Assembly (NCBI GenBank): GCA_036380735.1
Contig: DASVEE010000057.1
Location: 11,646-75,645 of the forward strand
Reading direction: 5' to 3'
Length of the DNA: 64,000 bases
DNA from: Thermoanaerobaculia bacterium
Lineage (GTDB): Bacteria; Acidobacteriota; Thermoanaerobaculia; Gp7-AA8
Both the position numbers and the translations under genes were made by a program. The notes beneath the pieces are model-generated. The model was not told where the DNA came from. It worked only from the letters and a program-made list of their open reading frames with translations, and made no database searches. Shown one piece after another: positions 1-64,000 of the stretch; positions within the stretch are counted from its first letter, which is position 1; the number at the start of each line of letters is the position of its first letter.

Positions 1-108
1 CGGAGCCCAGAACCAGTGTGTAGACCGCGCGTCGCCGCGTTTCATTCGCGAGACTGCTGACCACATCCTGAATCATCTCGGAGAGAGATTTCGGGGCCGC
101 TATCTTCA
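1..108 (-). CDS. partial CDS (first 36 codons, continues past window start); hypothetical, possibly HTH regulator
   Basis: ATG at 106-108 on minus strand reads MKIAAPKSLSEMIQDVVSSLANETRRRAVYTLVLGS to the window edge without a stop; weak ArsR-like HTH resemblance only. Confidence 0.2.
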
Positions 109-178
109 TGGGGATAGCGTTAATTATGACTATGTGGCGGCTTCAGTCAACTATAAAGGCGCCGCGAGGCCGTCCGCG

Positions 179-1399
179 TCAGCCGGCGGCCATCGCCTCG
201 AGCTCCTCTTTCTTCGCTTCACCGAAGAAGATGCGGAGGTCGTCGAGGCGCGCTTCGACGTCCTGCTCGCCGATCTCGATGAGCCGCGTGGTGTAGTGCG
301 TCTCGAACATCAGCAGCGAGACGAAGTCGGGAGAGTCGGTCTCGTCGGTGCCGAGGGCGCGGATGAGGAGCTTGAGGTTCTTCGGAAGGTATTGCTGGTA
401 TTCGCCGGCGAGCTTCCCGAGATCGACGGAGGGGCGCAGCACCGCGAGCTCGATCGGGCGCAAACCGCTGCGCTGCTCCTCCGGCAGCTTACGCAGCATC
501 TCATTGAGGCGCTCCATGCGCACGACGTCCTCGTCGATGTTGTCGAGGAACACGGCGTTGACGAGCTGCCCGAGCACCTGTGCGGCGGGTGGATAGCCGC
601 ACACCACCGGAGCGCTCGCCTCGTCGGGCGTACGCTGGTAGCCGGTGGACATGGCGAGGATGCGCGTGGCGCCGAGATGAACGGCGGGGGAGAGCGGCGC
701 GGCGAGGCGGATGCCGCCGTCACCATGCCATGCGGAGCCGATGCTCACCGCCGGGAAGATGAACGGCAGCGCGGAGGAGGCGAGGATGTGCTCGACCGTC
801 AGCTCCTTCAGCTCACCGCGGTGATTCGGTCCTTCGAAGACGTCGAAGTTGCGCCCCTGGACCCAGCGCACGGACTGACCGCTGGAGTAGTCGAGGGTCA
901 TGAGCGCGAGCGCGTGCAGGTCGCCGCGGCGGAGGTTGTCGATGATGCCGGGGATCGGCTCGTCGTGGCGGCAGCCGAGGACGCGGCTGAGGAGATCGCG
1001 GAGCGGCGTGGTGTCGACGACGCCGCGCGGATGGTGCCACTTCTTCCTCGGATAGAGGGTGGCCAGCGCCGAGCGGAAGGGGACGAGCTTCGTCCAGTCG
1101 AAGCGGTAGATGTTGCTGCACTCGAGGCTGGACCAGAGCCGCGCCAGCTCGTGCGCCTGCTCGGCGAGCGTGCCGCGCCGTGCGGCGAGAAAGGCGGCGT
1201 TGATGGCGCCGGCGGAGACTCCTGTCACGATCCGGAAACGGACGTGAGGGAAGTGTTTGGCGATCCCTTTGAGCAGGCCGGCCTGATAGGCCGCGCGCGC
1301 GCCGCCCCCGGTGAGCATCACGGCCAGCTCGCCACCGCCGGACGGATTTGCGTGTGGCGGAAATGGGATCGCGGCATCCATACGGCTGAGCAATTGCAT
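179..1399 (-). CDS. patatin-like phospholipase
   Basis: GGGxRA oxyanion motif (MLTGGGARAAY), GVSAG nucleophile elbow, DGG catalytic Asp motif (HGDGGIR); start set at internal ATG 1399 (MQLLSRMD) of track ORF 179..1789. Confidence 0.8.
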   Translation of the reverse strand: MQLLSRMDAAIPFPPHANPSGGGELAVMLTGGGARAAYQAGLLKGIAKHFPHVRFRIVTGVSAGAINAAFLAARRGTLAEQAHELARLWSSLECSNIYRFDWTKLVPFRSALATLYPRKKWHHPRGVVDTTPLRDLLSRVLGCRHDEPIPGIIDNLRRGDLHALALMTLDYSSGQSVRWVQGRNFDVFEGPNHRGELKELTVEHILASSALPFIFPAVSIGSAWHGDGGIRLAAPLSPAVHLGATRILAMSTGYQRTPDEASAPVVCGYPPAAQVLGQLVNAVFLDNIDEDVVRMERLNEMLRKLPEEQRSGLRPIELAVLRPSVDLGKLAGEYQQYLPKNLKLLIRALGTDETDSPDFVSLLMFETHYTTRLIEIGEQDVEARLDDLRIFFGEAKKEELEAMAAG

Positions 1400-1414
1400 T
1401 CCGATTGCCAACGG

Positions 1415-2569
1415 ATGCAAATGCGCGGTACGGAAGGACGTGTGGCCGTCGTCGGCGGTGGAATCAACGGGGCGGGAATCGCCTGGGAGCTCGCCCGGCG
1501 CGACTACGAGGTCGTTCTTTTCGAGAAGGGGGAAGCGGGCGCGCAGACCTCCTCCGCCACCACAAAAATGGTCCATGGCGGTCTCCGTTATCTGGAGGGA
1601 CTGCACTTCGGACTGGTCGCCGAATCGCTGCGCGAGCGCGCGCATCTGCTCGAAGCCGCGCCCTCTCTCGTGCAACCGCTGGAGATCCTGCTGCCGGTTT
1701 ACACCGACAGTCCCCGCAGCCGCGCCACGATCCGCCTCGGTCTCATTCTGTACGACGTGCTCTCCGGCCGGCGCAACATCCACCGTCATCGCAAGCTGAC
1801 GAAGGAGGAGCTCGCGTCACGCGCGCCTCTGCGGAGCGAGGGGCTGCTCGGCGGCTTCTCCTACTGGGATGCGCAGGTCGACGACCGGCAGCTCGTACGG
1901 ACCGTGATTGCCGCCGCGATCCTCGACGGCGCCAAGGTGCGCGAGCACACGCGCGTCGAGTCGCTGCGCAGGGACGGCGCGCAGTGGCGCATCCGGACGA
2001 GCGCGGGCGACGAGGAGGAGTTCGACCTCGTCGTCAACGCGGCCGGTCCGTGGATGAACGAGCTGCTGCGCGCCAACGGCATCCGCGCGCGCTACGTCCT
2101 CTCACTCGTGCGCGGCTCGCATCTCGTGTTGCGGCATCGAGTGAGCGAGGCGGGGCTGCTGCTGCAGTCGACGACCGACTCGCGCGTCTTCTTCGTGCTG
2201 CCGTGGAAGGGGACGACGCTGGTCGGGACGACGGAGGTCGTGCAGAAGGAGCCGCTCGACGGCGTGCACGCGACGGACGAGGAGATCGACTATCTGCTGG
2301 CCCGCTTCAACCGCTACTTCCGCGAGCCGATCACCCGCGACGACGTGCAGTCGACGTTCGCCGGCGTGCGGCCGCTGGTAGGCCGCGCCGCCAACCCGAG
2401 CGCCATCGGCCGCGACGCGCGCATCGTCCGCAGCGGCACGCTGATCAACGTCTTCGGCGGCAAGCTGACGACGTTCATGGCCCTGGCGCGCAAGGTGGCG
2501 CTGCGCGTCGACAACGCGTTCGGGCGGACGAGGGAGGCGCGGCCTGCCATCTATCCGGAGAAGCGATAG
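1415..2569 (+). CDS. glpD: FAD-dependent glycerol-3-phosphate dehydrogenase (GlpD-like)
   Basis: C-terminal half of track ORF 134..2569; VAVVGGGINGAGIAWELARRDYEVVLFEK dinucleotide-binding fold and TSSATTKMVHGGLRYLE signature typical of GlpD; ATG at 1415 in frame; upstream half of the ORF is antisense to the patatin gene. Confidence 0.8.
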   Translation: MQMRGTEGRVAVVGGGINGAGIAWELARRDYEVVLFEKGEAGAQTSSATTKMVHGGLRYLEGLHFGLVAESLRERAHLLEAAPSLVQPLEILLPVYTDSPRSRATIRLGLILYDVLSGRRNIHRHRKLTKEELASRAPLRSEGLLGGFSYWDAQVDDRQLVRTVIAAAILDGAKVREHTRVESLRRDGAQWRIRTSAGDEEEFDLVVNAAGPWMNELLRANGIRARYVLSLVRGSHLVLRHRVSEAGLLLQSTTDSRVFFVLPWKGTTLVGTTEVVQKEPLDGVHATDEEIDYLLARFNRYFREPITRDDVQSTFAGVRPLVGRAANPSAIGRDARIVRSGTLINVFGGKLTTFMALARKVALRVDNAFGRTREARPAIYPEKR

Positions 2570-2578
2570 ACTTCGGGC

Positions 2579-3253
2579 ATGACGTTCATCCCACCGCTGG
2601 ATACCGATAAGAAACAACGCCCTCGCATCCCGCGCGAGCTCGATGCGGCCGAGATCCGCGTCCTCGGGAGCCTGATGGAGAAGCAGCTCTCCACCCCCGA
2701 GTACTACCCTCTGACGCTGAACGCGCTCTCCGCCGCGGCGAACCAGAAATCGAATCGCGAGCCGGTGATGGAGCTGTCGGATGCGGAGCTGACCCGTGCG
2801 CTCGACCGCCTCCAGGACGAGAAGCTCGTCTGGAAAGTCCTCGGCGGCCGCGCCACGCGCTACGACCACAACCTGGACAACGTGTGGCACCTCCAGAAGC
2901 AGGAGAAAGCGCTGCTGACGCTCCTCTTCTTGCGCGGCGCGCAAACCGCCGGCGAACTGCGCGGCCGCAGCGACCGCCTGCAGACGTTCGACAGCGTGGC
3001 CGAGGTGGAAGAGGTGCTGCGCGACATGGCCGCCCATAGCGAGCCGCTGGTGCGCCAGTTGCCGCGCCGCCCCGGTCAGAAGGAAGAGCGCTGGGTCCAC
3101 ACCGTGGGCGGCGTCTTCGTGGAAACCGAACCGGAAGCCGCTGGCCCCACCGAGCGCGGCGAACCCCTCAGCGCGCGCGTCGCGCGCCTGGAAGAGCAGG
3201 TCGCGCTACTGACCGGTGAGTTGCGTGAGTTGAAGGCAAAGCTGGGGGAGTGA
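2579..3253 (+). CDS. YceH/DUF480 family protein
   Basis: Collinear similarity to E. coli YceH (EIRVLGSLMEKQ..., NREPVM, LLLRGAQTAGELRGRS, C-terminal coiled coil). Confidence 0.75.
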   Translation: MTFIPPLDTDKKQRPRIPRELDAAEIRVLGSLMEKQLSTPEYYPLTLNALSAAANQKSNREPVMELSDAELTRALDRLQDEKLVWKVLGGRATRYDHNLDNVWHLQKQEKALLTLLFLRGAQTAGELRGRSDRLQTFDSVAEVEEVLRDMAAHSEPLVRQLPRRPGQKEERWVHTVGGVFVETEPEAAGPTERGEPLSARVARLEEQVALLTGELRELKAKLGE

Positions 3254-3257
3254 CGAG

Positions 3258-3340
3258 AGGACGAATGGGACCTATAGGACAGATAGGATCTATAGGACTG
3301 ACGAGGCCTGTCCTATCCGTCCTATAGGTCCTATCGTTCC
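3258..3340. repeat. ATAGGAC-unit tandem-repeat hairpin element (copy 1 of 13)
   Basis: GGACGAATGGGACCTATAGGACAGATAGGATCTATAGGAC ... GTCCTATCCGTCCTATAGGTCCTATCG inverted arms between convergent genes. Confidence 0.85.
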
Positions 3341-3347
3341 CCGCCAA

Positions 3348-5726
3348 TCACCGCCGCACCGCGCGTCCTTTGCGCGGCACCTCAACGAGGTTCTCCACCA
3401 GGAACGGTTCCACCGCGGTCGCATCGCCGATCGTGGCTTCCACGCCGGCCGCGCGGAGCGCGTTGCGCAGCAGCTCCCCTTGCGCGGCGCAGTCACCGCT
3501 GATGAAGAACACCGGGTCGTCCGTGGTGGCGTGCGACGTCGGGCTGGCGAAGCGCGCGGTGCCGGCGCAGGAGAACGGCGAGCACCCGAGGAACTGCGTG
3601 ATCGAATCTGTGGCGATGCAGGAGCCGCCGGCTTGCAGCAGGTCGGTGGCTCCCCCGAGATCGACGACGGCGCGCACGCGCGAGGAGTAGCCCCAGTTGC
3701 CGCCGCTCAGATCGTCGGGTGCCGCATCGGCCGTCATCCCCGCCAGTGACGCCAGATGGCCGCCGGCTGCGCCGATGCCCATGAGGCCGAAGCGTGAGGT
3801 GTCGAGTCCGTACTGCCACGCGAACGCGCGCAGATAGCGGATCGCGGATTTCACGTCGCTGACCTGCGCCGGAAACTGCGCCAGCGTCGTCGGACGGAAA
3901 TCGATCCACGCCGTGGCGTACCGCGTGCCGAAGCTCCCAGCCGGCGTCGAGTTGCGCCGCGGCGCGGCCCAGTCGTTGGCCTCGACGACGATCAGCAGCG
4001 GATGCGGCCCCGGACCGAAGGGGACGAGAAGATCCATCCGCAGCGGAATGCCGTTGGGGCGGGCGAATTCGACGTCGCGATGGAACGTGCCGCTCTGGTC
4101 GTCGTTCAGGATCGTGACGACGGCGGTGGCGTCGGTGAGCACGCCGCCGGTGGCGTTGGACAACGTGACGAAGAACGTCTCGTCGGCTTCGCGCACGTCG
4201 TCGCTGACGATCGTGAGCGTGATGCGCCGCGTCGACTGGCCCGGCGCGAACGTCAAGGTGCCGCTCGAAGCGAGGTAGTCGACGCCGGGCGTCGCCGTGC
4301 CGCCGCCTGTCGCGTAATCCACGGTGATGGGGAAGAGCGCGGACGACGACATCGTGACGACGACGTCGACGGTCGCGTTGCCGACGTTCCCTTCGCTGCG
4401 CGACACGTCGGCGATCGAGATCATCGACTGCGGCGCGATGACGTCGACGAAGATGTTCGTCGAGCTGCCGAGATGCGTTTCGTCGCCGGAGTACTCGACG
4501 GTGAGCGTGTGCACGCCGCGCGAGAGCGGCCCGACGAGCACCTGGGCCCTGTTCTCGCTGACCTGCGCGCTGCCGAGGATCGTGGAGCCTTCGCGGATCG
4601 TGACGGTGCCGCTGTTGATCGCGCCGCCGGCCGGGTCGGTCTCGACGAGGACGTCGATCGGGAAGGTGCGGCCGGTTTCGGCGGCGCCGTAGAACGCGTT
4701 GACCTTGGTCGCCACGCGCTGCGGCTGGACGCGCACGGCGACGTCGTTGCCGGTGCCGCCGGTGTACGTGATGCGGAACGTCTTCCGTCCGGCGTTGAAC
4801 GTCGCCCCTTCCGGCAGCGGCTCGATCTCTCCTGAGGGGAGCAGCCGGCCGAACGTGCCGCTGATCGGATCGCCGCCATCGTTCGCCACGATGACGTAGG
4901 TCGTGTTCAGTGCCGGGTTGAAGTTGTCCGGCAGCCGGAGCTCGAGCGGCTTGTTCTCGATCAGGACCGTACCGTTGACCGCGAGCTGGTCGTGGCCCCC
5001 ACCATTGATGTCCACGATGTACGCGCCCAACTCCTCGGGTGCGAACGCCGAGCCGCGGAGCGCGATGTCGCGCGTGGTGAGCGTCCCCGTGTCGTTCGTG
5101 GCGCGCGCGCCGGGCGCGATGCGGCCATACGCGTCGACGGTTCCGGCAGAGCCGTTGCCGGCCAATTCATGGCTGACGCGAAACGACGCATTGCTCAGCG
5201 AGCCGGCGAGCTCGAAGCCGGAGACACCGTCGAAGACCTGACCGGTGAAAGGATGCGTGCCGTTGACGCGGATCGCGTCGTAGACGATGACCGTGCCGTG
5301 GCCGGTGATCGAGCCGTTGAAATCGCAGCGGATCAGCGTGATTGTCTGGTTGTTGACCTCGAGCGTGCTGTAGCTCGCGGCCGACGTGATGATCGGTCCC
5401 TCTGCCTCGACAGGAGCGGTGAAGGTGGCGACGCAGCCGCCGTCGGCGATGTGCGACCGCACGCGCACCGGGTTGCCGCCGATCGTGTAAGGCGTGCTCT
5501 CGAAGTGGATTCGCTCGAGCGAGACGTTCAGGTCGTTGAGCAGGTTCGCGTTCGGCGAGGGATTGAGGAAGCGCAGCGTGTCGCCGTCCACCGGAACCTG
5601 CGCCGGACTCCAGTTGCCAGCCGTCGACCAGCGATTGTCGACGGCGCCCGTCCAAAGGAGGGTGGCGCCAAATGCGTTCGTGGCCAGGAGAGTGACGAGG
5701 GCGAGGACAGGGAACCGGAGCATCAC
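3348..5726 (-). CDS. secreted multidomain protein: N-terminal beta-strand repeats, Calx-beta domain, C-terminal alpha/beta-hydrolase-fold domain
   Basis: signal peptide MMLRFPVLALVTLLATNAFGA; Calx-beta-like segment (ITLTIVSDDVREADETFFVTLSNATGGVL...ILNDD); C-terminal esterase-like fold with HGG-like LLIVVEANDW and nucleophile-elbow position GIGAAGGHLA; first codon GTG at 5724-5726 followed by ATG. Confidence 0.7.
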   Translation of the reverse strand: MMLRFPVLALVTLLATNAFGATLLWTGAVDNRWSTAGNWSPAQVPVDGDTLRFLNPSPNANLLNDLNVSLERIHFESTPYTIGGNPVRVRSHIADGGCVATFTAPVEAEGPIITSAASYSTLEVNNQTITLIRCDFNGSITGHGTVIVYDAIRVNGTHPFTGQVFDGVSGFELAGSLSNASFRVSHELAGNGSAGTVDAYGRIAPGARATNDTGTLTTRDIALRGSAFAPEELGAYIVDINGGGHDQLAVNGTVLIENKPLELRLPDNFNPALNTTYVIVANDGGDPISGTFGRLLPSGEIEPLPEGATFNAGRKTFRITYTGGTGNDVAVRVQPQRVATKVNAFYGAAETGRTFPIDVLVETDPAGGAINSGTVTIREGSTILGSAQVSENRAQVLVGPLSRGVHTLTVEYSGDETHLGSSTNIFVDVIAPQSMISIADVSRSEGNVGNATVDVVVTMSSSALFPITVDYATGGGTATPGVDYLASSGTLTFAPGQSTRRITLTIVSDDVREADETFFVTLSNATGGVLTDATAVVTILNDDQSGTFHRDVEFARPNGIPLRMDLLVPFGPGPHPLLIVVEANDWAAPRRNSTPAGSFGTRYATAWIDFRPTTLAQFPAQVSDVKSAIRYLRAFAWQYGLDTSRFGLMGIGAAGGHLASLAGMTADAAPDDLSGGNWGYSSRVRAVVDLGGATDLLQAGGSCIATDSITQFLGCSPFSCAGTARFASPTSHATTDDPVFFISGDCAAQGELLRNALRAAGVEATIGDATAVEPFLVENLVEVPRKGRAVRR

Positions 5727-5774
5727 GGGAGTTTACCCTCTTGGTTGTCTGCACTTACGTTAGCGCGGTCACAC

Positions 5775-5817
5775 GGGGGACAGGGCTCAGGGCCCAGGGC
5801 CCTGAGCCCTGTCCCCC
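5775..5817. repeat. perfect 43-bp GC-rich palindrome built from CAGGGCT/CAGGGCC heptamers
   Basis: GGGGGACAGGGCTCAGGGCCCAGGGCCCTGAGCCCTGTCCCCC between two same-strand genes; likely terminator/structural hairpin. Confidence 0.8.
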
Positions 5818-5823
5818 AAGGTG

Positions 5824-7017
5824 CTACCGATTCGTGCGGAACCGCACGAACGTATAAATCCCCTGCGGTTTGTGGCCGTACTGCGGCAGCTCTTCCAGGT
5901 CGTGGGTCTGCGTGTGGTAATCGAACGTCACGCCGACACCGGTGCGCCAGGTGTTGCCGGCGATGAAGTCGTACAGGTAGCCGATCGTGTAGTGCGTGGT
6001 CTCGTCGGTCGGCCCTTCTTCACCGGTGTCGCCGAAGAGATTCGCCGGGCGGTCGACGAGCTCCGCGCGTCCCATGAACGTGCTGCGTCCGGCGCGGAGC
6101 GCGAGCTCGAGGCCGATCGCTTCGTAATCGGGGATGAGGAGCTCGTCGCCGGCGCGCTTGGTCCACAGCGCGGTCGCGGAGACGGCGCGCGAATGCCAGG
6201 AGATCGACGCCGACGTCGCCTCGCGCTCCGCGTCGCCGAGCTCGGCGCGCGACGCCTGCAGCGAGAGGCTGGGGATCGGCGTAAGGGTCACGCGCGCGGA
6301 GCGGGAGTCGATGTCGCCGTCGGGCAGCTCGGTGTGGTCGTCGAAGGTGACGGCGTCGTGGAAGACGCTCCCTTCGATGCTGATGAAGCGCGAGGTCCAG
6401 CCGAGGGTGACGACGCTGGAGGAATCGTGGGTGAACTCGTGGATCTCGTAGCCATAGGGCGCTTCCGCGAAATCGATGGAGGAGGCGCGCTGGGCGAACG
6501 GCACGGCGCCGAAGGCCGGATCGCCAACGAGACCGCCGTAGAGATGCAGCCACGAGCTCTGCGTCGTGCGGACGCCGAGGTGGACGGCGGCTTCGCCGAT
6601 CAGGTCATGCGGGCGCATGAAGTCGATGAGCGGCCCGCCGGCTTCAGGGCTGACGTACTGCAGCACCTGCGGATAGCCCTCTTCGGGAAGCGTGTACGGC
6701 TCGAGTGAGACGCGCCCGCGGAAGAGCAGCGTGGCGCGGTCGCCGAAGAGGTCGCGCCCGAGGCCGATGGTGAGGAAGTTCGTGGAGAAGACCTCGTTGC
6801 GCTGCTCGGCCGGGCCGGACTCGCTGACGTAGGTGGCGAAGGCCGCCGTATCGATGAAGGCTTTCCACGCGCCGTCGGAGAAGAGGTGCGGTGCGCCCTG
6901 CCCCGGGTTGGCGGCAGTGCCGGAGACGTTCCGCAGCAGCGGATTCGTGGCCTGCGTCGTCTGGGCGGCGAGCGGAAGAGAGAGGGAGAGGGCGAGAAAT
7001 GCCACAGCACGCTTCAT
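5824..7017 (-). CDS. hypothetical secreted/outer-membrane protein
   Basis: ATG at 7017, signal peptide MKRAVAFLALSLSLPLAAQT; alternating beta-strand-like composition, aromatic-rich C-terminus; no recognised catalytic motif. Confidence 0.5.
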   Translation of the reverse strand: MKRAVAFLALSLSLPLAAQTTQATNPLLRNVSGTAANPGQGAPHLFSDGAWKAFIDTAAFATYVSESGPAEQRNEVFSTNFLTIGLGRDLFGDRATLLFRGRVSLEPYTLPEEGYPQVLQYVSPEAGGPLIDFMRPHDLIGEAAVHLGVRTTQSSWLHLYGGLVGDPAFGAVPFAQRASSIDFAEAPYGYEIHEFTHDSSSVVTLGWTSRFISIEGSVFHDAVTFDDHTELPDGDIDSRSARVTLTPIPSLSLQASRAELGDAEREATSASISWHSRAVSATALWTKRAGDELLIPDYEAIGLELALRAGRSTFMGRAELVDRPANLFGDTGEEGPTDETTHYTIGYLYDFIAGNTWRTGVGVTFDYHTQTHDLEELPQYGHKPQGIYTFVRFRTNR

Positions 7018-7065
7018 GTCGCGCGCATGAGTGCAACAGACGCGCCCGCCGTGTCAAGAAGCGAC

Positions 7066-7132
7066 GAACGAATGGGACAAATGGGACTCCGAAAGTCCCA
7101 TCCATCCCATTCGTCCTATGCGTCCTATCCCG
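7066..7132. repeat. ATAGGAC-unit hairpin element (copy 2)
   Basis: GAATGGGACAAATGGGAC ... GTCCCATCCATCCCATTCGTCCTATGCGTCCTATCC. Confidence 0.8.
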
Positions 7133-10100
7133 TCAGTGCCGTGCCGCGCGGCTGCGCGTCGCACAGCCGCCCTCCGGATCGAACGGCGATTCGTACACGA
7201 ACCCACCGGTCAGAGCGCCCTCGGCGCCGCCGGGGTTCGTCACCACGATGCGCGGCCGGCCGACCACGCCTGCAGGGGTGACGGCGCGGAGCGTCGTGGC
7301 GTCGACGACCGTCACCTGCGTGGCGGCGACGCCGTCGAACGTGACGCTGGCGCCGACGGTGAAGCCGCTGCCGTCGATCGTGACCTCGGTACCACCATCA
7401 TTCGAGCCGCACGCCGGTGCGACGGCACGAACGGTGACGCCGTCCGCCACGATGCGCAGCGTCGGTCCGACCGCGGCGAGCTGCCCCGCCGCGTTGGTGA
7501 TCTCGATCGGATACGTACCGACGGCGACGCCGGCCGGGATGCGGGCGACGAGGCGCGTGTAGCTCTCGCCTACGATCGCCAGCTTGCGGCCATCGACGAA
7601 GAACGAGTAGCCGGGGCGGAAGCCTTTCCCCTGGAGGACGATCTCGCCGTGCGCGGTCGTCTGCGCCGGCGCAATGGCGGTGATCTGCGGGCGCTCCGGC
7701 TCGAGGATGGTGAAGATCGGCCCGAGGGTCGAGCCGCCCTTTAGCGAGATCGCCACTTTGCCGGGCGCGAGCTCCGGCACGCGGACCACGTGCGCGTCGG
7801 GGGCGGTGTCGAGGATCGTGGCATCGGTCGTGTCGAAGAGCACACGGTCGGTGGCGCGGAAGTGCAGGCCCGTGACCGTGACCTGTTCCCCCGGTGCCGC
7901 GAAGAGCGGATGCGCTGCTTCGAGGATCGCCGCCGGATCAGCGGCGGTGACGTACTCGAACGACGTGACGAGCTCCTTCGAGGTGATCGCGTCGGCTGCG
8001 CTGCCGGTGCACTTCACGGCCACGGCAACTTCACCGGCCGCGTGCGCCGGGGTGATCGCCGTCAGCTCGGTGGCGCTACGCACTTCCACGCCGCGCGCGG
8101 CCGTGCCGTCGAAGAACGCCCAGCAACCGCTGCGGAAGTTGAGGCCCTCGATGCGCACGTGCGTTCCGCCGGCGACGTTGCCGCCGCGCGGCATCACGTT
8201 CTGCACGGTGGGGGAGGCGGCGAAGTAGGTGAAGCCGTTGGTGAAGACGGAGGAATCGCTGCCGCAGGAGATGAGCACGTCGACCGCGCCCGCCGCATGC
8301 GAGGGCGTGGTGGCCTGCAGCTTCGTTTCGCTGATGAGCGTCGTCTCGCGTGCCGGGACGCCGCCGAAGATGGCGACGCAGTCGCCGCGCAGCTTCATGC
8401 CGATGATGTCGACGAGCGTGCCACCGGAGGTGGGGCCGTTCGCCGGCTCGAGGCGGAGGATCGCCGGCCCATCGGGCGTGGCCCGGACGTCGCCGAGGAG
8501 GAGCGAGGTGTTGCTGGCGGAGCCGGGCGCGGTGGCGGTGATGGCGAAGCCGCCCTGCTCGAGCGCTTTCACGTCGAATGTGCCGCTGCCGCCGGCGGGA
8601 ATGGTGAAGGACGACGGCGCTTCGACGCCGCCGGTCGTCTCGAGATCGATCGTCACCGGTGAGGTATGCGCCGGCTCTAGTGTCGCGCGCACCGTGGCGG
8701 TCTGCCCTTCGATGAGCGAGAGCGAAGCAGGCGAGAAGACGACTTTCGCCGCGGCGTACGTCGAGACGGAGACGCTCAGCGTCTGGCCGCCCAGCGATGG
8801 CGGCAGCGTGGCGGTGATCTGGGCCGAGGCGCCCGGTGTGAGCGCGCGCACTTCGAACACGCCACCGCGGTCGCCTGGATGGACGGTCAGCGACGCCGGG
8901 ACGGAGACCGCGTCGTTGCTCGCTTCGATGAGGATGGTGCCGGCGGCGGTGGCCGGGGCACCGAGGTCGATGCGCACGCCGCCGCTGCTGCCGACGGCGA
9001 TTTCCTGCGTGGCCGGGCCGATGCCGGCGTCGTCGTTGAGGATGGTGACGGTGGCGATCGTGTCGGCGCCGAGCTGCGCGCCGTTCCCGGCGGCAAGAAG
9101 ACGGACGAGGAACGTTTCGTCGAGCTCCACCTGGCTGTCATCAACGATCGGAATGGAGATCGTCGCCGTGGTGCCTCCACCGAAAAAGCGTCTGCAGCAC
9201 GTTCCGGTGTAATCCTGCGGCGAGCTGGCGCTCACCGGCACGAGGCGGAATTCGACATATCCGGTGTTCGGCTCGCTTGCCGTGAACGTGACCAGGGCGG
9301 AACCGGCGCCTTCGAGCACCGTCACATCGGTGACCGAGATGGTCGCGACCTCGTCGTCGTCGATGATCGTGGCCATGCTGGTCGCAGGCCCGGTGGCGTG
9401 TGCCGACGAACCGTGCAGCAGGAAGTACTCGTCGTTCTCGGCGGTGTGGTCGCTGATCACGGCAACCGCAAAAGTCTTCGCGGTCTCTCCCGGTGCGAAC
9501 ACGAGCGTGCCGCCGACGGAGACGAAATCGGAGCTCGCGCTGGCCGTGCCGTTCAAGGGGTTCAGCTTGACGGAGATCGGGATCTCGGCTGCGGCGGAGA
9601 GCGTGACGGTGAACACCGCGTCCACCGTTCCTCCGTCGCCTTCGACGACCGTGGGGTTGGAGATCGCGAGCGTCACGCGATCATTGTCGTTGATGGCGAC
9701 TTTCCACGAGCTGACGCCGCCGATCGACGCGCCGCCAGTGGCGTTCGAAAGCGTCAGCCGGACGACTTCCGCCTTTTCGACCAGCGTGTCGTCGATGGTC
9801 GCGACCGTGACGGTTTTCGACAGCTCGCCGTCGGCGAAGGCCAGCGTCCCGCTCTGCGCGACGTAGTCGAGGCCTGCGATCGCATCGATGTCGCTCGTGG
9901 CGAAGGACACACCGGCAGGACCGATGGCGGTGTTGCGGCTGATGGTGAACGTCAATCCCTGGCCTTCCGTCGCCGGAATGGCGCCGGTGACGCTGAAGAC
10001 TCCCGGACCTTCGACGGGAACGCAGGTCGAGAAAACCGACGTGCCGACGAGCAGTCGTGTCGCGGTCGCCGTGATCACGCTGCCCTGTGGCTGCGGGACG

Positions 10101-11305
10101 ACGAAGGCAGTGAACGCGACGTTGCCGCTGCCGTCGGTCTCGACGGTGCGGATTCCGAGCGGCGTTTTCCCCTCGCCGTGACCCGAGGCATGGCACTCGG
10201 GGGAACCGTAGAACTCCAGGTTGAACTGCGTGTTCGGTGTCGAGTGCAGCGTCCCTTGAATGCGTGTCGTGCCGTTGATGAGGGCGGCGGACGTGAGGAC
10301 AGGAAAGTTCTGCAGGTCGTTGGTGCCGCTGTCGCTGTCCAGGGGATCGTTCGGCGGGATACCGCCGCTGTAACTATTGTCGAACCCGATGCCGAAGTCG
10401 CGGTTGCCGAACATCGAGTTCCCGCTGATGACCACGTTCCTTCCCTGATAACCAACCCGGATCCCGGTATTGTTGCCGGCGATCGTGTTGCCGATGATGC
10501 GGGCATTCCAGATCACGTGCACTCCCGCGTGCCCGTTGCCGAAGATCTGCCCTCCGGGAGTGATGCCGATGTAGTTGTTGAGGACGAGGGCGCGGATGTC
10601 GGCCGTCGTGATCCCCGATGACAGGTTCCCGGCGATGATGTTGGCGTCGGCGGGATCCTCGCCGCCCACCAGGCGTGGATCGCTCAGACCTGAGCCATTC
10701 GGTACGGCGGCCGTGCCGGACGCGTTGAGACCGACGATGTTGCGGCGTGCGATGTAGCGTCGGCCCCGAACGCCGATGTTGTTGCCGGAGATCACGTTGT
10801 CTTCGATGATCGCCGTCTCCAGCGCTTCAATGCCCGCCGTACCGTTCGGTCGTGCCGCGGTTCCGGTTGGATCCAGGCCGATGTAGCAGTTGCTCACCGT
10901 GCCACCGATCCAGATTGCCACACGCGGAAAGCCATTGATGACGAGCCCGCGGATCAGGGAAGCGGGGTGGCCAATCATCATTCCGAATTCCGGATTTGTG
11001 GTGAGATTCGAGCCGTCGATCTCGATCAGCGGTACGCCGGCGTAACCCGGCTGCGTGGTTCCGTCGATCAAGACTTGCCAAACGACAGTCGGCAGCGCCG
11101 TCACCGGCCTGATCGTCTGAGGGCCGGAGCCGATCTGAAAGTGAATCTCGTCGGCGTCGGCCGTCGCTTGTGCCGCGATGAGCGCCGCTCGCAACGACCC
11201 CGGGCCACTGTCGTTGGTGTTCGTGACGGTGTAGGTCGCGGCGTGAGCGGAAAGGGAAAGGAAAAGCCCGAGGAAGGTTGCGATCGCTGCGGGGCGAAGA
11301 CGCAT
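7133..11305 (-). CDS. large secreted surface protein with parallel beta-helix, Calx-beta and IPT/TIG-like domains
   Basis: signal peptide MRLRPAAIATFLGLFLSLSAHA; NosD-like beta-helix repeats (GNTIAGNNTGIRVG..., NVISGNNIGVRG); multiple Calx-beta-like (VTLAISNPTVVEGDGG..., ILNDD) and IPT-like (GPTSGGTLVDIIG) modules; 1390 aa. Confidence 0.75.
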   Translation of the reverse strand: MRLRPAAIATFLGLFLSLSAHAATYTVTNTNDSGPGSLRAALIAAQATADADEIHFQIGSGPQTIRPVTALPTVVWQVLIDGTTQPGYAGVPLIEIDGSNLTTNPEFGMMIGHPASLIRGLVINGFPRVAIWIGGTVSNCYIGLDPTGTAARPNGTAGIEALETAIIEDNVISGNNIGVRGRRYIARRNIVGLNASGTAAVPNGSGLSDPRLVGGEDPADANIIAGNLSSGITTADIRALVLNNYIGITPGGQIFGNGHAGVHVIWNARIIGNTIAGNNTGIRVGYQGRNVVISGNSMFGNRDFGIGFDNSYSGGIPPNDPLDSDSGTNDLQNFPVLTSAALINGTTRIQGTLHSTPNTQFNLEFYGSPECHASGHGEGKTPLGIRTVETDGSGNVAFTAFVVPQPQGSVITATATRLLVGTSVFSTCVPVEGPGVFSVTGAIPATEGQGLTFTISRNTAIGPAGVSFATSDIDAIAGLDYVAQSGTLAFADGELSKTVTVATIDDTLVEKAEVVRLTLSNATGGASIGGVSSWKVAINDNDRVTLAISNPTVVEGDGGTVDAVFTVTLSAAAEIPISVKLNPLNGTASASSDFVSVGGTLVFAPGETAKTFAVAVISDHTAENDEYFLLHGSSAHATGPATSMATIIDDDEVATISVTDVTVLEGAGSALVTFTASEPNTGYVEFRLVPVSASSPQDYTGTCCRRFFGGGTTATISIPIVDDSQVELDETFLVRLLAAGNGAQLGADTIATVTILNDDAGIGPATQEIAVGSSGGVRIDLGAPATAAGTILIEASNDAVSVPASLTVHPGDRGGVFEVRALTPGASAQITATLPPSLGGQTLSVSVSTYAAAKVVFSPASLSLIEGQTATVRATLEPAHTSPVTIDLETTGGVEAPSSFTIPAGGSGTFDVKALEQGGFAITATAPGSASNTSLLLGDVRATPDGPAILRLEPANGPTSGGTLVDIIGMKLRGDCVAIFGGVPARETTLISETKLQATTPSHAAGAVDVLISCGSDSSVFTNGFTYFAASPTVQNVMPRGGNVAGGTHVRIEGLNFRSGCWAFFDGTAARGVEVRSATELTAITPAHAAGEVAVAVKCTGSAADAITSKELVTSFEYVTAADPAAILEAAHPLFAAPGEQVTVTGLHFRATDRVLFDTTDATILDTAPDAHVVRVPELAPGKVAISLKGGSTLGPIFTILEPERPQITAIAPAQTTAHGEIVLQGKGFRPGYSFFVDGRKLAIVGESYTRLVARIPAGVAVGTYPIEITNAAGQLAAVGPTLRIVADGVTVRAVAPACGSNDGGTEVTIDGSGFTVGASVTFDGVAATQVTVVDATTLRAVTPAGVVGRPRIVVTNPGGAEGALTGGFVYESPFDPEGGCATRSRAARH

Positions 11306-11439
11306 AGGTGGACCTCCGTGATTGCGGTTCTCTCTGTTCGAGCTCCGCGAACGGAGGCCCGAGCGGGACGTTTATGCTTTTACAGCATAGGAGCCGCCGG
11401 GCGCAAGTGTTATCCGGGAGATCGCGGCAGGACGAGGGG

Positions 11440-11520
11440 ACGAACGGAACCTGCGAGCAAGGCTGTCGCCTGCTTACCTCAGTTCTATACGTCCCATCCG
11501 TCCCATTCGTCCTATGGCGT
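11440..11520. repeat. ATAGGAC-unit hairpin element (copy 3, degenerate left arm)
   Basis: GGGGACGAACGGAAC ... CTATACGTCCCATCCGTCCCATTCGTCCTATGG. Confidence 0.6.
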
Positions 11521-11525
11521 TGGCG

Positions 11526-13280
11526 TTACCGCACTTCCCGCGCGATCGGGTAGAGCCGGGCGCGCTCGTCGTAGTACGGCGTCTTCGTGTAGAACCAGCG
11601 CAGCCGGGCCGTGGCACTCGACCGGAACGCTTCGTCCGTCGCCAGCTTGCGGCGGAACTCCTCGGCGAGCTTCGGGTCATCGGCGAGCATCTTCTCCGCC
11701 ATGGGCTCGATGGCGTACGGCTCGATGTACTCGGTGGGGTTGAGCACCGCGTTGACGAAGCCCCACTGGAAGACGGAGTCGGGCGACGCCGGCTCGAGGA
11801 GCAGGACGGCGAGCGTGCCGAGCGGCTGGTCCGTGGGCACGCGGACGGAGCCGGCCGGGAAGCGCTCGCGGCGCCGCTCGGCGACCGGCGTCGCATTCAC
11901 GCGTACCCGTCCTTCGAACGCTTGCGCGTCGAACTTCGGGCTCTCCAGGCGGAGCATCTCCACGTCCACCTCGCGCGGCGCGGCGAGGCGCTCGTAGCGG
12001 ATGCCGTGGAGGTCGAGCTTCGCGATGACGTCGCGCCACGACGCCGGCACCCAGTACGCGGCGGGGCGCGTCACGGTCGTCGCGGGCTGGCTGGCGAGGA
12101 AGTACGGGATGCGCAGCGTCACCGGCTTGCCGGTGTACTCCCACCGCACGTCGCCGCTCACGGCGGACAGGTGCGGCTTCGCTTCAATGCCGAGGAACTC
12201 GATCGTCGGCGGGTCGCCGTCGGGGCGCTTCCACGACGTCGTGACCGTCGCCGCTTTGCGTGCGCGATCCTCGTCCGTTGCTCGCTGCAGCGCGGCGGCG
12301 TTTGCGCCGAGCGTGCGGAGCGACTGCTCCAGAAAGACGTACGTGCCGAGGACGCGCTGGTCGTACGGCTTGAGGGAGTGGTTCTCGAGCAGCACGGTGG
12401 CCATGTGCCGCGCGTCGCCGTAGCCGTGCGAGAGGCGCGGATCGGACGGGCGATCGGCAATCCCCTGCGTCACGTCGTCGCCGGCGATGCCGAAGACGAG
12501 CGGCCCGGGGATGTGCCCCATCTGCCGCAGGCCGTTGGTGACGGCGGGGCGATAAGTCGTGGTCAGCCAGTTGGCGATGGCGGGGGAGTGCGCCCCTTCG
12601 CCGTTGAAGCCGAACGTGATGTCGTACTGATAGTCGGCGCCGTCGGTGACGTGGAGGTCGAGGTAGAGATCGGGAGCGTACGTCGCCAGCGCCCGCAGCA
12701 TCGCCTGCATCTCCGGCGTGTCCGCCTTCATGTAGTCGCGATTCAGGTTGTAGTTCTGCGACGTGGTACGCCAGCCGCTGACTTCCGGCCCGCGCTGGTT
12801 GGGGCGCGAGAAGCGCGAGGTGCGCTCGTGGCCGTCGACGTTGAAGATGGGGACGAAGAGGAAGTTGACCGAGTCGAGCAGCTCCTTCTTCGTTCCTCGC
12901 ACGGTCATGTCGCGCAGGAGCATGAGCCCCGCGTCCTTGCCGTCGATCTCTCCGGCGTGAATGCCGCCCTGCGCGAACAGCGTCGGCTTGCGCTTGAGCG
13001 CATCCGCCCCCGTCGACGCGATCACCATCCAGATATCCCGCCCCTCGGCCGACTTCCCGAGGCTGACCATTCGCAGCTGCGGCGCCGCGGCGACGAGCCG
13101 CTTCAGATAAGCGACGGTTTCGTCATAGGTGGGCGTCTCCCGCAAGCCGGATTTCTCACTCGGCGTGATCCACGGATCGTTCGCCGGCACGACCAGCCGC
13201 CGGCTGGCCCCGTCCCACGGCGGCAGAGGAGGAAGGATCGCGGTCTGGAAGAGCAAAGCAAAAACAAGTGCGCGCATCAT
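11526..13280 (-). CDS. M14 family zinc carboxypeptidase (secreted)
   Basis: signal peptide MMRALVFALLFQTAIL; HxxE zinc motif region GGIHAGEIDG, GKSAEGRDIWMV typical of M14; start at ATG-ATG 13275-13280 inside track ORF 11526..13352. Confidence 0.7.
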   Translation of the reverse strand: MMRALVFALLFQTAILPPLPPWDGASRRLVVPANDPWITPSEKSGLRETPTYDETVAYLKRLVAAAPQLRMVSLGKSAEGRDIWMVIASTGADALKRKPTLFAQGGIHAGEIDGKDAGLMLLRDMTVRGTKKELLDSVNFLFVPIFNVDGHERTSRFSRPNQRGPEVSGWRTTSQNYNLNRDYMKADTPEMQAMLRALATYAPDLYLDLHVTDGADYQYDITFGFNGEGAHSPAIANWLTTTYRPAVTNGLRQMGHIPGPLVFGIAGDDVTQGIADRPSDPRLSHGYGDARHMATVLLENHSLKPYDQRVLGTYVFLEQSLRTLGANAAALQRATDEDRARKAATVTTSWKRPDGDPPTIEFLGIEAKPHLSAVSGDVRWEYTGKPVTLRIPYFLASQPATTVTRPAAYWVPASWRDVIAKLDLHGIRYERLAAPREVDVEMLRLESPKFDAQAFEGRVRVNATPVAERRRERFPAGSVRVPTDQPLGTLAVLLLEPASPDSVFQWGFVNAVLNPTEYIEPYAIEPMAEKMLADDPKLAEEFRRKLATDEAFRSSATARLRWFYTKTPYYDERARLYPIAREVR

Positions 13281-13354
13281 TGCCGCGCATTGTATTGGGA
13301 CTGCGCCGCCACCGCCCCCGACGATGGGGCGAACCGCGCGGGGAAGGGGCAAGG

Positions 13355-13475
13355 GGGAACGGTAGGACGAATAGGACGGATAGGACGGATAGGACCTATA
13401 GGACCGATCCGCGCCAACCCATCGCCGTCGACCGCCTTTGTCCCATTCGTCCTATCGTTCCCTTGCGCTACACAA
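13355..13475. repeat. ATAGGAC-unit hairpin element (copy 4)
   Basis: GGTAGGACGAATAGGACGGATAGGACGGATAGGACCTATAGGAC ... GTCCCATTCGTCCTATCGTTCC in divergent intergenic region. Confidence 0.85.
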
Positions 13476-13496
13476 CGACGTGTGTAAGATTTAGCC

Positions 13497-13697
13497 ATGG
13501 CGACCAATCTGGCGATCGATGACCGCCTCCTCGAAGAAGCACAGAAGATCGGCGGGCATCGCACGAAGAAGGCGACCGTGACCGAAGCTCTGCAGGAGTA
13601 CATTCAGCACCGGAAGCAGGTGAAGATCCTTGACCTCTTCGGCAAGGTCGAATTCGATCCGAAACACGACTACAAGAAGCAGCGCCGCAAGGCATGA
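13497..13697 (+). CDS. vapB: type II antitoxin VapB family
   Basis: 66-aa protein immediately upstream of and overlapping (ATGA) a PIN-domain gene. Confidence 0.7.
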   Translation: MATNLAIDDRLLEEAQKIGGHRTKKATVTEALQEYIQHRKQVKILDLFGKVEFDPKHDYKKQRRKA

Positions 13698-14113
13698 ATG
13701 TGCTGGTTGATACGGCGGTCTGGTCGCTTGCGCTGCGCCGCAAGAGCGGCCGGGGGAACGAGACCGCGACCCTGGAGCTGGCGTCACTGATCCATGAGCG
13801 GCGTGTCGCCATCATCGGACCGATCCGGCAGGAACTGCTGTCCGGCATCAAAGAACGAGCGCAGTTCGATCGTTTGCGCGACAACCTGCGGGCCTTCAGC
13901 GACACTGAGATCACGTCCGCCGACTACGAAGAAGCGGCGGCGTTCTACAACCGTTGCCGTGAGAAGGGGATTCAGGGATCGAACACCGACTTTCTCATTT
14001 GCGCCGTTGCCGTGCGCCGCGAGTTTTCAATCTACACCACCGACGAGGATTTCACGCATTTCGCGCGCGTCCTGCCGATCGTCCTTCACCAGCGCCAGAC
14101 TAACGCTGAATAG
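13694..14113 (+). CDS. vapC: PIN-domain toxin VapC
   Basis: MNVLVDTAVW... with conserved acidic residues (D at position 6, E ~40, D ~ 98 TDEDF) characteristic of PIN/VapC; 4-bp overlap with vapB. Confidence 0.85.
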   Translation: MNVLVDTAVWSLALRRKSGRGNETATLELASLIHERRVAIIGPIRQELLSGIKERAQFDRLRDNLRAFSDTEITSADYEEAAAFYNRCREKGIQGSNTDFLICAVAVRREFSIYTTDEDFTHFARVLPIVLHQRQTNAE

Positions 14114-14136
14114 CACCTCTCGGACGTCGACCGCCT

Positions 14137-14187
14137 CTATCCCATCCGTCCCATTCGTCCTATAGGTCCTATTCGTCCCATCGTTCC
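14137..14187. repeat. ATAGGAC-unit element, single arm (copy 5)
   Basis: CTATCCCATCCGTCCCATTCGTCCTATAGGTCCTATTCGTCCCATCG. Confidence 0.6.
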
Positions 14188-14191
14188 CCGC

Positions 14192-14226
14192 CCCAAAAAC
14201 AAAAAGGGCGGCCTTTCGGCCGCCCT
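14192..14226 (-). terminator. intrinsic terminator of M16 peptidase gene
   Basis: on minus strand GGGCGGCC-GAAA-GGCCGCCC stem followed by TTTTTGTTTTT, 20 nt after stop at 14247. Confidence 0.8.
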
Positions 14227-14246
14227 TCTCAGTCGATCGCTGCCGT

Positions 14247-17117
<2,871 letters not shown>

Positions 17118-17249
17118 AGTTCTCCTCTTGTGTTCGCTGTGCGACAGAGTGCCGCAGGGTTGCTTACGAGGTTAACGCGGGGGAGGTTGCGGACATTCGG
17201 GGGCGTTATCGTTTTCTGGTGTCCGTTTTCGGTGGCCGTGGTGCTGCGC

Positions 17250-17387
17250 GACGGACGGTTGAATTTCGAATTTCGAATTTCGAATGAAGAAAGAGGTGCG
17301 GCCCTCTGGGCCGGCGTCAGGTTGCGCGCGCGAAGCGCCTCCTTTTTCTTCATTCGAAATTCGAAATTCGAAATTCAACCCTCCGTC
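17250..17387. repeat. large hairpin with arms of tandem GAATTTC heptamers (45-bp arms, 42-nt loop)
   Basis: GACGGACGGTTGAATTTCGAATTTCGAATTTCGAATGAAGAAAGAGG ... CCTCCTTTTTCTTCATTCGAAATTCGAAATTCGAAATTCAACCCTCCGTC. Confidence 0.9.
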
Positions 17388-17664
17388 ACTCCGGCGCGGC
17401 CCGCTCTTCAATTTCCAGCGGCCCTTCCTTCAAGTCCTCCCGGATGATGAGCTCCAGAAACAGCTCCCGCACCCCGGTTGCTCCCCGTTCGCGGTACACG
17501 CGACGGACGTCGGACGGCTCAAGCCGGATGCCGGTCATCGTCTCCAGGTACTGGCAGAACACCACCGCGCGGGAACGGAAGGAGATGATGAGGATGATGA
17601 GCAGAACGAGGGCGAAGAGGAGCGGCGTGGCCGCGGCGATGCTGTCGAGCTCGAAGATGTTCAT
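17386..17664 (-). CDS. small hypothetical membrane protein (92 aa)
   Basis: ATG at 17664 (MNIFELDSIAAATPLLFALVLLIILIISF...), one TM helix then charged tail; rest of track ORF upstream is likely non-coding. Confidence 0.4.
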   Translation of the reverse strand: MNIFELDSIAAATPLLFALVLLIILIISFRSRAVVFCQYLETMTGIRLEPSDVRRVYRERGATGVRELFLELIIREDLKEGPLEIEERAAPE

Positions 17665-17742
17665 CGGACCGCCGAAATCGTAACAGATTCGGCCGGACCC
17701 GCTTCGGCACCGATGTTGTAAATAAGAGGAGCGGAGGTATGC

Positions 17743-17976
17743 ATGGCCGAAGAACGTTACGAGCCCGTCTCGTGCGACTACCATGACCAGCTCGAAGCCG
17801 CAGCGATGCACAAGAACGATGTGGAGCTGGAGTTCGAGCTGGAAGGGGTGACTCAGAAGGAACGCGGCAAGATCGAGGACGTATATACGTCCGATGGCGC
17901 CGAGTTCGTCCGCTTCGCCTCGGATTCAGGGCCGCTCGAAATCAGACTGGACCATATAATCTCGATGAAAGAATAG
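17743..17976 (+). CDS. rof: Rho-binding antiterminator Rof/YaeO family
   Basis: 77 aa; PVSCDYHDQLEAAAM ... LEFELEG ... resembles E. coli Rof (PINCDDYDNLELACQ...). Confidence 0.6.
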   Translation: MAEERYEPVSCDYHDQLEAAAMHKNDVELEFELEGVTQKERGKIEDVYTSDGAEFVRFASDSGPLEIRLDHIISMKE

Positions 17977-17977
17977 G

Positions 17978-18040
17978 TCCGGGGCTCAGGGCCCAGGCTT
18001 CCCGGGCTTCTCGGAGCCCTGAGCCCTGAGCCCTGAGCCC
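17978..18040. repeat. GC-rich hairpin with (GAGCCCT)x3.5 tandem heptamer arm
   Basis: GGGGCTCAGGGCCCAGG...GGAGCCCTGAGCCCTGAGCCCTGAGCCC between rof stop and next start. Confidence 0.75.
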
Positions 18041-18046
18041 TACACG

Positions 18047-18763
18047 ATGCCCAAACTTCTCTTCTACGTCGGGACGGCCTTCTGCCTCTTCCTCGCCCTC
18101 ACCAGCGGCGCGGAGGCGTTCCGTGAGCTGGAGACGAGCGCCCTCGCGTTCGTCGGGCTGCCGCTGTCGGCTGCGTCGCCGTGGGCCATCTTCGTGGCCC
18201 TCCTCGCCGGGCTGGCCATCGCGGCCATCTTCCTGCGGATGTCGGCGCTGCTCGCTGCCCGCAACCTGTTCGGAGCCTTCTTCGGCATCGTCGCCGTCAC
18301 AGGTGGACTGATCTCGCTGGCCTTCGCGCTCCTCGTCCAGTGGCGCATCGTCCGTGGCGACGTCGCCGCCTCCCCGCTCCTCGGCGAGTTGCATCTGGCG
18401 TCGGTGCTGGCGTTCGGCTTCTTCCTCTCCATGAGCCTTCTGGCGCTGCGGCCGTACTTCAGCATCCAGGCGAGCCGCTTCCTCTCCGCGCTCGTCTTTC
18501 TGCCGCTGCCGCTGTTCGCGCTCATCCTGCTGCAGGAGCTTTTCCTCGCCACCTCGGCCGCCCCGCTCCCGGCCGCGACCCCCGCGTCGCGCGTCTATTT
18601 CGCCGTGTTGTCGATCCTCTTCTTCGCCATCGCCGTCCACTGCATCCGCCACCGCCACCTCTTCCTTGAGATGACCAACCTCCGCGAACTGATGGACGGC
18701 CGCGTCGACCCGCTGGGGCGCGCATCCCGCCGACCGATCGGCGGCGTGGCCTTCGATTCTTAG
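18047..18763 (+). CDS. hypothetical polytopic membrane protein
   Basis: ATG 18047; at least 6 hydrophobic helices, Ala/Leu-rich. Confidence 0.5.
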   Translation: MPKLLFYVGTAFCLFLALTSGAEAFRELETSALAFVGLPLSAASPWAIFVALLAGLAIAAIFLRMSALLAARNLFGAFFGIVAVTGGLISLAFALLVQWRIVRGDVAASPLLGELHLASVLAFGFFLSMSLLALRPYFSIQASRFLSALVFLPLPLFALILLQELFLATSAAPLPAATPASRVYFAVLSILFFAIAVHCIRHRHLFLEMTNLRELMDGRVDPLGRASRRPIGGVAFDS

Positions 18764-18774
18764 CGGCGCCCCTA

Positions 18775-18820
18775 GATAGGACGAATGGGACCGATAGGAC
18801 GAATAGGACCTATGGGACCG
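18775..18820. repeat. ATAGGAC-unit element, single arm (copy 6)
   Basis: GATAGGACGAATGGGACCGATAGGACGAATAGGACCTATGGGACC. Confidence 0.6.
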
Positions 18821-18898
18821 CAGCGCCGCGTATCGGTGGGGCTACCGAGGTAGGTACCATACGTACTGCTGTTTCGGTTGCCCTATTGCCCTGTTGTT

Positions 18899-20401
18899 TT
18901 ACGGCCTTACGCCCGCCGGCCGCAGTTCCCGTGGCCTTGCACATGCCGCCGCATCGCGCGTTAACTCCCATCGGCGTTCCTCCACGCGATGCCACGCTTT
19001 CGACCGCGCCACGTTCCAGGTGCGCCAGCGCGGCGGGGTGGTCGGCTGCGTGCGCAGCAGCAGCTTCGCGGCGCAGGGTGGCAGCGGCGTGCCGCGCTCG
19101 AGCAGCGCCAGGCGGGCGTCGGCGCTGAGGCGGCCGTGGTAGCCGACGTCGAACGGGCGTACGCCGGCGCTCGCGCGAGCGCGGTTCGTGCGCACGATCA
19201 GCGCGTCGGGATTGATCGCGTGCAGCGTCATCAGAGCGACGAAGCCGGTGGCAATCGCTCCGATGGCGAAGCGCTCGCGGCGTCCTGACAGCGCGGTCAC
19301 CGCCAGCCAGACCAGCAGCGCCGCCAGCCACACGATGAACGCGGTCGTGTACACGCGCAGCTCGGTCAGACCGTACTCGTCGCGGTACAACTCCATGCGG
19401 CGGTAAGCCGAGGCGGCGATGACCAGGACCAGCGCCACCATGGCGTAGGTGAGGATGCGGAAGAAACGAAGCGCCTTCGCGTCCTCTTTGTTCACGATCC
19501 ACTCGGCGAAAAGCAGCAGCGGGATCACCAGTGCGACGACGATCGCCAGCTCGAAGAACCCTCGGCGCGCGTACTCCGCGTACGTCAGCGATTCCGTGAC
19601 CCGGATGACGGTCGTGCCTCCGAAGAGATAGCGGAACTGCACGGCCACGAACGCGGCGAACATCACGTTGACCAGCGTCAGCGCCACGTTCAGCTCCGCC
19701 GCGCGAAGCGTCAGCACCCGCGGTTTCTCCCGGCGCGGCATCGGGCCGCTGGCGATGAGGCTGCGGAAGAAGCACGCCGCGATGACGCCGACGACCAGCG
19801 TCACGAAGACGTGAGCGAAGAGGTCGATGATGTCGACGAAGATCAGGTCGCGCAACAGCTCCGCGAACGCCGCATCGGCGGAGCCGAGGAGGACGCCGAA
19901 GATCAGGAGGAGCGGGAAGGCGAGGAGGCCGCCGCGGATCAGCGTCATCAGGCGCGAGCTGCCGTCACCGCTCGCCAGGCGCCGCCACTGCAGGTCGGAG
20001 AAGGGGAGCTGGAACAGCGCGCCGATCGTCTGCCCCGCGGTCGTGACGATCGCCGCGGCGAGCTCCATCAACCCCGCGGCCGTCGCCCGCACCTCGCGCG
20101 CCGGCAGCGCGACGAGCAGGAGCATGAAGTGACCGACCACCACGTCGAGCCAGACGAGCGGCGCCGCGTCGCGCCAGACGATCCCGATCGCCGCGAGCAG
20201 CGCACAGAGGCCGGGCAACAGGAGCCGGACGAGCGGCTGCGGCCGGAAGCGCTGCGTGAGCGTAACGGCCGCGGCGACGAACAGCAGCGTCCAGAGCGCC
20301 ACATTCAGTCCCCACGGGATGTGGCGGAGGAGCACCGAGGCGGCGAGCCCGATCCCCAGCCCGGTGAGGGCCACGTTCACGGCGGCGCGGTGGTCGTACA
20401 T
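18899..20401 (-). CDS. large polytopic membrane protein (DUF4153/DUF4173-like)
   Basis: start at first true ATG 20401 (MYDHRAAVNVALTGLGIGL...); more than 10 predicted TM helices; upstream part of track ORF 18899..20698 is the 21-bp array read in frame. Confidence 0.55.
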   Translation of the reverse strand: MYDHRAAVNVALTGLGIGLAASVLLRHIPWGLNVALWTLLFVAAAVTLTQRFRPQPLVRLLLPGLCALLAAIGIVWRDAAPLVWLDVVVGHFMLLLVALPAREVRATAAGLMELAAAIVTTAGQTIGALFQLPFSDLQWRRLASGDGSSRLMTLIRGGLLAFPLLLIFGVLLGSADAAFAELLRDLIFVDIIDLFAHVFVTLVVGVIAACFFRSLIASGPMPRREKPRVLTLRAAELNVALTLVNVMFAAFVAVQFRYLFGGTTVIRVTESLTYAEYARRGFFELAIVVALVIPLLLFAEWIVNKEDAKALRFFRILTYAMVALVLVIAASAYRRMELYRDEYGLTELRVYTTAFIVWLAALLVWLAVTALSGRRERFAIGAIATGFVALMTLHAINPDALIVRTNRARASAGVRPFDVGYHGRLSADARLALLERGTPLPPCAAKLLLRTQPTTPPRWRTWNVARSKAWHRVEERRWELTRDAAACARPRELRPAGVRP

Positions 20402-20465
20402 GGTGAACTTTGTACTGCAAAGCGCCGCGATTGTCCATTGCGACGCGGAGCCGGACGTCACGACG

Positions 20466-20945
20466 CTGAGATCGAGGACCTCAACGTTGAAGTCGCGCAT
20501 CTCAACGTTGAAGTCGCGGACCCCAACGTTGAAGTCCCGGACCTCGACGTTGAGGTGGCGGGACCCCAACGTTGAAGTCGCGGACCCCAACGTTGAAGTC
20601 CCGGACCTCGACGTTGAAGTGGCGGACCCCAACGTTGAAGTCCCGGACCTCGACGTTGGAGTCGCGGACCCCGACGTTGGAGTCCCGGACCTCAACATTG
20701 AAGTCGCGGCACCCCAACGTTGAAGTCGCGGACCTCGACGTCGAAGTCGCGGACCCCAACGTTGAAGTCGCCGACCCCGACGTTGGAGTCGCGGACCCCG
20801 ACGTTGGAGTCCCGGACCTCAACATTGAAGTCGCGGCACCCCGACGTTGAAGTCGCGGACCCCAACGTTGAAGTCGCCGACCCCAACGTTGAAGTCGCGT
20901 ACCTCAACGTTGAAGTCGCGCACCTCAACGTTGAAGTTGCGCATC
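20466..20945. repeat. tandem array 1: about 23 copies of 21-bp unit CCAACGTTGAAGTCGCGGACC
   Basis: near-identical units with T/C and A/G variants, each containing the palindrome CCAACGTTGG core; lies 65 bp upstream of gene 18899..20401. Confidence 0.95.
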
Positions 20946-20948
20946 CCG

Positions 20949-21062
20949 GGGTTGGGGCCGGGGGACGATAGGACAAATAGGACGAATAGGACCGATGGGA
21001 CGAATAGGACGCAGACCGATGCCATAGGTCCCATGGGTCCTATCCGTCCTATCGTCCGCCCG
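20949..21062. repeat. ATAGGAC-unit hairpin element (copy 7)
   Basis: GGGACGATAGGACAAATAGGACGAATAGGACCGATGGGACGAATAGGAC ... GTCCCATGGGTCCTATCCGTCCTATCGTCC. Confidence 0.85.
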
Positions 21063-21135
21063 GCCCGGTCTCCCCCGGCCGGATCCGCCATACCGCCGGT
21101 GACGGCGCCCCACGCCGCCGTAGAATGCGCGCCGC

Positions 21136-22023
21136 ATGCTCTGGTTCTTCATTCTCTTTACCGTGCTGCTGCCCGGCATCGGCATCCTCTGGATGTTCCG
21201 CCGCTCCCCGCAGCCGCGCCTCGGCTGGATCGCCACGTTCGCCTTTGCAGCGGCGCTCGTCGGCGTCAGCGTCGTCGCCGCTCCCTGGGGGTGGCTCGGC
21301 TACGGGATCCGCGTACTGATGCTCGCGTTCTTCATCGGCTCGGTCATCTCCTCGTGGCGCCGCAAGGATGCGGAGCCGCAGAAGGACAACCCCTTCTTCA
21401 TCGTCGGCCGCTTCGCCCTCGCCGTCTTCTTCTTCAACGGCCTCGGGCATGCTCTGGCCGGGTGGCGCGAGCCCTCCGGCGCCATCGACATGCAGTTCCC
21501 TCTGGCCGAGGGAGTGGCCATCGTGGGACAGGGGGGCTCGACGATGACGCTGAACTACCACAATGTCGACGTTTCCCAGCGCTACGCCCTCGACGTCCAG
21601 CGCCTCAACCCCCTCGGCATGCGCGCCTGGGGGCTGCTGCCCGAGGAGCCGAAACGCTACGCCATCTTCGGCACGCCGGTGGTGAGCCCGTGCGACGGCA
21701 CCGTCCTCGCGGCGGTCGACGGACTGGCGGACAACCGCGTCGGCCAGACCGACCCAAAGAACCTCGCCGGCAACCACGTGGTGCTCCGCTGCGGAGCGGC
21801 CACCGTCTACCTCGCTCACTTCCAGAAGGGGAGCGTCGCCGTCAAGGCCGGCGCCCCCGTGAAACGCGGCACGCCCCTGGCCAGAGTCGGCAACTCCGGC
21901 AACACCACGGAGCCTCACCTCCACATCCACGCCGAGCGGGGAGGGACGAAGCTCGGCTCCGCCCCCGGCGTGCCGCTGACGTTCGGCGGCCGGTGGCTGG
22001 TGAGAAACAGTTTGGTGTTTTAG
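21136..22023 (+). CDS. membrane-anchored M23 family metallopeptidase
   Basis: 3-4 N-terminal TM helices; C-terminal domain with GTPVVSPCDGTV and VGNSGNTTEPHLHIHAE (M23 HxH motif). Confidence 0.6.
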   Translation: MLWFFILFTVLLPGIGILWMFRRSPQPRLGWIATFAFAAALVGVSVVAAPWGWLGYGIRVLMLAFFIGSVISSWRRKDAEPQKDNPFFIVGRFALAVFFFNGLGHALAGWREPSGAIDMQFPLAEGVAIVGQGGSTMTLNYHNVDVSQRYALDVQRLNPLGMRAWGLLPEEPKRYAIFGTPVVSPCDGTVLAAVDGLADNRVGQTDPKNLAGNHVVLRCGAATVYLAHFQKGSVAVKAGAPVKRGTPLARVGNSGNTTEPHLHIHAERGGTKLGSAPGVPLTFGGRWLVRNSLVF

Positions 22024-22094
22024 CGACAAGGCCGACGAGCCCCGGCAGCCAGGCTGCAGCACCGGCTGATTTACGTGTCGCGCCGCTGTTTTTC

Positions 22095-22560
22095 AGGTGT
22101 CACACGGTCGGTCTTGGGTAACGCTTGCTCTGTTCCGGGTGTCGCAAAGCCGGCTCTGAGTGTCGCAAAGTCGGTTTCGAGTGTCGCAAAGTCGGTTTCG
22201 AGTGTCGCGAAGTCGGTTTTGAGTGTCGCGAAGTCGGTTTCGAGTATCGCGAAGTCGGTTTCGAGTGTCGCATTCTCGTCCTGAGGACACTGAAAGTCGG
22301 TTTCGAGCGTCGCATTCTCGTCCTGAGGACACTGAAAGTCGGTTTCGAGTGTTGCATTCTCGTCCTGAGGACACTGAAGGTCGGTTTCGAGTCTCGCAGT
22401 CTCATCCTCGGGGGCTCGCGTGAATGCTGCGGAGCTTCGACTTGCAGCCCGGGAGTTTCGAGTCGACGTCGTGGAGCTTCGCCCCACGGTCCCGGCGTTT
22501 CGCGTGCGGAGCTCCGCCTGGCAACCGCGGAGTTTCGGGCGGCAGCCGTGAACCTCCCTT
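22095..22560. repeat. tandem array 2: 21-bp units TGTCGCAAAGTCGGTTTCGAG (x6) then 42-bp higher-order units (x3) then degenerate 21-bp units
   Basis: periodicity visible through 22560 (GCGGAGCTTCGACTTGCAGCC / CGGGAGTTTCGAGTCGACGTC ...). Confidence 0.9.
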
Positions 22561-22779
22561 CGGATGGTCTGGACGTCCGACGGAAACCTCGCGGAGTGTC
22601 GATCCGTTCTCACGGAGTCATGCTCGATTACCGAGGACTCCCGTCTTGCACGGGCACGCAGACGAGTTTGGCGCGGAGGGACGCGGGCGCAAAACGAAGG
22701 AAGGAGCCGCCCCAGTGTCCGCTGATGTCCGACGTTGACGGCACTGCGGAACCGTGGGTGCTTGCTGCTGAGTATTCGT

Positions 22780-23352
22780 TCACTGCTGGTGCGGGCTCCG
22801 GCCTGTCATTGCGGTCAACCGCTCTCGCAGCTTTTGTCGGAGATCGGTGATCCCGCGGTACTCAGGCACGTTGTGTACTGAGAGGTCAAAGTGAAGTGCT
22901 GTGCCCTCGTGGCGGTAGAGAATCGGCCGCTTGCCGAGTGCGTGCGCGTAGCCGATTTCGTAGTAAACATTGGGGCGAGCACCTGACAAGTCCGCGAAGA
23001 GGAACTCGGCACGCGCGATATGCTCCAACACGACCTCCGTAATCTTCCCCTGATGCTCGATGTCGTCTGCACGCGCCGCAGCAATGCCGAATTCAGCGAA
23101 CGTCTCTTTGACAATCACGTGCACATCCGCCAATTGTGGCTGCGACGGATCCATCCACATGATGATGAAAGCTGTGTTGGGTGTGTGCGTCGACTGCCGA
23201 ACTTTGGTCGCAGATGCAGGGTTGTCCGCGTGGGCGGTGCGAACGATGCGGAGCGCGTCACTCATCGCGTTGCGTGCTTCTACTTTGGCTGTGTCGATCG
23301 ATGCCTCGCGCGCTTCATCGAAGCTCGGTTGTGGAGAAAGCGCAGTAAGCAA
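22780..23352 (-). CDS. nucleoside 2-deoxyribosyltransferase-like / Rcl(DNPH1)-fold protein
   Basis: C-terminal motif FADLSGARPNVYYEIGYAHALGKRPILY matches the D..GT..E.G.A.A.GKPV catalytic-Glu signature of NDT/Rcl family; track start is TTG, internal ATGs at 23265 and 23160 are alternative starts. Confidence 0.55.
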   Translation of the reverse strand: MLTALSPQPSFDEAREASIDTAKVEARNAMSDALRIVRTAHADNPASATKVRQSTHTPNTAFIIMWMDPSQPQLADVHVIVKETFAEFGIAAARADDIEHQGKITEVVLEHIARAEFLFADLSGARPNVYYEIGYAHALGKRPILYRHEGTALHFDLSVHNVPEYRGITDLRQKLRERLTAMTGRSPHQQ

Positions 23353-23834
23353 AAATCCTGACGCCTTCGAGTTCGCTGCAGGTCGATACTCAACGAAAAA
23401 CTTGCAACCAGCTATCGCTGCGCTAACTTTGCTTAGCAGGCGCGCAATATCGTCGCGACTGTGAGGGGTGTATGGCAGGACGGTTGTGGCGACAAGGCTA
23501 AACCACCGATGAGCACGATCGCGCAGACCGGCGATGATGGCGACGATTCAGGCGGCAATCGGTCGCCGCGGTGGTCATAGGCATCGTCCGAAGGCCAGCT
23601 CTCCAGATGGGCCGCAATATCGTTCTGCAGTTCAATACCAACATCGTAGACCGCGCGAAAGGGTTGTTCCACGTGCACCGGAAGGCTGAGTCCGTGGGGA
23701 TCGTCATCCAGCATCTCTGGAGTATAGCTCGCCCAGAACGGGTCACGAAGGCGGCCGCAAACCCGTAGCAACGAGTGACGACGGCAATGGAAGGGCGGCA
23801 CCGCCGCCCTTCCATGATCAAGACGTCGTGCTAC

Positions 23835-24650
23835 CTACTTGCAGGACTGACCCGACACGCCGGCCATCGTGCAGAAATAGTCGCCGACGAAGCAGTGTGC
23901 GTCGCACTGCAGGACGCGGCAGCAGCCGATACAACGGCTGTTCCAGCACTTCACGTGAGCGTCCTGCTCGGCCTGATAACAGAGCATCGACCGGATGAGC
24001 GTTGCGGGGTCCGCGCCTTGTAAGCCGTAGGCGGTTCCGCGCACCCACAGCCCGCCGCAGCTTCCGCCTGGCGCCTCCCAGGAGTCCGTTTCGAATCCTT
24101 CGAAGGTCTCTCCGCCGGGACCATCGGGAAAGGTGCCGCTCTCATCCACCTTCGCACGGCGGGATAGCCGGCCGTGCAGAGGTACACCATTCTTCGCGAG
24201 GTCGCCCAGTGCTTCCACCGCCAGCGCGATTTCCTTTTCGCGGCGCGCGAATGCCACCTCCGCGCCGGGAGTGGCCGTGGTCGACCGGTCAGCACCGGCG
24301 GTCAATGTGAACCGGCCGCCATCTTTTTCCACGAGCGTCAGCGAAGGCGTCTTCGCATCCCACTCGAGCTGGAACTCGGCTGCTGACGACGCATAGGTGA
24401 TGACGCGCGCGAAGGAGCGCGTTGCCTGTGTGCTGACGCGGGCGGTGACGTTCGCCGATTCGTCCAGCAACTCTACTTCTGTGCTGTTCTCCTGAACGTC
24501 GATGCGATAGCCGGTGACGCCGAGCTCGGCCACCTTCAGCGAAGCCATCCGCGTGTCATCGACGGTCCAATCGTTCGCCGCGAACGCGCCGGGGACAGCA
24601 AGAGCGGCTACAAGAAGTGCGACACTCAGACCCAGTAGTTTCTTCTTCAT
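23835..24650 (-). CDS. secreted hypothetical protein with C-terminal Cys-rich module
   Basis: GGAGA RBS then ATG 24650 (MKKKLLGLSVALLVAALAVPGAFA signal peptide); C-terminus CYQAEQDAHVKCWNSRCIGCCRVLQCDAHCFVGDYFCTMAGVSGQSCK has 10 Cys. Confidence 0.55.
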   Translation of the reverse strand: MKKKLLGLSVALLVAALAVPGAFAANDWTVDDTRMASLKVAELGVTGYRIDVQENSTEVELLDESANVTARVSTQATRSFARVITYASSAAEFQLEWDAKTPSLTLVEKDGGRFTLTAGADRSTTATPGAEVAFARREKEIALAVEALGDLAKNGVPLHGRLSRRAKVDESGTFPDGPGGETFEGFETDSWEAPGGSCGGLWVRGTAYGLQGADPATLIRSMLCYQAEQDAHVKCWNSRCIGCCRVLQCDAHCFVGDYFCTMAGVSGQSCK

Positions 24651-24951
24651 CGAAATCTCCATCGTTGGGCGCGGATCTCCACCGGGCCGGGGGGCCCGTG
24701 CCGCGCCACACGTCAATTGGCATTCCTCTGCCGGGACGTTCTCAGATGGCCATCGGTTTACTTCAGGCAGGAATGATGGGCGGCACGTTAGCGGACGGTG
24801 TGTCGCGCGTCCACTATCAATTTGTAAGCGAACGAAAGACGTGACTCCGCGCGTGTTCGTTCGTGCGAGAATCGGGCGCATCGATGGCGGTACGTAAAGG
24901 TGGCGGTAGGGAGTTGCCGCGCAACGTCACTCCTTCGGAGAGAGCATCGAC

Positions 24952-25824
24952 ATGCCACGAGAGAAGAAAAGCGGGAGGGTCGCGCCGCTGGAAATCGTGA
25001 TGCGCACGTTCCGCCTGCGGCCGTCCAGCGTGGTGGCGGAAGCTGCGCGTTTTGCACGGCTCCTGCGAGTGCGGAAGCTCAGCCGCAACCACCTCCTGCG
25101 CATTCGGAACGGTGCGCGGACTTCGCAGGAGAAGATGATTCTCCTCGTTGCGACGCTGCGCGCCATGACCGGGTGGCCGATCCGCGTTACCGACTTGTTT
25201 GACGTGGAGCCGTTGTTGACCTTCGCGGGCGCCACCGCCGTTTGTGGCGACACTCTTGCGGTTTCAGTATTCTCGCCACAGCCGCAGCGGCTGGCTTCTG
25301 CCATGGACGAGATCGACGACCATTCCTCGGCAACACAAGTTCTGGATCGCTTGTACCGGGAGAACTGCGCGCTCCTCCTGAGCACGGCGATCTGCCGCTA
25401 TCACGTTCCTCCGAAGGATGCCGACGGATTGGTTCATGACGTATTCGCCTCCTACCTGGAGCGGCAACCGAAGGTCGGCGATTCCCGCGCGTACCTGCTC
25501 GGCGCGATCAGGAACGCCTCCCGCCATTACTGGCGGAAGCGTGCGCATGAGAGCCCGTTCCTGCCGGCGCACGCCGAGACGTCGGATGACGCCACGGCCG
25601 CAGGCCTCGACCGCTGGGCCCTGAACGTGAGTCTTTCAGTAGCGCTTTCCAAGCTGGGTGATAAGTGCCGTCAAACCCTGTTCCGCTATTACTTCGCGGA
25701 GGAGCGCCCCGACTCGATCGCACGCGACATGAACACCACGCCCGGCAATGTTTCTCAGATCCTGCATACGTGCAGACGGCGGATTCGGGAGATCTTCCGC
25801 GCGCTGACGGAGCCCAAACGATGA
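24952..25824 (+). CDS. ECF sigma factor with N-terminal XRE-type HTH extension
   Basis: N-terminal LSRNHLLRIRNGARTSQEKMILLVATLRAMTGWPIRVTDLF (XRE-like HTH); sigma region 2 (LDRLYRENCALLLSTAICRYHVPPKDADGLVHDVFASYL) and region 4 (SIARDMNTTPGNVSQILHTCRRRIRE). Confidence 0.7.
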   Translation: MPREKKSGRVAPLEIVMRTFRLRPSSVVAEAARFARLLRVRKLSRNHLLRIRNGARTSQEKMILLVATLRAMTGWPIRVTDLFDVEPLLTFAGATAVCGDTLAVSVFSPQPQRLASAMDEIDDHSSATQVLDRLYRENCALLLSTAICRYHVPPKDADGLVHDVFASYLERQPKVGDSRAYLLGAIRNASRHYWRKRAHESPFLPAHAETSDDATAAGLDRWALNVSLSVALSKLGDKCRQTLFRYYFAEERPDSIARDMNTTPGNVSQILHTCRRRIREIFRALTEPKR

Positions 25825-27152
25825 CGGAACACTTCTCGGAAGCCGAACTCTGGGACTTGGCGAGTGCATCCCAGGCATCTTCCCAACGCGCACGTCTGCA
25901 CTTCGAAGCGTGTGAATCATGCCGGGCGCTCTACGAGTCGTTCGCCGCGATCGATGCCGGCCTGCGGGAGAGAGACGTCTGGGCGGCGGCGGAACACCTT
26001 CGCGTTGAAGGTGCCGACAGCGCCTTACGACTGCGGCAGTTTGCCGCGCGGCTTGACGCTGAGCGCGAGGATGCGGCGCGCCTGCTGCAGCCGGTCCTGA
26101 TCTCACCGGCCGAATTCGAGCGTCACGACGTGGTACGGCAACCTTCATTTCAGACGGCCGCGTGCGTGGAAATTCTGTGCAACACCGCCGAGCAGATGCG
26201 CGAACGACGGCCCTCGTTCGCATTGGCGTTGGCGACAACCGCTGCCACGATTGCCGGAAAGCTGGAACGGACACCTCGCACGCTCGGGCTACGAGCCCGG
26301 GCGGAGTTGGAGAGAGGCATTGCACTGGGAATGACGGGGAAGTTCGCAGGCGCCGAAGCTGCGCTGGAGCGTTCGGCCGCCGCGCTGGACGAGGCGCCGT
26401 TAGCGACGGACTGGGAGTACGCCTGCGTCGGGCTGGCGCGGGGCGTCATCTATTCGAACAGCGAGCGATACGACGAAGCAATCGGTGAGGCTGCCGCCGC
26501 GGCCGCGGTGTTCCGCGAAGCGGGCGATATGACGCGTTATCTGAAAGCACAAATGGTCGTGGCGAACGTCGACATCTACAGAAACCGATACGCGGACGCG
26601 ACGATCATCGCGCAGGAAATCGTCGCCGCTGCACGCCACTCTGATGACGTGCTGCTGCTCGCGCAGGCTCATCACACCGCGGCACTTTGCTACAGCGGCT
26701 TGAACGAGTGCGATACCGCTCTCGACCATTACGCGGAGGCGGCGACCCGATGGGATGAGCTCGGACTTACCACGGAGTGCGTCCGTGTCGAGTGGGCAGT
26801 TGCAGCGCTGCTCGTCCGACAGGGCCACATGGCCGCGGGAATCGAACAACTAGCATTGTTGCCGGGCCGTTTCGCAGCGCTGGGAATGATCAACGACGCG
26901 GCGCTCGCCAGTCTGGATCTTGCGGAGGCGCTGATTCTCGCCGGGCGAGCCTCCGACGTGCCGTTGATTCTGAGCGGCGTGATCGTGACGTTCTCGAACG
27001 AGGGCTTGATGCGCAGCGCCAACTTGGCTCTCGCGTACCTTCGCGAGGCGGCTGGCAGCAACGACGTGAGCGCGGACAAGATCCGCCACGTGCGCGACTA
27101 TCTGGCGGCGCTCCCGACACACCCGGGCCAGCGGTTCGAGCCGCTCCGCTGA
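25821..27152 (+). CDS. putative anti-sigma factor (zinc-binding N-terminus, TPR-like repeats)
   Basis: ATGA overlap with sigma stop; HFEACESCRAL (HxxxCxxC ZAS-like); long helical repeat region. Confidence 0.5.
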   Translation: MTEHFSEAELWDLASASQASSQRARLHFEACESCRALYESFAAIDAGLRERDVWAAAEHLRVEGADSALRLRQFAARLDAEREDAARLLQPVLISPAEFERHDVVRQPSFQTAACVEILCNTAEQMRERRPSFALALATTAATIAGKLERTPRTLGLRARAELERGIALGMTGKFAGAEAALERSAAALDEAPLATDWEYACVGLARGVIYSNSERYDEAIGEAAAAAAVFREAGDMTRYLKAQMVVANVDIYRNRYADATIIAQEIVAAARHSDDVLLLAQAHHTAALCYSGLNECDTALDHYAEAATRWDELGLTTECVRVEWAVAALLVRQGHMAAGIEQLALLPGRFAALGMINDAALASLDLAEALILAGRASDVPLILSGVIVTFSNEGLMRSANLALAYLREAAGSNDVSADKIRHVRDYLAALPTHPGQRFEPLR

Positions 27153-27180
27153 GCGGGAGTGGGCCGGTGCAACATTTTGA

Positions 27181-27590
27181 GTGCGTGCTTCGCCCGTACG
27201 ATCGCGCCGCATGGGCGCAAGAAGGCGGTCTACTCTTCACGACGACGTCGTGCTTGCCGTGAGAATCGAGGAGTATCTGGGCCTTTGCTTCGAATCGTGC
27301 ACGGCTGCACGTGTAACGGAGCTTGCGGAAACGATAGGCGTCAGCCGACCGCTGTTGACGCGCAGGTGCGCCGAAGTGTTTTGGCGCCACGCCTTTACAA
27401 GTGCTGCGCGAACGTCAGCTCGGATTCGCCGCCGGGTTACTCACATCGCTGCCACGGCTCACGGTATCCGAGATTGCCCGAAGGGCGGCGTTTGGAACGG
27501 AAGCAACGATGTTCCGCGCGTTCGTCGCGAGGTATGGATGCACCCCCGAGGAATACCGCAATAAGCTTACAAAATGATAGTGGACGCACT
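27181..27590 (+). pseudogene. frameshifted AraC-family HTH domain protein
   Basis: first HTH helix pair in frame of ORF 27181 (VTELAETIGVSRPLLTRRCAEV), second in another frame (FGATPLQVLRERQLGFAAGLL...FGTEATMFRAFVARYGCTPEEYRNKL); shift in the T-run near 27380. Confidence 0.45.
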
Positions 27591-27624
27591 CTGACCCCTC
27601 GCGTATCGTCCGCAACATTCCGGT

Positions 27625-28338
27625 ATGCATTTAGACAAATTGCTTTCCATCGCGAGCGATCCACTGGGGCCCGCACTGATCCGAGCTTCCTGTGAGGAAT
27701 CAGTCCCTCGGTCGGTATACGAACTGCTGGCAGCTCGGAATGGTTTTTACCTTCTGGCGAAGGCAGTTCACGTGTTCCCACTGAGCGCACACAACATCCT
27801 CCCGATGGATGCAGAACGATGGAATGCACCAGTGCTGTGGAAGGCTGCTTACGGTGGCTTGTGGCGCGACATGTTCGTGTTCGCGGAGAACGCACTGGGA
27901 TGGCAGTTTGGCATGTCTGCCGAGGGGGTCTACGCCTTCGATCCGGAAACTGCCGCTGTGGAGTGGATGGGGCGGAACCTCGAGGAGTGGGGCGACACGA
28001 TCTCTAAGCGGTTCGAGCACTTCACGCGGTTCGGCGTGGTCCACCGCTGGCAGACTGCATTTGGCCCTATTCCGGACGGTGTGCACCTCGTGCCTCGTCT
28101 GCCGGTGGTTCGCGGTGGTTCGTATGATGTTGCGAACTTCCTTCTGACCGATGCCGTCACGAGTCTGCGTATGCGGGCGCGGCTGGCTATCACCGTCGAT
28201 CAGGCTGCAGATGGAACTTCGCTGGGCATCGTGCGCGGCCGTCTTCGCTCGTTCGGCACCAGTCCGGTGGCGGCACCGACGTGCGACCGGTGCAGATTGC
28301 AAAGGTATGTCAACTCGACGTGGCTGGGACAGCACTGA
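27625..28338 (+). CDS. SMI1/KNR4 (SUKH-1)-like protein, possible orphan immunity protein
   Basis: VPRSVYELLAARNGFYL and FVFAENALGWQFGMSAEGVYAFDPE resemble SUKH-1 motifs; no toxin gene adjacent. Confidence 0.4.
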   Translation: MHLDKLLSIASDPLGPALIRASCEESVPRSVYELLAARNGFYLLAKAVHVFPLSAHNILPMDAERWNAPVLWKAAYGGLWRDMFVFAENALGWQFGMSAEGVYAFDPETAAVEWMGRNLEEWGDTISKRFEHFTRFGVVHRWQTAFGPIPDGVHLVPRLPVVRGGSYDVANFLLTDAVTSLRMRARLAITVDQAADGTSLGIVRGRLRSFGTSPVAAPTCDRCRLQRYVNSTWLGQH

Positions 28339-28478
28339 TGATCCCGCAGCTTTGCTGGATGCATTTGGCAATGAATGCGTACGGCCCTCTCCAATCTCTC
28401 ATCAGCGGCGGCCTTCGAGCGGGAACTCAAAGCGCCAGCGACCCGCCGCGCGCACCCGGCGCCACCAGAAGAATCATC

Positions 28479-28697
28479 ATGCCCAGCCCTGAAGATGAAG
28501 CTCGCGCTGAGCTGGCGGAACTGCTCGCGGGATGGAATGCCCTCCTCGGTCTGATCGAGGAGGGGCATCCAGGGCTTGCTTGGATGAAGGGCGACGTCGA
28601 CGCCGCGGCGCGACTGACACGCTCGCTCATCCACAGCATGGCGGACCCTGCTCTGCAACTGCGGCCGACACGCTTGACTGAGGTTCGTGCTCCTTGA
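28479..28697 (+). CDS. small hypothetical protein (72 aa)
   Basis: ATG 28479 (MPSPEDEARAELAELLAGWNALLGLIEEGHPG...) inside track ORF 28281..28697; no motifs. Confidence 0.25.
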   Translation: MPSPEDEARAELAELLAGWNALLGLIEEGHPGLAWMKGDVDAAARLTRSLIHSMADPALQLRPTRLTEVRAP

Positions 28698-28702
28698 ACC
28701 GT

Positions 28703-28878
28703 CAAGGCCACGGCGGCGTCGGTTTTCCGAGCAGCCAGATGACGAAACGGACCACCGCGGGGCGGCTCATCTGTTCTCGGGTGCGTCCGGCGGCGGGTAA
28801 CGCCGATGCCATCGGGGTGAGCGCGATCGCTGCGAGCAGGGCAGTGGTGGCAGCTAACTTATTCACACGTAAAGACAT
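28703..28878 (-). CDS. small secreted peptide (58 aa) not in ORF track
   Basis: AAGGAG SD 5 nt upstream of ATG 28878; MSLRVNKLAATTALLAAIALTPMASA signal peptide then 32-aa mature part. Confidence 0.35.
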
Positions 28879-29144
28879 GCCTTCTCCTTCGGCGCCGCCG
28901 CTTCAAAGTTATGGCGGCTCCGCTGACACAAGGTGACGCCGGCTGGCGTTCAATTAGAGAAGGATTCCGGCGCCTTGCCGTACCTGGCCAGACGGCGTGG
29001 GATCCCGCCTGGAGCCGGACGGCATTCGTCGTGGTGACGCGGCGCTTCGTACCCGCAAGCCGCTCACTCGTACCGGGATGGAAACTTTGTTACCCTTCCG
29101 CCGTTCAACCTGCGGTCACAACATCGTTCCAGGAGGATCACAGG

Positions 29145-31145
29145 ATGAAATCCATCCGTCTGGCGCTCGCCGTTGCTGCGCTCGCCATCACTACGCCGCT
29201 GCTGGCGGCCGGCCGTTTTGAATCGCTGGTGAACGGGTACAAGAACTTGCAGCCTGGTGATGCCACTCAGGTCAGCGGCGTCACGTTCACGATCGGGCAC
29301 ATGAAGATCACGCTCGAGTCGGGTAAGGCGGCGCCGCTCATGGTTGCCGGCGAACAGGCCGGCATCTTCTTCGTGGGGCAGGGGTCGTTTCAATACGTCT
29401 CAGCCGACAAGGTCGAGATTCCAATCCTGACGTACAACACGAAGAAGGAAGCGAAGCTCGATGCCAGCATCAAAGGCACCGAGGCGGTCCTGAGCGACAA
29501 GTTCACCGAGATCCTGCTCCTCGGCGCCGGAGTCGAGCTGCCGAAGCTCACCGGTGGCGGGGCGGGTTCGATCGCCGAAGAGCTGAAGAAGAACGTCGAG
29601 TACTTCGAGCGCGATCGCGGCGTGCCGCAGGAGCATCAGCTCGCGCTGCAGAAGCTCGCGTATCCGACATCGAAAGTCGTCCGCGCGCAGATCCGCGGCG
29701 GCGGCGACAACCTTCTGTATATCTATGACGGCGCCGAGACGACCGAAGAGTCGCTCGTGACGCTGAAGAACATCGGCATCCAGGACCGGACCGTCGGAAG
29801 CTGGCTGCGCTCCTCCACGCTGTCAGCGTTGCCAATCGATCGCGACCGCAAGACGCCGCCGAAGGCTCCGTACCTGCTGACGGACCTCGACTACACGCTC
29901 GTCGCCGATGGCGAAAACGCCAAGATGATGGCGACGGAGACGATCTACCGTCCGGCGCACGCAACGGCTCTTCGCTTTACGCTCAACGACATCTCCCTGC
30001 CGCGCCTCGGCGTGGCGCCGCGCCGCTACAAGGTCAACAGCGTGAAGGACGCGACCGGCCGCAGCCTGCCGTTCGACTTCACCGACACGAGCCTTTTCGT
30101 CAGCGTCGAAGGGATTCAGGGCGAGACGATCAAGCTCACGTTCGACATCGAAGGCGACTACCTCATCCGTCCGAACGGCGACGCGTTCTGGCAGCTCGGT
30201 GTCGAGCCGTGGTTCCCGCAGCCCGATCTGAACGGCCAGTACTACACGGTTCACTCGGTCGTGAAGGTGAAGAAGCCGTGGATCGCCTTCGCCCCCGGCA
30301 AGACCATCCGCCGCGTCACGGAGGGGGACTACAACGTCGTCGAGAACCGACTCAGCGAGCCGGTGCAGTTCGCGGTGGTGCATGCGGGCAAATACGAGTA
30401 CTCCGAGGAGACGCGGGGCGGCTTGACGGTGCGTGTCGCGGCGTATGCCGGCAAGAACGAGCGCGCGGAAAAGCAGCTCACGAACCTCACGTATCAGCTC
30501 GTCGAGTACTACCAGTTCTTCCTCGGGCCCTTCCCGTTCGAGGAGTTCAACATCATCCAGATCAACGACTGGGGCTACGGTGTTGCGCCTCCGGGCACGA
30601 TGTTCGTCACCAACTCGGTCTTCCAGCCGACGATGGGTGATCTCAACCGCATCTTCTCAACCGGGTCGAACGAGCTGTTCGCGCACGAGATCGCGCACCA
30701 GTACTGGGCGCACTCGCTGAAGATGCCGAGCCTCGAGGAGCAATGGCTGACGGAGTCGTTTGCCGAGTACTCGGCAGCCCTCGCGCTGCGGAAATACCAG
30801 GGAGAAGGCGTCTACAAACGCATGGTGGCCCGATGGAAGCAGAGCGCGAAGGACGCCGGCAACATCGCCCCGATCGCGCTGGCCAACCGCATCGCCGGCG
30901 ATCCGCAGGACGCCTTCATGCGCCGAACGGGTCTGCTGTACAACAAGGGACCGTATGTCCTGTACGCAATGCACAAGGAAATGGGCGATGACCAGTTCCT
31001 CACGCTGCTGAAGTCCTACCAGAAGTCGCGGCGCTTCAAGTTCGGCAACACGGCCGACTTCGCGAATCTGGCGCAGTTCCTCACGAAGAAGGACTACCAG
31101 CCGTTCTTCGACAAGTACTTCTGGGGCACTGAGATGCCGCAGTAA
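29145..31145 (+). CDS. secreted M1-family (aminopeptidase N-like gluzincin) metallopeptidase
   Basis: AGGAGG RBS, ATG 29145, signal peptide MKSIRLALAVAALAITTPLLAA; HEIAHQYW ... WLTESFAEY (HExxH-x18-E gluzincin signature). Confidence 0.8.
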   Translation: MKSIRLALAVAALAITTPLLAAGRFESLVNGYKNLQPGDATQVSGVTFTIGHMKITLESGKAAPLMVAGEQAGIFFVGQGSFQYVSADKVEIPILTYNTKKEAKLDASIKGTEAVLSDKFTEILLLGAGVELPKLTGGGAGSIAEELKKNVEYFERDRGVPQEHQLALQKLAYPTSKVVRAQIRGGGDNLLYIYDGAETTEESLVTLKNIGIQDRTVGSWLRSSTLSALPIDRDRKTPPKAPYLLTDLDYTLVADGENAKMMATETIYRPAHATALRFTLNDISLPRLGVAPRRYKVNSVKDATGRSLPFDFTDTSLFVSVEGIQGETIKLTFDIEGDYLIRPNGDAFWQLGVEPWFPQPDLNGQYYTVHSVVKVKKPWIAFAPGKTIRRVTEGDYNVVENRLSEPVQFAVVHAGKYEYSEETRGGLTVRVAAYAGKNERAEKQLTNLTYQLVEYYQFFLGPFPFEEFNIIQINDWGYGVAPPGTMFVTNSVFQPTMGDLNRIFSTGSNELFAHEIAHQYWAHSLKMPSLEEQWLTESFAEYSAALALRKYQGEGVYKRMVARWKQSAKDAGNIAPIALANRIAGDPQDAFMRRTGLLYNKGPYVLYAMHKEMGDDQFLTLLKSYQKSRRFKFGNTADFANLAQFLTKKDYQPFFDKYFWGTEMPQ

Positions 31146-31153
31146 ATCTCTCG

Positions 31154-31177
31154 GAGCGCCGGCGGAAGCCGGCGCTT
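31154..31177 (+). terminator. stem-loop after M1 peptidase gene (no clear U-tract)
   Basis: GAGCGCCGGC-GGAA-GCCGGCGCTTC. Confidence 0.3.
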
Positions 31178-31235
31178 CGGAGAACCGCTGGCTCCATCTG
31201 GCGGCTGGCCGGCTGCTCCCAACCACCGTCGATTG

Positions 31236-31925
31236 ACCGGTTTAGATCCGCCCACCGCGGTTCGAGCTCCGAAATGGCGGTTCGGGGTCCGGGCCCGGTA
31301 GTCGACGTCCGAAAGACGGCGGTTCAGGGTCCGAGCATGGCGGTTCCAAGTCCGAGTACCGCGGTCTGACGTTCGCGCGCGGCAGTTTGATGTCCGCGCC
31401 CGGCGGTCTGAGGTCCGCGCACCGCGGTCTGAGGTCCGAGCACGGCGGTTTGACGTCCGAGCACCGTGGTTTGAGGTCCGCGTACGGCAGTTTGAGGTCC
31501 GCGCACGGCGGTTTGACGTCCGAGCACGGTGGTTTGACGTCCAAGCGCGGCGGCTTGACGTCCGAGCACGGCGGTTTGAGGTCCGAACACGGTGGTCAGA
31601 GCGCGCCCTTTGGGTAATCAGACCACCGTCATCGGACTCGAAACCGCCGTGATCGGACTCGAAGCCGCCGTCATCGGACTCGAAACCGCCATGATCGGAC
31701 TCGAAACCACCGTCATCGGACTCGAAACCACCGTCATCGGACTCGAAACCACCGTCATCGGACTCGAAACCGCCGTGACCGGACTCGAAGCCGCCGTGAC
31801 CGGACTCGAAACCGCCGTGACCGGACTCGAAACCGCCGTGATCGGACTCGAAGCCGCCGTGCTCACACTTGTAAGCGGCGTGACCACGCTCGAATCGGCC
31901 GCGATCGCGTCGCCTGTGACCGAAG
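31236..31925. repeat. palindromic double tandem array 3: about 17 x 21-bp units (GGTCCGAGCACGGCGGTTTGA) then about 14 inverted units (ACTCGAAACCGCCGTGATCGG), centre near 31610
   Basis: direct reading; left half top strand equals reverse complement of right-half unit consensus. Confidence 0.95.
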
Positions 31926-31989
31926 TCATTTTATTTGCGCATTTCGTTCAGATGACCTACCTTGCTGTCACGTCCCCCGTCCCGGAGAT

Positions 31990-34332
31990 TTGATGCGCAA
32001 CGTTCGGAACATCTTCTTTGCCTGCAGCCTCGTCTGTGTGGCGGTAGCCGCGTCCGCGGATGCCGTCGGTGATGGCGTCGTCGACGCGGTTCGCCGCGGG
32101 GATCGTGCCGCGGCCGTCGCGGCTTCGCGTGCGGCGGACGATCCGGCGCCCATCGTCGAGGGGTTGCTTGCCGTCATCGAGGACAAGCAGGCTTCGACCG
32201 AGATCCGCCGCGATGCCGCTCAGGTGTTGAGCCAGATCCCCGTCGACGCCAGCGTGCGTCTGCTCCCGACGTTCGAAACGGCTTCCGACGACCTGCGCCT
32301 CGAGTTGATCGACGCGATGGGCGCCCATCGGGCGCTGCTCGCGCTCGCGAGCGACAGCAAGGCACGTTGCTCCCTTCGCACCGCCGCCGTCACGCGCTAC
32401 TGGAGCGCCGGCGGGAACCGCGCGCCGGTGCACGCGCTCTTCTCCAGCGAAACCACGCCGCCCTGCGTCGTCGTGGCCATCGCGCCGCTCCTGCAGCAGG
32501 ATCTCGATCGTGCCGACCTTCCGACGGTCGCCGCCACAGCGTCGCGCCTGGTGCTGGAGGGGCAGTCGCGCAACGAGCTGCTCGACCTGCTCGCGTCGAC
32601 CGCCGCGCGCCTCCCGCAAAAGGACGCGACGCGACTCGATCACGCGATGCTCGACGTGGTCGCCCGTCCGGCGGCGACGCACCGCCGCATTGCCGCGCTC
32701 CTCTACTTGCAGAAACGCGGCGTCAACGCGCCGCCCGATCCGGGGATGCTCCTGCGCATCGCCACGGATGACACCGCGCCCGAAGCGCTCCGCGACGCCG
32801 CTCTTGGCGCCGTCGGTTCGCTCGGCCGCCTCGACGCGCAGGCGACCGGCCGTTTGACGAACTTCGCCTCACGTCCGCAGCTCACGCCGCGGCTGCGCCG
32901 CGCGGCATTCGAGGCGCTCGCCGCCGTCGGTGCCGCTCCCGATCGTCCTGTGGCCACAGCCGCCGCCCCGGCGCTCGCCTCGGCGATGACCACCGCGCCG
33001 GCGAGCGCCGACGGCCTGGCGTTCACGCTGCCGCGCATCTCGCCGATGGCGGCCGTCGTGCTCCTCGGCGCGCTCGCGTTGCTCGCCTTCTTCATCGCAC
33101 AACCCATCGTGCTCGATCGCTGGGTGCGCAAGCATCTCAGCGTCGCGCGCGAGCGCTTCGCGGCGAAGGAAACAGTGAAGGTGCGCTCCGCGTACGTGCC
33201 GATGCCGCTCGAGCTCAATGACCGCCGCATCGAAGCCGACGACGTCGACGACGCCATGCGCGCGCTCTTCCGCCGCAGGTGCGTGCTCCTCATCAGCGGC
33301 GAAGGTGGCTCCGGCAAGACGTCGATCGCGGTGAAGCTCGCGAACGACGCGCTCGCCGCGAAGAAGCCGATGCTGCCGGTGCTCATCGAGCACGACTTCG
33401 ACGGCACGCTCCTCGACGAGGTCCGCGAACAACTGCACGACCTCCTCGGCATCAACGTCGCGCCGCAGCTCGCGCGCAAGCTGCTCCGCCAGGGACGCGT
33501 GCTGCTCATCATCGACCACTACTCCGAACTGCAGGAAACGTCGCGCCGGAAGATCGACACGAAGCAGGCGCGCGCCGTCATCATCACCTCGCGCAACGAC
33601 GAGCAGTTCCTCGGGCGCACCGTCATCAATCCGACGCGCATCCGCTGGAGCGATCTGACCAGCTTCATGGAGCACTACCTCCGCCTGCGCGACAAGCTGG
33701 AGCTGTTCAGCGACCGCGAGTTCCACGAGGCCTGCCGCAACTTCGCCGAGATGACGCACGGCCGCGACTCGACGATTCTCCTCGCCCGGCTTTTCGCCGA
33801 TCTGATGATCTCCGCGAAAGAGAAGAAGATGGAAATTCTGCCGCGCAGCGTGCCGGAGCTGATGGTGCGCTACGTCCGTTTCATGAACGTCTCGCGGCAG
33901 CCGGGCGATCCGAACAACGACGAGATCCAGCGCGCTGCCAGGCTCGTGGCATGGGAGTGCGTGAAGCAGGAGCTGGCGCCTGCACGCGCCCGCCTCGACG
34001 ACATCCGCCGCGCGGTCGGCGACGACGCCGACGAACTGCTCGAGTACCTCGAGCGCGACCTGGCGCTCATCGAGATCTGCGAGCCGGCACGCGCCGAAGT
34101 CCGCTTCACGCTGGATCCGCTGGCGGAGTACCTGGCTGCGCTGCACATCACGGAGCTCCACGGCGACGACGTGGCCAAGTGGGAGTCGTGGGTCGAACTG
34201 CTGCCCGACAACGGCCAGCGCATGCGCGGCTTCCTCCGCGCGGTCCTCGACTGCATCGGCACCGGCGACGAGCTGGAGCTCGCGCGAGAGGCGATCCGGA
34301 TCCGCATGACGGTGTTTGCGGCGGCGGCGTAG
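31990..34332 (+). CDS. membrane-anchored NACHT (STAND) NTPase with periplasmic HEAT-repeat domain
   Basis: signal peptide MMRNVRNIFFACSLVCVAVAASADA; HEAT/PBS-lyase-like repeats aa 30-330; TM helix MAAVVLLGALALLAFFIAQPIVL; Walker A GEGGSGKTS, Walker B VLLIIDHYSE, NACHT sensor motif AVIITSR; helical C-terminus. Confidence 0.75.
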   Translation: MMRNVRNIFFACSLVCVAVAASADAVGDGVVDAVRRGDRAAAVAASRAADDPAPIVEGLLAVIEDKQASTEIRRDAAQVLSQIPVDASVRLLPTFETASDDLRLELIDAMGAHRALLALASDSKARCSLRTAAVTRYWSAGGNRAPVHALFSSETTPPCVVVAIAPLLQQDLDRADLPTVAATASRLVLEGQSRNELLDLLASTAARLPQKDATRLDHAMLDVVARPAATHRRIAALLYLQKRGVNAPPDPGMLLRIATDDTAPEALRDAALGAVGSLGRLDAQATGRLTNFASRPQLTPRLRRAAFEALAAVGAAPDRPVATAAAPALASAMTTAPASADGLAFTLPRISPMAAVVLLGALALLAFFIAQPIVLDRWVRKHLSVARERFAAKETVKVRSAYVPMPLELNDRRIEADDVDDAMRALFRRRCVLLISGEGGSGKTSIAVKLANDALAAKKPMLPVLIEHDFDGTLLDEVREQLHDLLGINVAPQLARKLLRQGRVLLIIDHYSELQETSRRKIDTKQARAVIITSRNDEQFLGRTVINPTRIRWSDLTSFMEHYLRLRDKLELFSDREFHEACRNFAEMTHGRDSTILLARLFADLMISAKEKKMEILPRSVPELMVRYVRFMNVSRQPGDPNNDEIQRAARLVAWECVKQELAPARARLDDIRRAVGDDADELLEYLERDLALIEICEPARAEVRFTLDPLAEYLAALHITELHGDDVAKWESWVELLPDNGQRMRGFLRAVLDCIGTGDELELAREAIRIRMTVFAAAA

Positions 34333-34334
34333 CG

Positions 34335-34505
34335 GGTCGATAGGACGAATAGGACCCATGGGACGAATAGGACCTATGGGACAAACAAGCCTGCGCGGTC
34401 TGGCGCATCCGCGTGACGCTGGTGCCGCGGCGTAAGCCAGACAGGATCACGTCGAAGTCGCGCAGCGTCCTATCCGTCCCATGGGTTCTATTCGTCCTAT
34501 CGGTT
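34335..34505. repeat. ATAGGAC-unit hairpin element with about 80-nt loop (copy 8)
   Basis: GATAGGACGAATAGGACCCATGGGACGAATAGGACCTATGGGAC ... GTCCTATCCGTCCCATGGGTTCTATTCGTCCTATCGG. Confidence 0.85.
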
Positions 34506-34595
34506 CTGCCGCGCCCGCCGGGCGGAAGCGTAGCCGGCGCCCCCTCGCACCTTCCTGCCGTTACGGGGCGGCACGCGGTAAAATGGCGGCGCCTC

Positions 34596-37500
34596 ATGTC
34601 CTTCGTTCATCTCCATCTCCATACTGAATACTCCCTCCTCGACGGCGCCTCGCGACCGGAAGAGCTCGCGAAGCGTGTCGCCAAGCAGGGCATGCCTGCC
34701 TGCGCCATCACCGACCACGGCAACATGTTCGGCGCGGTCGAGTTCTACAACGCCATGAAGAAGGAGGGGGTCAAGCCGATCATCGGCTGCGAGATGTACG
34801 TCGCGTATGGCTCCCGCTTCGACAAGGCTGGCGTCGAAGACGGTCAGGCGGACGCGGGCGCGAACAACCACCTCATCGTGCTGGCGCAGAACGACACCGG
34901 CTACAAGAACCTGGTCAAGCTCGTCTCGGCGGGCTATACCGAGGGCTTCTACTACAAGCCGCGCATCGACAAGGAGCTGCTGCGCGAGCACCGCGAAGGG
35001 CTGATCGTCCTCTCCTCGTGCCTCAAGGGCGAAGTCTCGCAGAGCCTCGCCGGCGGCAACTGGCAGAAAGCCAAAGACGCCGCGCTGACGTACCGCGAGA
35101 TCCTCGGGCCGGAGAACTTCTTCCTCGAGATCCAGGATCACGGCATCCCCGATCAGCAGAAGATCGTGCCGATGATGGCGAAGCTCGCCGACGAAGTCGG
35201 GCTGCGCATGGTCGCCACGAACGATTCGCACTACCTCGACAAGTCCGACGCTTTCGCGCACGAGGTCCTGCTCTGCATCGGCACCGGCAAGACCCTCAAC
35301 GACGAGAAGCGGATGAAGTTCTACTCCGACGACTTCTACGTGAAGGGGCCGGACGAGATGCGCCGCGTCTTCGCCGACTACCCCGAGGCCGTGGACAACA
35401 CGGTGCGGATCGCGGAGCGCGTGAACCTCTCGCTCGACGTCAAAGGGCACCACCTGCCGAAGTTTCCGGTGCCCGAGGGATCGACGCTCGCCGATCACTT
35501 CGCGAGAGTTGCGCGCGCGGGTCTCGACAAGCGCATGAGCGCCATGGCGCATCTCTTCGCCGCGAAGCGCAAGAAGCACGAGCCGAAGGAATACTACGAC
35601 CGGCTCGAGCGCGAGATCGAGATCATCAAGAACATGCAGTTCCCCGGCTACTTCCTCGTGGTCTGGGACTTCATCAAGTACGCGCGCGACCACGGCATCC
35701 CCGTCGGCCCGGGCCGCGGTTCCGCCGCCGGCTCGCTCGTCGCATATTCGCTCGGCATCACCGACGTCGATCCGCTCGAGTACGACCTTCTCTTCGAGCG
35801 CTTCCTCAACCCCGAGCGCATCTCGATGCCCGACATCGACCTCGACTTCTGCATGAACCGTCGCGGTGAAGTCATCGAGTACGTACGCGACAAGTACGGC
35901 AAGGAGAACGTCGCCCAGATCATTACGTTCGGAACGATGGCCGCGAAGTCGGTCGTCCGCGACGTCGGCCGCGTGCTCGGGCATCAGTACGGCTTCGTCG
36001 ACAAGATCTCGAAGATGATCCCCGGCGGTCCGGGCGTCACGCTGACCGACGCGAAGAAGGACTCGCCGCAGCTCGCCGAGGCGATCAAGAACGACGCCGA
36101 GGTGAAGAAGATCATCGAGATCGGCGAGAAGCTCGAAGGGCTGTCGCGCCACGCCGGCATGCACGCGGCGGGCGTCGTCATCACGCCGGAGCCCGTGACG
36201 AATTACGTGCCGCTATACCGCACGAACCGCGATGAAATCGTGACGCAGTTCGACATGCGCGTCGTCGAGAAGATGGGCCTCGTCAAGATGGACTTCCTCG
36301 GCCTGCGCACGCTGACGGTCATCGACGACGCGATCAAGTCGGCGAAGAGCGTCGACGGCATCGACATCGACATCGACCGCATCCCGCTCGACGATCCGGA
36401 TGTCTTCCGCCTCTTCCAGGAAGGGCGGACCAAGGGCGTGTTCCAGTTCGAATCCGGTGGCATGGTCGACCTCCTCCGGAAAGCGCGCCCGACGCAGTTC
36501 GAAGACCTCGCCGCACTCAACGCGCTTTATCGCCCGGGCGCGCTCGACGCCGGCATGGTCGACGAGTACGTGAAGCGCAAGAACGGCACGTCGAAGGCGA
36601 AGTACCTCGTGCCGGTGATGAAAGACGTGCTCGAGGAGACGTACGGCGTCATCGTCTACCAGGAGCAGGTCATGCAGATCGCGCAGAAGGTCGCGGCCTA
36701 CTCCCTCGGACAGGCCGACCTGCTGCGCAAGGCGATGGGCAAGAAGGACGCGGCGGTCATGGCGGCCGAGCGCGGCAAGTTCGTCGACGGCGCCGTCAAC
36801 AACGGCTACGAAAAGAAGAAGGCGAACGAGATCTTCGACTACATCGAGCCGTTCGCGCGCTACGGCTTCAACAAGTCGCACTCCGTGGCGTACGCGCTGG
36901 TCGCTTACCAGACGGCGTGGCTGAAAGTGCATCACCCGCGTCACTTCATGGCGGCACTGATGTCGTCGGAAATGGACCGCACCGACGCAGTCGTCAAGTT
37001 CATCGGCGAAGCGAAGCAGATGGGCATCGAAGTGATGCCGCCCGACATCAACGAATCGAACTTCCTCTTCACTGTCGTGGGCCAGAACATCCGCTTCGGC
37101 CTCGGCGCCGTGAAAGGGGTGGGCGAGGGGGCGATCGAATCGATCCTCGCGGCGCGGCAGAAGCTCGGCCGCTTCAAGACGCTCCTCGCCTTCTGCGAAG
37201 AGGTCGACCTTCGCGCGTGTAACAAGAAGGTGCTCGAAGCGCTGATCAAGTCCGGCTCGTTCGACTTCCTCGGCACGTCGCGACGCGCGCTGTACGAGCA
37301 ACTCGAAGCGACGGCCGATTCGGCGCAGCGGGCGAAGGACGAAAAAGAGAAGGGGCAGAACTCGCTCTTCGGCATGCTGGGAGGCGGCGGCTCGATCCAG
37401 TCGAGCAGCACGCCGGCCGCGATCGCGAAGATGCCGGAGTGGCCGGAAGACGAGCGCCTTCGCTACGAGAAGGAAACGCTCGGCTTCTACATCACCGGGC

Positions 37501-38441
37501 ATCCGCTGAACAAATACGGCGACGAGCTGGGGCTCTTCGCCAATGCCACGACGGAGACGCTCTACAAGCACGTCGACGAAGTCGTGAACATCGGCGGCAT
37601 CGTTTCGCAGATCAAGAAGTCGAAGATCAAGAAGGGGCCGAACGAGGGGAAGATGATGGCCAAGTTCTTCCTCGACGATCAGTACGGCTCGGTCGAGGTG
37701 GTCTGCTTCTCCGATCTCTACTCCAAGTATCAGCGGTGGCTGGAGAACGGCGTGGCCATTCTGGTGACCGCGAACGTGAAGGACACGGGCGGCGTGCAGG
37801 CGGGCCGCTCGGCCTCGCTGCAGAGTGCCGAACAGAACGCGCACCAGATCGACGACGAGTACGGCGGCCATCCGGAGACGGCGCGCGCGCGGGTCTCGGC
37901 GTACCAGATCTCGTACTACGAGATCGGCGAAGAGGACGATCGCGATCCGAAGGACATCGAGCGCGAGCGTGTGGGGGCGGACGTCGACCAGTACATCGTC
38001 GGCGGGGGACTGTTCGGCGGCGCGGCTCCGTCGGAGGTCGACGAATTCAACGCCCTGGTCAGCGAGTTGACGCCCGAGGTGACGACCAACTTCGCTGCGC
38101 ACGCCGCGGCGTTCCACGAGTCGCCGATCACGCCGGAGCTGTCCGCGCTCGACATCACGCCGCTCGACGGGATTCGCGACAAGAAGGTGAAGGAGATCTC
38201 ACTCGAGGTCGCCTATCCGGCGATGAGCGAGGACACGGTGCGTAAGATCCGCGAGATCGTCGAAGAGAACCTCGGCGAGATCCCGCTGACGGTGACGCTG
38301 ATCGACCTGCCGGCGTCGCTCGCCGCGAGCGCCGGACCGCAGCTCAAACTGCGCGTGAACCATCACTTCAAGGTGCAGCCGGGACCGGGGTTGACCCACG
38401 CCTTCGAGCAGGTGCACGCGAATCCGCGGTACGTGTTCTAA
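34596..38441 (+). CDS. dnaE: DNA polymerase III alpha subunit
   Basis: PHP domain MSFVHLHLHTEYSLLDGA; polymerase core and OB-fold regions collinear with DnaE; ATG 34596 within track ORF 34413..38441. Confidence 0.95.
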   Translation: MSFVHLHLHTEYSLLDGASRPEELAKRVAKQGMPACAITDHGNMFGAVEFYNAMKKEGVKPIIGCEMYVAYGSRFDKAGVEDGQADAGANNHLIVLAQNDTGYKNLVKLVSAGYTEGFYYKPRIDKELLREHREGLIVLSSCLKGEVSQSLAGGNWQKAKDAALTYREILGPENFFLEIQDHGIPDQQKIVPMMAKLADEVGLRMVATNDSHYLDKSDAFAHEVLLCIGTGKTLNDEKRMKFYSDDFYVKGPDEMRRVFADYPEAVDNTVRIAERVNLSLDVKGHHLPKFPVPEGSTLADHFARVARAGLDKRMSAMAHLFAAKRKKHEPKEYYDRLEREIEIIKNMQFPGYFLVVWDFIKYARDHGIPVGPGRGSAAGSLVAYSLGITDVDPLEYDLLFERFLNPERISMPDIDLDFCMNRRGEVIEYVRDKYGKENVAQIITFGTMAAKSVVRDVGRVLGHQYGFVDKISKMIPGGPGVTLTDAKKDSPQLAEAIKNDAEVKKIIEIGEKLEGLSRHAGMHAAGVVITPEPVTNYVPLYRTNRDEIVTQFDMRVVEKMGLVKMDFLGLRTLTVIDDAIKSAKSVDGIDIDIDRIPLDDPDVFRLFQEGRTKGVFQFESGGMVDLLRKARPTQFEDLAALNALYRPGALDAGMVDEYVKRKNGTSKAKYLVPVMKDVLEETYGVIVYQEQVMQIAQKVAAYSLGQADLLRKAMGKKDAAVMAAERGKFVDGAVNNGYEKKKANEIFDYIEPFARYGFNKSHSVAYALVAYQTAWLKVHHPRHFMAALMSSEMDRTDAVVKFIGEAKQMGIEVMPPDINESNFLFTVVGQNIRFGLGAVKGVGEGAIESILAARQKLGRFKTLLAFCEEVDLRACNKKVLEALIKSGSFDFLGTSRRALYEQLEATADSAQRAKDEKEKGQNSLFGMLGGGGSIQSSSTPAAIAKMPEWPEDERLRYEKETLGFYITGHPLNKYGDELGLFANATTETLYKHVDEVVNIGGIVSQIKKSKIKKGPNEGKMMAKFFLDDQYGSVEVVCFSDLYSKYQRWLENGVAILVTANVKDTGGVQAGRSASLQSAEQNAHQIDDEYGGHPETARARVSAYQISYYEIGEEDDRDPKDIERERVGADVDQYIVGGGLFGGAAPSEVDEFNALVSELTPEVTTNFAAHAAAFHESPITPELSALDITPLDGIRDKKVKEISLEVAYPAMSEDTVRKIREIVEENLGEIPLTVTLIDLPASLAASAGPQLKLRVNHHFKVQPGPGLTHAFEQVHANPRYVF

Positions 38442-38445
38442 GGCT

Positions 38446-38530
38446 TGGGACGATAAGCGAACAGGACCTTTAGGGCCGATGGGAAGAGAGTTGTCCGTCC
38501 TGTCGGTCCTCTTCACCCCATCGTTGGATG
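38446..38530. repeat. degenerate ATAGGAC-family element (copy 9)
   Basis: GGGACGATAAGCGAACAGGACC ... GTCCGTCCTGTCGGTCC. Confidence 0.5.
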
Positions 38531-38629
38531 GCGGCCCTGCCTTTCGATCAGGTGGGTCAAAGCCAGAATCAAGCTATACTCCGGGCTGACTCACGCAGCA
38601 AATAACCACAATCCAACGAGGGCCCGGCT

Positions 38630-40102
38630 GTGAAACACACCAGAACTCTGCGCGCGGTGCTTGCCACCGCTTTATTCGTCTGCACCGCCGCGGTGCAGGC
38701 TGACCACTGCGTTTCACTGGAAGTGCCGGTTGCCATCCGCGGGACGTTTCCCAACCGGGCGGCGGCGGCGATCGCCTGGTCGGGCACGACGCTCGGCGTC
38801 GCGAAGAACGACCACGAGCCGGTCTTCGACCGTAACGAGATCTGGTTCGCCCTCTACAGCGGCGACCTGACGCAGCTCTCGGCGGATGTCCGCATCGCCG
38901 ACGCCTCGCGTGCGGGCGCCCTCCGGCTCGTCTGGACCGGCAGCGAGTTCGGCCTTTTCTACCAGCGATCCGATTCCCAGCTCATGCTGGCGCGCATCGG
39001 CGCGAACGGACAGCCGCTGGCGGCGCCGACGCCGGTCGGGTCGCACCACTCGAGCTTCCGAGCCGACGAGTACGACATGATCTGGGATCCCACGCGCGAG
39101 GCCTACGTCGTCGTCCGCACGATCACGCAAGGCAACGAGCGTGGCTTGTGGGCGATGTTCCTCGAGGCGGACGGCGCCCTGCGCAGCGAACAGCTCATCG
39201 ACTTCTTCATCGCCACGCCGACCGTTCCCCGCGTGGCGGTCGCATCGAACGGCGTGATCGGCCTGTCTTACGTTCACAGCGCCACCAACGCCATCTACGT
39301 CGCGCGCATCGAGCCGAACGGCCGCTCGTTCAGCACGCGCGTGATGAGCACGGGGAAAGCGCCGCGCATCGCCTCCAGCGGCGACGGCTTCGTCGTCGTG
39401 GCTTCGCGGCCAAGCGCCGATCTGGCGACGACGGAGATCTGGTGGACGCGCCTCGACCAGAACGCGCGCATCCTCGTCCCGGAGGAGTTCTTCTTCGCCG
39501 GCCGTGGCATCGACGTCGAGCCGGTGAATCTGCTCTACAACGCCGACCGGGACGAGTTCGCCCTCGCATACCTCGACTCCCGCCTCGGCTTCCAGCGCTT
39601 TCCCGGCGAGTATCGTCTCTACCGTTTCGAGCGCAGCGGCAACCGGATCAGCGCCACGCAGTTCTCGCCCGAGCTGCTGCGCAGCACGTTCACCACGGAG
39701 TATCCGTTCGTCTGGACCGGGGAGGCGTACGTCACGCAGACCGAGCGCTTTCTGGCGCGAGCGGAGGGGAGTGACTCGTACCTGATCCGCCACTGCCCGC
39801 TGACGGCGACCATCGAGGCTCCGTCGGAAATCCAGGTGCTCACGGAGACGACGTTCGCTGCTCACGTCACCGGCGGTTCCGGCCCCTTCGAGTTCGAATG
39901 GAACTACGGGGACCTGAGCCGCGTCGATCGCACGGCGGTCGGGCAGCACCGCTACGAGAAGCTCGGCACGTTCACCGTTACGCTGACGGTCCGCGATGCT
40001 GCCGGTGCGCGAACCGTGACGAAGAAGACGGTGCGCGTGGTCGACGAAGTGACGCCTCCGCCTCCTCCTCCGACACCGCGGCGCCGGTCGGTGCGCCGCT
40101 AG
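38630..40102 (+). CDS. secreted hypothetical protein with C-terminal PKD domain
   Basis: signal peptide MKHTRTLRAVLATALFVCTAAVQA; PKD-like WNYGDLSRVDRTAVGQHRYEKLGTFTVTLTVRDAAGA; Pro-rich tail. Confidence 0.6.
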   Translation: MKHTRTLRAVLATALFVCTAAVQADHCVSLEVPVAIRGTFPNRAAAAIAWSGTTLGVAKNDHEPVFDRNEIWFALYSGDLTQLSADVRIADASRAGALRLVWTGSEFGLFYQRSDSQLMLARIGANGQPLAAPTPVGSHHSSFRADEYDMIWDPTREAYVVVRTITQGNERGLWAMFLEADGALRSEQLIDFFIATPTVPRVAVASNGVIGLSYVHSATNAIYVARIEPNGRSFSTRVMSTGKAPRIASSGDGFVVVASRPSADLATTEIWWTRLDQNARILVPEEFFFAGRGIDVEPVNLLYNADRDEFALAYLDSRLGFQRFPGEYRLYRFERSGNRISATQFSPELLRSTFTTEYPFVWTGEAYVTQTERFLARAEGSDSYLIRHCPLTATIEAPSEIQVLTETTFAAHVTGGSGPFEFEWNYGDLSRVDRTAVGQHRYEKLGTFTVTLTVRDAAGARTVTKKTVRVVDEVTPPPPPPTPRRRSVRR

Positions 40103-40103
40103 G

Positions 40104-40511
40104 CTACTGGAACTTCGCTTCGAGGGCGGTCACGCGGCGGTCGAGACTGCCGTGGGACCGCTGAATCAGTGCGTGAGTGTCCGCGAAGCCGCGGCGCATC
40201 TCGTCGCGGATGTCCGCGGTTTCGCGCGTGAGCCGCTCGTTCACCAGCGCCACCGCTTCAGAGAGCCCTTCGACCTGATGCCGGAGGAACTCGAGCTCAG
40301 GGCCGAACGTGTCGCGCATGACCGTGAACTCGCGCCGCAGTTCGTTGAACTCACCGCGAAGGCCGTTGAACTTTTCGTCCAGTGCGGTGAACTCGCGCCT
40401 CAGTTCGCGGAAGTCGCTCCGGATCTCGGCAGTGGTTGCATTGAAGTGCGCAAGGATCTGCGCCGTGTTCGCTTCGAGCAGTCGTTGAAAGTCTTTCTCG
40501 TCCATACCCAC
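40104..40511 (-). CDS. hypothetical coiled-coil protein
   Basis: hendecad-like EF..LRREF repeats (FRELRREFTALDEKFNGLRGEFNELRREFTVM); may be non-coding. Confidence 0.3.
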   Translation of the reverse strand: MGMDEKDFQRLLEANTAQILAHFNATTAEIRSDFRELRREFTALDEKFNGLRGEFNELRREFTVMRDTFGPELEFLRHQVEGLSEAVALVNERLTRETADIRDEMRRGFADTHALIQRSHGSLDRRVTALEAKFQ

Positions 40512-40527
40512 TGATCGTACCTCGGTG

Positions 40528-43500
40528 TTACTGAGCCTCTACGAACCGTAGAAACTCCTCGGCCGAGACGGGCGCTTTGATCAGGTAACCCTGCATCTGG
40601 TCGCAGGAATGCCGCTCCAGGAAGTTCGCCTGTTCGGTGAACTCGACCCCCTCCGCGATCACCTTCAACCGCAACGAGTGCGCCATGGCGATGATCGCCG
40701 TAACGATCGCTGCCGTATCGGGATCGTGGTTGATGTCGCGGACGAACGACTGATCGATCTTGAGCGTGTCGATAGGGAACCGCTTCAGATAGCTCAGCGA
40801 CGAGTGACCGGTGCCGAAATCGTCCAGCGAGATGCGGATCCCCAGCTTCTTCAGCTCGTAGAGTGTGCGGATACTGTTCTCGGGACTGACCATCGCGCTG
40901 CTCTCGGTGATCTCCAGCTCGAGCAGCCTCGAGGGGAGCTTGGTCTCCTCCAGAATCTCGCGCACGCGGGCAACGAGATCGGGCTGCTGCAACTGCGTCA
41001 CGGAGAGGTTCACCGCGAGCGACAGGCTGCGGAATCCGGCGTCGTGCCACGCCTTCGCCTGCAGCGCCGCGGTGCGCAGCGCCCAGTAGCCGATCGGCAC
41101 CATCATGCCGGTAGCCTCGGCGACGGGGATGAACGTCGCCGGCGGGATGCGGCCGAGCTCCTGATGGCTCCATCGCAGCAACGCTTCCATGCCGGTGATG
41201 CGGTGCGTGCGGAGGTCGAAGATCGGCTGGTAATGGATCTCGAGCTCGTCGTTCATCAGCGAGCGGCGCAGCCCGTGCTCGAGCGCGATCCGCTGCAGTG
41301 CCTTCGCATTCACGAAGGCGTTGAAGAGCTGGTAGTTGTCGCGTCCTTGTTCTTTCGCCTGGTACATCGCGGTGTCGGCATTCTTGATCAGCGACTCCGC
41401 GTCGGTTCCATCCTCGGGGTAGAGGCTGATGCCGACGGAGGTCGTGATGAAGAACTCGCGTCCCTCGATGTGGAACGGGTGGCGCACGGCTTCGAGGATC
41501 TTGTCCGCGATCGGTGCGGCGTCTTCGGAACGCTGCAGCCGTGCGAGCAGGATCGTGAACTCGTCGCCGCCGAGTCGGGCGACGGTATCGCTGTCGCGCA
41601 CGCACGACTGGATGCGCGCCGCGACCGCCTGCAACAACTGATCGCCGATGTTGTGGCCGAGCGAATCGTTGATCACCTTGAAGCGGTCGAGGTCGAGGAA
41701 GAGCACCGCCAGGCGCGTGCGCTCACGTTGCGCGTGCGACAGCGCGACCGTCAGCCGATCCTTGAATAGCAGACGGTTGGGCTGGCCGGTGAGCGCGTCG
41801 TGATAGGCGAGATGCTTGATCTGTTCTTCGGCGTACGTGCGCTCGGTGATGTCGCGGACGACGCAGACCATCGCCCCGCCGTCGAGCGCCGTGAGCGAGA
41901 TCTCCTGTGGGAACGTGGAGCCGTCGCGGCGCACGCCGGTGGCTTCGCCGCGCCACCGTCCCCGCTGCTGCAGCGTCGGGATGACGGTCGTGACGATGCG
42001 CACCTGCTCCGGCGGTTCGTAGAGATCGCAGAGCGAGCGGCCGAGGACCGCTTGCGCGGTCGGATAGCCGAAGAGCTTCGCCAGCGCATCGTTGGCGTAC
42101 GTGAAGTCGAGCCGCTCGTCGAGGATGCCGATGCCGTCCATCGACGCGGTCATTGCCGCCGACTGCTTGCGCAGCATCTCGTCGGTGGCCTTGCGCTCGG
42201 TGACGTCGGTGCCGACGTGGAGGAAGCCGGTGATCGAGCCGTCGTCCGCACGAAGCGTCGTCAGCGAGACGAGCACCGTCAGCCGCTGCCCGTCGTTGCG
42301 AATGTACGTCCACTCGCGCTCCGTCTCCGTCGAAAGCCCCGCCGCCTCGAGCTCTTCGGGCACGTGCAGGTCGACGATGGAGCGCTGTCCGATGATCTCG
42401 CTCGCGCTGTAGCCGAGCATCCGTTCCGCGCCGGCGTTGAAAACTGTGATCCTGCCGTCGGCGTCGGTGGCGATGATCGAGACGCGCATCGCGGCATCGA
42501 GCACCGCCTTGCGCTGCGAGTTCGCGGCGGCGAGCGACTGCTCTGCGCGCTTCCGCTCGGTGATGTCGTAGACGAAGCCCTCGAAGTACATGGAGCCGCG
42601 CGGCGAGATCACGGAGTGGACGTTGAGCTGCACCCAGATCGGGGAGCCGTCTTTCTTCTTCCAGAGCACTTCGTGATTCGTCGGGAGCCCGTTGGGCTCG
42701 AAGCGGTCGATCAGCGCCGCGCGCTCGCCTTGATGGAAGTAGACGTCGTCGCCGAGGTTGCGCGTGAGCAGCTCGTCCGGAGAGGCGTAGCCGAGGATGC
42801 GCGCGAGCGTGTCGTTGGCCGTGATGATGCGGCCGTCGTTCGAGGACTGGTAGATGCCTACGGAGGCGAAGTTGAAGATGTTGCGGTACTTCTCTTCCGA
42901 CTGCTGCAGCGCCTGTTCGGCGTGCCTCCGCTCGGTGATGTCGTGGATGATGGAGTAGAGCAGCCGCCGGCCGCCGACCTGAATCGGGCCGGAGTGCACT
43001 TCGACGTCGCGGATCTCGCCGTTCGAGCGCATGTGGCGGAAGACGAAGTAGCTGCGCTGCTGCTCGCGCGCTCGCGCCATCTCGAGGCGGACCTGCTCTT
43101 CGCCGAGGACGTTGATGTCCCACATGCGCAGCGCGAGCAGCTCGTCGTGCGTGTAGCCGTAGAAATCGCACGCCGCCATGTTCGCGTCGATGATCGCCCC
43201 GCTCCTCGGGTCGACCAGCAACTGCACCGCGCGGTTGTTCTCGAACATCTGGCGGTAGCGGCGCTCGCTTTCGCGAAGGGCGTCCTCTTTTCGCTTGTGC
43301 TCGATGGCGGAGGCGAGATGCTGCGCGACGAAGTTGAGCACTTCGAGGTCGCGCTCCGTATAGCGGATCGGCTCGTGGTACGACTGCGTGCCGATCACTC
43401 CCCACGTGCGGTCGCCGGTGCGCAGCGGTGCGCCGAGCCAGTCGACCGAAGGCGAGCCGATCTCCACCACTTCGTCTTCCTGCTGCAGGCGCTGGAAGAC

Positions 43501-44262
43501 TTCCGGCGTGGCGAACAGCGGCTTGCCGGTCCGAAGGACGTAGGAAGTCAGGCCGCGACCAGGGTTCAGACCGTCGACGTCCTGCGGCTGGTCGTACTCG
43601 TCGACGAAGTAGGGGAACGTGAGGATGTCGCGGGCCGCGTCGTACTCGGCGACGAAGAAGTTCGTCGCGTTCATCAACTCCCCGACGATGCGGTGCACGG
43701 CGGCGTAGAGCTCGTCGAGGTTCTTCGATTCGACGGTCAGCGTGGCGATGCGGAACAGCGCCGATTGCAGCGTTTCCGCTTTCTGCGCGTCCGTCATGTC
43801 GCGGAAGTACCAGGCGCGGCCGAGGATGCGCCCGCGGACGATGACCGGCACGGTGGCTCGCGAGAAGACGCGCCCGTCCTTCAAAGGCACGGAGTCGCCG
43901 CTGCGGACCTCGTCGGGCTTCTCGTAGAGACGGTTGACCAGATCGATGAAGCCGTTCCAGTCGACGACCAGCTCGGACGCGTAGCCGAGCAGCTCGTTGT
44001 CGTCGCCGGTCTCGGCGACGCTCTCCGGGATGCGCCACAGCTCGAGGAAGCGGGAATTGTACGAAAGGATGCGTCCCCGGTTGTCGACGACCAGGATGCC
44101 GTCGAGCGTCGCTTCCTGCTGTGCGCGCAAGATGGCCACCGTCGTGCGCAACGATTCGCGCGTGGCCGCCTCGCCGCTGCGGATCAGGCGCGCGAGCGAT
44201 CGCCTGGCCCGTTGAAAACGGGAGAGGTGAGGCTCGGAGGGGAGCGGCGTCGGAACGGTCAT
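40528..44262 (-). CDS. multi-PAS/GAF sensor diguanylate cyclase-phosphodiesterase (GGDEF-EAL)
   Basis: several PAS segments, GAF, GGDEF (RLGGDEFTILLA), EAL (EALLRW, ELEITESS, DDFGTGHSSLSYL); start ATG 44262 (MTVPTPLP) chosen, 44346 alternative. Confidence 0.85.
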   Translation of the reverse strand: MTVPTPLPSEPHLSRFQRARRSLARLIRSGEAATRESLRTTVAILRAQQEATLDGILVVDNRGRILSYNSRFLELWRIPESVAETGDDNELLGYASELVVDWNGFIDLVNRLYEKPDEVRSGDSVPLKDGRVFSRATVPVIVRGRILGRAWYFRDMTDAQKAETLQSALFRIATLTVESKNLDELYAAVHRIVGELMNATNFFVAEYDAARDILTFPYFVDEYDQPQDVDGLNPGRGLTSYVLRTGKPLFATPEVFQRLQQEDEVVEIGSPSVDWLGAPLRTGDRTWGVIGTQSYHEPIRYTERDLEVLNFVAQHLASAIEHKRKEDALRESERRYRQMFENNRAVQLLVDPRSGAIIDANMAACDFYGYTHDELLALRMWDINVLGEEQVRLEMARAREQQRSYFVFRHMRSNGEIRDVEVHSGPIQVGGRRLLYSIIHDITERRHAEQALQQSEEKYRNIFNFASVGIYQSSNDGRIITANDTLARILGYASPDELLTRNLGDDVYFHQGERAALIDRFEPNGLPTNHEVLWKKKDGSPIWVQLNVHSVISPRGSMYFEGFVYDITERKRAEQSLAAANSQRKAVLDAAMRVSIIATDADGRITVFNAGAERMLGYSASEIIGQRSIVDLHVPEELEAAGLSTETEREWTYIRNDGQRLTVLVSLTTLRADDGSITGFLHVGTDVTERKATDEMLRKQSAAMTASMDGIGILDERLDFTYANDALAKLFGYPTAQAVLGRSLCDLYEPPEQVRIVTTVIPTLQQRGRWRGEATGVRRDGSTFPQEISLTALDGGAMVCVVRDITERTYAEEQIKHLAYHDALTGQPNRLLFKDRLTVALSHAQRERTRLAVLFLDLDRFKVINDSLGHNIGDQLLQAVAARIQSCVRDSDTVARLGGDEFTILLARLQRSEDAAPIADKILEAVRHPFHIEGREFFITTSVGISLYPEDGTDAESLIKNADTAMYQAKEQGRDNYQLFNAFVNAKALQRIALEHGLRRSLMNDELEIHYQPIFDLRTHRITGMEALLRWSHQELGRIPPATFIPVAEATGMMVPIGYWALRTAALQAKAWHDAGFRSLSLAVNLSVTQLQQPDLVARVREILEETKLPSRLLELEITESSAMVSPENSIRTLYELKKLGIRISLDDFGTGHSSLSYLKRFPIDTLKIDQSFVRDINHDPDTAAIVTAIIAMAHSLRLKVIAEGVEFTEQANFLERHSCDQMQGYLIKAPVSAEEFLRFVEAQ

Positions 44263-44306
44263 CGGGGGAGCGGGCTCAATTTGCCATTTTAGGCGAATTT
44301 TTGCCG

Positions 44307-44978
44307 TCAGTCCCCGGGGTACCCGCGCTCTTTGAAGTCCTGCCACGCCTGAAAGTTCATGAAGACGTACCAGGCGATGAAAAGCGCGATGAAGTATTGC
44401 CGTGTCAAGACCGCGGCCGCGAGCGCGCAGATCGACCCGACGACGATGCCGATCCAGATGGAAACCACGAACGATTTGCGGTCGCTCATGAAGAGACGCG
44501 TGAAGCTGCGGATGGCGTGGCCGCCGTCCAGCGGCTTGAGGGGAATGAGGTTGAAGACGCCCCAGAATACGTTGACCCAGAGGAGCAGTGGCAGCAGCGC
44601 ATTGAAGAACGGATCGGCCATCAGCCCGGTATTGCGCATCACGACCCAGGCGAGCGCCGTCAAGCCGAAGTTCGACAGCGGACCGGCGGCACTGATGAGG
44701 AGGTCATGCCACGCCTTCGTGTGCACGTTGCGGTTCAGCGTGTGGCCGCCCATACCGCCGAGGACGATCTCGCTGGAGCCGTAGCCGAAGAGGCCGAACA
44801 TCGACGCGTGCGCCGCTTCGTGCACGAGGACGCTGATGAAGAGGATCGGCACCCACAGGAGGGCGTACTGAATCCCCCGCTGCGCGTTGAAATTCATCAC
44901 CACGAAGAAGATGCAGAGAATGATGAAGCTGAAGTCGATCGCGATGGTGGTACCGCGGATGGTGCCCAGGTGGAGCAT
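44307..44978 (-). CDS. M50 family site-2-type metalloprotease
   Basis: HEAAHA (HExxH) in TM helix, NLIPLKPLDGG (LDG motif); polytopic. Confidence 0.8.
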   Translation of the reverse strand: MLHLGTIRGTTIAIDFSFIILCIFFVVMNFNAQRGIQYALLWVPILFISVLVHEAAHASMFGLFGYGSSEIVLGGMGGHTLNRNVHTKAWHDLLISAAGPLSNFGLTALAWVVMRNTGLMADPFFNALLPLLLWVNVFWGVFNLIPLKPLDGGHAIRSFTRLFMSDRKSFVVSIWIGIVVGSICALAAAVLTRQYFIALFIAWYVFMNFQAWQDFKERGYPGD

Positions 44979-45016
44979 GCGCAGGGGAGGGTATCACGGG
45001 GTCCGTCGCCCGTTTC

Positions 45017-46054
45017 TTACCCCTCGAGCTTCCGAGCCGCCTCGTCGCTCATCGTGACGATATCGACCACGCGTGCGTCGCGGCTGCTCTCGTACGCGTA
45101 GAGCGCCGGGTCGGAGTCGGGGTTCTTCCGCATCCACTTGTTTTTGTAGAGATCGCGGTCGCAGGCGCTGAGGAGCTGGGGCACGCTCGGGCGCTCCATG
45201 AGCGTGGAGCAGGCGAAGCCGGTGGTGACGCCGACGCCGATCGTTTCGGTCCCGATGGTCCACTGCACCGAGGCGATCTCGTTGGAGACACGTCCGATCA
45301 GTCCCTCGACCTCCGGCGGCGTCAGCTTCTGCACGAGCATCACGAACTCGTCGCCGCCGTAGCGGGCCACGAGATCGTCGTGGCGGGTCCTCCGCTGGAA
45401 GAGGGAGCCGATGTCGCGGAGGATCCGGTCGCCGGCGAGATGGCCGTGCGTGTCGTTGATCCGTTTGAAGTCGTCGAGGTCGAGGAGGACGAGGTTGATC
45501 GTCGTTCCTTCCGCGAGCATCCGCTCCGCCTCGGCAAAAAAGTACCGGCGGTTGTAGAGGCCGGTCAGCTCGTCGCGCGTCGCCAGCCCATGGAGCTCGC
45601 GGACGGCGGCATCGAGTCGGCGGTGGCGGGAGACGAGGCGGCGGGCGACGCTCAGCTTGGCCGTGATCTCCAGCTCGCTCGCAGACTTCAGCAGGAAGTC
45701 GTCGTATCCGAGGCGGAGCGCGGCGAGTTTCGTCTCGACGTCGTCTCGGCCGGTGAGCATCACCGCGTACGCATCGGTGTGACGTTCCTGCGCGCGCAGC
45801 TCGACGATCAGCTCCAACCCTCCGACGAACGGCATCTCACAGTCGACGACGAGAAGGTCGAAAGTCCGTTCCCGCAGGATGGTCAGCGCCTCCGCGCCAT
45901 CCGCACAGGAGGTGACGTGAAACCCGAAGCGGCGGATGAGGACGGCGACGTACTGGCGGTAAGGATCGTTGTCTTCAACGACAAGGGCGCGTAGCGTCGG
46001 ATCCTCAGGCTGGTGATCGGTACGGCGTCGCAGGTGAGTGGCGGAGTCAGTCAA
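45017..46054 (-). CDS. response regulator with REC and GGDEF domains (PleD-like)
   Basis: REC (LRALVVEDND...DLLVVDCEMP), GGDEF (RYGGDEFVML); no in-frame ATG before REC so TTG at 46054 proposed; remainder of track ORF up to 46792 is antisense to gene 46313..46705. Confidence 0.75.
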   Translation of the reverse strand: MTDSATHLRRRTDHQPEDPTLRALVVEDNDPYRQYVAVLIRRFGFHVTSCADGAEALTILRERTFDLLVVDCEMPFVGGLELIVELRAQERHTDAYAVMLTGRDDVETKLAALRLGYDDFLLKSASELEITAKLSVARRLVSRHRRLDAAVRELHGLATRDELTGLYNRRYFFAEAERMLAEGTTINLVLLDLDDFKRINDTHGHLAGDRILRDIGSLFQRRTRHDDLVARYGGDEFVMLVQKLTPPEVEGLIGRVSNEIASVQWTIGTETIGVGVTTGFACSTLMERPSVPQLLSACDRDLYKNKWMRKNPDSDPALYAYESSRDARVVDIVTMSDEAARKLEG

Positions 46055-46084
46055 GGGCGCTAAAGACGATTCAAATAACGGACC

Positions 46085-46262
46085 ACCTGTAGGCAATGGC
46101 CGAATCGCGTGAGGCCGCGATGGGACCGATGGGACAAATAGGACGAGTAGGACGGATGGGACAGATAGGACGGATGAGGCGGACAGAACAGATGGAAAGC
46201 GGCACTCATCGGGCGGGATCCCATTGGTCCCATAGGTCCCATTCGTCCCATCGTCCCCGCCG
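46085..46262. repeat. ATAGGAC-unit hairpin element (copy 10)
   Basis: GATGGGACCGATGGGACAAATAGGACGAGTAGGACGGATGGGACAGATAGGAC ... GTCCCATAGGTCCCATTCGTCCCATCGTCC. Confidence 0.85.
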
Positions 46263-46312
46263 CTACGGTCGCGCCTGACAACCTTCTTCCATCGGCGCAT
46301 GATGCGTTCCCC

Positions 46313-46705
46313 ATGCATCACCGCATCCTGGTCGTCGAAGACGACTACGCCTTCCGCTGGGCGCTCGCTGTTTTCCTGCAGCGCACCAATGTGGAGGTCG
46401 ACATTGCGGAGACGGGACGCGAAGCCGTCGCCTTCCTCGGGCGCAACGCCCAGGACTACTGCGCGGTCATCCTCGACCTCTCGGTGCCCGCGCCCGACGG
46501 TCCGGCCCTCATCCGCCTCATCGGCAACTCGTACCCGGCGCTGCCCGTTCTCGTCGTGACGGCGAACGCGGACCCGATGGCGCGCGTGCGGGACGAGGCC
46601 TGCGCCAGCGTCGTCAAGCTCGTGCTGACGAAACCGGTCGATGTGAAGGAAGTCGCGGTCCTGGCGCACAGCGACTGCTCGCGGCGGCCGGCCGCCTCCG
46701 TATAG
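46313..46705 (+). CDS. single-domain response regulator (CheY-like REC)
   Basis: MHHRILVVEDDYAFRWALAVFLQ... D-D-K receiver pattern (VILDLSVP, VVTA). Confidence 0.7.
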   Translation: MHHRILVVEDDYAFRWALAVFLQRTNVEVDIAETGREAVAFLGRNAQDYCAVILDLSVPAPDGPALIRLIGNSYPALPVLVVTANADPMARVRDEACASVVKLVLTKPVDVKEVAVLAHSDCSRRPAASV

Positions 46706-46714
46706 CATCGGCGG

Positions 46715-47833
46715 ATGCATTTCGACACGCGCGCCATTCACGCCGGCAACGCCACTGACAAGGAGACGGGGGCCGTTGCGCCGCCGATCCATCTCTCGAC
46801 CACCTTCGAGCAGGAGACCGACGCCTCGACGCCGCGCGGCTACGGCTACATCCGCGAGGCGAATCCGACGCAGTCACGCCTCGAGCAGGCGCTCGCCGCC
46901 ATCGATTCCGGTGAAGCGTCGCTCGCCTTCGCCTCCGGCATGGCCGCGGGCGCGGCCGTCCTGCAGGCGCTTCCCGCGGGCTCGCAGGTCGTCTTCCCCG
47001 ATGACTGCTACTACGCGTACCGCCTCCTCGCGCACGACTGCTTCGCGAGGTGGAGCCTCACGTACGACATCGTGGCGATGGAAGATCTCGACGCTGTCCG
47101 AGCGGCGCTGAAGCCGGAGACGCAACTGCTGTGGGCAGAGTCGCCGTCGAATCCGCTCATGAAGATCGTCGATCTCGCCGCGCTGGCGAGCCTGGCGAAG
47201 GAGAACCGTTCGCGCTTTCTCGTCGACGGCACGTTCGCCACGCCGGCGCTGCAGCGGCCGATCGAGCTCGGTGCCGACGTCGTCCTCCACTCCACGACCA
47301 AGTACCTGGGCGGCCATAGCGACGTGCAGGGAGGCGCGCTGACGTTCGCGAAGAAGGACGCGCTCCACGATTCGGTCGAGCATGTGCGCACGCTCACCGG
47401 CGGCGTCGCCTCGCCGTTCAATTCGTGGCTGGTCATGCGCGGCATCCGCTCCCTCAGCGCCCGCATGCGCGTCCATTGCGAGAACGCCATGGCGCTGGCG
47501 GCGTTTCTGGAGACGCACCCTCGGGTCGAGCGCGTGCACTATCCCGGGCTGCCGTCGCATCCGCGGCACGACGTGGCCGCACGCCAGATGTCGGGCTTCG
47601 GCGGGATGCTCTCGTTCCTCGTCCGCGGCGGCAAAGAGGAGGCGCTGGCCGTCACGGCGAAAGTGAAGGTCTTCACGCGCGCGACGTCCCTCGGCGGCGT
47701 CGAAAGCCTCATCGAGCATCGCGCGTCGAGCGAGGGGCCGTCCTCCACCACCCCGGCAAATCTGTTACGGCTGTCCGTGGGGCTCGAACATCTCGGTGAC
47801 TTACGCGACGATCTTGCCGCCGCGCTTGCATGA
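46715..47833 (+). CDS. PLP-dependent Cys/Met metabolism enzyme (cystathionine gamma-synthase/beta-lyase/methionine gamma-lyase family)
   Basis: HSTTKYLGGHSD PLP-lysine motif, N-terminal MHFDTRAIHAG, overall collinearity. Confidence 0.85.
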   Translation: MHFDTRAIHAGNATDKETGAVAPPIHLSTTFEQETDASTPRGYGYIREANPTQSRLEQALAAIDSGEASLAFASGMAAGAAVLQALPAGSQVVFPDDCYYAYRLLAHDCFARWSLTYDIVAMEDLDAVRAALKPETQLLWAESPSNPLMKIVDLAALASLAKENRSRFLVDGTFATPALQRPIELGADVVLHSTTKYLGGHSDVQGGALTFAKKDALHDSVEHVRTLTGGVASPFNSWLVMRGIRSLSARMRVHCENAMALAAFLETHPRVERVHYPGLPSHPRHDVAARQMSGFGGMLSFLVRGGKEEALAVTAKVKVFTRATSLGGVESLIEHRASSEGPSSTTPANLLRLSVGLEHLGDLRDDLAAALA

Positions 47834-47853
47834 TTCGGTAAAATAACCCTCCC

Positions 47854-50046
47854 ATGTCCAATCGACTGCCCACTCGACTGTCCATCACAGCCGTACTCGC
47901 CCTGTCGTTCGCTCTCTGCTCGACGTCTGCTTTTGCGGAAATCTTCAGCTGCGGCACCAAAGACGCCGTCATCCGGCGCGACGAGCAGGTGGCGAAATGG
48001 AGCGCCGCGCGGCGCGAGCACCTGATGGCGAAGGGCTTCAAGCCCGGCGTCAATGCCACGGTGCGCGATTTCGGCACAGTCGTGCTGCCGGCCGACGACT
48101 TCACCGCTCCGTTCTTCAACCCCGTCGACCTGCAGGGGAAGACGATCCACTTCACGCGGAAGGACAACTCGACGTTCACCGCCACCGTGGGTCCGCTGCA
48201 GTTCGACAGCGAGCGCGGTCCGCGGCTCAACATCCAGAGCCCGACCGGTGCGTCGCCCATCGACTTGCAGTTCGAGTTCCCCTTCTTCGACGAGAAGGTG
48301 AAGAAGGTGTACCCCGCCGCGAACAACGGGATCTTCCTGTCGTTCCCGGGCGGCGTGGCGTTCGAGCAGTTCAGCGATCTGGAGCTCGCGTCGCTGCGGC
48401 AGCCGGTCATCGCCCCGCTCCTGGCGACGAGCACGGCGCAGCCTTCGCCGGCGTCGACGTTCGCGCGCCAGACGGCTGACTCGCTCACCGTCACGTGGGC
48501 GCAGCCGGAGTACGAGGTGCAGGCGAAGCTCTTCGCCAACGGCGACATCCGCTTCTCGTACAACGTCATCGACGAAGTTCCCTCTGGCGCGCTGGTCATC
48601 ACCTCGGGCAAAGAAGCCTGGCGTGACGCACGCTCGGTCCTGGGCCAGAAAAGCGATCCCGTGGGCGACGTCACCAATGCGCCGTCGACCTTCATCACGG
48701 CGATGACCGACATCGAGAACGTGACGGTCAACCGCATCGCCAACAGCGATCTCCTCGAGTTTCGCATCGACGTAGCCGGGCCGATCGAAAAGCCCCGTCT
48801 CGGCGGCAGCCCGCTGCTGTTCGTCGTCGCGTTCGACAACGCGACGTACGCCCTCTTCGAGGTCAGCCGCACTGGCGACAATCAGTATCAGATCCCGGGC
48901 TGGGGACTGCTCACGAACAGCAACGCGGCACGGCTGGAAGGCGATCAGGTCGTCTTCAACCTGACCGAGGAGCTGCTGCCGCCGAACGTGAACCAGATCG
49001 CCGTCTTCACGCAGTGGGGCGAGACGGAAGGCGACTCCGCGTTCGTCGACGTGAACCTCGGCTCCGCCGCGGTGCCGATCCGCACCGACTTCTCCAAGCT
49101 GACGTCGGCGGACTTCAGCCGCCCGATCCTCGAATCGTTCACCGTGCCGGTGCTCAGCGTCAACGCGGTCTGGGAGACGCTGCGCGCGGCGTACAACCTC
49201 GATCCGGCCGACTGGGACGGCGTCGCGATCTACCAGAACTTCTACACGGACATCATCTACTACGCCGGTGCGTACTCCACGGTGGGCAATCCGCAGGTCG
49301 ACGGCATCAGCACGCGCTCGACCATGAGGAAAGATCGCCCCCGGTCACCGGCGCTGCTGCACATGAACAAGGTGGCGTACGGCGTCAATATGACGGAGCA
49401 GTCGGCGACGCACGTCGTCCTGCACGAGCTCGGACACCGTTGGCTGCTGCACATCGACATCAAGGAAAACGGCACGAGAACGCGGGCGCTGAATCCGATC
49501 AGCGCGCATCCTGCACAGTACGTCCATACGCCGGCGCCGTATCAGGTCTTCTCCAAGGATGACTCGTCCGTGATGGGCGGTGCGACGTTCACGGACAACG
49601 GCAACGGCACATTCAACTCGCCGCCGTACTCCTCCTACTCGTACAGCTACCTCGATCTCTACCTGATGGGCCTCATCCCGGGCTCCGACGTGCGGCCGTG
49701 GTTCTACATCGCCGAGAGCAATCCGACGCTCGGCGGCGCGTACTATCCGCCGCCCGCGCGGACGTTCGCCGGCAAGCGCCGCGACGTGACGATCGACAAC
49801 GTCGTCGAGGCGATGGGACCGCGCGATCCGGCGTGGCCCAACACGCAGCGCCAGTTCCGCGTGCTGACGGTGCTGATGGCCGATCCCTCGCGCGAGCCGA
49901 CGGCGTCCGAGATTGCGCTCGTCACGCGCTACCGCCGCCTGCTGGAGCAGGGCTTCAGCATCGCCACCGGCAACCGCGGCCATGTCACCACGCAGTTCCC
50001 GGTGCCGGAGCAGACCTCTCCGCGCCGCCGCACCACACGACCGTAG
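47854..50046 (+). CDS. secreted hypothetical protein with HExxH zinc-metalloprotease motif
   Basis: signal peptide MSNRLPTRLSITAVLALSFALCSTSAFA; VVLHELGHRW. Confidence 0.55.
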   Translation: MSNRLPTRLSITAVLALSFALCSTSAFAEIFSCGTKDAVIRRDEQVAKWSAARREHLMAKGFKPGVNATVRDFGTVVLPADDFTAPFFNPVDLQGKTIHFTRKDNSTFTATVGPLQFDSERGPRLNIQSPTGASPIDLQFEFPFFDEKVKKVYPAANNGIFLSFPGGVAFEQFSDLELASLRQPVIAPLLATSTAQPSPASTFARQTADSLTVTWAQPEYEVQAKLFANGDIRFSYNVIDEVPSGALVITSGKEAWRDARSVLGQKSDPVGDVTNAPSTFITAMTDIENVTVNRIANSDLLEFRIDVAGPIEKPRLGGSPLLFVVAFDNATYALFEVSRTGDNQYQIPGWGLLTNSNAARLEGDQVVFNLTEELLPPNVNQIAVFTQWGETEGDSAFVDVNLGSAAVPIRTDFSKLTSADFSRPILESFTVPVLSVNAVWETLRAAYNLDPADWDGVAIYQNFYTDIIYYAGAYSTVGNPQVDGISTRSTMRKDRPRSPALLHMNKVAYGVNMTEQSATHVVLHELGHRWLLHIDIKENGTRTRALNPISAHPAQYVHTPAPYQVFSKDDSSVMGGATFTDNGNGTFNSPPYSSYSYSYLDLYLMGLIPGSDVRPWFYIAESNPTLGGAYYPPPARTFAGKRRDVTIDNVVEAMGPRDPAWPNTQRQFRVLTVLMADPSREPTASEIALVTRYRRLLEQGFSIATGNRGHVTTQFPVPEQTSPRRRTTRP

Positions 50047-50069
50047 CTCTTCGATCGCTCTCAGCAGGG

Positions 50070-50101
50070 GGAGCGCCGGCCGCCCAGGCCGGCGCTCCGT
50101 T
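50070..50101 (+). terminator. stem-loop terminator-like structure
   Basis: GGAGCGCCGGCC-GCCCAG-GCCGGCGCTCC then GTTGTAAG. Confidence 0.4.
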
Positions 50102-50118
50102 GTAAGATCCGTTTCGCC

Positions 50119-50412
50119 ATGGCGAAAAACTTCGAGATCGTCTGCCCCTGCTGCGAGGCCACCCTCGTCATCGACCGGCTCAGCGGCGAAGTCCTCCTCC
50201 ATAAAGCGAAGGATCGCCCCCGTGCCTCCGGCTCGCTCGAATCGATGGTCGCCGGCCTCGAGTCGCAGAAGACCGAAGCGGAGAAGCGCTTCGAACGGCA
50301 GCTCGAGAGCCAGAAGGACCGCGCACGCATCCTCGAGGAGAAGTTCCGCGAAGCCCTGGAGCGCGCCGAGAAGTCCGACGAGAAGGTGATCAACCCGATG
50401 GACATGGACTGA
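50119..50412 (+). CDS. small zinc-ribbon protein (hypothetical)
   Basis: CPCCEATL N-terminal Cys cluster, charged helical tail. Confidence 0.45.
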   Translation: MAKNFEIVCPCCEATLVIDRLSGEVLLHKAKDRPRASGSLESMVAGLESQKTEAEKRFERQLESQKDRARILEEKFREALERAEKSDEKVINPMDMD

Positions 50413-50416
50413 CGGC

Positions 50417-50483
50417 CGGTTTTCGGTTGTCGGTTGTCGGTTTTCGGTCCTCACCAAAAACCGAAAACCGAAAACCGACAACC
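50417..50483. repeat. hairpin with arms of tandem CGGTTTT/CGGTTGT heptamers ending 4 nt before ureohydrolase ATG
   Basis: CGGTTTTCGGTTGTCGGTTGTCGGTTTTCGG tcctcacc AAAAACCGAAAACCGAAAACCGACAACC. Confidence 0.85.
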
Positions 50484-50486
50484 ATC

Positions 50487-51527
50487 ATGACCAGCACAAC
50501 CAACCACTCCGCACCAGCCTTCGACCCAGACGCCCCTGCCACCGGCGACGGTATCTACGGACTCCCGTTCACTCCTGACGAAGCGAAAGTCGTGATCGTC
50601 CCGGTCCCGTACGAGGCCACGACCTCCTACGGCGGCGGGACGTCCGGCGGCCCGTCGGCGGTGCTCGAAGCGTCGAAGCAGGTCGACCTCTACGATCACG
50701 AGACCGGCCGCCCCTACGCCGCCGGGATCGCCATGCTCGACGTCCCGGCGCAGATTGCCGCGTGGAACGAAGAGGCGAAATGCATCGCGCAGCACGTCAT
50801 CGAGCAGGGTGGCGTCATCGACGACGCCACGCGCAACGCCGCCGCGAAGGTCAACGACTACGGCACCCGCGTCAACGAATGGGTGCGCGCACAGACCGCC
50901 GCGCTGCTCGACGCCGGCAAGATGCCCGTCATCCTCGGCGGTGATCACGCCGTGCCGTTCGGCGCCATCCAGGCCTACGCCGAAAAGTACCCTGGCCTCG
51001 GCATCCTGCACCTCGACGCGCACGCCGACCTCCGCGACGCCTACGAAGGCTTCACGTGGTCCCACGCCTCGATTTTCCACAACGTGATGACGAAGCTTCC
51101 GAAGGTCGGGAAGCTCGTGCAGGTTGGCGTCCGCGACCTCGGGCAGGCGGAGAGCGAGATGATCGCCGGCTCCGACGGCCGCATCGTCACGTTCTTCGAC
51201 GGCGACCTCGCCGCGCGCAAGGACGACGGCGTCCCGTTCGCCCGGCTGGCCGACGAGATCGTCGCCGAGCTGCCGGATGACGTTTATCTGTCCTGGGACA
51301 TCGATGGCCTCGATCCGACACTCTGCCCCGGCACCGGCACGCCGGTTCCGGGTGGCCTCTCGTGGAACGAAGCCATCGCCCTGCTGCGCGCCGTCAAGCG
51401 TGCCGGCAAACGGATCGTGGGGCTGGATTTGTGCGAAGTGTCACCCGGCGACACCGAGTGGGACGCCAACGTCGGCGCGCGATTGCTCTACAAGATGATC
51501 GGGTTCGCGTTGCTCACGCAGGGCTAG
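50487..51527 (+). CDS. arginase/agmatinase/formiminoglutamase-family ureohydrolase
   Basis: GGDHAV, HLDAHADL, DIDGLDP manganese-binding motifs. Confidence 0.8.
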   Translation: MTSTTNHSAPAFDPDAPATGDGIYGLPFTPDEAKVVIVPVPYEATTSYGGGTSGGPSAVLEASKQVDLYDHETGRPYAAGIAMLDVPAQIAAWNEEAKCIAQHVIEQGGVIDDATRNAAAKVNDYGTRVNEWVRAQTAALLDAGKMPVILGGDHAVPFGAIQAYAEKYPGLGILHLDAHADLRDAYEGFTWSHASIFHNVMTKLPKVGKLVQVGVRDLGQAESEMIAGSDGRIVTFFDGDLAARKDDGVPFARLADEIVAELPDDVYLSWDIDGLDPTLCPGTGTPVPGGLSWNEAIALLRAVKRAGKRIVGLDLCEVSPGDTEWDANVGARLLYKMIGFALLTQG

Positions 51528-51645
51528 GGCGAAGAACGATAGGACGAATAGGACCTATGGGACGGATAGGACCTATGCGACCGCGATCCGTCCCGTCCGT
51601 CCTATCTGTCCTATAGGTCCTATAGGTCCTTTCGGTCCCATCGTT
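51527..51645. repeat. ATAGGAC-unit hairpin element (copy 11)
   Basis: GATAGGACGAATAGGACCTATGGGACGGATAGGACCTATG ... GTCCTATCTGTCCTATAGGTCCTATAGGTCC. Confidence 0.85.
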
Positions 51646-51722
51646 ATCCAACACCGGCCGCGCGGCGCGTCCTGCCTGAACGCGATGTGTCGGAGCCCGG
51701 ACGCAGTGCGTCGGACCCTCGA

Positions 51723-52526
51723 TCAATCGATGGCGACGCCGGACAGATCGGGTTCCGGGTAGCTCATCTGCAGTTTTGCCAGCTCCTGTTCCACGATGGA
51801 GGCGACCAGGTAGTTGCGGTACCACTTCGCGTTCGCTGGGACGACCCACCACGGTGCTGACTGCGTCGACGTCTTCTGCAGGACGGCTTCGTACGCCTTC
51901 TGGTAGTCGCTCCAGAGCTTGCGCGCCTCCAGATCCGAGTGCTGGAACTTCCAGCGTTTGGTCGGATCGTCGACGCGCGCCTGCAGCCGTTTCTTCTGCT
52001 CGCTCTTGCTGATGTGGAGGAAGAGCTTGATCACGAGCGTGCCGGATTCGACGAGCATACGCTCGAAGTCGTTGATCTGCTGGTAGCGCGGTTTCCAGAC
52101 TGACGAGGGGACGAGGTCGTGCACGCGCACGACGAGCACGTCTTCGTAGTGGCTGCGGTTGAAGACGACGATCTCGCCGTTCGCCGGCACCTTCATATGC
52201 ACGCGCCAGAGAAAGTCGCGCTCGAGCTCCGGCTCGGTCGGCGCCTTGAACGATTCGATGCGCGTCCCCTGCGGATTGAAACCGCCCATGACGTGGCGGA
52301 TCGCGCCGTCCTTGCCCGACGTGTCCATCCCCTGGAGCAGGATCAGCACGCGCTTCCTGTGCTCGGCGAAGAGCACTTCCTGCAGCGCGGCCAGCCGCTC
52401 CTGCAGCTTCGCGCTCGCTTCCTTCGCCGCCTCTTTATCCCCGATGAGCGAGGTGTCGTCGGGATCGAAGTCTTTCAGCTTGACCGGGCTGTCCGGTGCA
52501 ACGCGGTACTTCTCGAGCTCGCTCAA
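51723..52526 (-). CDS. ppk2: polyphosphate kinase 2 family (polyphosphate:nucleotide phosphotransferase)
   Basis: Walker A LQGMDTSGKDGAIRH, PPK2 lid region, 267 aa single-domain. Confidence 0.85.
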   Translation of the reverse strand: MSELEKYRVAPDSPVKLKDFDPDDTSLIGDKEAAKEASAKLQERLAALQEVLFAEHRKRVLILLQGMDTSGKDGAIRHVMGGFNPQGTRIESFKAPTEPELERDFLWRVHMKVPANGEIVVFNRSHYEDVLVVRVHDLVPSSVWKPRYQQINDFERMLVESGTLVIKLFLHISKSEQKKRLQARVDDPTKRWKFQHSDLEARKLWSDYQKAYEAVLQKTSTQSAPWWVVPANAKWYRNYLVASIVEQELAKLQMSYPEPDLSGVAID

Positions 52527-52541
52527 CGCTCCTCCGTGCGG

Positions 52542-53018
52542 CTACGCATGGCGATCCGGCGCTTTCTCGTCCAGCACCGACACCTTGGCCGCGATCATGA
52601 CGTGGTGTTCGAGGCCCATCAGGTCGGCGAGCTTGCGCACGAGGTAGTTCTCGTAATCGGTCAGCTTGCCGTCGGAGAAGACCATGCGCCACATCGTCTT
52701 CACGATCTCGATGCGCTCCTCGAGCGTGGCGTTTTTGCGGATGAACGACGTCAGCGCGAAGTGGTCGATCGTCCGGCCGCGGATCTCGGCGGCGGCTTCG
52801 ATCAGCTCCTTGGTGTCGCCGGGGGAGAGCTCGAAGCGTCCGGCGAGATAGCCGGCCAGATCTTCGTCTTCCGAGGCGCTCAGCTCGCCGTCGGCGTAAC
52901 CGATGTCGAGCAGCACGGCGGCCGTCGCAAGACGCAACGGCTCATGGCGGTTGTGGGGCTCCGGCGCTGCTTCCGTCAGGCCGGACTTGATCCTCGAGAC
53001 AAGTTTTGTAAAGCTCAC
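52542..53018 (-). CDS. TerB-like (tellurite-resistance/DjlA N-domain family) protein
   Basis: paired ADG..S..E..L motifs (DIGYADGELSASEDEDL; MVFSDGKLTDYENYLV); GTG 53018 chosen so as not to overlap divergent gene; 16 bp upstream of ppk2. Confidence 0.45.
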   Translation of the reverse strand: MSFTKLVSRIKSGLTEAAPEPHNRHEPLRLATAAVLLDIGYADGELSASEDEDLAGYLAGRFELSPGDTKELIEAAAEIRGRTIDHFALTSFIRKNATLEERIEIVKTMWRMVFSDGKLTDYENYLVRKLADLMGLEHHVMIAAKVSVLDEKAPDRHA

Positions 53019-53027
53019 AGGCCGATT

Positions 53028-53504
53028 ATGCCTCTCATCGAATTGCAAAACCTCTCGAACGACGCCCGCATCTGGATCTTTGGGATCTCGCCGGCACTGA
53101 ATGAACAGCAGAGCGCGGCCTTTCTCGAGCGCGTCGATCGCTTCCTGCACGACTGGGCTGCACACGGCACGCCGATCACCTCGGCCCGCGAGCTCCGCGA
53201 AGGAAGTTTTCTCGTGGTTGCCGTCGATAAGCGCTCCGAAACCTCGGGCTGCTCGATCGACAAGATGTTCGGGACGCTCAAGCAGCTCGAACAGGCGCTC
53301 GGCGTGACCATCCTCGACAGCACGCGCGTGTTTCTGCGTGGTGACGAAGGGCGTGTCAAAGCGTTACCGCGCGGCGAGTTCCGCACGGCCGGCACCGCGG
53401 ACACAATGGTGTTTGACATCCTGGCGGAGCGCCTGGGCGACGTCCGCAGCGGCACGTGGGAGCGTCGCGCCGCCGATTCGTGGCATAAGGCGCTGGTCGG
53501 CTAG
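53028..53504 (+). CDS. hypothetical protein (158 aa)
   Basis: ATG 53028 in frame at end of long track ORF; MPLIELQNLSNDARIWIFGISPALNE...; no motifs. Confidence 0.35.
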   Translation: MPLIELQNLSNDARIWIFGISPALNEQQSAAFLERVDRFLHDWAAHGTPITSARELREGSFLVVAVDKRSETSGCSIDKMFGTLKQLEQALGVTILDSTRVFLRGDEGRVKALPRGEFRTAGTADTMVFDILAERLGDVRSGTWERRAADSWHKALVG

Positions 53505-53601
53505 GCCCCATTTTTGGCCGGTCAACACCGCGCAACAGCTCTTCAACGAAACGGTCCACTCCGGCAACCCGGCGAATCCGCGGCCCGTACGATGCGCGCA
53601 A

Positions 53602-55050
53602 ATGAAACGATCATTCATCGTCGCCGCACTCCTTCTGTTCGCATCGGCCGCGCAGGCCGACCTTCTCGACTCCTGGCGTAAGGCCAAGTCCGTCCTCGAT
53701 CGGGGCCTCGCCGCGATGGGCGGAGTCGACGCCCTGCGCTCGAAGAAGCAGGTCTCGATGACCTTCACGGGTACGGAGTGGCGCGTCGGCCAGAGCGCCG
53801 ATCCCGAAAAGCCGCTCGACACCGTGCCGACCGACGGCCGCATCTACCTCGACAGCGAGAAGCAGCGCGGCCTCGTCGAAAGCTCCCAGCGCTACGTGCC
53901 GGACTACGAGTTCCGCGGACGCACGGTCTTCGACGGCGCGAACGCCTGGAACATGAACGTCTCCTGGCACACGGCGTTCCCCGTGCAGAACGTCCCGCAG
54001 CAGTTCCGCACGACGCTCCGCGGCCGGCCGCATCATCTGCTGCTCTTTGCCAGCGAGCGCGCCAACACGCTCCGCTACCTCGGCAATGAAGACGGCCACG
54101 ACGTGATCGTCTTTGCCGACACCGACGGATCGCAGAACACGCTCCATTTCGATTCCGCGCACATGCTGCGCAAGGTCGTCACGTTCTTCTCCGATCCGAT
54201 CCGCGGCGACGTGCTCGCCGAGACGACGTACCCCGAGTACCGCGCCATTGATGGCGTGCAGATGCCGGTGCGCATGGTGCGCCGCGAGAACGGCGTCGTC
54301 GTGCGCGACCTCGCGTTCACCGGCATCAAGTTCAACACCCCGATCGCCGAGGCCGATTTGAAGGTGCCGGAGGGGTGGGGCCCGCCGGCCGGCGGCGAGC
54401 AGAAGGTGACGAAAGTCGGCGAAGGCGTCTGGACGCTGGAGATGCCCGATCCGACGATGATGTTCGCCGAGGCGGATGGCGGCGTGTACATCATCGAGGG
54501 CGCGTCGCAGGATGCGGCGTTCGCCGAGCGCGTCATCGCGAAGGTCCGCGAGACGCTGCCGGGCAAGGAGATCAAGGGCGTCGTCATGACGCACTGGCAC
54601 CACGACCACAGCGGCGGCGTGCGCGCGTACATCGCCGCCGGCATCCCGATCATCACGACGCCGTCGAACGTGAAGTGGATCCAGCGCGCCGCGACGGAAG
54701 GGAAGCGCACGATCGCGCCGGATGCACTGGCGCGGGCGCCGAAGGCGCCGGTCGTCCAGACGTTCGAAGGGCGGAAGCGCATCGGCAACTTCGAGCTTGT
54801 CGAACTGACGAAGACGCCGCACGTCGACAGCATCCTCGTGGCGTGGTTCCCCAAAGAGAAGGTGCTGTTCCAGAGCGATCTCGTGATCATGCCGCGCGAG
54901 CGTGAGATGAACATGTCGCCGGTGCTCTCCCGCTGGCTCGAAGGCGAGCTGAAACGGCTGAAGCTCGTACCGGAAACGATCGTCGGTTATCACGGACGTT
55001 CGATTCGACGTGACGAATTGACAAGACTCGCTGCCACGCCGGGCGCATAA
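53602..55050 (+). CDS. secreted metallo-beta-lactamase-fold protein with N-terminal extra domain
   Basis: signal peptide MKRSFIVAALLLFASAAQA; THWHHDHSGG (HxHxDH). Confidence 0.7.
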   Translation: MKRSFIVAALLLFASAAQADLLDSWRKAKSVLDRGLAAMGGVDALRSKKQVSMTFTGTEWRVGQSADPEKPLDTVPTDGRIYLDSEKQRGLVESSQRYVPDYEFRGRTVFDGANAWNMNVSWHTAFPVQNVPQQFRTTLRGRPHHLLLFASERANTLRYLGNEDGHDVIVFADTDGSQNTLHFDSAHMLRKVVTFFSDPIRGDVLAETTYPEYRAIDGVQMPVRMVRRENGVVVRDLAFTGIKFNTPIAEADLKVPEGWGPPAGGEQKVTKVGEGVWTLEMPDPTMMFAEADGGVYIIEGASQDAAFAERVIAKVRETLPGKEIKGVVMTHWHHDHSGGVRAYIAAGIPIITTPSNVKWIQRAATEGKRTIAPDALARAPKAPVVQTFEGRKRIGNFELVELTKTPHVDSILVAWFPKEKVLFQSDLVIMPREREMNMSPVLSRWLEGELKRLKLVPETIVGYHGRSIRRDELTRLAATPGA

Positions 55051-55058
55051 TCGCACTC

Positions 55059-55508
55059 ATGAAGATCGAGATCCGTCGCGCGACGCCCACCGATTCGGAA
55101 CGCGCGACCGAGATCGCGCACAAGGGCAAAGCGCATTGGGGCTATCCGGTCGAATGGATGGAAGCCTGGCGCAGCGAGCTTGCGATCACGGCCGAAGAAA
55201 TCGAAAAGCACCCGACGTTCGTCGCGTCGGTGGAAGGAGAGGTCGTCGGCGTTTGCCAGTTGCGCGAGCCCGACGGCCGCTCCGTCCTCGAGCACGTGTG
55301 GGTCGACCCCAGCGTCCACGGCCGCGGCGTCGGCCGCGCCCTCGTCGAGAAAGCCCGCAGCATCGCCCAGGGCCTGATCGTGATCATCGCCGACCCCAGC
55401 GCCGAGCCGTTCTACGTGAAGCTCGGCGCCAGAAGGGTAGGGCAGGTGGCCGCCCCGATGCCCGGCGCCCCCAAAAGAGCGCTGCCGCTGCTGGAAATGG
55501 ACGCGTAG
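55059..55508 (+). CDS. GNAT family N-acetyltransferase
   Basis: VGVCQLRE...HVWVDPSVHGRGVGRALVEKA acetyl-CoA-binding motif. Confidence 0.7.
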   Translation: MKIEIRRATPTDSERATEIAHKGKAHWGYPVEWMEAWRSELAITAEEIEKHPTFVASVEGEVVGVCQLREPDGRSVLEHVWVDPSVHGRGVGRALVEKARSIAQGLIVIIADPSAEPFYVKLGARRVGQVAAPMPGAPKRALPLLEMDA

Positions 55509-55520
55509 GCGATAGCGCCA

Positions 55521-55645
55521 GGGAATCGATAGGACGAATAGGACCTATAGGACGGATAGGACCAACGGCCCGGGGTTCAACCCTGTGCCTTCGGTCCTAT
55601 TCGTCCTATAGGTCCTATTTGTCCTATACGTCCTATTCAACCGCC
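55521..55645. repeat. ATAGGAC-unit hairpin element (copy 12)
   Basis: GATAGGACGAATAGGACCTATAGGACGGATAGGACC ... GGTCCTATTCGTCCTATAGGTCCTATTTGTCCTATACGTCCTATTC. Confidence 0.85.
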
Positions 55646-55695
55646 GGCGCCCACGGTCCAGCCACGCACGGCGCAGCCGGACCGCGGTGCACCCC

Positions 55696-58600
55696 TTAGC
55701 CGATCGCCTTTTCCACCAGCGCCTTCTGCTGTTCCTCATGGCGGTGGTGTGACCCCGTCGCCGGCGCGGCCGCGACCGGGCGTCCCACGTAGTGCAGCTT
55801 CTGGCCGTCGCTCAGCAGCGACGCCAGGTGCTCGTGCAGGAACGGCCAGGCGCCCATGTTGCGCGGCTCTTCCTGGACCCACATCACCTCCGTCGCGTTG
55901 GGGTACTGCTTCAGCGCGTTGGCCAGCAACCGCTGCGGGAACGGGTAGAACTGCTCGAGGCGGACGACCGGGACGTTCGCGCTGGCCTTGTCGCGCGCGG
56001 CTTTCAGGTCGTAGTAGACCTTGCCGCTCGTGAGGACGATGCGCTTCACGTCGCCGCCGTCGATCTGCGTGTCCGGCAGCACCGGCTCGAAGCGGCCGCT
56101 GGTGAGCTGCTCGAGCGGCGACACCGCCTGCGGATGGCGCAGCAGCGACTTCGGCGTCATCACGACGAGCGGTTTGCGCGGCTTGTTCTTCATCTGGCGG
56201 CGCAGCGCGTGGAAGTACTGCGCCGGCGTCGTCGGATAGATGACCTGCATGTTCCCCTCGGCGCAGAGCGTGAGGAAGCGCTCCAGGCGCGCGGACGAAT
56301 GCTCCGGGCCCTGTCCTTCGTAGCCGTGCGGCAGCAGCATCACGACGCCGCTGTGCTGGCCCCACTTCTCTTCGCCGCTGGAGATGAACTGGTCGACGAT
56401 GACCTGGCCGACGTTGAAGAAGTCGCCGAACTGCGCTTCCCAGGCGACGAGCGCCCCCGGATCGGCGACCGAGTAGCCGTACTCGAAGCCGAGCACGCCG
56501 TACTCGGAGAGCAGCGAGTCATAGACGGAGAAGTTGACGTCCGCGACCGGGTTGTTCGTCTCCTGCGAGAGCGCGTTGTCGACGACGACCGGGTCGGCGA
56601 CCGGCGCCGGCTGCGTCGTTTTCGCCAGCGCGTTGAGCGGCACGTAGCCTTTGCCCGTCGCGTAGTCGTGAATGATGGCGTGACGGTGCGAGAACGTGCC
56701 GCGGCCGACGTCCTGTCCCGACAGGCGCACGCGGAAGCCTTCGAGCAGCAGCGACCCGAACGCGAGCAGCTCGCCCGTGCCCCAGTCCATCGGCTCCTGT
56801 CCCAGCGCCATCGACTTGCGCTTCGTCAGCACCGGCTTCAGCTTCGGATGCACGGTGAAGCTCTCGGGCGTGTTCGCCAGCGCTTCCGCGACCTTCGCCA
56901 GCTCTTCGCGCGCGACCGAGGTGTCGGGGGAGGGCTCGTTCTGGTAGCCGGTGACGTCTTCGTCCGTCCAGAGCGGATCGCGGTGCGACGGCGGCGCGTG
57001 CTGCTCCTTCGTCCGGTCGAACGCTTCCTGCAGCTTCGCCTGGAACTGGTCGAGCCACTGCTCCGCTTCCTGCGGATCGATGTCGCCCTTGCGCAGGAGC
57101 TGTTCCGTGTAGATCTTGCGCGGGGAGCGGTGGTCCTTGATCAGCTTGTACATCAGCGGCTGCGTGAGCGACGGCTCGTCGCCCTCGTTGTGGCCGTGAC
57201 GGCGGTAGCAGACGAGGTCGATGACCACGTCCTTGTGGAACTGCTGGCGGAAGTCGTACGCCAGCTTCATCGCGCGGATGCACGCTTCCGGATCGTCGCC
57301 GTTGACGTGGAAGATCGGCGCCTGCACGGCCTTCGCGACGTCGGTCGCGTAGGTCGAGGAGCGCGCCGACTCCGGCCCGGTCGTGAAGCCGACCTGGTTG
57401 TTGATGACCACGTGCACCGTGCCGCCGGTGCGGTAGCCCTTGAGCTGCGAGAGGTTGAGCGTTTCGGCGACCACACCCTGGCCGGCGAACGCCGCGTCGC
57501 CGTGCAGCAGCACGGGGATGACGAGCGCTCGGTTCTTGTCGCCGATCAGCTTCTGCTTCGCGCGCACCATGCCTTCGACGATCGGGTCGACCGCTTCGAG
57601 ATGGCTGGGGTTGGACGCGAGCGCGAGCTTCATGTGCCCGCCGGCGGGCGTCTGGTGCACGCCGTCCGCGCCGAGGTGGTACTTCACGTCGCCCGATCCC
57701 TCGCGGGAGTTCGGGTCGATGTCGCCTTCGAACTCGCGGAAGATCTGCTCGTACGACTTGCCGAGCACGTTCGCCAGCACGTTGAGGCGGCCGCGGTGGG
57801 CCATGCCGATGACGCCTTCCACGACGCCGTCAGAGGCGGCTTCGTTGAAGAGGTAGTCGAGCATCGGGATGAGCGTCTCCGCTCCTTCGAGCGAGAAGCG
57901 CTTGTGGCCGACGTACTTCGTGTGCAGGAAGCGCTCGAACGCTTCCGCGTCGTTGAGCTTCATCAGGATGCGGCGCTTGGTCGCCAGGTCGAGCGACTGT
58001 TTGTTGCGCGCCGGCTCCATCCGGTCCTGCAGCCACTTCTTCTGCTCCGGATCCATGATGTGCATGAACTCGGGGCCGACCTTGCCGCAGTACGTCTCGC
58101 GCAGCGTGTCGAGGATGTCGCGCAGCTTGGAGACCTGGCGCCCGCACAGACCGCCGCAGACGAACTCGCGGTCGAGGTCCCACACCGTCAGCCCGTAGTA
58201 CTGCGGGTCGAGCTCCGGATGCTTGCGGACGTGATACTCGAGCGGATCGATGTCGGCGAGGAGATGACCGCGCACGCGATAGGCGTTGATCATCTGCAGC
58301 ACGGCGGCTTCGCGCGCCACGATCTCGTCGGACGTCGAGCCGGTGAGGGCGAGACGGTGACGGTCGCGGGCCCAGCGCACCGGCTCGTACGGGATGCGCA
58401 GGTCGCGGTAGATGTGATCGTAGAAGTCGTCGGCGCCGATCAGCAGCTCGTGGACTCGGGAGAGATAGGCGCCCGACTCCGCGCCTTGGATGATGCGATG
58501 GTCGTACGTCGACGTCATCGTCATCACTTTCGAGATGCCGAGGTCGGCGAGGACGGCCGGATCGGAGGCGGAGTATTCGGCGGAGTAGTCGATCGCGCCC

Positions 58601-59478
58601 GTGGCGATGATCGTCCCCTGCGACGCCATGAGGCGCGGAACCGACGCGATCGTGCCGAGCGTGCCGGGGTTCGTCAGGGAGATGGTGGTCCCTTCGAAGT
58701 CGGCGATCTCGAGCTGGTTGTTGCGCGCCTTCCGGACGATGTCGTTGTACGCCTTGAGGAACTGCGCGAAGTCCATCGTGTTCGCGCGCTTGATGTTCGG
58801 GACCATCAGCGAGCGCGAGCCGTCCTTCTTCTCGAGGTCGATGGCGATGCCGAGGTTGACGTCGGGGCGGTCGATGCGCGAGGGGACGCCGTCCTGCACG
58901 GTGAAGCCGGCGTTCATCCGCGGATACTTCTCGATCGCCTTGATCATCGCCCACGCCACGATGTGCGTGAACGACGCTTTGGACTGCCCGATCAGGGCGA
59001 GGTGATTGTTGATGACGCGGCGGTTCTCTTCGAGCGCCTTGACCGGGATGTTGCGGATCGAGGTCGCGGTCGGGACCGACAGCGACGCTTCCATGTTCTG
59101 GACGATCTTGCCCGAGGCGCCGCGTAGGGCGACGACCGTCTGGTTCGCGGCGCCGGCGGGCGGCGGGGCGGGGACGGCGGTGGGACGCGCCGGGGTCGGA
59201 GCCGCGGGTGCGGCTGGCTTCGGCGCCGGCGCGGTCGCGACGGCAGTGCCACCACCGGCAGCGGCGCCGCCAGAGGCGACACGCGCGAGCGGCTGGGCCG
59301 CGACAGCCTGCGCCTGATTCGCCGCGACGTCCTCCGCGAGCTCCTCCTCGGCGACCGGCTGGTAATCCGTGAAGAACTCCCGCCAGCTCGCGCTCACGCT
59401 CTCCGGATTGGCGCGGTACTTCTCATAAAGCTCTTCGATGAAAGCGATGTTGGCCCCGTAGGCCTGAGTGACTGACAT
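55696..59478 (-). CDS. odhA: 2-oxoglutarate dehydrogenase, fused E2-like/E1 (OdhA/Kgd type)
   Basis: N-terminal acyltransferase catalytic region (DHRIIQGAESGAYL) followed by E1o ThDP domain; ATG 59478 (MSVTQAYGANIAFIEELYEKY) with AGGAA upstream. Confidence 0.9.
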   Translation of the reverse strand: MSVTQAYGANIAFIEELYEKYRANPESVSASWREFFTDYQPVAEEELAEDVAANQAQAVAAQPLARVASGGAAAGGGTAVATAPAPKPAAPAAPTPARPTAVPAPPPAGAANQTVVALRGASGKIVQNMEASLSVPTATSIRNIPVKALEENRRVINNHLALIGQSKASFTHIVAWAMIKAIEKYPRMNAGFTVQDGVPSRIDRPDVNLGIAIDLEKKDGSRSLMVPNIKRANTMDFAQFLKAYNDIVRKARNNQLEIADFEGTTISLTNPGTLGTIASVPRLMASQGTIIATGAIDYSAEYSASDPAVLADLGISKVMTMTSTYDHRIIQGAESGAYLSRVHELLIGADDFYDHIYRDLRIPYEPVRWARDRHRLALTGSTSDEIVAREAAVLQMINAYRVRGHLLADIDPLEYHVRKHPELDPQYYGLTVWDLDREFVCGGLCGRQVSKLRDILDTLRETYCGKVGPEFMHIMDPEQKKWLQDRMEPARNKQSLDLATKRRILMKLNDAEAFERFLHTKYVGHKRFSLEGAETLIPMLDYLFNEAASDGVVEGVIGMAHRGRLNVLANVLGKSYEQIFREFEGDIDPNSREGSGDVKYHLGADGVHQTPAGGHMKLALASNPSHLEAVDPIVEGMVRAKQKLIGDKNRALVIPVLLHGDAAFAGQGVVAETLNLSQLKGYRTGGTVHVVINNQVGFTTGPESARSSTYATDVAKAVQAPIFHVNGDDPEACIRAMKLAYDFRQQFHKDVVIDLVCYRRHGHNEGDEPSLTQPLMYKLIKDHRSPRKIYTEQLLRKGDIDPQEAEQWLDQFQAKLQEAFDRTKEQHAPPSHRDPLWTDEDVTGYQNEPSPDTSVAREELAKVAEALANTPESFTVHPKLKPVLTKRKSMALGQEPMDWGTGELLAFGSLLLEGFRVRLSGQDVGRGTFSHRHAIIHDYATGKGYVPLNALAKTTQPAPVADPVVVDNALSQETNNPVADVNFSVYDSLLSEYGVLGFEYGYSVADPGALVAWEAQFGDFFNVGQVIVDQFISSGEEKWGQHSGVVMLLPHGYEGQGPEHSSARLERFLTLCAEGNMQVIYPTTPAQYFHALRRQMKNKPRKPLVVMTPKSLLRHPQAVSPLEQLTSGRFEPVLPDTQIDGGDVKRIVLTSGKVYYDLKAARDKASANVPVVRLEQFYPFPQRLLANALKQYPNATEVMWVQEEPRNMGAWPFLHEHLASLLSDGQKLHYVGRPVAAAPATGSHHRHEEQQKALVEKAIG

Positions 59479-59617
59479 GGCTGTATTCCTAACCGTTGCG
59501 GGCCGCAGTTTATGCTGGCGAGAGTCTATGTTGAGGAGCGGCAGTGGCGAAGCATCTCCGTGGCTCAGGCGATGGTGGTGATGGCTTCGCCGCGCCACCG
59601 GAGATCCTTCGCTGCGC

Positions 59618-60316
59618 TCAGGACGGATTCAGCGGTGGAGTCGTGGAGCGCTCGGCCTTTTCGACCAGCGTGTGCGACAGCGAGGTCAGCCCCAGCCAGC
59701 CGAACCCGGCGGCGAAACCGCCGAGAACGTCGGAGGGGAAGTGCACGCCGAAGTAGACGCGGGAGAAGCCGACGCTGACGATGATCATCCCCGCGAGCGT
59801 GTGCGCCGCGGCCTGCACCGGCAGCGACGTGTTCTCCACGAGATGATGCGTGACGATCGGGTACGTGGCCGCCGACAGCAGCGAGTGCCCACTGGGGAAG
59901 CTGTGCGATTTCGGCAGCTTGATCCGCCGCGCCAGCTCCTGCGGGCGCTGGCGGCGGAAGATGTTCTTCAGGATGGTGTTGATGGCCATCGCTCCGCCGG
60001 TGGAGACGACCACGGTCCACGCATCGTGCTTGCGCCCCTGCTTCAGCATCCAGAGCGCGGTGGCCCCGGCGGCGGTGCCGATGGCGACGTGCGAGCCGAG
60101 CTGCGTGATCGCATGCATCGTCCGCGTGGTGGCCGGGTTGTCGATGGTGTGGACCGCCTGCATGATCGCGTCGTCATACCGGTCGGCATGCCCTTCGACC
60201 ACATGGTCCGCCTGCTCTTTGAAAAACCAGAACGCGAGCCCGGCGAGCAGGATGCCGCCGCTGCGGCCAATGGCCAGGGGCAGAAAAGTCTGCCGTCTCT
60301 TTTTCTTCTTCGTCAC
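59618..60316 (-). CDS. PAP2 family phosphatase (membrane)
   Basis: KNIFRRQRP, PSGHS, SRVYFGVHFPSDV motifs; GTG 60316 chosen to avoid overlap with upstream GNAT gene. Confidence 0.6.
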   Translation of the reverse strand: MTKKKKRRQTFLPLAIGRSGGILLAGLAFWFFKEQADHVVEGHADRYDDAIMQAVHTIDNPATTRTMHAITQLGSHVAIGTAAGATALWMLKQGRKHDAWTVVVSTGGAMAINTILKNIFRRQRPQELARRIKLPKSHSFPSGHSLLSAATYPIVTHHLVENTSLPVQAAAHTLAGMIIVSVGFSRVYFGVHFPSDVLGGFAAGFGWLGLTSLSHTLVEKAERSTTPPLNPS

Positions 60317-60366
60317 GGCGGCGCAGTATATCGAGTCGAGGGCAGGGCTGGGCGTTGGGGAGCCCG

Positions 60367-61179
60367 TCACCTCGACAGCGTCACAAATCGGTGTGCGGGT
60401 TCCGCGCCACAGGAGCGCCGGTAAAAGTCGAGCGCATCGGTCCACGGAATGATCGCTTTCCGGTGTCCGGCGTTCCGTAGTTCGCGGAGCGACGCGAGCA
60501 GCAACTGCCGCCCCAGCCCGCGTCCGCGCTCGCTCTTCGCCACCCCCGTCGGCCCGAACCACGCCAGCCCGCGGTTGTTCAGCTCGTAGCCGGCAAAGCC
60601 GGTGATGGCGCCGCCCGTCTCCGTCACGAAGAGGTTGCCCGCGTTCTTCGCCGCCTCGAACCGCCAGATCCGCCCGAACTCCCGTTCGATGAAGTCGAGC
60701 ACGCGAGCGTCACCGGCGCGGCGGACCGGCTGCTCGTCGTAGTCCGCCAGCTCCACCTCCAGGTTCCACGTCCACCGCTCCCGGGTGAAGCCGTGCCGCC
60801 GGAAGAAGGCGAGGGAGCCCGCATCCGTCTCCACGATCCCCGGAGTGAAGTAGTTCCCCCCCTCCGCCGCAATGACGCTGACCTGCGCCGCATCAGCCAG
60901 CAGCGCGCTGCCGATGCCCTGGCGCCGCTGACCGCGCCTCACCGCCAGCAGCCGCAACGTCTTGCCGCACGACACCGCCACGCCGTCAAAGTCGCCATGG
61001 ATCCGCGCGACGGCAGGCCCGGCGAAGCCGTCCTCGAAGCACTTCTCCTCCGCGACGCGCACGACGTCATAGGGCGCGTCATTGGCGTCGCGGAGGAGGT
61101 CGGTCAGACCGGGGAGGTCATCGCGTGTGGCAGTGCGGATCATCGGCGCGATTGTGTCGCGGAAGGACGATAGGACCAA
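60367..61179 (-). CDS. GNAT-family acetyltransferase (two-lobe)
   Basis: LLAVRRGQRRQGIGSALL and GVAKSERGRGLGRQLLLASL acetyl-CoA motifs. Confidence 0.6.
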   Translation of the reverse strand: MVLSSFRDTIAPMIRTATRDDLPGLTDLLRDANDAPYDVVRVAEEKCFEDGFAGPAVARIHGDFDGVAVSCGKTLRLLAVRRGQRRQGIGSALLADAAQVSVIAAEGGNYFTPGIVETDAGSLAFFRRHGFTRERWTWNLEVELADYDEQPVRRAGDARVLDFIEREFGRIWRFEAAKNAGNLFVTETGGAITGFAGYELNNRGLAWFGPTGVAKSERGRGLGRQLLLASLRELRNAGHRKAIIPWTDALDFYRRSCGAEPAHRFVTLSR

Positions 61180-61296
61180 TAGGACAGATAGGACCCCATG
61201 GGCCGCCCAACCCCGACGGTGGCTAGTGAAGGGGTGGGCGGGGTCCCATTCGTCCTATAGGTCCCATAGGTCCCATTCGTCCTATCGTCTCCCTGT
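61164..61296. repeat. ATAGGAC-unit hairpin element (copy 13)
   Basis: GGACGATAGGACCAATAGGACAGATAGGACCCCATGGG ... GTCCCATTCGTCCTATAGGTCCCATAGGTCCCATTCGTCCTATCGTC. Confidence 0.85.
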
Positions 61297-61301
61297 AAGA
61301 A

Positions 61302-61802
61302 TCATTTCAGCCGCGCCGCAATCACCCGATCCAGCGATGCCCGTCCGGCGCCGCCGATGGCCAGCGCCACCGCCACCACCAGGATGAACAGCGGATATTC
61401 GAAGCCTTCGCCGCCGAGGGTGTTGCCCCAGTCCATGAAGAAGCCGAAGGAGAGGTGGACCTTCAGCACCGCCACGGCCATCAGTACGACCGTCGCCGCG
61501 GCCACGAGGCGCGTGGCCAGGCCGGCGACCAGCAGCACCGCGCCGCCGATCTCCGTGGCGATCGCGGCGACGCCGAGGATCCAGGGGATGCCCATGCTGG
61601 TGAACCACCCCATCGTCCCTTCGAAGCCGTAGCCGCCGAAGTAGCCGATCTTCTGCATCCCGTGGGCGAAGAGGACGACCGCCGTGGCGATGCGAAGGAT
61701 CGTCAGCGGGAGGGAAGCGTCCGTGCTGAAGAGCGCGGCCGAGAGGGCCCGGCGCGTGGTGTCACCTTTGAAGCTGGGGCGGTCGATCGTGATGCTGGAC
61801 AT
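61302..61802 (-). CDS. DoxX family membrane protein
   Basis: four TM helices, RIATAVVLFAHGMQK typical DoxX N-term. Confidence 0.7.
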   Translation of the reverse strand: MSSITIDRPSFKGDTTRRALSAALFSTDASLPLTILRIATAVVLFAHGMQKIGYFGGYGFEGTMGWFTSMGIPWILGVAAIATEIGGAVLLVAGLATRLVAAATVVLMAVAVLKVHLSFGFFMDWGNTLGGEGFEYPLFILVVAVALAIGGAGRASLDRVIAARLK

Positions 61803-61886
61803 GTTCGTTTTCTCCTTTTTGTTTGACGCGTAAAGTATTGGCGGTGCCGCGGTCTGAGTGGCTGATCGTTGTCTAAAAGCGTTGTT

Positions 61887-62363
61887 CTAAGAGGGAGGAG
61901 GGCCGTTGCGGATGCGGTCGAGGAGGTCGATGAGCGTCTCGAGCTCGCTCTCGTTCAGATTGCCGAGAGCGCGGTCGTCGTATTCGTCCATGGCACCGTC
62001 GAGGCGCTCGAGCAGCTTCAGCCCGGCGGGCGTGATCTGGCAGAGGATCTGGCGGCGGTCGCCGGCCCACTGCTCCCGCTTCACGAGCCCCTGTTGCTCG
62101 AGATTCGTCACCAAGCGGGTGATCCCGGGCGTCTGCTCGATGAGCCGCTCCGCGATCTCCATCGTCGGCAGCGGCCCGCGCGCCCCGCGGAGGATGCGCA
62201 GCACGTTGTACTGCGCCAGGCTGATCCCCTCCGTCGCGGCGATGGCGTCCGCCTCGCGATGAACGATGTTCGCCGTCCGCAGCAACGCAATCCCCGCCTC
62301 GGCCGCCTTCGACCGGAAGGGGCGGGTCTGCTTGATCTCATCCAGAAGGCGGGAGCGCGTCAT
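61887..62363 (-). CDS. MarR family transcriptional regulator
   Basis: winged HTH (SLAQYNVLRILRGARGPLPTMEIAERLIEQTPGITRLVTNLEQQGLVKRE); upstream of DoxX on same strand. Confidence 0.8.
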   Translation of the reverse strand: MTRSRLLDEIKQTRPFRSKAAEAGIALLRTANIVHREADAIAATEGISLAQYNVLRILRGARGPLPTMEIAERLIEQTPGITRLVTNLEQQGLVKREQWAGDRRQILCQITPAGLKLLERLDGAMDEYDDRALGNLNESELETLIDLLDRIRNGPPPS

Positions 62364-62411
62364 CGTGAGGACAATGTAGGTCGGATTGTTTTACGTGTCA
62401 AGTATTCTGTT

Positions 62412-62546
62412 TGTCCATTGTCCATTGTCCGTTGTCCGTTGTCCGTTGTCCGTTGTCCGTTGTCCGTTTTCTATGCGGCGCGCCGTGGTGAGAAGAACCG
62501 TCCCGCCGGGCGCAGCACGGAAAACGGACAACGGAAAACGGACAAC
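62412..62546. repeat. hairpin with arm of 8 tandem TGTCCAT/TGTCCGT heptamers and complementary ACGGACA/ACGGAAA arm in MarR/trxC divergent region
   Basis: (TGTCCAT)2(TGTCCGT)6 TTTC ... 46-nt loop ... GGAAAACGGACAACGGAAAACGGACAAC. Confidence 0.9.
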
Positions 62547-62597
62547 TGCGCGAAACGCGCACCGCTCTCGGCAGCTCTTTCGCAACAGCCGCCCTCG

Positions 62598-63029
62598 ATG
62601 ACTGGTCAGATCACCACGTGCCCCTCCTGCGGACAGGCGAATCGCGTCCCGCCGCTGGGGGAGGGGAGTAAGGCCGTCTGTGGGCGCTGTAAGGCGCCGC
62701 TGACGGCTGCGCAAGGCGGTCCGGTCGAGCTGAGCGACACCAACTTCCGCTCGACGATCGCGAAAGGACGCTACGTCGTCGACTTCTGGGCCGCGTGGTG
62801 CGGGCCGTGCCGGATGATCGCCCCGGTGATCGAAGAGCTGGCCGCGTCGCGTACCGACGTGCAGTTCGCCAAGCTCAACGTCGACGAGAACCCGCAGACC
62901 TCGTCGCAATTCAGCGTCCGCAGCATCCCTCTCCTCGTCTTTTTCCGCGACGGCATGGAGGCCGGGCGCGTGACCGGCGCCGTTCCCCGCGGCAGCATCG
63001 AACAGGCGATCGCGCGCTTCCTGGGATGA
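62598..63029 (+). CDS. trxC: thioredoxin 2-type (zinc-finger N-extension + WCGPC)
   Basis: CPSCGQANRV...CGRCKA zinc ribbon, WCGPC active site; ATG 62598 within track ORF. Confidence 0.85.
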   Translation: MTGQITTCPSCGQANRVPPLGEGSKAVCGRCKAPLTAAQGGPVELSDTNFRSTIAKGRYVVDFWAAWCGPCRMIAPVIEELAASRTDVQFAKLNVDENPQTSSQFSVRSIPLLVFFRDGMEAGRVTGAVPRGSIEQAIARFLG

Positions 63030-63031
63030 GC

Positions 63032-64000
63032 ATGCCTTACCCACTCCGCCCGGAGCGCCGCAGCGAGCTCGCCCTCTTCTTCCAGAAGGTGGCGATCGTG
63101 GCCGCGGTCTGCGTCGTCCTGACGCTGCTCTGGATGGTGCGCGAGATCCTCGTCCTCGTGTTCATCGCCGCCGTCCTGGCCGCGGGCATCGCCCCGGCGG
63201 TGCGGCGGGTACGCGCGATGTGGCGCTACTGGTTCCGCAAGCGGCTGCCGCGCGGCACGGCGGTGATGATCGTCTACCTGCCGTTCCTGATCGTGGTCGT
63301 CCTCATCCTGCTCTTCATCCTGCCGCGCCTCGTCGCCGACACGCGCGAGCTCGCGCAGCAGCTTCCCGCGCTCGTCGAGCAGAACATCCTCACGCCGATG
63401 GAGCGCTACGTGCCGGTCGGCATGATCCGCGAGCAGCTGAGCGGTGGCGTCGAGGTGCCGCGTGCGCGCGTCTTCCTCTACGTACGCAGCGCCGGCCGCG
63501 CCATCGCCTCGGTCATGGCCATCCTCTTCATGGTGGCGTACATGCTGATCGACGCCGAGCGGCTGCGGAACCTCGTGCTGCTCGTCTACCCGCCGGATGT
63601 GCGCGGCGAGCGCAGGCGCACGTTCACCCGCATGGGAAAGCGGATGAGCTCCTGGCTCTCCGGCCAACTGCTGCTCTCGTTCATCATCGGCATCTCCACG
63701 TTCGTCGGCCTGCTGATCCTGCGCGTCCCGTACGCGCTGCCGCTGGCCATCCTCGCCGCCGTCGGCGAGCTCGTTCCCGTCCTCGGACCGACCGTAGGGG
63801 CGGTGCCCGCGCTGATCATTGCTCTGCTGCACTCCCGCTGGCAGTTCTGGGCCGTGCTGATCTTCGCGGTCGTGCTGCAGAAGGTCGAGAACCTCTTCAT
63901 CGTGCCGCGGGTGATGTCGAAGAAGGTGTCGGTCTCCCCCCTGGCCATCTTCATCGCCTTCATGATGGGCGCGTCGCTCCTGGGCATCGTCGGCGCCATC
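63032..64000 (+). CDS. AI-2E family transporter (PerM/YdiK-like), 3-prime partial
   Basis: ATG 63032, eight TM segments, GELVPVLGPTVGAVPA motif; runs off window. Confidence 0.7.
   Translation, partial: MPYPLRPERRSELALFFQKVAIVAAVCVVLTLLWMVREILVLVFIAAVLAAGIAPAVRRVRAMWRYWFRKRLPRGTAVMIVYLPFLIVVVLILLFILPRLVADTRELAQQLPALVEQNILTPMERYVPVGMIREQLSGGVEVPRARVFLYVRSAGRAIASVMAILFMVAYMLIDAERLRNLVLLVYPPDVRGERRRTFTRMGKRMSSWLSGQLLLSFIIGISTFVGLLILRVPYALPLAILAAVGELVPVLGPTVGAVPALIIALLHSRWQFWAVLIFAVVLQKVENLFIVPRVMSKKVSVSPLAIFIAFMMGASLLGIVGAI

What the first reader, a model, noticed from the sequence alone, without database searches (positions are those of the whole stretch)
20466..20945. Tandem array 1: about 23 copies of a 21-bp unit between divergent membrane-protein and M23 peptidase genes
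The unit CCAACGTTGAAGTCGCGGACC (variants TCAACGTTGAAGTCGCGCATC, TCGACGTTGGAGTCGCGGACC) repeats head to tail with no unique spacers. Each unit spans the 10-bp palindrome CCAACGTTGG at unit junctions. Together with an ATAGGAC hairpin element (20949-21062) it occupies almost the whole 734-bp divergent intergenic region. Both promoters must therefore lie in or beside the repeats. Only a fraction of the array sits in-frame upstream of the membrane-protein ORF (heptad NVEVRDF translations), and that stretch has no true ATG, so it is probably non-coding.
Basis: seen in the sequence. Interest (0 to 1): 0.6.

Follow-up and report, generated by a model that had tools for sequence, protein, structure and literature searches.

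The report
Young non-coding 21-bp satellite array
The flagged stretch is a real, non-coding block of 22 tandem 21/22-base units, one of about 160-200 such arrays in this soil acidobacterial genome that all keep a 21/22-base period; the sister species lacks it, so it is a recent insertion and not a built-in switch for the two neighbouring genes.

Summary
The array is real. It spans 20472-20945: 22 full units (19 of 21 bp, 3 of 22 bp) plus a 9-bp partial unit. It is non-coding. The 22-bp units break every reading frame, and homologues of the DUF4153 protein start at the ATG at 20401.

Both flanking genes have their own promoter-like sites in unique DNA just outside the repeats.

The unit is an 18-bp near-palindrome (GACYYCAACGTTGARGTC) plus a variable 3-4-bp linker.

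The same unit family forms five large arrays and one 2.5-unit copy in this genome, next to unrelated genes. The sister species has none of the five large arrays; its matching gaps at the four other sites are only 21-136 bp.

The array belongs to a genome-wide class: about 200 arrays, 52 kb. Of tandem-repeat loci of 150 bp or more, 158 have period 21, 22, 42, 43, 63 or 64 bp, and none has 19, 20 or 23.

It grew by copying multi-unit blocks. Two 85-bp blocks differ at only 2 positions.

About a quarter of the arrays in this class lie beside two orphan gene families, one with an Xis/BldC-like DNA-binding domain. This array does not.

Best reading: a young, dispersed DNA satellite. A protein-docking role is possible but unshown.

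This scan has described the same class before on other DNA.

The parts
20472..20945 (.). Tandem array: a 9-bp partial unit plus 22 units (19 of 21 bp; units 4, 11 and 17 are 22 bp). Each unit is an 18-bp near-palindrome GACYYCAACGTTGARGTC plus a variable 3-4-bp linker.
20650..20903 (.). Two tandem six-unit (127-bp) blocks, 20650-20776 and 20777-20903. They differ at 8 of 127 positions, and their first 85 bp differ at only 2. This is the trace of a recent multi-unit duplication.
   Evidence: Higher-order period of 127 bp. Self-identity is 0.839 at offset 127 against 0.768 at offset 21; block comparison.
20954..21066 (.). Hairpin-forming element with arms made of 9-bp ATAGGACNN units (arms 20954-20998 and 21022-21066). 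It is a copy of a repeat that is very common across the genome and lies directly beside the array.
   Evidence: The arm motif T[AG]GGAC occurs about 5,850 times on each strand of the genome.
20408..20437 (-). The DUF4153 gene's own control region. It holds -35 TGGACA (20437-20432), a 17-nt spacer, -10 TACAAA (20414-20409), then 7 nt before the ATG. The dyad CTTTG-N5-CAAAG (20422-20408) is conserved upstream of orthologues in three other genera.
   Evidence: Read. That this is a promoter is inferred.
18899..20401 (-). DUF4153 membrane-protein gene (500 aa, start ATG at 20401).
   Evidence: Pfam PF13687, E = 1.9e-74. Homologues align from residues 2-11.
21099..21126 (+). Promoter-like site of the M23 gene: GTGACG, 16 nt, TAGAAT. 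The -10 ends 9 nt before the ATG.
   Evidence: The sister species has TACAAT 10 nt before its ATG.
21136..22023 (+). Gene for a membrane-anchored M23 peptidase (295 aa).
   Evidence: Pfam PF01551, E = 1.1e-13. The orthologue in the sister species is 81% identical in DNA.
20438..20471 (.). Unique spacer between the DUF4153 promoter-like site and the first repeat unit.

Best explanation
Array 1 is a young, non-coding DNA satellite.

Shown:
- It is one of five large arrays and one 2.5-unit copy of a unit family found only in this genome among the collections searched.
- It belongs to a genome-wide class of about 160-200 intergenic arrays. These differ in sequence but all keep a 21/22-bp period, which equals two turns of the DNA helix.
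- The sister species lacks all five large arrays of the family.
- The array grew by duplicating multi-unit blocks.
- It lies upstream of, and outside, the promoter-like sites of both flanking genes.

Inferred:
- It arrived with, or next to, a hairpin element of the ATAGGAC type. At three of the other five places the same units lie inside the loop of such an element.
- It then expanded by unequal recombination or replication slippage. Its self-complementarity would favour this, because two adjacent units can fold into an 18-bp stem.
- At this locus its effect is probably passive: about 600 bp of extra spacer between two back-to-back promoters.
- The sharp period lock suggests a constraint tied to the helical repeat, such as a protein that polymerises in a two-turn register. 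For this array that remains a hypothesis.
For: Reality and non-coding nature.

Family membership:
- The same unit occurs at C34, C35, C52, C67 and C69. The neighbours are unrelated housekeeping genes: accC/aroK, AMMECR1/lytic transglycosylase, histidine kinase/mgtE, and a DnaJ-like gene.
- Mean unit distance between arrays (1.8-3.3 of 21 for C57, C52, C67 and C35) is about the same as within arrays (1.2-2.7).

The class:
- Whole-genome TRF finds about 200 arrays of three or more copies with period 20-23, totalling 52 kb.
- Loci of 150 bp or more by period: 21 bp, 116; 22 bp, 12; 42 bp, 8; 43 bp, 14; 63 bp, 3; 64 bp, 5. None has period 19, 20, 23, 25 or 26.

Recency:
- The unit has no array in 40 relatives, including the same genus.
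- At the four other large-array sites, the sister-species flanks are 76-87% identical. The gaps are 70, 136, 21 and 38 bp, against 423-622 bp here.
- At this locus the sister contig has the M23 gene behind an 85-bp gap. It has none of the four arrays found in this 20-kb region.
- Conversely, the sister species has a 556-bp array of a related unit at a site where this genome has only a lone hairpin arm.

Link to hairpin elements:
- The units lie inside the loop at C52, C67 and C69, and beside the element at C35 and here.
- Genome-wide, a left arm before the array and a right arm after it occur 6 + 4 times. The reverse arrangement never occurs.

Growth in blocks.

Promoters outside the array.

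Self-complementarity: two-unit hairpins fold at -16 to -25 kcal/mol as RNA and -10 to -11.5 as DNA, z = -3 to -5.6. Single units fold no better than shuffles.

Literature: a survey of 119 reference bacteria found dispersed non-coding satellite families with long repeats only in Leptospira interrogans (PMC6749651).
Against: - A purely neutral satellite does not explain why the period is locked to 21/22 bp across about 70 unrelated unit families.
- Within this family the 15-16-bp core is conserved at 84-100% per position, apart from one Y position at 60%. The linker varies in sequence and length. That pattern could mean selection on the core, although my anchoring pattern forces part of it.
- Only about 5-8% of all arrays sit clearly inside a hairpin loop, so hairpin-borne spread is not general for the class.
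- No read data could be used, so the copy number in the assembly and its variation are unverified.
- The only independent contig found, a Logan contig from SRR25158503, is 100% identical over 20981-22296. It breaks inside the hairpin before reaching the array.
Confidence: 0.72

Rival explanations
1. The array is a docking platform on double-stranded DNA. Each 18-bp near-palindrome binds a protein dimer, or units are read head to tail. The 21/22-bp register puts all sites on one face of the helix, so a cooperative filament forms, as on plasmid iterons, partition centromeres or the direct repeats bound by Xis- and BldC-type proteins. The filament would insulate or co-regulate the two divergent promoters, or organise the chromosome.
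For: - The period is strictly two helical turns across the whole class.
- The unit has a conserved palindromic core and a variable linker.
- Two orphan gene families are enriched beside arrays. F1: 17 of the 234 array-flanking proteins, where 1.2 were expected. F2: 9, where 1.2 were expected.
- The order F2, then array, then F1 recurs.
- The N-terminal domain of F2 superposes on mycobacteriophage Pukovnik Xis and on BldC-DNA complexes (TM 0.69-0.76 normalised to the target, probability 0.99-1.0). Both protein types bind direct repeats cooperatively (PMC5859096, PMC7498355).
- In other Thermoanaerobaculia genomes, 16 of 29 F2 loci have a 21/22-bp-type array just downstream. None has one in the 2 kb upstream.
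Against: - None of the six places carrying this unit family, and nothing on the 85-kb contig, has an F1 or F2 gene.
- F2 is 83% identical on average across copies, while units differ completely between arrays. F2 therefore cannot read each unit sequence.
- The 18-bp core occurs nowhere outside the arrays, so no operator-type regulon is visible.
- The arrays are not conserved between sister species.
- Only 42% of units in the class have an inverted repeat with arms of 5 bp or more.
- There is no phasing of A/T-rich tracts.
- The Foldseek E-values are weak (0.04-0.3), because the matching domain is small.
Confidence: 0.2
2. The array is a contingency locus. Gain or loss of units changes the spacing or topology between the two divergent promoters, and so switches expression of the membrane protein and the peptidase.
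For: - It sits between two divergent promoters.
- Block duplications show the copy number has changed recently.
- The self-complementary units should be prone to slippage.
Against: - Both promoter-like sites lie about 35 bp or more outside the repeats, so changes in unit number would not alter -35/-10 spacing.
- The same family sits in a convergent gap and three co-directional gaps beside unrelated genes.
- As a class, arrays are over-represented in convergent gaps, which hold no promoters: 27% of arrays against 16% of gene pairs.
- The orthologues work without an array.
Confidence: 0.05
3. The array is transcribed and acts as structured RNA: a chain of hairpins, or a precursor of about 21-nt small RNAs.
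For: - The region folds far better than shuffles: the plus strand at -380 kcal/mol and the minus strand at -456 kcal/mol, z about -19 to -23.
- With G-U pairs, the minus strand pairs almost perfectly between neighbouring units.
Against: - No Rfam family matches.
- No promoter-like or terminator-like site lies in the array.
- Both flanking promoters point away from it.
- Arrays of the class show no orientation bias relative to flanking genes (31 of 44 against 28.4 expected, p = 0.14).
- Any tandem array of a near-palindrome will fold well, so the z-score carries no information.
- Single-unit hairpins fold no better than shuffles.
Confidence: 0.05
4. The array encodes a heptad-repeat N-terminal extension of the DUF4153 protein.
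For: - The minus-strand frame of the gene stays open back to an ATG at 20698.
- A crude codon-usage gene caller extended the gene into the array.
- Twenty-one bp equals seven codons.
Against: - The frame is broken by the 22-bp unit at 20692-20713, and again at two further 22-bp units.
- Homologues start at the position of the ATG at 20401, and a conserved control dyad lies directly upstream of it.
- Sister arrays lie between unrelated genes, including in a convergent gap.
- Whole families in the class have 22- or 43-bp periods.
Confidence: 0.02

Closest known systems
Dispersed non-coding bacterial satellites and minisatellites (families in Leptospira interrogans; mycobacterial MIRU-VNTR loci), as surveyed in PMC6749651
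   Same: Head-to-tail units of 10-100 bp. Intergenic. Several copies of one unit family scattered through a genome. Growth by block duplication. Presence or absence differs between close relatives.
   Different: Here the whole class is locked to 21/22 bp, whereas the Leptospira families are 37, 46 and 69 bp. The density, about 29 arrays per Mb, far exceeds the survey's mark: only 18 of 119 reference bacteria had more than 4 satellites per Mb. About 70 unrelated unit families share one period.
Iteron arrays of theta-replicating plasmids (R6K, RK2, pPS10, F, P1) and the tandem-repeat centromeres of type II and III partition systems (parC/ParR, tubC/TubR); from my own knowledge
   Same: Direct repeats of 17-22 bp in a register of about two helical turns. 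Such repeats are bound cooperatively by small DNA-binding proteins.
   Different: Those arrays have 3-12 units and lie beside the gene for their binding protein, and, for iterons, beside an origin. This array has 22 units, lies on the chromosome, has no rep or par gene nearby, recurs at six places, and has no match in plasmid or phage collections.
REP/BIME elements of Enterobacteria and REPIN/RAYT systems
   Same: Short imperfect palindromes, intergenic, dispersed in hundreds of copies, sometimes in clusters. Over-represented behind genes.
   Different: BIMEs alternate inverted REPs with defined linkers, whereas these units are strictly head to tail. No RAYT-type transposase was looked for. 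The unit families are species-specific rather than one family per genome.
Binding sites of recombination directionality factors and BldC: direct repeats bound head to tail by winged-helix proteins (PMC5859096, PMC7498355, PMC11963761)
   Same: Tandem direct repeats in helical register. A protein with this fold (F2) is encoded directly upstream of many arrays of the class.
   Different: Known sites are 2-6 repeats spaced one turn apart. These arrays have 10-35 repeats spaced two turns apart. No F2 gene lies beside this array. Binding has not been tested.
CRISPR arrays
   Same: Partly palindromic repeats of similar length in long arrays.
   Different: There are no spacers: units abut directly. 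There is no leader shared among arrays. No cas genes were identified among the annotated neighbours.

Membership tests
Bacterial minisatellite / non-coding satellite | Head-to-tail units of about 10-100 bp without spacers | tested here: met
   22 units of 21/22 bp that abut directly.
Bacterial minisatellite / non-coding satellite | Non-coding, intergenic position | tested here: met
   Frames are broken by the 22-bp units. Homologues start at 20401. The array lies between two promoter-like sites.
Bacterial minisatellite / non-coding satellite | Copy number varies among strains | not testable with these tools
Scans of metagenome and genome contigs found no other copy. The one independent contig breaks before reaching the array. 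Presence or absence between sister species was shown.
Period-locked 21/22-bp intergenic arrays of Thermoanaerobaculia (a class defined within this scan, not in the literature) | Period of 21 or 22 bp, or a multiple; unit sequence private to a lineage; intergenic | tested here: met
Period-locked 21/22-bp intergenic arrays of Thermoanaerobaculia (a class defined within this scan, not in the literature) | Adjacent F2 (Xis/BldC-like) or F1 orphan gene; seen in only about a quarter of arrays | tested here: not met
   No F1 or F2 gene on contig C57 or beside any of the six places carrying this unit family.
Plasmid-type iteron array | Direct repeats of 17-22 bp in a register of about 22 bp | tested here: met
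Plasmid-type iteron array | Adjacent gene for the initiator that binds the repeats | tested here: not met
   The neighbours are a DUF4153 membrane protein and an M23 peptidase. There is no plasmid or phage match.
REP/BIME | Clusters of REPs in alternating orientation with defined linker motifs | tested here: not met
   All 22 units are in the same orientation.
REP/BIME | Partner RAYT (Y1 transposase) in the genome | not tested
   Not searched.
CRISPR array | Repeats separated by unique spacers | tested here: not met
   No spacers.
Heptad-repeat coding sequence | One open frame through the whole repeat | tested here: not met
   Three 22-bp units shift the frame. The longest open frames inside the array are about 100 codons.
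Structured RNA family (Rfam) | Match to a curated covariance model | tested here: not met
   No match at gathering thresholds in the whole window.

The most novel reading that the evidence does not exclude
The 21/22-bp arrays, this one included, could be the DNA half of an undescribed chromosomal system in Thermoanaerobaculia. A conserved family of proteins with an Xis/BldC-like winged-helix domain (F2, perhaps together with the helical, basic F1 family) would polymerise on any sequence repeated in a two-turn register. It would read the period rather than the sequence. Arrays would then act as boundary or insulator elements between transcription units. Solo arrays such as this one would be sites bound by proteins encoded elsewhere in the genome.
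Probability: 0.15. Interest if true: 0.8.

Novelty: new variant of a known kind. Interest (0 to 1): 0.5.

Why it matters
Taken alone, this array is a tolerated insertion between two promoters. It does not explain how the two genes are controlled.

Its interest lies in the class it belongs to.
- Hundreds of intergenic arrays, with about 70 unrelated unit sequences, all hold to a 21/22-bp period.
- They turn over completely between sister species.
- The same unit can colonise five sites within one species' lifetime.

A mutational process alone should not produce so sharp a period. Either some ruler generates these repeats, or a protein that reads two-turn phasing selects them. The link between arrays and a gene for an Xis/BldC-like protein makes the second idea directly testable.

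There is also a practical point. These arrays break short-read assemblies, and they mislead gene callers into predicting false heptad-repeat 'coiled-coil' proteins.

Tried and rejected
- **Intrinsic curvature or phased A/T-rich tracts:** A/T positions in units cluster no more than in shuffled units. This held for harmonics 1-3 and for the longest A/T run.
- **Strand-specific function:** there is no orientation bias of arrays relative to co-directional genes.
- **A shared leader or boundary motif:** no 7-mer is notably enriched in the array flanks.
- **Every array sits in a hairpin loop, or forms a self-complementary giant hairpin:** only 5-8% have inverted flanks. My blastn test for self-complementarity was too insensitive to use. 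Arms of 5 bp or more occur in 42% of units against 9% of shuffled units, which is enriched but not universal.
- **AACGTT as a restriction-modification target or decoy:** the site is only mildly under-represented (0.57 observed over expected).
- **An operator regulon:** the 18-bp core occurs nowhere outside the arrays.
- **Copies in other strains:** nothing was found in metagenome contigs with the DUF4153 protein or a two-unit pattern, or in genome contigs. Plasmid and phage collections gave no match. Exact-protein look-ups of two DUF4153 start variants were not on record.
- **Fold of F1:** no significant match. F1 and F2 have no Pfam match.
- **Does every large unit family have a member beside an F1/F2 gene?** By my reading of the table, 11 of the 13 largest do. 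My hand estimate of about 9.3 expected by chance means nothing follows from this.
- **A concatenated-flank query to test many orthologous sites at once:** abandoned, because the sequence was too long to carry over.

Full report
**Observation**

The window is G000:C57:11646-75645, from a 6.86-Mb draft genome of 76 contigs with 66% GC.

Tandem Repeats Finder reports 20472-20941 with period 21, 22.2 copies and 84% matches. It also finds a higher-order period of 127 bp at 87%. Parsing by hand gives 22 full units at 20481-20945, preceded by a 9-bp partial unit. Nineteen units are 21 bp; units 4, 11 and 17 are 22 bp.

YCAACGTTGR matches 12 times in the window, all inside the array, where 0.23 matches are expected by chance.

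The true symmetry is an 18-bp near-palindrome, GACYYCAACGTTGARGTC, followed by a linker of 3-4 bp that varies in sequence and length.

The neighbouring ATAGGAC hairpin element is real. Its arms are 20954-20998 and 21022-21066, and it folds at -38.7 kcal/mol as single-stranded DNA, z = -5.7.

**Coding or not**

Five of the six frames of the unit lack stop codons, and an ATG at 20698 opens the DUF4153 frame inside the array. However, each 22-bp unit shifts the frame, so no open frame crosses the array.

The DUF4153 domain (PF13687, E = 1.9e-74) lies in the form of the protein that starts at 20401. Homologues in three related genera align from residues 2-11 of that form. The array is non-coding.

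**Promoters**

The only sigma-70-like match in 20200-21300 is GTGACG-16-TAGAAT at 21099-21126, 9 nt before the M23 ATG. No promoter-like or terminator-like site lies in the array. The sister species has TACAAT 10 nt before its M23 ATG and no repeats upstream.

On the minus strand, TGGACA-17-TACAAA (20437-20409) ends 7 nt before the DUF4153 ATG. The dyad CTTTG-N5-CAAAG (20422-20408) recurs as ACTTTG-N3-5-CAAAGT directly before the start codon of the orthologues in three other genera. One of those orthologues has a divergent gap of only about 55 bp.

So each gene carries its own compact control region in unique DNA. The array plus hairpin fills the space between them, starting about 35 bp beyond each -35 site. 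That these sites are promoters, and that the transcripts have almost no leader, is inferred.

**The unit family**

The same unit forms arrays at four other places:

| Place | Position | Neighbours |
|---|---|---|
| C34 | 57970-58296 | accC, then array, then aroK |
| C35 | 110432-110673 | AMMECR1, then array, then a lytic transglycosylase |
| C52 | 41268-41528 | between a convergent histidine kinase and mgtE |
| C67 | 165898-166396 | before a DnaJ-like gene |

A 2.5-unit copy also lies at C69.

The neighbours are unrelated, so this is not a regulon of one gene family. The 18-bp core occurs nowhere else in the genome.

Units from C57, C52, C67 and C35 are about as similar between arrays (mean 1.8-3.3 differences in 21) as within arrays (1.2-2.7). 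C34 is more diverged. Differences concentrate in the linker, although my anchoring pattern forces part of the apparent core conservation.

**Growth**

Self-identity is highest at an offset of 127 bp (0.839, against 0.768 at 21 bp). Units 9-12 and 15-18 differ at 2 of 85 positions. The array therefore grew recently by copying a six-unit block, as expected for unequal recombination or slippage.

A single unit folds no better than shuffled sequence. Two adjacent units form an 18-bp stem, at -25.1 kcal/mol as minus-strand RNA, -16.1 as plus-strand RNA and about -10 to -11.5 as DNA. The whole array is thus self-complementary in many registers, which should favour slippage. The large fold z-scores for the whole region follow from this property and are not evidence of an RNA gene.

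**Relatives**

A search allowing two mismatches found 41 units in this genome. No array turned up in 40 relatives, including the other genome of the genus.

On the sister-species contig C144:
- The M23 gene follows a different gene after an 85-bp gap.
- The DUF4153 gene, array 1, the hairpin, array 2, a 7-kb stretch (window 22024-29068) and the double array at 31.3-31.9 kb are all missing.

At the four other sites of the family, the sister-species flanks are 76-87% identical. The gaps are 70, 136, 21 and 38 bp, against 423-622 bp here.

Conversely, the sister species has a 556-bp array with a 43-bp period and a related unit (TCGATTTTGAAGTCGCCGCAYC). It lies at a site where this genome has only a lone hairpin arm.

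Orthologues of the DUF4153 gene in three other genera have no array upstream.

Arrays are therefore gained and lost quickly. They are not conserved parts of the neighbouring genes' control.

**Link to hairpin elements**

At C52, C67 and C69 the units lie between the left and right arms of an ATAGGAC-type element. At C67 the whole composite is absent from the sister species. At C35 and at this locus the array abuts a complete hairpin.

Genome-wide, a left arm before the array and a right arm after it occur 6 + 4 times among 181 arrays. The reverse arrangement never occurs. A general test for inverted flanks finds this in only 5-8% of arrays, about twice the control rate.

Spread with hairpin elements is therefore plausible for this family. 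It is not shown for the class.

**The class**

Whole-genome TRF finds about 200 arrays of three or more copies with period 20-23. They total 52 kb and fall into about 70 sequence families. Many sit at contig ends.

Among tandem-repeat loci of 150 bp or more:

| Period (bp) | 21 | 22 | 42 | 43 | 63 | 64 | 19, 20, 23, 25, 26 |
|---|---|---|---|---|---|---|---|
| Loci | 116 | 12 | 8 | 14 | 3 | 5 | 0 |

Using my own crude codon-usage gene calls, arrays lie in co-directional, convergent and divergent gaps at 85: 42: 28. The baseline for all gene pairs is 3462: 819: 832, so convergent gaps are over-represented.

Further tests on the class:
- There is no orientation bias relative to genes.
- There is no A/T phasing.
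- There is no shared flank motif.
- Inverted repeats inside units are enriched but not universal: 42% against 9% in shuffled units.

In samples of 74-100 kb per genome taken from relatives, long 21-bp arrays were frequent in one other genus of the family (G010). They were short and few in G020, and absent from the samples of six other genomes. The samples were taken at contig starts, which biases towards repeats.

A published survey found dispersed non-coding satellite families with long repeats in only one of 119 reference bacteria. Only 18 of them had more than 4 satellites per Mb (PMC6749651). No paper in the library mentions both Thermoanaerobaculia and tandem repeats.

**Partner genes of the class**

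All-against-all comparison of the 234 proteins flanking arrays found two orphan families far above expectation:

| Family | Flanking arrays | Expected | Copies in the genome |
|---|---|---|---|
| F1 | 17 | 1.2 | 27 |
| F2 | 9 | 1.2 | 26 |

Twenty-one of 27 F1 genes have an array within 1.5 kb, always on the 5' side. Ten of 26 F2 genes have one, and in nine of those ten it is on the 3' side. In one place the order is F2, then array, then F1.

Neither family has a Pfam match. All named homologues are hypothetical proteins of Thermoanaerobaculia or Acidobacteriota.

The F2 model has a mean pLDDT of 81. Its N-terminal domain of about 50 residues superposes on mycobacteriophage Pukovnik Xis and on BldC bound to DNA. 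TM scores are 0.69-0.76 normalised to the target, rmsd about 2 Å and probability 0.99-1.0, but E-values are only 0.04-0.3. Proteins of this kind bind direct repeats cooperatively, head to tail (PMC5859096, PMC7498355, PMC11963761).

The F1 model (pLDDT 86) is helical with a basic tail. It has no significant fold match.

In other Thermoanaerobaculia genomes, 16 of 29 F2 loci have a 21/22-bp-type array within about 50-1900 bp downstream, each with its own unit. None has one in the 2 kb upstream. These loci are related to one another, so the count overstates independence.

Two points argue against a simple binder-and-site pairing. F2 is 83% identical on average across copies, while units differ completely. 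And no F1 or F2 gene lies on this contig or beside any array of this unit family.

**Verdict**

Shown:
- The array is real and non-coding, and it was recently expanded.
- It is absent from the sister species.
- It is one of five large arrays and one 2.5-unit copy of a dispersed unit family.
- It is a solo member of a period-locked class.
- It lies outside both promoters.

Inferred:
- It was seeded with a hairpin element.
- It grew by slippage or unequal recombination.
- Its role at this locus is passive.

Open: why the period is locked to two helical turns, and whether a protein such as F2 binds these arrays.

This scan has described the same class several times on other DNA. I re-derived the class features and the link to orphan genes independently here.

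Limits:
- The assembly is a draft from a metagenome.
- The genome search closed before F2/F1 presence could be compared with array density across relatives.
- The only independent contig found stops in the hairpin before the array.

Noticed in passing
window 17401-18762 (flanked by repeats at 17261-17376 and 18775-18820): This 1.4-kb segment, holding three small genes, is inverted relative to the sister-species contig. It is bracketed by a 7-bp-unit hairpin (GAATTTC / ATTCGAA) on one side and an ATAGGAC-unit run on the other. This suggests inversion between repeat elements.
   Followed up: partly
window 22024-29068: About 7 kb of lower GC (59-63%) with weak coding signal is absent from the sister species, where the M23 gene is followed after 64 bp by the orthologue of the gene at 29145-31145. 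The stretch starts with array 2 (22132-22408). Array 2's unit family has at least nine related copies in the sister genome, at 70-79% identity.
   Followed up: partly
window 20408-20422 and loci L010, L011, L012 around 1440-1500: A conserved dyad, ACTTTG-N3-5-CAAAGT, lies directly before the start codon of DUF4153 genes in four genera. It is likely an operator, or part of a promoter for a transcript with almost no leader.
   Followed up: partly
G000 C5:72226-74115, C35:13837-14950, C66:94445-95495 and about 30 other places; loci L083-L111: Two orphan protein families are tied to 21-bp arrays. F2 is about 160 aa with an Xis/BldC-like N-terminal winged helix, and the array lies just downstream of it. 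F1 is about 160-190 aa, helical with a basic tail, and the array lies upstream of it.
   Followed up: partly
G000 C69 about 33700-33950: A 2.5-unit copy of this array's unit lies inside the 170-nt loop of a complete ATAGGAC-type hairpin element. It could be a seed state of such arrays.
   Followed up: no
G001:C149:8711-9266 (L019 1315-1870) versus G000 C34:71085-71165: The same convergent gap holds a 556-bp array with a 43-bp period in the sister species, and only a lone ATAGGAC arm in this genome. Different repeat types replace each other at one site.
   Followed up: yes
whole genome: CAGCTG is strongly avoided (616 observed against 3,131 expected) and AAGCTT is at 0.37 of expectation. This pattern is typical of restriction-modification pressure.
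   Followed up: no
contig ends: C18, C20, C29, C30, C41, C47 and C55 in G000; G010 contigs C2, C3 and C5: Many contigs begin inside a 21-bp array. These arrays break assemblies, so their true number and length are underestimated.
   Followed up: no
window 18899-20569 and 31610-31993: A codon-usage gene caller extends or invents genes inside 21-bp arrays, because the units are GC3-rich and free of stop codons. Predicted 'heptad or coiled-coil' proteins that overlap arrays should be distrusted.
   Followed up: partly

Follow-up and report, generated by a model that had tools for sequence, protein, structure and literature searches.

Long tandem repeats are rarely tolerated in bacterial genomes. 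The iterons of plasmid origins (R6K, pPS10, RK2, F and P1) are direct, protein-binding repeats with a spacing of about 22 bp, and centromeres such as R1 parC and F sopC are also arrays, the sopC unit being 43 bp long and including an inverted repeat. A replicon carries one such array, beside its rep or par genes. The mycobacterial MIRU-VNTR units are longer (40-100 bp), belong to few related types, are dispersed in intergenic DNA and change in copy number. Another group comprises the REP/BIME clusters, tandem REPIN arrays and RAYT transposases (PMC3733652, PMC3116915, PMC2817692), in which the mark of a REP is a GTAG or CGTC tag, conserved at one end of a palindrome (PMC3733652).

The stretch of DNA analysed here (the window; 64,000 nucleotides) comes from the genome of a soil bacterium of the Thermoanaerobaculia. 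Tandem Repeats Finder and direct reading confirm the presence of the arrays noted in a preliminary description, with four period-21 arrays at three loci:

20466..20945, no strand assigned: array A1 (Tandem Repeats Finder and direct reading)
22095..22560, no strand assigned: array A2, at the left edge of a 7.1-kb island
31236..31596, no strand assigned: left half of array A3 (A3L), with units GTCCGAGCACGGCGGTTTGAC and a degenerate outer edge
31597..31621, no strand assigned: centre of the A3 palindrome, non-repeated, roughly 25 nt
31622..31925, no strand assigned: right half of array A3 (A3R), with units ACCGCCGTGATCGGACTCGAA, the reverse complement of the A3L unit

A1 consists of about 22 units of GTTGAAGTCGCGGACCCCAAC (20472-20941 and 22 copies according to Tandem Repeats Finder), arranged in a higher-order period of 127 = 5x21+22. 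The exact 21-bp period initially ascribed to every array fails for A1, in which 18 spacings measure 21 bp and three measure 22 bp. The unit is nearly self-complementary and includes the palindrome CAACGTTG / TCAACGTTGA. Because the array is 70% identical to its own reverse complement and folds on itself (z = -6 to -9), its orientation is not definable. A2 starts with some six 21-bp units, GTTTCGAGTGTCGCAAAGTCG, followed by three 42-bp units in which the near-palindrome GTCCTGAGGAC has been added, and then by degenerate units that continue to about 22560, past the limits set by Tandem Repeats Finder (22132-22408). A3, which as a whole spans 31236-31925, is formed by two inverted halves of one unit; the program delimits A3L at 31329-31596, with degenerate units from about 31236, and A3R at 31622-31907. 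The two halves fold together into one long imperfect hairpin, with a single-stranded DNA fold of -197.6 kcal/mol (shuffles, -145.6 +/- 5.7; z=-9.1); taken singly, the arms of A2 and A3 fold much as shuffles do (z = -0.3 to -2.7). All units of A1-A3 abut head to tail, without the unique spacers of a CRISPR.

Kinship between the units was assessed by cyclic gapped alignment of their consensi against 300 shuffles. A3L and A3R match in inverted orientation (score 16, P<0.003), and so do A2 and A3R (score 11, P=0.003), which gives A2 the orientation of A3L; a 10-nt core, GGTTTCGAGT, is common to A2 and A3 (P=0.003). A1 scores 6 against each of A2, A3L and A3R (P=0.45-0.60), which is the level of shuffles. 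On unit sequence, A1 appears to be one lineage, and A2 and A3 two lineages with a common core. The single family, with a shared core and a common orientation, put forward in the preliminary description therefore stands above shuffles for A2 with A3 and for A3L with A3R, and the orientation for A2 and A3L, but neither extends to A1. Slippage on heptamers, the origin then suggested, finds little in the units: the lag-7 autocorrelation is 0.279 against an expected 0.263 (z=2.0) and the period-7 harmonic stays at z<2. The small hairpins of the window, described as built from 7-bp units, more often contain 9-bp units, and 9 bp is not a divisor of 21. Autocorrelation and harmonic are both at chance level, and the heptamer origin is unsupported.

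The arrays belong to a much larger population. The source genome (G000) contains 422 period-21 arrays, of which the 168 with a length of 84 bp or more occupy 147 loci; such arrays make up about 55 kb of the genome. Among its tandem repeats of at least 100 bp the periods 21, 22, 42, 43, 63 and 64 dominate. About 39 unit types are mutually unrelated and have only the 21(/22)-bp period in common. Most loci (125 of 147, 85%) are fully intergenic, without overlap with a predicted gene. The three loci of the window are separate members of this population and not one local family; their apparent clustering is at chance level, since three loci within 11.5 kb occur twice in the genome against 2.2 +/- 1.6 at random (P=0.62). 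Units are homogenized within each array and form higher-order repeats, and one composite of two array types recurs at four loci. A1-type arrays, which consist of a 21+22 dimer with the CAACGTTG palindrome, are also found at C67:165898-166396, C34:57947-58297, C52:41221-41532 and C35:110439-110705; over 77 units of five arrays the core AACGTTGAAGT is 90-100% conserved and the next five positions 50-80%. A copy of A2 at C52:100207-100462 has an identical 21-to-42 architecture at 81% identity, seven A3-related arrays lie elsewhere in the genome, and the CCGTGCGTTTTCCACGGAGTG lineage is present at 11 loci that match at 20-21 of 21 positions and have their degenerate edge units in common. Since such copies keep their internal architecture or edges, whole arrays have been copied to new sites.

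Dyad symmetry is modestly enriched genome-wide (mean 11.9 vs 11.0), and an EM alignment of all units to a single common motif reaches 7.9 bits against 5.1-5.6 in shuffles, a figure inflated by related lineages. A universal core-plus-spacer layout was rejected, as variable positions cluster in only two of 12 lineages (P about 0.02 for these; P>0.2 for the other ten), and so was an AT/GC phasing or curvature-type architecture common to the units, with none of the harmonics enriched (all |z| <2). Divergent, convergent and tandem gene gaps carry arrays without preference, and neither the orientation of the arrays nor their place relative to genes is consistent. The arrays are modestly associated with 7/9-bp hairpins (29% vs 17% within 100 bp). 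A1-type arrays have no conserved neighbour gene, the copy in the sister genome G001 following hisIE. XRE-type HTH genes are over-represented in the vicinity of arrays (20 of 51 within 1.5 kb), and one orphan gene family carries an array within 1.5 kb upstream in 18 of its 29 copies, against about 4% expected. Where the proteins of this family are 84-92% identical the upstream units are related (16-18/21); at 50-60% protein identity the units are at chance level and the 21-bp period is still kept. No gene of families A, B or C is present on the window contig. The family A orphan protein was considered as array binder and set aside, having no sequence match in Pfam, NCBIfam or PDB; its structural model is confident (pLDDT 84.7) and all-helical and matches no known fold, so that the model does not mark it as DNA-binding.

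In the window, the arrays lie among the following genes and small elements:

18899..20401, minus strand: DUF4153 membrane-protein gene (Pfam PF13687, E=1.9e-74), its start codon 70 bp from A1
20954..21066, no strand assigned: hairpin element between A1 and the M23 gene (inverted repeat I10)
21136..22023, plus strand: M23 peptidase gene, with 82% amino-acid identity to that of the sister genome
22024..29100, no strand assigned: lower-GC island of 7.1 kb, beginning with A2
31993..34332, plus strand: STAND/NACHT-type NTPase gene with a signal peptide (Pfam nSTAND3 and NACHT, both weak), starting 86 bp after A3

The arms of the hairpin are runs of 9-bp ATAGGACNN units, 80% complementary, and hundreds of similar elements are found genome-wide. 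The only promoter-like site, at 21099-21126, is outside the arrays; the scanned array sequences contain neither promoters nor terminator-like sites.

The arrays were compared with those of G001, a genome of the same genus, and of G010, from a second genus (g10). G001 lacks A1, A2 and A3 at all three syntenic sites, each of which is an indel or rearrangement breakpoint. Missing from G001 are the 2.4-kb block 18763-21137 (the DUF4153 gene with A1), which is bracketed by 9-bp ATAGGAC runs, and the island 22024..29100, where the gap between the M23 and M1 peptidase genes measures 63 bp; A3 corresponds to a replaced segment. Lineage-specific DNA with arrays lies on either side of the M23 gene. Among sampled syntenic regions, five of seven non-coding array loci of the source genome have 1 kb or more of additional lineage-specific DNA beside the array. 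At most sites the sister genomes differ in the presence of an array, clean empty sites included, and these empty sites hold no proto-unit, which led us to reject amplification in place from a local seed. G001 has arrays of its own, at least 13 in a 265-kb sample, five of 12 belonging to lineages also present in the source genome (74-81% identity) at other loci; an A2-type array is among the arrays of G001. The 21+22 dimer with the CTCAAnnTTGAG core recurs in A1-type arrays of G001 and of G010. Array lineages persist in both species at about gene-level divergence, and most individual arrays are dispensable between sister species, which fits selfish DNA as well as function. Among metagenome contigs no closer strain was found (the best M23 relative is 51% identical), and 458 kb of these contigs contain almost no 21-bp arrays. 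A degenerate A1 pattern had no matches in species genomes or viral contigs, collections that may miss near relatives, and a literature search on 21-bp tandem repeats and Thermoanaerobaculia repeats returned no matches.

On balance, the arrays are probably dispersed, internally homogenized sets of putative protein-recognition sites placed two helical turns apart. Each unit would be a candidate site for a sequence-specific protein, often a dimer, and the putative binder could be a regulator or architectural protein encoded elsewhere, or an enzyme that moves the arrays. With a two-turn spacing every site would face the same side of the duplex, so that an array could work as a multi-site docking platform, and unequal recombination between units may keep the register while homogenizing the sequence. 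The motif phased every two helical turns, already suggested in the preliminary description, gains from the recurrence of the period in about 39 unit types and of the A1 palindromic core in two genera. A possible explanation, although on the unlikely side, is that the arrays are selfish or neutral minisatellites without host function, born of slippage and unequal recombination, dispersed either through ectopic recombination or by a trans-acting transposase (REP/BIME-like, RAYT-driven), and tolerated in intergenic DNA. The variable occupancy of sister-genome sites, the near-identical copies at 11 loci, the 14 contig ends within arrays and the indifference to the type of gene gap all agree with it, and there is precedent for REPs and REPINs in tandem arrays (PMC3733652, PMC3116915). 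Of eight Y1_Tnp (RAYT-like) genes in this genome, three lie within about 1 kb of unrelated 21-bp arrays, and others have on their flanks 20-28-bp tandem arrays of GGTGCCACACC, a palindrome with a CGTC tag. However, A1, A2 or A3 units flank none of the eight, and the window units lack the REP-defining combination of tag and stem. Pure slippage would also leave unexplained both the 21-bp period of unrelated units and the persistence of arrays upstream of the members of one gene family while their proteins diverged by 50%.

The relation of the arrays to gene blocks was originally read as that of recombination or insulation boundaries, formed by a single family arisen by heptamer slippage. All three arrays do coincide with structural differences from G001, and lineage-specific DNA beside most of the sampled loci agrees with this, but a role in causing or insulating these differences is unsupported and the proposal as a whole improbable: A1 is unrelated to A2 and A3, heptamer substructure is absent and local clustering does not exceed chance. 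Moreover, only one edge of the island carries an array, the 9-bp runs around the A1 block are equally good candidates for its joints, and the arrays at C66 and at L033 of G001 are simply inserted by themselves, without an accompanying block, between genes that are conserved. Under the recognition-site explanation, the place of arrays at block edges would reflect their travelling with lineage-specific DNA or their accumulation in it, and they would not be insulators. Least probable, and largely refuted, is the proposal that arrays encode or once encoded heptad-repeat peptides (7 amino acids = 21 bp) or act as structured RNAs. Several frames are open across many arrays, and a minority of 21-bp arrays, such as that at 40325-40421 of the window, are genuine coding heptads. 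Against this, the codon-phase GC signal is absent (z=-0.9 vs 21.9 for real gene pieces), the 22-bp units shift the frame of A1, whose translation switches frame inside the array, and periods of n*21+1 occur at 35 of 127 non-coding loci. As for RNA, no Rfam family reached threshold, the only hits being sub-threshold microRNA hairpin noise, and the folding of isolated A2 and A3 arms does not exceed that of shuffles.

What the arrays share is a strict period of two helical turns, and not a sequence. If a protein (regulator, architectural protein or mobilizing enzyme) sets this period, they would be a new design of binding platform and mobile non-coding DNA of a new kind; as selfish satellites and nothing more, they would still strongly mark structural variation among related Acidobacteriota. 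A bolder and rather doubtful extension of the recognition-site explanation is that they form an undescribed class of bacterial cis-element, in which selection would keep the period and the tandem layout and leave the sequence free; each lineage might then be a private docking platform, persisting upstream of paralogous operons through deep divergence and marking hot spots of gene-block gain and loss between sister genomes. In practice, A1, A2 and A3 should not be handled as one local system, and short-read assemblies are broken by such arrays, as the contig ends inside them illustrate.

Among known systems, REP/BIME elements resemble the arrays in having short extragenic units of about 20-40 bp, often apparently palindromic, with hundreds of copies that fall into several sequence classes in each genome and are sometimes arranged head-to-tail next to genes. 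They also combine vertical persistence with movement within the genome, and Y1 transposase genes are present here too. The arrays differ in being strictly head-to-tail, without spacers, in 12-35 copies and with a fixed 21-22 bp period across unrelated units, and the window units have no GTAG/CGTC tag with a long stem. On direct reading, no tag stands beside a stem in the A1 and A2 consensus units, and the CGTC present in A3L is followed by a stem of just 3 bp. As for a stem-loop, the A1 unit is dyad-symmetric and its array folds on itself, the arms of A2 and A3 taken singly resemble shuffles, and the genome-wide excess of dyad symmetry is modest. No RAYT gene is accompanied by the units of A1, A2 or A3, the eight Y1_Tnp flanks holding other repeats. 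MIRU elements are similar as intergenic tandem arrays dispersed over tens of loci, and the arrays described here may likewise evolve through changes in copy number, but they have a 21-bp unit and many unrelated types. Compared with iterons and centromeres, they occupy some 150 chromosomal loci and fall into about 39 sequence types, and those of the window have no rep or par gene as a neighbour: the adjacent genes encode the DUF4153 protein, the M23 and M1 peptidases and the STAND NTPase. They share with both systems direct repeats about two helical turns apart (21 or 22 bp), and the 43-bp unit of F sopC is reminiscent of the 21+22 = 43-bp dimer of the A1-type arrays.

The 21-bp arrays form a dispersed, non-coding class in which the units are homogenised within each array and several unrelated lineages have one period in common. 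Across the 6.86-Mb draft assembly (76 contigs; the window is C57:11646-75645), Tandem Repeats Finder (TRF) detects 422 merged period-21 arrays; those of at least 84 bp number 168, at 147 loci totalling about 55 kb. In the set of tandem repeats that reach 100 bp, periods of 21, 22, 42, 43, 63 and 64 bp are far commoner than any other. Some 39 types of unit are unrelated to one another, any two having fewer than 14 of 21 positions in common. Gene calls from our own codon-usage caller, which are approximate, leave 125 of the 147 loci clear of predicted genes, and their distribution among the three kinds of gene gap (divergent, convergent, tandem) matches that of the genome. Fourteen contig ends lie inside 21-bp arrays, which mostly belong to the same lineages (e.g. 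C29:1-206, C30:1-141, C41:1-268, C20:1-375 and C24:35922-36175). The arrays thus break the assembly: copy numbers may be understated, and there are probably more and longer arrays than were assembled. The local grouping in the window is not special: the genome holds two stretches with three loci in 11.5 kb, against 2.2 ± 1.6 under random placement (P = 0.62).

The window contains four period-21 arrays at three loci, A1, A2 and A3, the last consisting of a left (A3L) and a right (A3R) half.

Period-21 arrays of the window (TRF and direct reading)
20472-20941: A1, 22 copies with a higher-order period of 127 bp
22132-22408: A2, 21-bp units giving way to three 42-bp units; degenerate units continue to ~22560
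31329-31596: A3L, degenerate from ~31236
31622-31907: A3R

The two halves of A3 are reverse complements of each other, separated by a centre of about 25 nt, and the entire A3 folds into a single long imperfect hairpin (-197.6 kcal/mol; shuffles, -145.6 ± 5.7 kcal/mol; z = -9.1). Unit spacings in A1, anchored on its core CAACGTTG, are 21 bp in 18 cases and 22 bp in three, so the exact 21-bp period ascribed to every array does not extend to A1. This array is 70% identical to its own reverse complement and folds on itself (z = -6 to -9), and therefore has no meaningful orientation.

The preliminary description suggested that the three arrays form one family, with A1, A2 and A3L in the same orientation. 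Unit consensi were aligned cyclically on both strands, with gaps permitted, against 300 shuffles. A3L matches A3R in inverted orientation (score 16, P < 0.003), as does A2 (score 11, P = 0.003), which places A2 in the orientation of A3L; GGTTTCGAGT is common to A2 and A3L. A1, by contrast, scores 6 against each of A2, A3L and A3R, no better than shuffles (P = 0.45-0.60). Kinship and shared orientation thus survive for the A2/A3 pair and fail for A1. Nor is an origin from heptamers borne out: identity at lag 7 in 142 non-coding unit consensi is 0.279 where 0.263 is expected (z = 2.0), the units show no enrichment of the period-7 harmonic of AT/GC content, and 9-bp units are commoner than 7-bp units in the small hairpins of the window.

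A codon-phase GC signal is absent from the non-coding units (z = -0.9), compared with z = 21.9 for random 21-nt gene pieces and z = 2.2 for the 17 arrays within predicted genes. At 35 of the 127 non-coding loci there are periods of n × 21 + 1, and in translations of A1 the reading frame changes within the array. A minority of 21-bp arrays are true coding heptads. One lies at 40325-40421, within a small coiled-coil protein gene (40103-40504, - strand), whose orthologue in the sister genome of the same genus, G001, carries an expanded repeat of about eight near-identical copies (L014 5176-5356).

Related arrays recur elsewhere in the genome. A1-type arrays are found at C67:165898-166396 (85% identity) and on C34, C52 and C35; over 77 units from the five arrays, conservation is 90-100% in the core AACGTTGAAGT and 50-80% in the five positions after it. 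Units of 21 and 22 bp alternate in this type to give a 43-bp dimer, and this dimer, with a CTCAAnnTTGAG core, is also present, at period 43, in G001 (C149) and in a genome of another genus, G010 (C49). The array at C52:100207-100462 is a copy of A2 and has an identical two-part layout, 21-bp units and then three 42-bp units; in G001, a relative of A2 lies on a contig that is hardly syntenic with the window's genome. A3-type arrays occupy seven further loci and were not found among 30 relatives. The lineage CCGTGCGTTTTCCACGGAGTG has 11 loci with degenerate edge units in common, and one composite, made up of two types of array, is repeated at four loci. Shared architecture, edge units and composites establish that arrays are copied as whole blocks and not grown independently from local sequence.

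Array content also turns over between the sister species. Between 3.4 kb and 64 kb the window is syntenic with G001, where A1, A2 and A3 are all absent at the corresponding sites; the first 20 kb of the syntenic contig, which covers all three, contains no 21-bp array. The block 18763-21137, comprising a DUF4153 gene and A1, is missing from G001 and adjoins a segment (17401-18762) that is inverted relative to G001. At the borders of this segment lie 7-bp hairpin repeats (17261-17376) on one side and, on the other, a 9-bp run (18775-18820). The M23 and M1 peptidase genes are 63 bp apart in G001 and 7.1 kb apart here, with A2 at the left edge of the intervening island, while the A3 site is a different 2.8-kb segment in G001. 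The island contains several ORFs, read by eye from translations.

ORFs of the island next to A2 (22780-28340; all by eye)
22780-23352, - strand: TIR/deoxyribosyltransferase-like
~23835-24650, - strand: secreted protein
24952-25824: ECF-type sigma factor-like
25665-27152: long TPR-like partner

In the sampled syntenic regions, six of seven non-coding array loci lack an array in G001, and at five of the seven the array adjoins 1 kb or more of extra DNA. Conversely, a 278-bp array in G001 faces a 29-bp gap without a proto-unit in the window's genome, and one orthologous gap holds 21-bp arrays with unrelated units in both genomes. At least 13 loci occur in a 265-kb sample of G001, and five of 12 arrays belong to shared lineages (74-81% identity) at different loci. 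Other relatives were sampled: G007 (177 kb), G018 (103 kb) and a set of metagenome contigs (458 kb) yielded no arrays of this kind. The G007 sample (same family, other genus) does contain long tandem repeats, 200-400 bp in size, in which GGGGTGCGGATCCTCCGATCCGCC occurs (L004 654-1354, L037 461-977, L041 8659-13414).

The proposal that arrays delimit gene blocks is right as to position, since all three lie at structural differences from G001. As a mechanism it is unproven. Runs of 9-bp repeats bracket the A1 block, and elsewhere arrays occur as plain insertions that bring no block with them. Elsewhere in the window, 13278-14198 is an insertion of about 920 bp (35 bp in G001) that looks like a cargo-bearing hairpin cassette, with 9-bp units in runs that bracket it at 13359-13408 and at 14140-14182.

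Clustering of array-neighbouring genes gives three families: a ~175-aa orphan with 29 copies (A), XRE-type HTH genes (B) and a ~160-aa orphan (C). An array lies within 1.5 kb upstream of 18 of the 29 family A genes (about 4% expected), and 20 of 51 XRE-type genes are within 1.5 kb of one. Array units diverge together with family A: 16-18 of 21 unit positions agree at a protein identity of 84-92%, similarity is at chance level at 50-60%, and array and period are retained at both levels. The predicted structure of family A is confident (pLDDT 84.7) and all-helical, with neither a fold match nor a sequence match. In a recurrent module, 50-870 bp separate a 21-bp array from a family A gene, after which a ~355-aa HExxH protein (putative M4-like peptidase, by eye) often follows, as at C44:50130-52718, C67:230703-233020, C71:224572-226816 and about 15 more sites; small XRE HTH genes and the 160-aa orphan often lie upstream. 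All three families are absent from the window's contig, and the window arrays are therefore orphans.

The units may be recognition sites of a protein, displayed on one face of the helix. This reading is favoured by the palindromic core of the A1 type, conserved across genera, by a spacing of two helical turns, by the retention of arrays upstream of one gene family while their sequence has turned over completely, and by the enrichment of small HTH genes nearby. Recognition by a mobilising enzyme would also fit those four observations. The arrays could also be selfish DNA, with which the frequent presence/absence differences are compatible.

Candidate mobilisers are present. The genome has eight Y1_Tnp (RAYT/IS200-like) matches; several have tandem arrays on their flanks, both arrays of 20-28-bp period built from a CGTC-tagged GGTGCCACACC palindrome and, within about 1 kb of three of the genes, 21-bp arrays. 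The units of A1, A2 and A3 flank none of the eight. Tandem arrays of a CGTC-tagged palindrome (CGTCGGTGCCACACC; period 20-28 bp) flank Y1_Tnp genes at C27:16198-16394, C71:25120-25339 and C71:26697-27233, in an arrangement similar to the REPtron. A dispersed element of ~170-230 bp with the inverted repeat GTGGAGGACAGACACTCTTGTCTGTCC at its ends adjoins several arrays (C15:169600-169830, C69:70380-70650, C59:184140-184300, C64:31480-31520), one copy lying next to a Y1 transposase-like gene (C15:169993-170265). Tandem REP and REPIN arrays have already been described (PMC3733652, PMC3116915).

Follow-up and report, generated by a model that had tools for sequence, protein, structure and literature searches.

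The window analysed here, to which all positions refer, is a 64,000-nucleotide stretch of DNA from a Thermoanaerobaculia bacterium, an uncultured acidobacterium of soil, and the element under study lies between two of its genes. Upstream is the gene of an M1-family peptidase (29145..31145, + strand; Pfam PF01433), whose likely start is M79 of a long ORF that runs from 28911. Downstream is the gene of a STAND/NACHT-type NTPase with a hydrophobic N-terminus (31993..34332, + strand; Pfam nSTAND3 and NACHT). The STAND protein is identical to the NCBI MAG protein VF618_21960 (Thermoanaerobaculia bacterium); an exact-protein look-up returned no record for the M1 peptidase, with either of two start choices, or for the 103-aa ATG ORF of the element that is discussed below. 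A terminator-like GC-rich hairpin (31153..31178, + strand; 11-bp stem and GGAA loop, without a U tract) begins 8 nt past the M1 peptidase stop codon and bounds the free intergenic DNA on its left side. In the related locus L001 a different GC-rich hairpin is found in the equivalent place after the M1 peptidase.

On the other side, a conserved block (31929..31995, + strand) begins at the end of the right arm of the element and lies 5' of the STAND gene. It holds TTTTATTTGCGC (31929-31940), a candidate -35 TTGCGC (31935-31940, + strand) with a 17-nt spacer to a candidate -10 TACCTT (31958-31963), and a GGAG (31984-31987, + strand) located 5 nt before the STAND ATG at 31993. The blocks TTTTATTTGCGC, GATGACCTA and CGTCCCGGAG are common to the window and to the related locus L202, where they are also upstream of the STAND ortholog, and the conserved block is, judging by its sequence, probably the STAND promoter. 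The STAND frame is open upstream as far as 31618, with no start codons in that extension. The right arm of the element stops approximately 5 bp short of the candidate -35 and of an UP-like TTTTATTT block. The palindrome thus takes up precisely the free DNA that is left between the M1 hairpin and the STAND promoter block.

This DNA consists of two facing arrays of a 21-bp tandem repeat, as had been proposed in a preliminary description of the locus, in which the consensus units, the centre and the intergenic position were also given correctly. Tandem Repeats Finder detected a period-21 array on the left at 31329-31596 (12.8 copies, 80% matches) and another on the right at 31622-31861 (11.4 copies, 92% matches), both free of indels. 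When a fixed 21-nt register is used, the left arm (31246..31602, + strand) comprises 17 units with the consensus TCCGAGCACGGCGGTTTGAGG and the right arm (31616..31930, - strand) comprises 15 units with the - strand consensus TCCGATCACGGCGGTTTCGAG; these counts are as assembled in a short-read MAG, and a second assembly breaks within the array. The units at the outer ends are degenerate, four of them in the left arm (31246-31329) and three or four in the right (31868-31930). Between the arms is a central 17-nt loop, GCGCGCCCTTTGGGTAA (31601..31617), bordered by GGTGGTCAGA and TCAGACCACC, and the symmetry centre of the palindrome is at approximately 31609. The whole element thus measures about 690 bp, with about 32 units and arms of about 330 bp each. 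The units are contiguous and arranged head to tail, without the unique spacers of a CRISPR-type array. Each has a T3 or A3 tract that recurs in phase, the variable sites are scattered across the full 21 nt, and three consecutive units of the right arm are identical.

The 21-bp periodicity was borne out by autocorrelation, which peaked at lag 21 in both the left (0.70) and right (0.82) arms compared with 0.31 for a coding control. The left consensus (19 nt, up to 3 mismatches) matched 13 times in the 64-kb window, and all 13 matches fall within the element, against 0.04 expected. The full 21-nt left consensus and the right consensus, once this is reverse-complemented, share 17 of 21 positions, and the best agreement found for 2000 randomised unit pairs was 16. 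The GC skew is +0.12 in the left arm and -0.16 in the right. Mean pairwise identity of the units is 77% inside the left arm and 84% inside the right; identity across the arms is 66% gapless and 78% gapped (302 columns), and the longest gapless pairing of the arms covers 159 nt at 71% complementarity. The long palindrome seen initially is therefore confirmed, with inverted arms, and it is imperfect because the arms are just 66-78% alike.

On folding, each strand yields a single giant hairpin, at -395.4 kcal/mol for the + strand (z = -11.2 against shuffles) and -406.5 kcal/mol for the - strand. The predicted folds contain 199-240 cross-arm pairs, and a clear strand preference is absent. The central 101 nt, folded as DNA, give -39.8 kcal/mol (z = -9.3). 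No family reached its gathering score in an Rfam search of the element; a match to MIR1437, whose gathering score is 168, reached 54 bits on either strand and was discarded, as it reflects the long hairpin only. In bacteria, a long palindrome is expected to be both an unstable and a rare feature, and instability had been raised as a concern for the element. This concern is weakened here because the arms have diverged and a 17-nt spacer separates them.

As the source is a short-read MAG, the palindrome could in principle be an artefact of a chimeric or collapsed join within the repeat, and an independent Logan assembly does break in the right arm, as expected with a short k-mer. However, the Logan contig concerned (L201, SRR25158503), which starts at 31831, is identical to the window over its first 162 bp and so confirms the outer 100 bp of the right arm independently. 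Palindromes made by assembly are near-perfect, whereas these arms are 66-78% alike and carry unit variants that render most long k-mers unique. Furthermore, the flanking genes are syntenic neighbours in a relative, and inverted tandem arrays are common in independent assemblies from the lineage, including MAGs with megabase contigs built from long reads (L014). An assembly artefact is therefore very unlikely.

All candidate reading frames of the arrays are open, and protein could be encoded by convergent His/Gly heptad genes (SEHGGLT and SGHGGFE), by an ATG ORF or by a GTG ORF. The + strand left-arm frame gives SEHGGLT heptads and ends at a TAA (31615-31617); the - strand right-arm frame, S[GD][HD]GGFE, is without any ATG, GTG or TTG downstream of the stop that precedes it. 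SSPVTAV repeats are encoded by the 103-aa ATG ORF (31929-31618, - strand), which lacks a Shine-Dalgarno sequence. The 133-aa GTG ORF (31592-31993, + strand) encodes GLETAVI repeats, and a gene caller predicted the + strand ORF on the Logan contig; this ORF overruns the conserved STAND promoter, however, and is missing from the relative. Composition also argues against coding, as the genes of the window have GC1/GC2/GC3 values of approximately 0.65/0.45/0.85 and GC3 across all frames of the unit is only 0.43-0.71. Of the five sites that vary in the right arm, three do fall at third positions of the S[GD][HD]GGFE frame, but substitutions counted by register phase (12/18/8 in the left arm, 7/5/12 in the right) are not significant in either arm, and the arms are discordant.

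The His/Gly frame S[GD][HD]GGFE had no homologs among 5.8 billion proteins. For the other two frames the matches were generic: three weak ones for the + strand GTG ORF, to coiled-coil heptad proteins, and 411 for the ATG ORF, the five inspected being heterogeneous low-complexity heptad proteins of unrelated architecture. Pfam matches of the three array ORFs were of low complexity, every one under its cut-off, and were rejected. The DNA of a Caballeronia plasmid is 72% identical over 118 bp and could be counted in favour of coding, as it specifies ASSPxxA repeats, but these form the coding Ser/Pro/Ala linker of a lipoprotein with a different architecture and the match was judged to be unrelated to the element. 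Taken together, the element is most likely non-coding, and any of the protein-coding versions is highly improbable. The preliminary description reached the same conclusion, which holds on start codons, GC3, substitution phase and homologs; its argument that the two arms cannot encode the same protein does not, because inverted arms could encode similar peptides as convergent genes.

Signals of other kinds were sought within the arrays and around them. TTGACG recurs in the units and was considered as part of sigma-70 or ECF promoters, but there is no -10 at the right distance, and a promoter search found no promoter-like site inside the units. There is no turn in GC skew at the site, and a replication origin or terminus was rejected on this basis; the neighbours on the segment include dnaE and housekeeping genes, without an AT-rich unwinding region.

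The element is not the only one of its kind in this genome: repeat-armed hairpins, missed in the preliminary description, are present genome-wide and lineage-wide. Using Tandem Repeats Finder and folding, hairpins with tandem-repeat arms were found in most intergenic gaps of the window. Those with 9-mer or 7-mer arms occupy at least 15 intergenic sites and their folds are almost perfect. A dispersed 9-mer family, GGACNNATA, is found at 3255, 7050, 11368, 13359/14140, 18765, 20950, 34333, 38438, 46105, 51528, 55509 and 61160, and locus-specific heptamer hairpins are found at 5775, 17250, 50405 and 62395. According to a rough gene map, the gaps that contain 7- and 9-mer hairpins are of all three orientations, convergent, co-directional and divergent. 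One of the hairpins is located immediately past a canonical terminator (14231-14200), and another adjoins a TTGACA -35 element at 62401. As they are present in divergent promoter gaps and also past a terminator, the class is therefore not simply one of terminators. In the window, a VapBC cassette is also bracketed by inverted 9-mer arrays.

In 1.33 Mb of Thermoanaerobaculia DNA, comprising 80 loci and the window, 50 of the 69 heptamer arrays (72%) are in inverted pairs. The gaps of these pairs range from 5 to 378 bp, for the most part the two arms have comparable copy numbers, and the unit changes from one locus to the next. Slippage alone would produce direct repeats only, so this degree of pairing points either to an origin that depends on hairpins or to selection for arrays that are self-complementary.

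Other arrays of period 21 are found in the window (20472-20941, 22132-22408 and 40325) and in relatives (L011, L012, L013 and L017; the L017 array has 34 copies). In the relatives these arrays are intergenic, as are those of the window at 20472-20941 and 22132-22408; the weak array at 40325 coincides in part with a candidate ORF and may be a coding sequence. Between loci the units of the period-21 arrays are unrelated, even at the orthologous site of L011 and L013, where the flanking proteins are 87% and 76% identical. Strong dyads are found in each unit of several of them: TTCAACGTTGAA at 20472, ACGTTCCGGAACGT in L017 and CCTTCTGCAGAAGG in L011. An inverted pair in L013 (5309-5411) can be read as period 7 or period 21 and so bridges both classes. 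The element is the only true period-21 inverted pair in the 1.33 Mb, so that it is by shared architecture alone that it groups with the 7- and 9-mer hairpins; as such it is the largest example of the repeat-armed intergenic hairpins seen across the lineage. An ancestry of the 21-mer from a heptamer was considered and discarded, as lag-7 self-similarity is weak (10/21) in the left consensus, the only one to show it, and absent in the right.

Orthologous loci, whose comparison had been suggested as a check, were examined. In the closest genome, GCA_036399695.1 (loci L001 and L202), the M1 peptidase is 82% identical and the STAND protein 63% identical, and the genes are arranged as M23 peptidase, M1 peptidase, a histidine kinase gene, STAND, one small gene and DnaE. 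The 21-bp array is absent from this genome both after the M1 gene and before the STAND gene, and the promoter block is kept. The element is therefore lineage-specific, and, as it is absent where the promoter is kept, the array is not needed for STAND expression. A 'proto-array' after the M1 gene of this genome (CCGGCGATCTGAGG, TTGAGGTCCG) was considered and rejected (p = 0.22 against shuffles); many other L001 windows outscored the region. A sequence resembling a right-arm unit, located in the flank to the left of the element (31216-31230), was likewise not significant (p = 0.25).

Presence here and absence from the closest genome would be expected of a mobile or once-mobile fold-back element, that is a MITE-like element with long terminal inverted repeats made of tandem repeats, comparable to the FB elements of Drosophila. 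The long inverted arms of tandem units with degenerate outer ends are also consistent with this, as is the position of the VapBC cassette of the same window between inverted arrays. However, the element is single-copy, with no further copies of the unit in the window, the 80 related loci (1.3 Mb) or viral contigs. Searches of phage and viral sequences with the element gave no match, and a metagenome scan with a 17-nt degenerate core, TCCGRKCACGGCGGTTT, gave at least 120 single chance matches, with no array among the matches listed. No target-site duplication was found, the flanks have no significant unit-like sequence, and there is no transposase nearby. Mobility of this kind is therefore considered decidedly improbable.

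Mirror units resemble each other most close to the centre, with identities of 0.76, 0.81 and 0.67, compared with 0.58, 0.74 and 0.62 for non-mirror partners. The arms differ by just four or so consensus changes and, at 17 and 15 units, have remained of almost the same length. Identity within the arms (77% and 84%) exceeds that across them (66%), and the arms have therefore probably been homogenised separately since the inversion.

In the right arm, the homogeneity (92%) and the run of three identical units imply recent turnover of units. This raises the possibility of a contingency, or phase-variable, spacer in which slippage-driven gain and loss of units alters the activity of the STAND promoter. 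Heptamer repeats upstream of the Haemophilus hmw genes modulate promoter activity by unit gain and loss in this way. The array is directly 5' of the promoter-like block, and STAND NTPases are often defence genes; the STAND protein here has a weak PADLOC match. Steps of 21 bp would, however, keep the helical phase and alter only a distance that already exceeds 300 bp, and the inverted arm is left unexplained. A contingency spacer is thus quite unlikely.

A phased protein-binding array, in the form of a bank of operators or an iteron- or centromere-like site, was suggested in the preliminary description. In such an array, a putative protein would coat the mirror units, spaced at two helical turns, just 5' of the STAND promoter. 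The exact 21-bp period without indels in either arm, the in-phase T3 or A3 tract of each unit and the short distance, approximately 5 bp, that separates the right arm from the candidate -35 and the UP-like TTTTATTT would all suit this arrangement, and other 21-bp arrays of the lineage carry strong dyads in each unit. The unit of the element, in contrast, has no dyad (its best self-complementarity, 10/21, is at chance level), and it varies over its entire length. Pfam, PADLOC and NCBIfam revealed no rep, par or other gene for a DNA-binding protein next to it, and a second copy was found neither elsewhere in the window nor in the 80 related loci or viral contigs. Furthermore, the array is missing from the closest genome despite the kept promoter, and the similarly built 7- and 9-bp arrays are out of helical phase. 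The suggestion is therefore unsupported, and binding of this kind is regarded as unlikely.

The explanation that we favour, with a probability of roughly 55%, is that the element is a non-coding fold-back minisatellite that has grown in place and acts, if it acts at all, through its structure and not through a product that it encodes or a partner that recognises its sequence. It consists of two inverted 21-bp tandem arrays, either strand of which is predicted to form a single imperfect hairpin of about 300 bp. An array may have grown by replication slippage or unequal exchange, and its inverted copy may stem from a template switch on a hairpin or from a duplication in inverted orientation, with each arm presumably homogenised separately after the inversion. 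Growth in place would have proceeded until functional boundaries were reached on both sides. Transcripts that read through from the peptidase gene, or antisense transcripts, could fold into a putative, very stable duplex, and such a duplex could block read-through and 3' exonucleases, by which the STAND promoter would be insulated. Equally, the minisatellite may be a tolerated by-product of a tendency of the lineage towards self-complementary tandem arrays. Cross-arm identity is below that within the arms, therefore pairing is not strongly maintained, which a neutral by-product would explain better than a structure under selection.

More speculatively, and with considerable doubt, Thermoanaerobaculia may make or keep self-complementary arrays with units of 7, 9 and 21 nt in most of their intergenic regions by a lineage-wide, hairpin-dependent process, and the arrays would then form an undescribed structural class of which the 690-bp palindrome, next to the promoter of a STAND gene, is the extreme and still-evolving form. 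If this is true, members of the class could be insulators of supercoiling or transcription, or the products of a dedicated template-switching activity. The pattern across the lineage is of more interest than the single locus. This lineage tolerates, and seemingly produces systematically, tandem-armed hairpins of up to 690 bp. Thermoanaerobaculia could, if the pairing of heptamer arrays does reflect formation through hairpins or selection for self-complementarity, serve as a natural system for the origin, growth and tolerance of palindromes and for an insulator role of hairpins. There are also practical consequences, since short-read assemblies are interrupted at such arrays, as happened for the Logan contig, and the arrays seed spurious heptad-repeat ORFs in protein databases.

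Several known systems share parts of this architecture. Iterons and centromeres, such as P1 incA/incC, F ori2/incC, R1 parC and F sopC, have direct repeats of 17-22 bp, or about two helical turns, sometimes in opposed blocks. They comprise 4-12 units, flank a rep or par gene or lie beside it, and are accompanied by AT-rich regions and DnaA boxes. The element resembles them in that its repeats are spaced at about two helical turns (exactly 21 bp). Unlike them, it has about 32 units on a chromosome segment and is without rep, par or an AT-rich unwinding region; its neighbours are the M1 peptidase and STAND genes, with only a sub-threshold P-loop match to CbiA/ParA. Nor does it resemble a type III toxin-antitoxin array, as the downstream gene is STAND and no match of ToxN or AbiE type was found with Pfam or PADLOC.

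In anatomy the closest analogue is provided by the Drosophila FB elements, which have inverted arms of short tandem repeats, degenerate outer ends and a short or variable centre. The long inverted arms of tandem repeats are shared with the element. FB elements are, however, eukaryotic, multi-copy and mobile, with target-site duplications, and the element has no copies, duplications or transposase.

Among bacterial repeats, the STRR of Beggiatoaceae and cyanobacteria (TAACTGA) are abundant intergenic heptamers for which slippage has been proposed as the origin (PMC4679880). The arrays described here are similar in being short intergenic tandem repeats that are abundant in a lineage and favour heptamers. 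They differ in that STRR sets are almost all direct and do not form long palindromes; in Beggiatoa only one inverted case was reported among 170 repeat sets (PMC4679880). REPs are palindromes of 20-40 bp with a GTAG or CGTC head, present in hundreds of copies and linked to RAYTs (PMC3733652). As with REPs, BIMEs and REPINs, the element is intergenic, hairpin-forming and non-coding, and REPs are often located after gene ends. The 9-mer GGACNNATA hairpins of the window do behave like a dispersed family of REP type. The 21-mer palindrome, by contrast, is single-copy, 690 bp long, built of tandem units and headless, and so does not belong with REPs or REPINs; no RAYT transposase was matched among the window ORFs scanned against Pfam.

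The system most similar in arrangement is that of Xanthomonas, in which 70-75 convergent pairs of GGGAATC heptamer arrays are intergenic, with conserved gene context and variable length (Rehm et al. 2015, PMC4692102). As in those pairs, two tandem arrays lie close together on opposite strands in intergenic DNA and are capable of forming a stem-loop or cruciform, and the heptamer pairs of Thermoanaerobaculia appear to be of the same kind. The element shares the opposite-strand arrays and the intergenic location of this inverted-pair class, and lacks its 7-nt unit and near-perfect arms. It differs from the Xanthomonas pairs in the length of the unit (21 bp rather than 7) and of the arms (about 330 bp rather than tens of bp), in having a locus-specific, single-copy unit rather than one motif dispersed approximately 180 times, and in being not G-quadruplex-prone, with arms that are about 70% complementary. 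The literature searched held no account of such arrays in Acidobacteria, or of a 21-bp palindromic minisatellite in prokaryotes. The inverted tandem array is therefore a kind of structure that is already known, and what is new here is the 21-bp unit, the arms of about 330 bp and the occurrence in Acidobacteriota.

The locus of the closest genome (L202, GCA_036399695.1), which holds orthologs of the M1 peptidase and STAND genes, does not contain the ~6.9-kb segment found at 22024-28910 of the window, and the distance from the M23 to the M1 peptidase gene there is 126 bp. In the window this segment begins with a 21/42-bp tandem array (22132-22408) and carries the genes for a TIR-like protein (22780-23352, minus strand), an ECF sigma factor (24910-25824) and a TPR protein. 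The gap between the M1 peptidase and STAND genes is occupied by a histidine kinase in L202, whereas in the window genome it holds the palindrome of inverted 21-bp arrays (31246-31930). In both places the array thus falls at a rearrangement junction.

Direct arrays of similar period were also detected. One of 470 bp (20472-20941; 22 repeats, each 21 or 22 bp long, TCGCGGACCCCAACGTTGAAG) lies in a divergent promoter gap and adjoins a 9-mer hairpin; every unit contains the palindrome TTCAACGTTGAA, and the 22-nt units interrupt all reading frames. In another Thermoanaerobaculia genome (L017, 5252-5960), an intergenic direct array of 709 bp has ~34 units of 21 bp, which are partly palindromic (ACGTTCCGGAACGT) and drift gradually along the array. 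Two further loci, L011 (19357-19555) and L013 (18088-18152), have 21-bp tandem arrays of unrelated unit sequence at orthologous intergenic sites, the flanking proteins being 87% and 76% identical.

Part of the right arm of the palindrome is 72% identical to a Caballeronia insecticola sequence (NC_021289.1, 202428-202545). The match is an unannotated lipoprotein-like ORF, in which degenerate 18-21-bp DNA repeats encode a Ser/Pro/Ala linker with ASSPxxA repeats, and the resemblance was judged to be convergence.

Shorter repeats were also found as inverted pairs. Heptamer tandem arrays form the arms of near-perfect hairpins at 5775-5822, 17250-17385, 50405-50495 and 62395-62560, and 23 more such pairs are present in the related loci L001-L080. 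Inverted pairing was seen for 50 of the 69 heptamer arrays in 1.33 Mb of Thermoanaerobaculia DNA. The unit differs from locus to locus, with CAGAAGG common to L012, L049 and L080.

Tandem 9-mers (GGACNNATA, e.g. ATAGGACGA or ATAGGACCT) are the arms of a dispersed intergenic hairpin family, with copies at 3255-3347, 7050-7136, 11368-11530, 18765-18900, 20950-21070, 34333-34520, 38438-38610, 46105-46265, 51528-51660, 55509-55650 and 61160-61300. Because the copy at 34333-34520 overlaps GTG 34413, the listed start of the dnaE ORF, the true start is probably later, near 34566. A VapB/VapC (PIN) toxin-antitoxin cassette (13497-14113) is flanked by two inverted 9-mer arrays (13359-13408 and 14140-14182), neither of which folds by itself; the arrangement resembles a split hairpin with the cassette in its loop, or else a cassette bounded by arrays that serve as terminal inverted repeats. 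The second array is located just past a canonical intrinsic terminator (14231-14200, minus strand; 14-bp GC stem and T run) that follows the gene at 14247-17117, and ordinary terminators are therefore in use in this genome. One 9-mer hairpin is retained 3' of the STAND ortholog in L202 (8290-8400). In its behaviour the 9-mer hairpin family resembles a REP family.

Follow-up and report, generated by a model that had tools for sequence, protein, structure and literature searches.

Among the known systems that come closest to the protein reported here are the bacterial NLR-related NACHT (bNACHT) proteins. They belong to the same NACHT clade as our protein, and their census by Kibby et al. (bioRxiv 10.1101/2022.07.19.500537) defines the NCH-type C-terminal helical domains. 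Our protein is encoded within a 64,000-nucleotide stretch of DNA that was analyzed as a whole (the window). The characterized bNACHTs reside in the cytoplasm and carry their effector at the N-terminus and their sensor at the C-terminus, and the tested set does not include the present family. As far as the accessible part of the Kibby et al. table extends (bioRxiv 10.1101/2022.07.19.500537), HEAT repeats are listed only C-terminal to NACHT, the helical domains are NCH1-3 without NCH4, and an architecture with N-terminal HEAT repeats and a transmembrane (TM) helix is absent.

The mammalian receptors NLRC4 and NOD2 (PDB 4kxf, 5irl) share with the window protein the NBD-HD1-WHD-HD2 arrangement and the Walker A/B and sensor-1 logic, at 12-14% sequence identity and with the winged-helix (WHD) His replaced by Leu in the window protein. 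They are soluble proteins whose C-terminal LRR sensor folds back, whereas the putative sensor of the window protein is N-terminal and across the membrane. Avs/AVAST proteins resemble it in belonging to the STAND superfamily and in their single-gene sensor-switch logic, but the window protein has no TPR sensor, no nuclease or protease effector and no significant match to them. Toll-like receptors and plant LRR receptor kinases consist of a signal peptide, an extracellular repeat solenoid, a single TM helix and an intracellular module; the likeness is one of analogy only, as the outer domain is non-homologous and the inner module is TIR or kinase in those receptors and NACHT here. KAP NTPases, which are likewise membrane-associated P-loop NTPases related to STAND/AAA+, reportedly carry TM helices inserted within the P-loop domain, whereas the sole TM helix of the window protein (aa 352-374) lies ahead of the NTPase and no KAP Pfam match was obtained. 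For the KAP family, see Aravind et al. (2004). A layout of extracellular domain, TM helix and intracellular oligomerizing module is also found in bivalve extracellular domain-TM-DED-TRADD-N proteins, some of which have a C-terminal STAND NTPase (PMC8195603). The features of the window protein are as follows.

31993..34332, plus strand: whole gene, 779 aa and stop codon (ORF list; codon-position divergence from the ortholog)
31993..32064, plus strand: predicted Sec signal peptide, aa 1-24, MRNVRNIFFACSLVCVAVAASADA, cleavage after A-D-A (hydropathy, homologs)
32065..32928, plus strand: all-alpha solenoid of about 9 helical hairpins, aa 25-312, predicted to be extracytoplasmic (AF2, fold matches)
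32929..33042, plus strand: Ala/Pro-rich linker, aa 313-350, predicted disordered (pLDDT < 50 at aa 313-349)
33046..33114, plus strand: single TM helix, aa 352-374, MAAVVLLGALALLAFFIAQPIVL (Kyte-Doolittle 2.54; AF2 helix at aa 351-368)
33115..33207, plus strand: juxtamembrane segment, aa 375-405 (alignments with relatives)
33208..34158, plus strand: NACHT module NBD-HD1-WHD-HD2, aa 406-722 (pLDDT > 90; Foldseek)
33298..33324, plus strand: Walker A GEGGSGKTS, aa 436-444 (G, E, G, G, K and T invariant in the family)
33499..33528, plus strand: Walker B VLLIIDHYSE, aa 503-512 (D508, S511 and E512 invariant)
33574..33600, plus strand: sensor-1 hhhTSR motif AVIITSRND, aa 528-536 (T532, S533 and R534 invariant or nearly so)
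34102..34143, plus strand: winged-helix motif RFTLDPLAEYLAAL, aa 704-717 (D, P, E, Y and A invariant; DPLAEY at nt 34114)
34159..34329, plus strand: C-terminal helical tail, aa 723-779 (identities with the ortholog; NCH4 positions in relatives)

The open reading frame is present on the plus strand (31990..34332), with TTG 31990 as its listed start. The original prediction gave a product of 780 aa; the ATG at 31993, with GGAG 5 nt 5' of it, is the likelier start and yields 779 aa. This 779-aa product is identical to P0001, a deposited protein of a Thermoanaerobaculia MAG, and the base composition of the ORF by codon position (GC1/2/3) is 0.73/0.47/0.89. An ortholog (P0002), 63% identical, occupies the same site, flanked by an M1 peptidase gene and dnaE; the ortholog differs from the window gene at 211/133/330 sites of codon positions 1/2/3. 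The syntenic ortholog and the coding-type divergence demonstrate that the gene is genuine.

The protein had been described as one that could not be placed in a family, and this did not hold. A word-indexed search with the whole protein returned itself and one ortholog, and the orphan status so suggested was rejected when an exhaustive search gave 1,627 clusters at E <= 1e-3, with 701 at E <= 1e-30. The profile for that search combined the window protein with its ortholog, the clusters are 50% identity representatives, and all of the matches lie over positions ~372-773. The TM-juxtamembrane-NACHT-tail module of ~420 aa is 35-43% identical to typical members, with E values down to 1e-95. Pfam domains over 49 sampled members were HEAT_2 in 47, NACHT in 42 (E <= 0.001) and NCH4 in 43. 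The core of the family consists of a signal peptide, a variable outer domain, a TM helix, a juxtamembrane motif, NACHT and a short C-terminal helical NCH4; homology of the module extends over more than 1,600 clusters, and the hydrophobic helix and the signal-like N-terminus are conserved with it. Members are mostly cyanobacterial and abundant in filamentous cyanobacteria, and occur also in Planctomycetes and Acidobacteriota; the distribution is patchy, multicellular bacteria being favored, and a single copy lies on a contig of an archaeal MAG. We found no paper on the architecture of signal peptide, HEAT, TM and NACHT in the literature, and members carry the NCBI names 'HEAT repeat domain-containing protein' or 'NACHT domain-containing protein'. 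The family is large and bacterial, catalogued piecemeal in databases and itself uncharacterized.

Members with the order HEAT_2-TM-NACHT-NCH4 include a Kovacikia minuta CCNUW1 protein, A6770_36805 of Nostoc minutum NIES-26 and Okeania proteins, and the window protein has in common with them the ~420-aa module, the domain order and the stand-alone gene. It is a divergent member: the outer domain of its clade (P0001, P0002 and P0003) is not recognizable as HEAT_2 by sequence, and the window protein itself differs further by a deletion of ~40 juxtamembrane aa that are present in most relatives, by an unmatched NCH4 and by a Pfam NACHT score below the cutoff. The outer domains of the family range from ~50 to ~1,400 aa and are usually HEAT_2 arrays, in one case a BNR propeller; one relative has a trypsin-like domain in the outer position. 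A sizeable minority of relatives have the HEAT array C-terminal to NACHT, and HEAT, LRR or SpoIIE/PP2C domains are added after NCH4 in relatives.

The topology calls were made from hydropathy and signal-peptide heuristics, and by these the signal peptide and the one TM helix originally proposed were both recovered. The N-terminus, MRNVRN-IFFACSLVCVAVAA-SADA followed by V, has an n/h/c layout and an A-x-A cleavage site between SADA and V; the hydropathy maximum falls at aa 4-26, with an h-region of only ~14 aa. Matching signal-like segments are present in both close homologs, P0003 and P0002, the latter after correction of a mis-called start (locus L001) that had hidden the segment. Classical signal peptides (of the SNSWA/Q type) were identified in 31 of the 45 genome ORFs with long N-regions; by the same crude test, the remaining 14 lack a signal-like start. 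Many deposited family proteins are missing the N-terminal hydrophobic segment. Nearly all members, including 50 of 54 genome ORFs, have a strong hydrophobic helix ~85-130 aa ahead of Walker A; it spans 19-23 residues with Kyte-Doolittle values of 2.0-3.0 in almost every member, and in some a second hydrophobic stretch follows just behind it. In the window protein, the single strong hydrophobic helix at aa 352-374 is preceded by one K/R in 15 aa and followed by five in 15 aa, whereas across the family the corresponding K/R values of 2.09 and 2.10 show no net positive-inside bias. Members with a C-terminal HEAT array also have signal peptides, and they keep a short outer stub. The order of signal peptide, repeat domain, TM helix and NTPase is widely conserved across relatives by heuristic topology, as originally suggested.

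The predicted fold of the N-domain is a helical solenoid. The AF2 pLDDT is ~90 at aa 30-210 and 55-69 at aa 210-310, and the fold matches, all weak, are to ARM/HEAT/TOG solenoids alone. Two cysteines of the outer domain are invariant in all three clade members (P0001, P0002, P0003). A word-indexed protein search with the N-domain by itself came back empty and missed even the window protein, probably because Ala-rich words filled the list of candidates. The original prediction of HEAT/PBS-lyase-like repeats was correct with respect to a predicted helical solenoid but not with respect to HEAT by sequence: Pfam gave no HEAT match (HEAT_2 included) in the window protein at E <= 1, although the great majority of the sampled relatives match HEAT_2; a 31-aa HEAT profile scored z ~1.5 against shuffles; and hhalign of the N-domain against HEAT gave 21% probability, the last two not significant. 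We do not call the N-domain HEAT because none of these sequence tests was significant, and it is only the predicted fold and the place in the family that point to a HEAT identity.

The Walker A, Walker B and TSR motifs that had been read from the sequence are all present, on columns invariant in the family, with Ser at the Walker B +3 position where the NACHT-type DGxDE has Asp. With pLDDT > 90 across aa 370-770, the AF2 model bears out the NACHT fold and winged helix that were to be checked by AlphaFold, with a strand-strand-helix pattern at aa 693-723 around the winged-helix motif; the NBD-HD1-winged helix(-HD2) fold of the NACHT clade was found in this predicted structure. In RFTLDPLAEYLAAL, which we take to correspond to the FxHxSFQEYLAA motif in the NACHT module of NLRs, E-Y-L-A-A is kept and Leu occupies the His position. 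The WHD His of NLRs contacts ADP. The best Foldseek matches were NLRC4 (4kxf, E = 2e-6) and NOD2 (5irl), with ~450 columns aligned, ahead of CED-4/Apaf-1 and then ORC/Cdc6; ZAR1 was also matched. Ahead of the module, the juxtamembrane segment keeps the near-invariant family motif LD(A/R)W...AR..F....TV..R, whose invariant columns in alignment A3 are D35, W37, F49, V55 and R58.

The suggested Pfam NACHT search (PF05729) was negative for the window protein, at 22.3 bits under the gathering cutoff of 26.7, but positive for most sampled relatives; among members scanned singly, P0003, P0157, P0178 and P0007 pass the cutoff and some others fall below it. The nSTAND3 model reached 28.1 bits against a cutoff of 27.2 in the window protein, covering only aa 417-458. 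The C-terminal part had been described as a helical tail of ~250 aa with no recognizable effector. No effector domain was found in the window protein, in agreement with that description, but there is no separate tail of this length, as the region consists of HD1-WHD-HD2 and a short NCH4-like end. This end, the best-conserved segment with respect to the ortholog (82%), includes GFLRAVLDC, which keeps the leading GFLxAVxDC motif at the start of the NCH4-type domain in relatives, and Pfam NCH4 (PF22731) gave no match in the window protein at E <= 1.

We also examined the surroundings of the gene. There was no conserved partner or effector gene in seven annotated homolog contexts, and ORF clustering over 86 loci detected no recurring neighbor beyond Nostoc synteny. 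PADLOC on the protein, its relatives and 10 neighboring ORFs gave nothing significant, the best match, to mad8, scoring 18.9 bits and falling on the P-loop region; the Avs4 NCBIfam model scored 9.5 bits against a cutoff of 1500 on the window protein. No defense genes were found within ~12 kb or in the other annotated homolog loci examined. The position of the gene is stable across 13 Nostocales genomes, in which conservation is 0.91 for the outer domain and 0.93 for NACHT; the outer domain is not hypervariable, and there is no arms-race signature because it is as conserved as NACHT. The suggested role in defense is thus without support from PADLOC, the neighboring ORFs or the relatives.

We considered whether the palindromic repeats on either side are functionally linked to the gene and rejected this, because the downstream one is REP-like and scattered over the genome and the upstream 21-bp palindromic array, whose co-occurrence in relatives had been proposed as a check, is absent from all 86 loci.

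Our preferred explanation, which we regard as probable, is that the protein spans the membrane once, in type I orientation, that it belongs to the STAND NTPases of the NACHT clade, and that it is a divergent member of the large family described above. Counting for a type I receptor are the size range of the outer domains, the conserved tail, the additions to the tail in relatives and the stand-alone gene; counting against it are the heuristic nature of the topology, the family without positive-inside bias, the 14 of 45 ORFs without a signal-like start, the sub-cutoff NACHT score, the lack of NCH4 and HEAT matches and the Leu in place of the WHD His. It would be most surprising if the NTPase were instead a generic P-loop, AAA+-like or KAP-type domain with its likeness limited to the P-loop: many P-loop Pfam families score about alike and weakly on the window protein, NACHT is below cutoff, nSTAND3 covers a short stretch, and PDB sequence matches are mostly P-loop-only, NLRC4 being the sole extended one; against this, NACHT and NCH4 are clear at the family level, the fold alignment to NLRC4/NOD2 extends far past the P-loop and ranks ahead of AAA+, the TSR sensor-1 and WHD EYLAA motifs are invariant, and the TM helix precedes the P-loop domain rather than lying inside it as in the KAP type. 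The assignment to STAND/NACHT rather than AAA+/ABC therefore stands, and the NTPase of the window protein is intact in its predicted NACHT fold and catalytic motifs. An all-cytoplasmic arrangement would suit HEAT repeats, which typically reside in the cytoplasm; under it, the N-terminal segment would be no signal peptide and the internal helix a peripheral or re-entrant anchor, leaving an ordinary membrane-tethered NLR-like protein. The relatives with HEAT C-terminal to NACHT, and hence cytoplasmic, the lack of a family-wide positive-inside bias, the second hydrophobic stretch of some members and the deposited proteins without an N-terminal hydrophobic segment are also in its favor. We consider it improbable, given the textbook n/h/c regions with AxA or WAQ cleavage sites, the mis-called starts that can hide signal peptides (as in P0002), the length and hydropathy of the internal helix in almost all members, the signal peptide and outer stub kept by the C-terminal-HEAT variants, the two invariant outer-domain cysteines and the trypsin-like outer domain.

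A more serious contender, though still a doubtful one, is an abortive-infection or conflict NLR with the membrane helix as its own effector, in which sensing of a ligand, such as a phage at the envelope, would drive NACHT oligomerization and thereby bundle the TM and juxtamembrane helices into a pore that depolarizes the cell. The N-terminal helices of ZAR1, which is among the fold matches, form the channel of its resistosome, and in the present family the TM helix and juxtamembrane motif are constant directly N-terminal to NACHT, the canonical effector position. The absence of an enzymatic effector and of a partner gene, the highly variable sensor size, and the patchy distribution with its multicellular bias and archaeal MAG copy also speak for a pore. 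In addition, the bacterial NACHT proteins so far tested are often antiphage (bioRxiv 10.1101/2022.07.19.500537), and Avs architectures include TM effectors (PMC13581612). On the other side are the insignificant PADLOC (mad8) and Avs4 scores, the lack of defense genes nearby or at other annotated loci, the syntenic M1 peptidase-dnaE site in two MAGs and the stable position in Nostocales, the absence of an arms-race signature there, and the deletion of ~40 juxtamembrane aa in the window protein.

Returning to the type I membrane protein, the solenoid would lie in the periplasm and bind a ligand there. Periplasmic HEAT repeats are unusual. A sensor beyond the membrane could not fold back on NACHT as NLR sensors do, and activation would therefore most likely come about when the ligand makes the TM helices cluster or re-orient. 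This rearrangement might allow the NACHT modules to oligomerize at the inner face in an ATP-dependent manner, with output through the oligomerized cytoplasmic platform, chiefly the conserved C-terminal tail. The signal may serve defense against phages or in conflicts, or else envelope and physiological signaling. We know of no characterized precedent for a single TM helix gating a NACHT domain. More tentatively, the family could be one of bacterial outside-in NLRs whose extracytoplasmic repeat sensor detects an adsorbing phage, a neighbor cell or a wall fragment at the envelope and triggers NACHT oligomerization through the TM helix; if so, it would follow a hybrid TLR/NLR logic without characterized precedent and without fold-back autoinhibition.

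To our knowledge, all characterized STAND/NLR switches, of bacteria and eukaryotes alike, sense in the compartment of the ATPase and are held off by fold-back of the sensor. Should the topology prediction fail, the protein would be one more membrane-tethered bNACHT. If the sensor is truly beyond the membrane, NACHT switches would also be gated by transmembrane signaling, and the family would represent a class of bacterial receptors that combines the layout of a Toll-like receptor with the engine of an NLR, offering a tractable single-gene system for the control of NACHT without intramolecular autoinhibition.

The ORF listing gives a frame at 31990..34332 on the + strand with TTG as its first codon, and an ATG at 31993 lies 5 bases downstream of a GGAG. 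We numbered the residues from this ATG because the deposited protein matching the product at 100%, 'hypothetical protein VF618_21960' from a Thermoanaerobaculia MAG, is 779 aa long. Long chance ORFs are common in high-GC DNA, and an antisense ORF of 496 aa overlaps the gene. The predicted frame is present and coding, as judged from its GC at codon positions 1/2/3 (0.73/0.47/0.89), from an ortholog of 63% identity in a second Thermoanaerobaculia MAG (P0002, at locus L001) that is likewise flanked by an M1 peptidase gene and dnaE, and from the aligned-codon differences between the two genes (211/133/330 at positions 1/2/3). The DNA upstream of both genes (window 31925-31992; L001 9835-9904) has blocks in common, TTTTATTTGCGC ... 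GATGACCTA ... CACGTCCC ... CCGGAG, which suggests a shared promoter or 5' leader. The position of these blocks inside the chance ORF 31592..31993 speaks against that ORF being coding.

Features of the window protein (aa from ATG 31993)
aa 1-24, +: predicted signal peptide, MRNVRN / IFFACSLVCVAVAA / SADA, with positive n-region, h-region and A-x-A site
aa 25-312, +: helical outer domain, ~9 helical hairpins by AlphaFold2
aa 313-349, +: Ala/Pro-rich linker, pLDDT < 50
aa 352-374, +: predicted TM helix, Kyte-Doolittle 2.54
aa 375-779, +: NTPase region, AlphaFold2 pLDDT > 90

The signal-peptide h-region, at ~14 residues, is short for a membrane anchor, and beyond the signal peptide aa 352-374 is the sole strongly hydrophobic stretch, with one K/R in the preceding 15 residues and five in the following 15. 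The deposited P0002 (762 aa) begins at an internal start codon; 32 codons upstream of it (L001 9905-10000) an ATG in the same frame, at 9905, follows a GGAGG, and reading from this ATG regains a signal-peptide-like N-terminus, MRIVRTVVIGCGIVCAAGAVWAAGE. The next-closest relative, P0003, begins with MQAVRRAVLSLCLWMAAGSAVA followed by E. Start-calling errors may often lie behind absent signal peptides in database entries of the family.

The order signal peptide, outer domain, TM helix and NTPase, as originally predicted, proved to be conserved. Nearly all members have a hydrophobic helix of 19-23 residues ~128 aa ahead of Walker A, followed by the conserved juxtamembrane motif (R)P...LDAW(V)...AR..F....TV..R; the helix was found in 50 of 54 ORFs re-derived from genomic DNA, and an N-region of at least 150 aa was present in 45 ORFs, 31 of which open with a textbook signal peptide (for example MTKHTRQVLLSALKVVVLCLTLFLLCTSNSWA followed by Q). 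The outer domain ranges from stubs of 50-100 aa to HEAT_2 arrays of ~1,400 aa with 17 HEAT_2 matches. In a sizeable minority of members NCH4 is followed, on the predicted cytoplasmic side, by HEAT or LRR repeats; these members retain the signal peptide, stub and TM helix. The constant core therefore runs from the signal peptide through the outer domain, the TM helix and the juxtamembrane segment to NACHT and NCH4. Among single members, P0113 has a PSII_BNR/Ycf48-like propeller (BNR) in the outer position, P0136 a trypsin-like domain there and a SpoIIE/PP2C phosphatase at the C-terminal end, and P0074 LRRs at the C-terminal end.

The window protein, P0002 and P0003 form a small clade. Its outer domain, unlike that of most family members, has no recognisable HEAT sequence, and ~40 aa of the juxtamembrane segment found in most relatives are deleted. 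The NCH4 HMM did not match the C-terminus of the window protein at E <= 1, and only the leading GFLxAVxDC is kept. AlphaFold2 models aa 30-210 of the outer domain with pLDDT ~90; past aa 210 the value drops to 55-69. A Pfam scan gave no HEAT match to this domain at E <= 1; 490 repeats of family members went into a 31-residue HEAT profile, which scored 4.1 bits, compared to -1.9 +/- 4.1 for shuffles, and hhalign against canonical outer domains gave 21% probability over 16 columns. Weak matches of the N-domain HMM to the HEAT regions of relatives are the only sequence hint of HEAT. The HEAT-like N-domain of the original prediction is borne out as a helical solenoid fold in the AlphaFold2 model but not as HEAT by sequence, and we call the domain a predicted alpha-solenoid that occupies the position of HEAT, rather than a proven HEAT array. 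Two of its cysteines are kept in all three clade members and would suit a periplasmic disulfide.

The NTPase region carries Walker A GEGGSGKTS, Walker B LLIIDHYSE, VIITSR and, later, RFTLDPLAEYLAAL. The Pfam verdict on the window protein by itself was equivocal: nSTAND3 scored 28.1 bits confined to the P-loop, NACHT scored 22.3 bits (below the cutoff of 26.7), and several generic P-loop families followed. NCBIfam and PADLOC scans of the protein gave nothing meaningful. In a Foldseek search of the PDB with the predicted structure, NLRC4 (4kxf, E = 2e-6, ~450 aligned columns) and NOD2 (5irl) led; CED-4, Apaf-1, ZAR1 and NLRPs mixed with ORC/Cdc6 ranked lower, and clamp-loader AAA+ proteins came last. 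The family profile matched PDB sequences over the P-loop only, bar one extended stretch on NLRC4 (E = 0.026). A winged-helix His contacts ADP in NLRs; its position is Leu in the window protein and across the family. We place the predicted module in the NACHT clade of STAND because of the Foldseek ranking, the family Pfam matches (NACHT in 42 of 49 relatives), the TSR sensor-1 and the EYLAA winged-helix motif, in agreement with the STAND/NACHT-type NTPase originally proposed.

A word-indexed protein search recovered the window protein itself and its ortholog, and nothing more. We then scanned 1.84 billion representatives exhaustively with HMMER, using a profile of the two sequences.

Family matches (HMMER clusters at 50% identity; Pfam domains in 49 sampled members)
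E <= 1e-3: 1,627 clusters
E <= 1e-10: 1,253 clusters
E <= 1e-30: 701 clusters
HEAT_2: 47/49, E down to 5e-179
NCH4 ('NACHT C-terminal helical domain 4'): 43/49
NACHT: 42/49
nSTAND3: 14/49

The best 150 matches, P0002 excepted, were strongest over a common ~400-420 residues from just past the hydrophobic helix to the C-terminus. A scan of genomes, one per species, gave 78 family loci, most of them in filamentous cyanobacteria (Nostoc, Calothrix, Chlorogloeopsis, Coleofasciculus, Trichodesmium, Microcoleus), with others in Planctomycetes (Gemmata, Pirellulaceae, Isosphaeraceae), Acidobacteriota (Thermoanaerobaculia, Blastocatellia, Terriglobia), a few Proteobacteria and one contig assigned to an archaeal MAG (Nitrososphaerota). 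The member on this last, 366-kb contig (L067, CAVVLY010000001.1) is 41% identical to the query module and reflects either horizontal transfer or a binning error. The family cluster (loci L009-L086) comprised 97 ORFs in 86 loci, some with two adjacent family ORFs, which are either tandem paralogs or frameshift-split genes.

Members are named 'HEAT repeat domain-containing protein', 'NACHT domain-containing protein' or 'PBS lyase' in databases, and NCBIfam and PADLOC hold no model for the SP-HEAT-TM-NACHT family. Our literature search found no paper on the family or its topology, and as far as that search shows it has not been experimentally studied. A survey of bacterial NACHTs by Kibby et al. 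(bioRxiv 10.1101/2022.07.19.500537) defined NCH-type domains and mentions a TM-containing class as a possible sensor of signals from the membrane or the periplasm. In the accessible part of their table NCH1-3 are given and NCH4 is not, the N-terminal HEAT+TM architecture does not appear, and HEAT lies solely C-terminal to NACHT. A passing remark in bioRxiv 10.1101/2025.11.14.688446 names 'transmembrane STAND ATPases' as sensors in Pepco systems, and some bivalve proteins with an extracellular domain, TM helix, DED and TRADD-N add a C-terminal STAND NTPase (PMC8195603). The original observation largely holds, and the predicted architecture is real and widespread. The view that the protein cannot be placed was wrong; it is a divergent member of a large family that databases annotate piecemeal.

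The neighbours of the window gene encode an M1 peptidase, DnaE, a PKD-domain protein and a GAF-PAS-GGDEF-EAL protein, and none of ten ORFs within ~12 kb matched a PADLOC model. Neighbours at seven homolog loci were unrelated, and clustering of flanking ORFs from 86 loci gave no family present in more than 11 loci, the genome-derived examples of recurrent clusters being Nostoc-type loci (L019, L020). The gene is therefore stand-alone. Among 13 Nostocales orthologs the mean identity was 0.91 for the outer domain and 0.93 for the NACHT region; between the window protein and its ortholog it was 63% and 67%, respectively, and highest (82%) in the C-terminal tail. Neither set carried an arms-race signature.

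Just upstream of the gene, 21-bp tandem repeats at window 31329-31596 (~13 copies) and 31622-31907 (~11 copies) form two mutually inverted blocks, a ~270-bp imperfect palindrome with arms 71-82% complementary. In L001 this position is instead taken by a histidine-kinase gene, and the repeat core was absent from 86/86 family loci. The window contains 27 copies (3.4 expected) of a 9/18-bp unit, TRGGACGAAT, often as close inverted pairs, resembling a REP-like dispersed element.

Occurrences of the TRGGACGAAT unit in the window
34341-34382, 34468-34507: inverted pair, hairpin between the window-gene stop codon and dnaE
7073/7109, 11487-11514, 13363/13445, 14144-14180, 18777-18804, 20978-21005
46130-46250, 51540-51567, 55530/55599, 61248-61284

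The unit was not found in L001; at another locus, L002, it lies on both sides of the homologous gene (9836-9884, 12498-12543) and elsewhere. The dnaE ORF (34413-38441) is listed from GTG 34413, and the conserved PHP-domain start MSFVHLHLHTEYS is at ATG 34597; the REP-like hairpin overlaps the first ~60 listed codons, and these are thus probably untranslated.

The analysis shows a conserved, predicted bitopic design with an intact NACHT engine and a variable repeat-type outer domain; the window protein has no effector domain. The outer solenoid would bind a ligand in the periplasm or envelope and would be unable to fold back on the NACHT domain, so control would pass via the single TM helix, with clustering or re-orientation driven by the ligand as the most plausible means. 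ATP-dependent NACHT oligomerisation could then be permitted at the inner face, with output from the cytoplasmic C-terminal platform. We place the output there because the tail is the best-conserved segment, because relatives add HEAT, LRR or PP2C phosphatase at this end, and because the window clade dispenses with part of the juxtamembrane segment.

The main rival is an abortive-infection NLR whose pore would be the bundle of TM helices itself; the helices do occupy the N-terminal 'effector position' and antiphage roles are known for bNACHTs, but nothing in the gene context or the evolutionary rates speaks for it. A cytoplasmic topology of the whole protein is a minor rival, and the conserved architecture is the strongest support for the predicted transmembrane topology. 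A non-STAND ATPase is likewise a minor rival; AAA+/ABC or KAP identity is ruled out by the predicted NLR-like fold, the family Pfam matches, TSR and EYLAA. The best reading of the window protein is a predicted type I transmembrane NLR-like receptor, and its predicted topology, together with the problem of gating a NACHT domain across one helix, is worth an experimental test.
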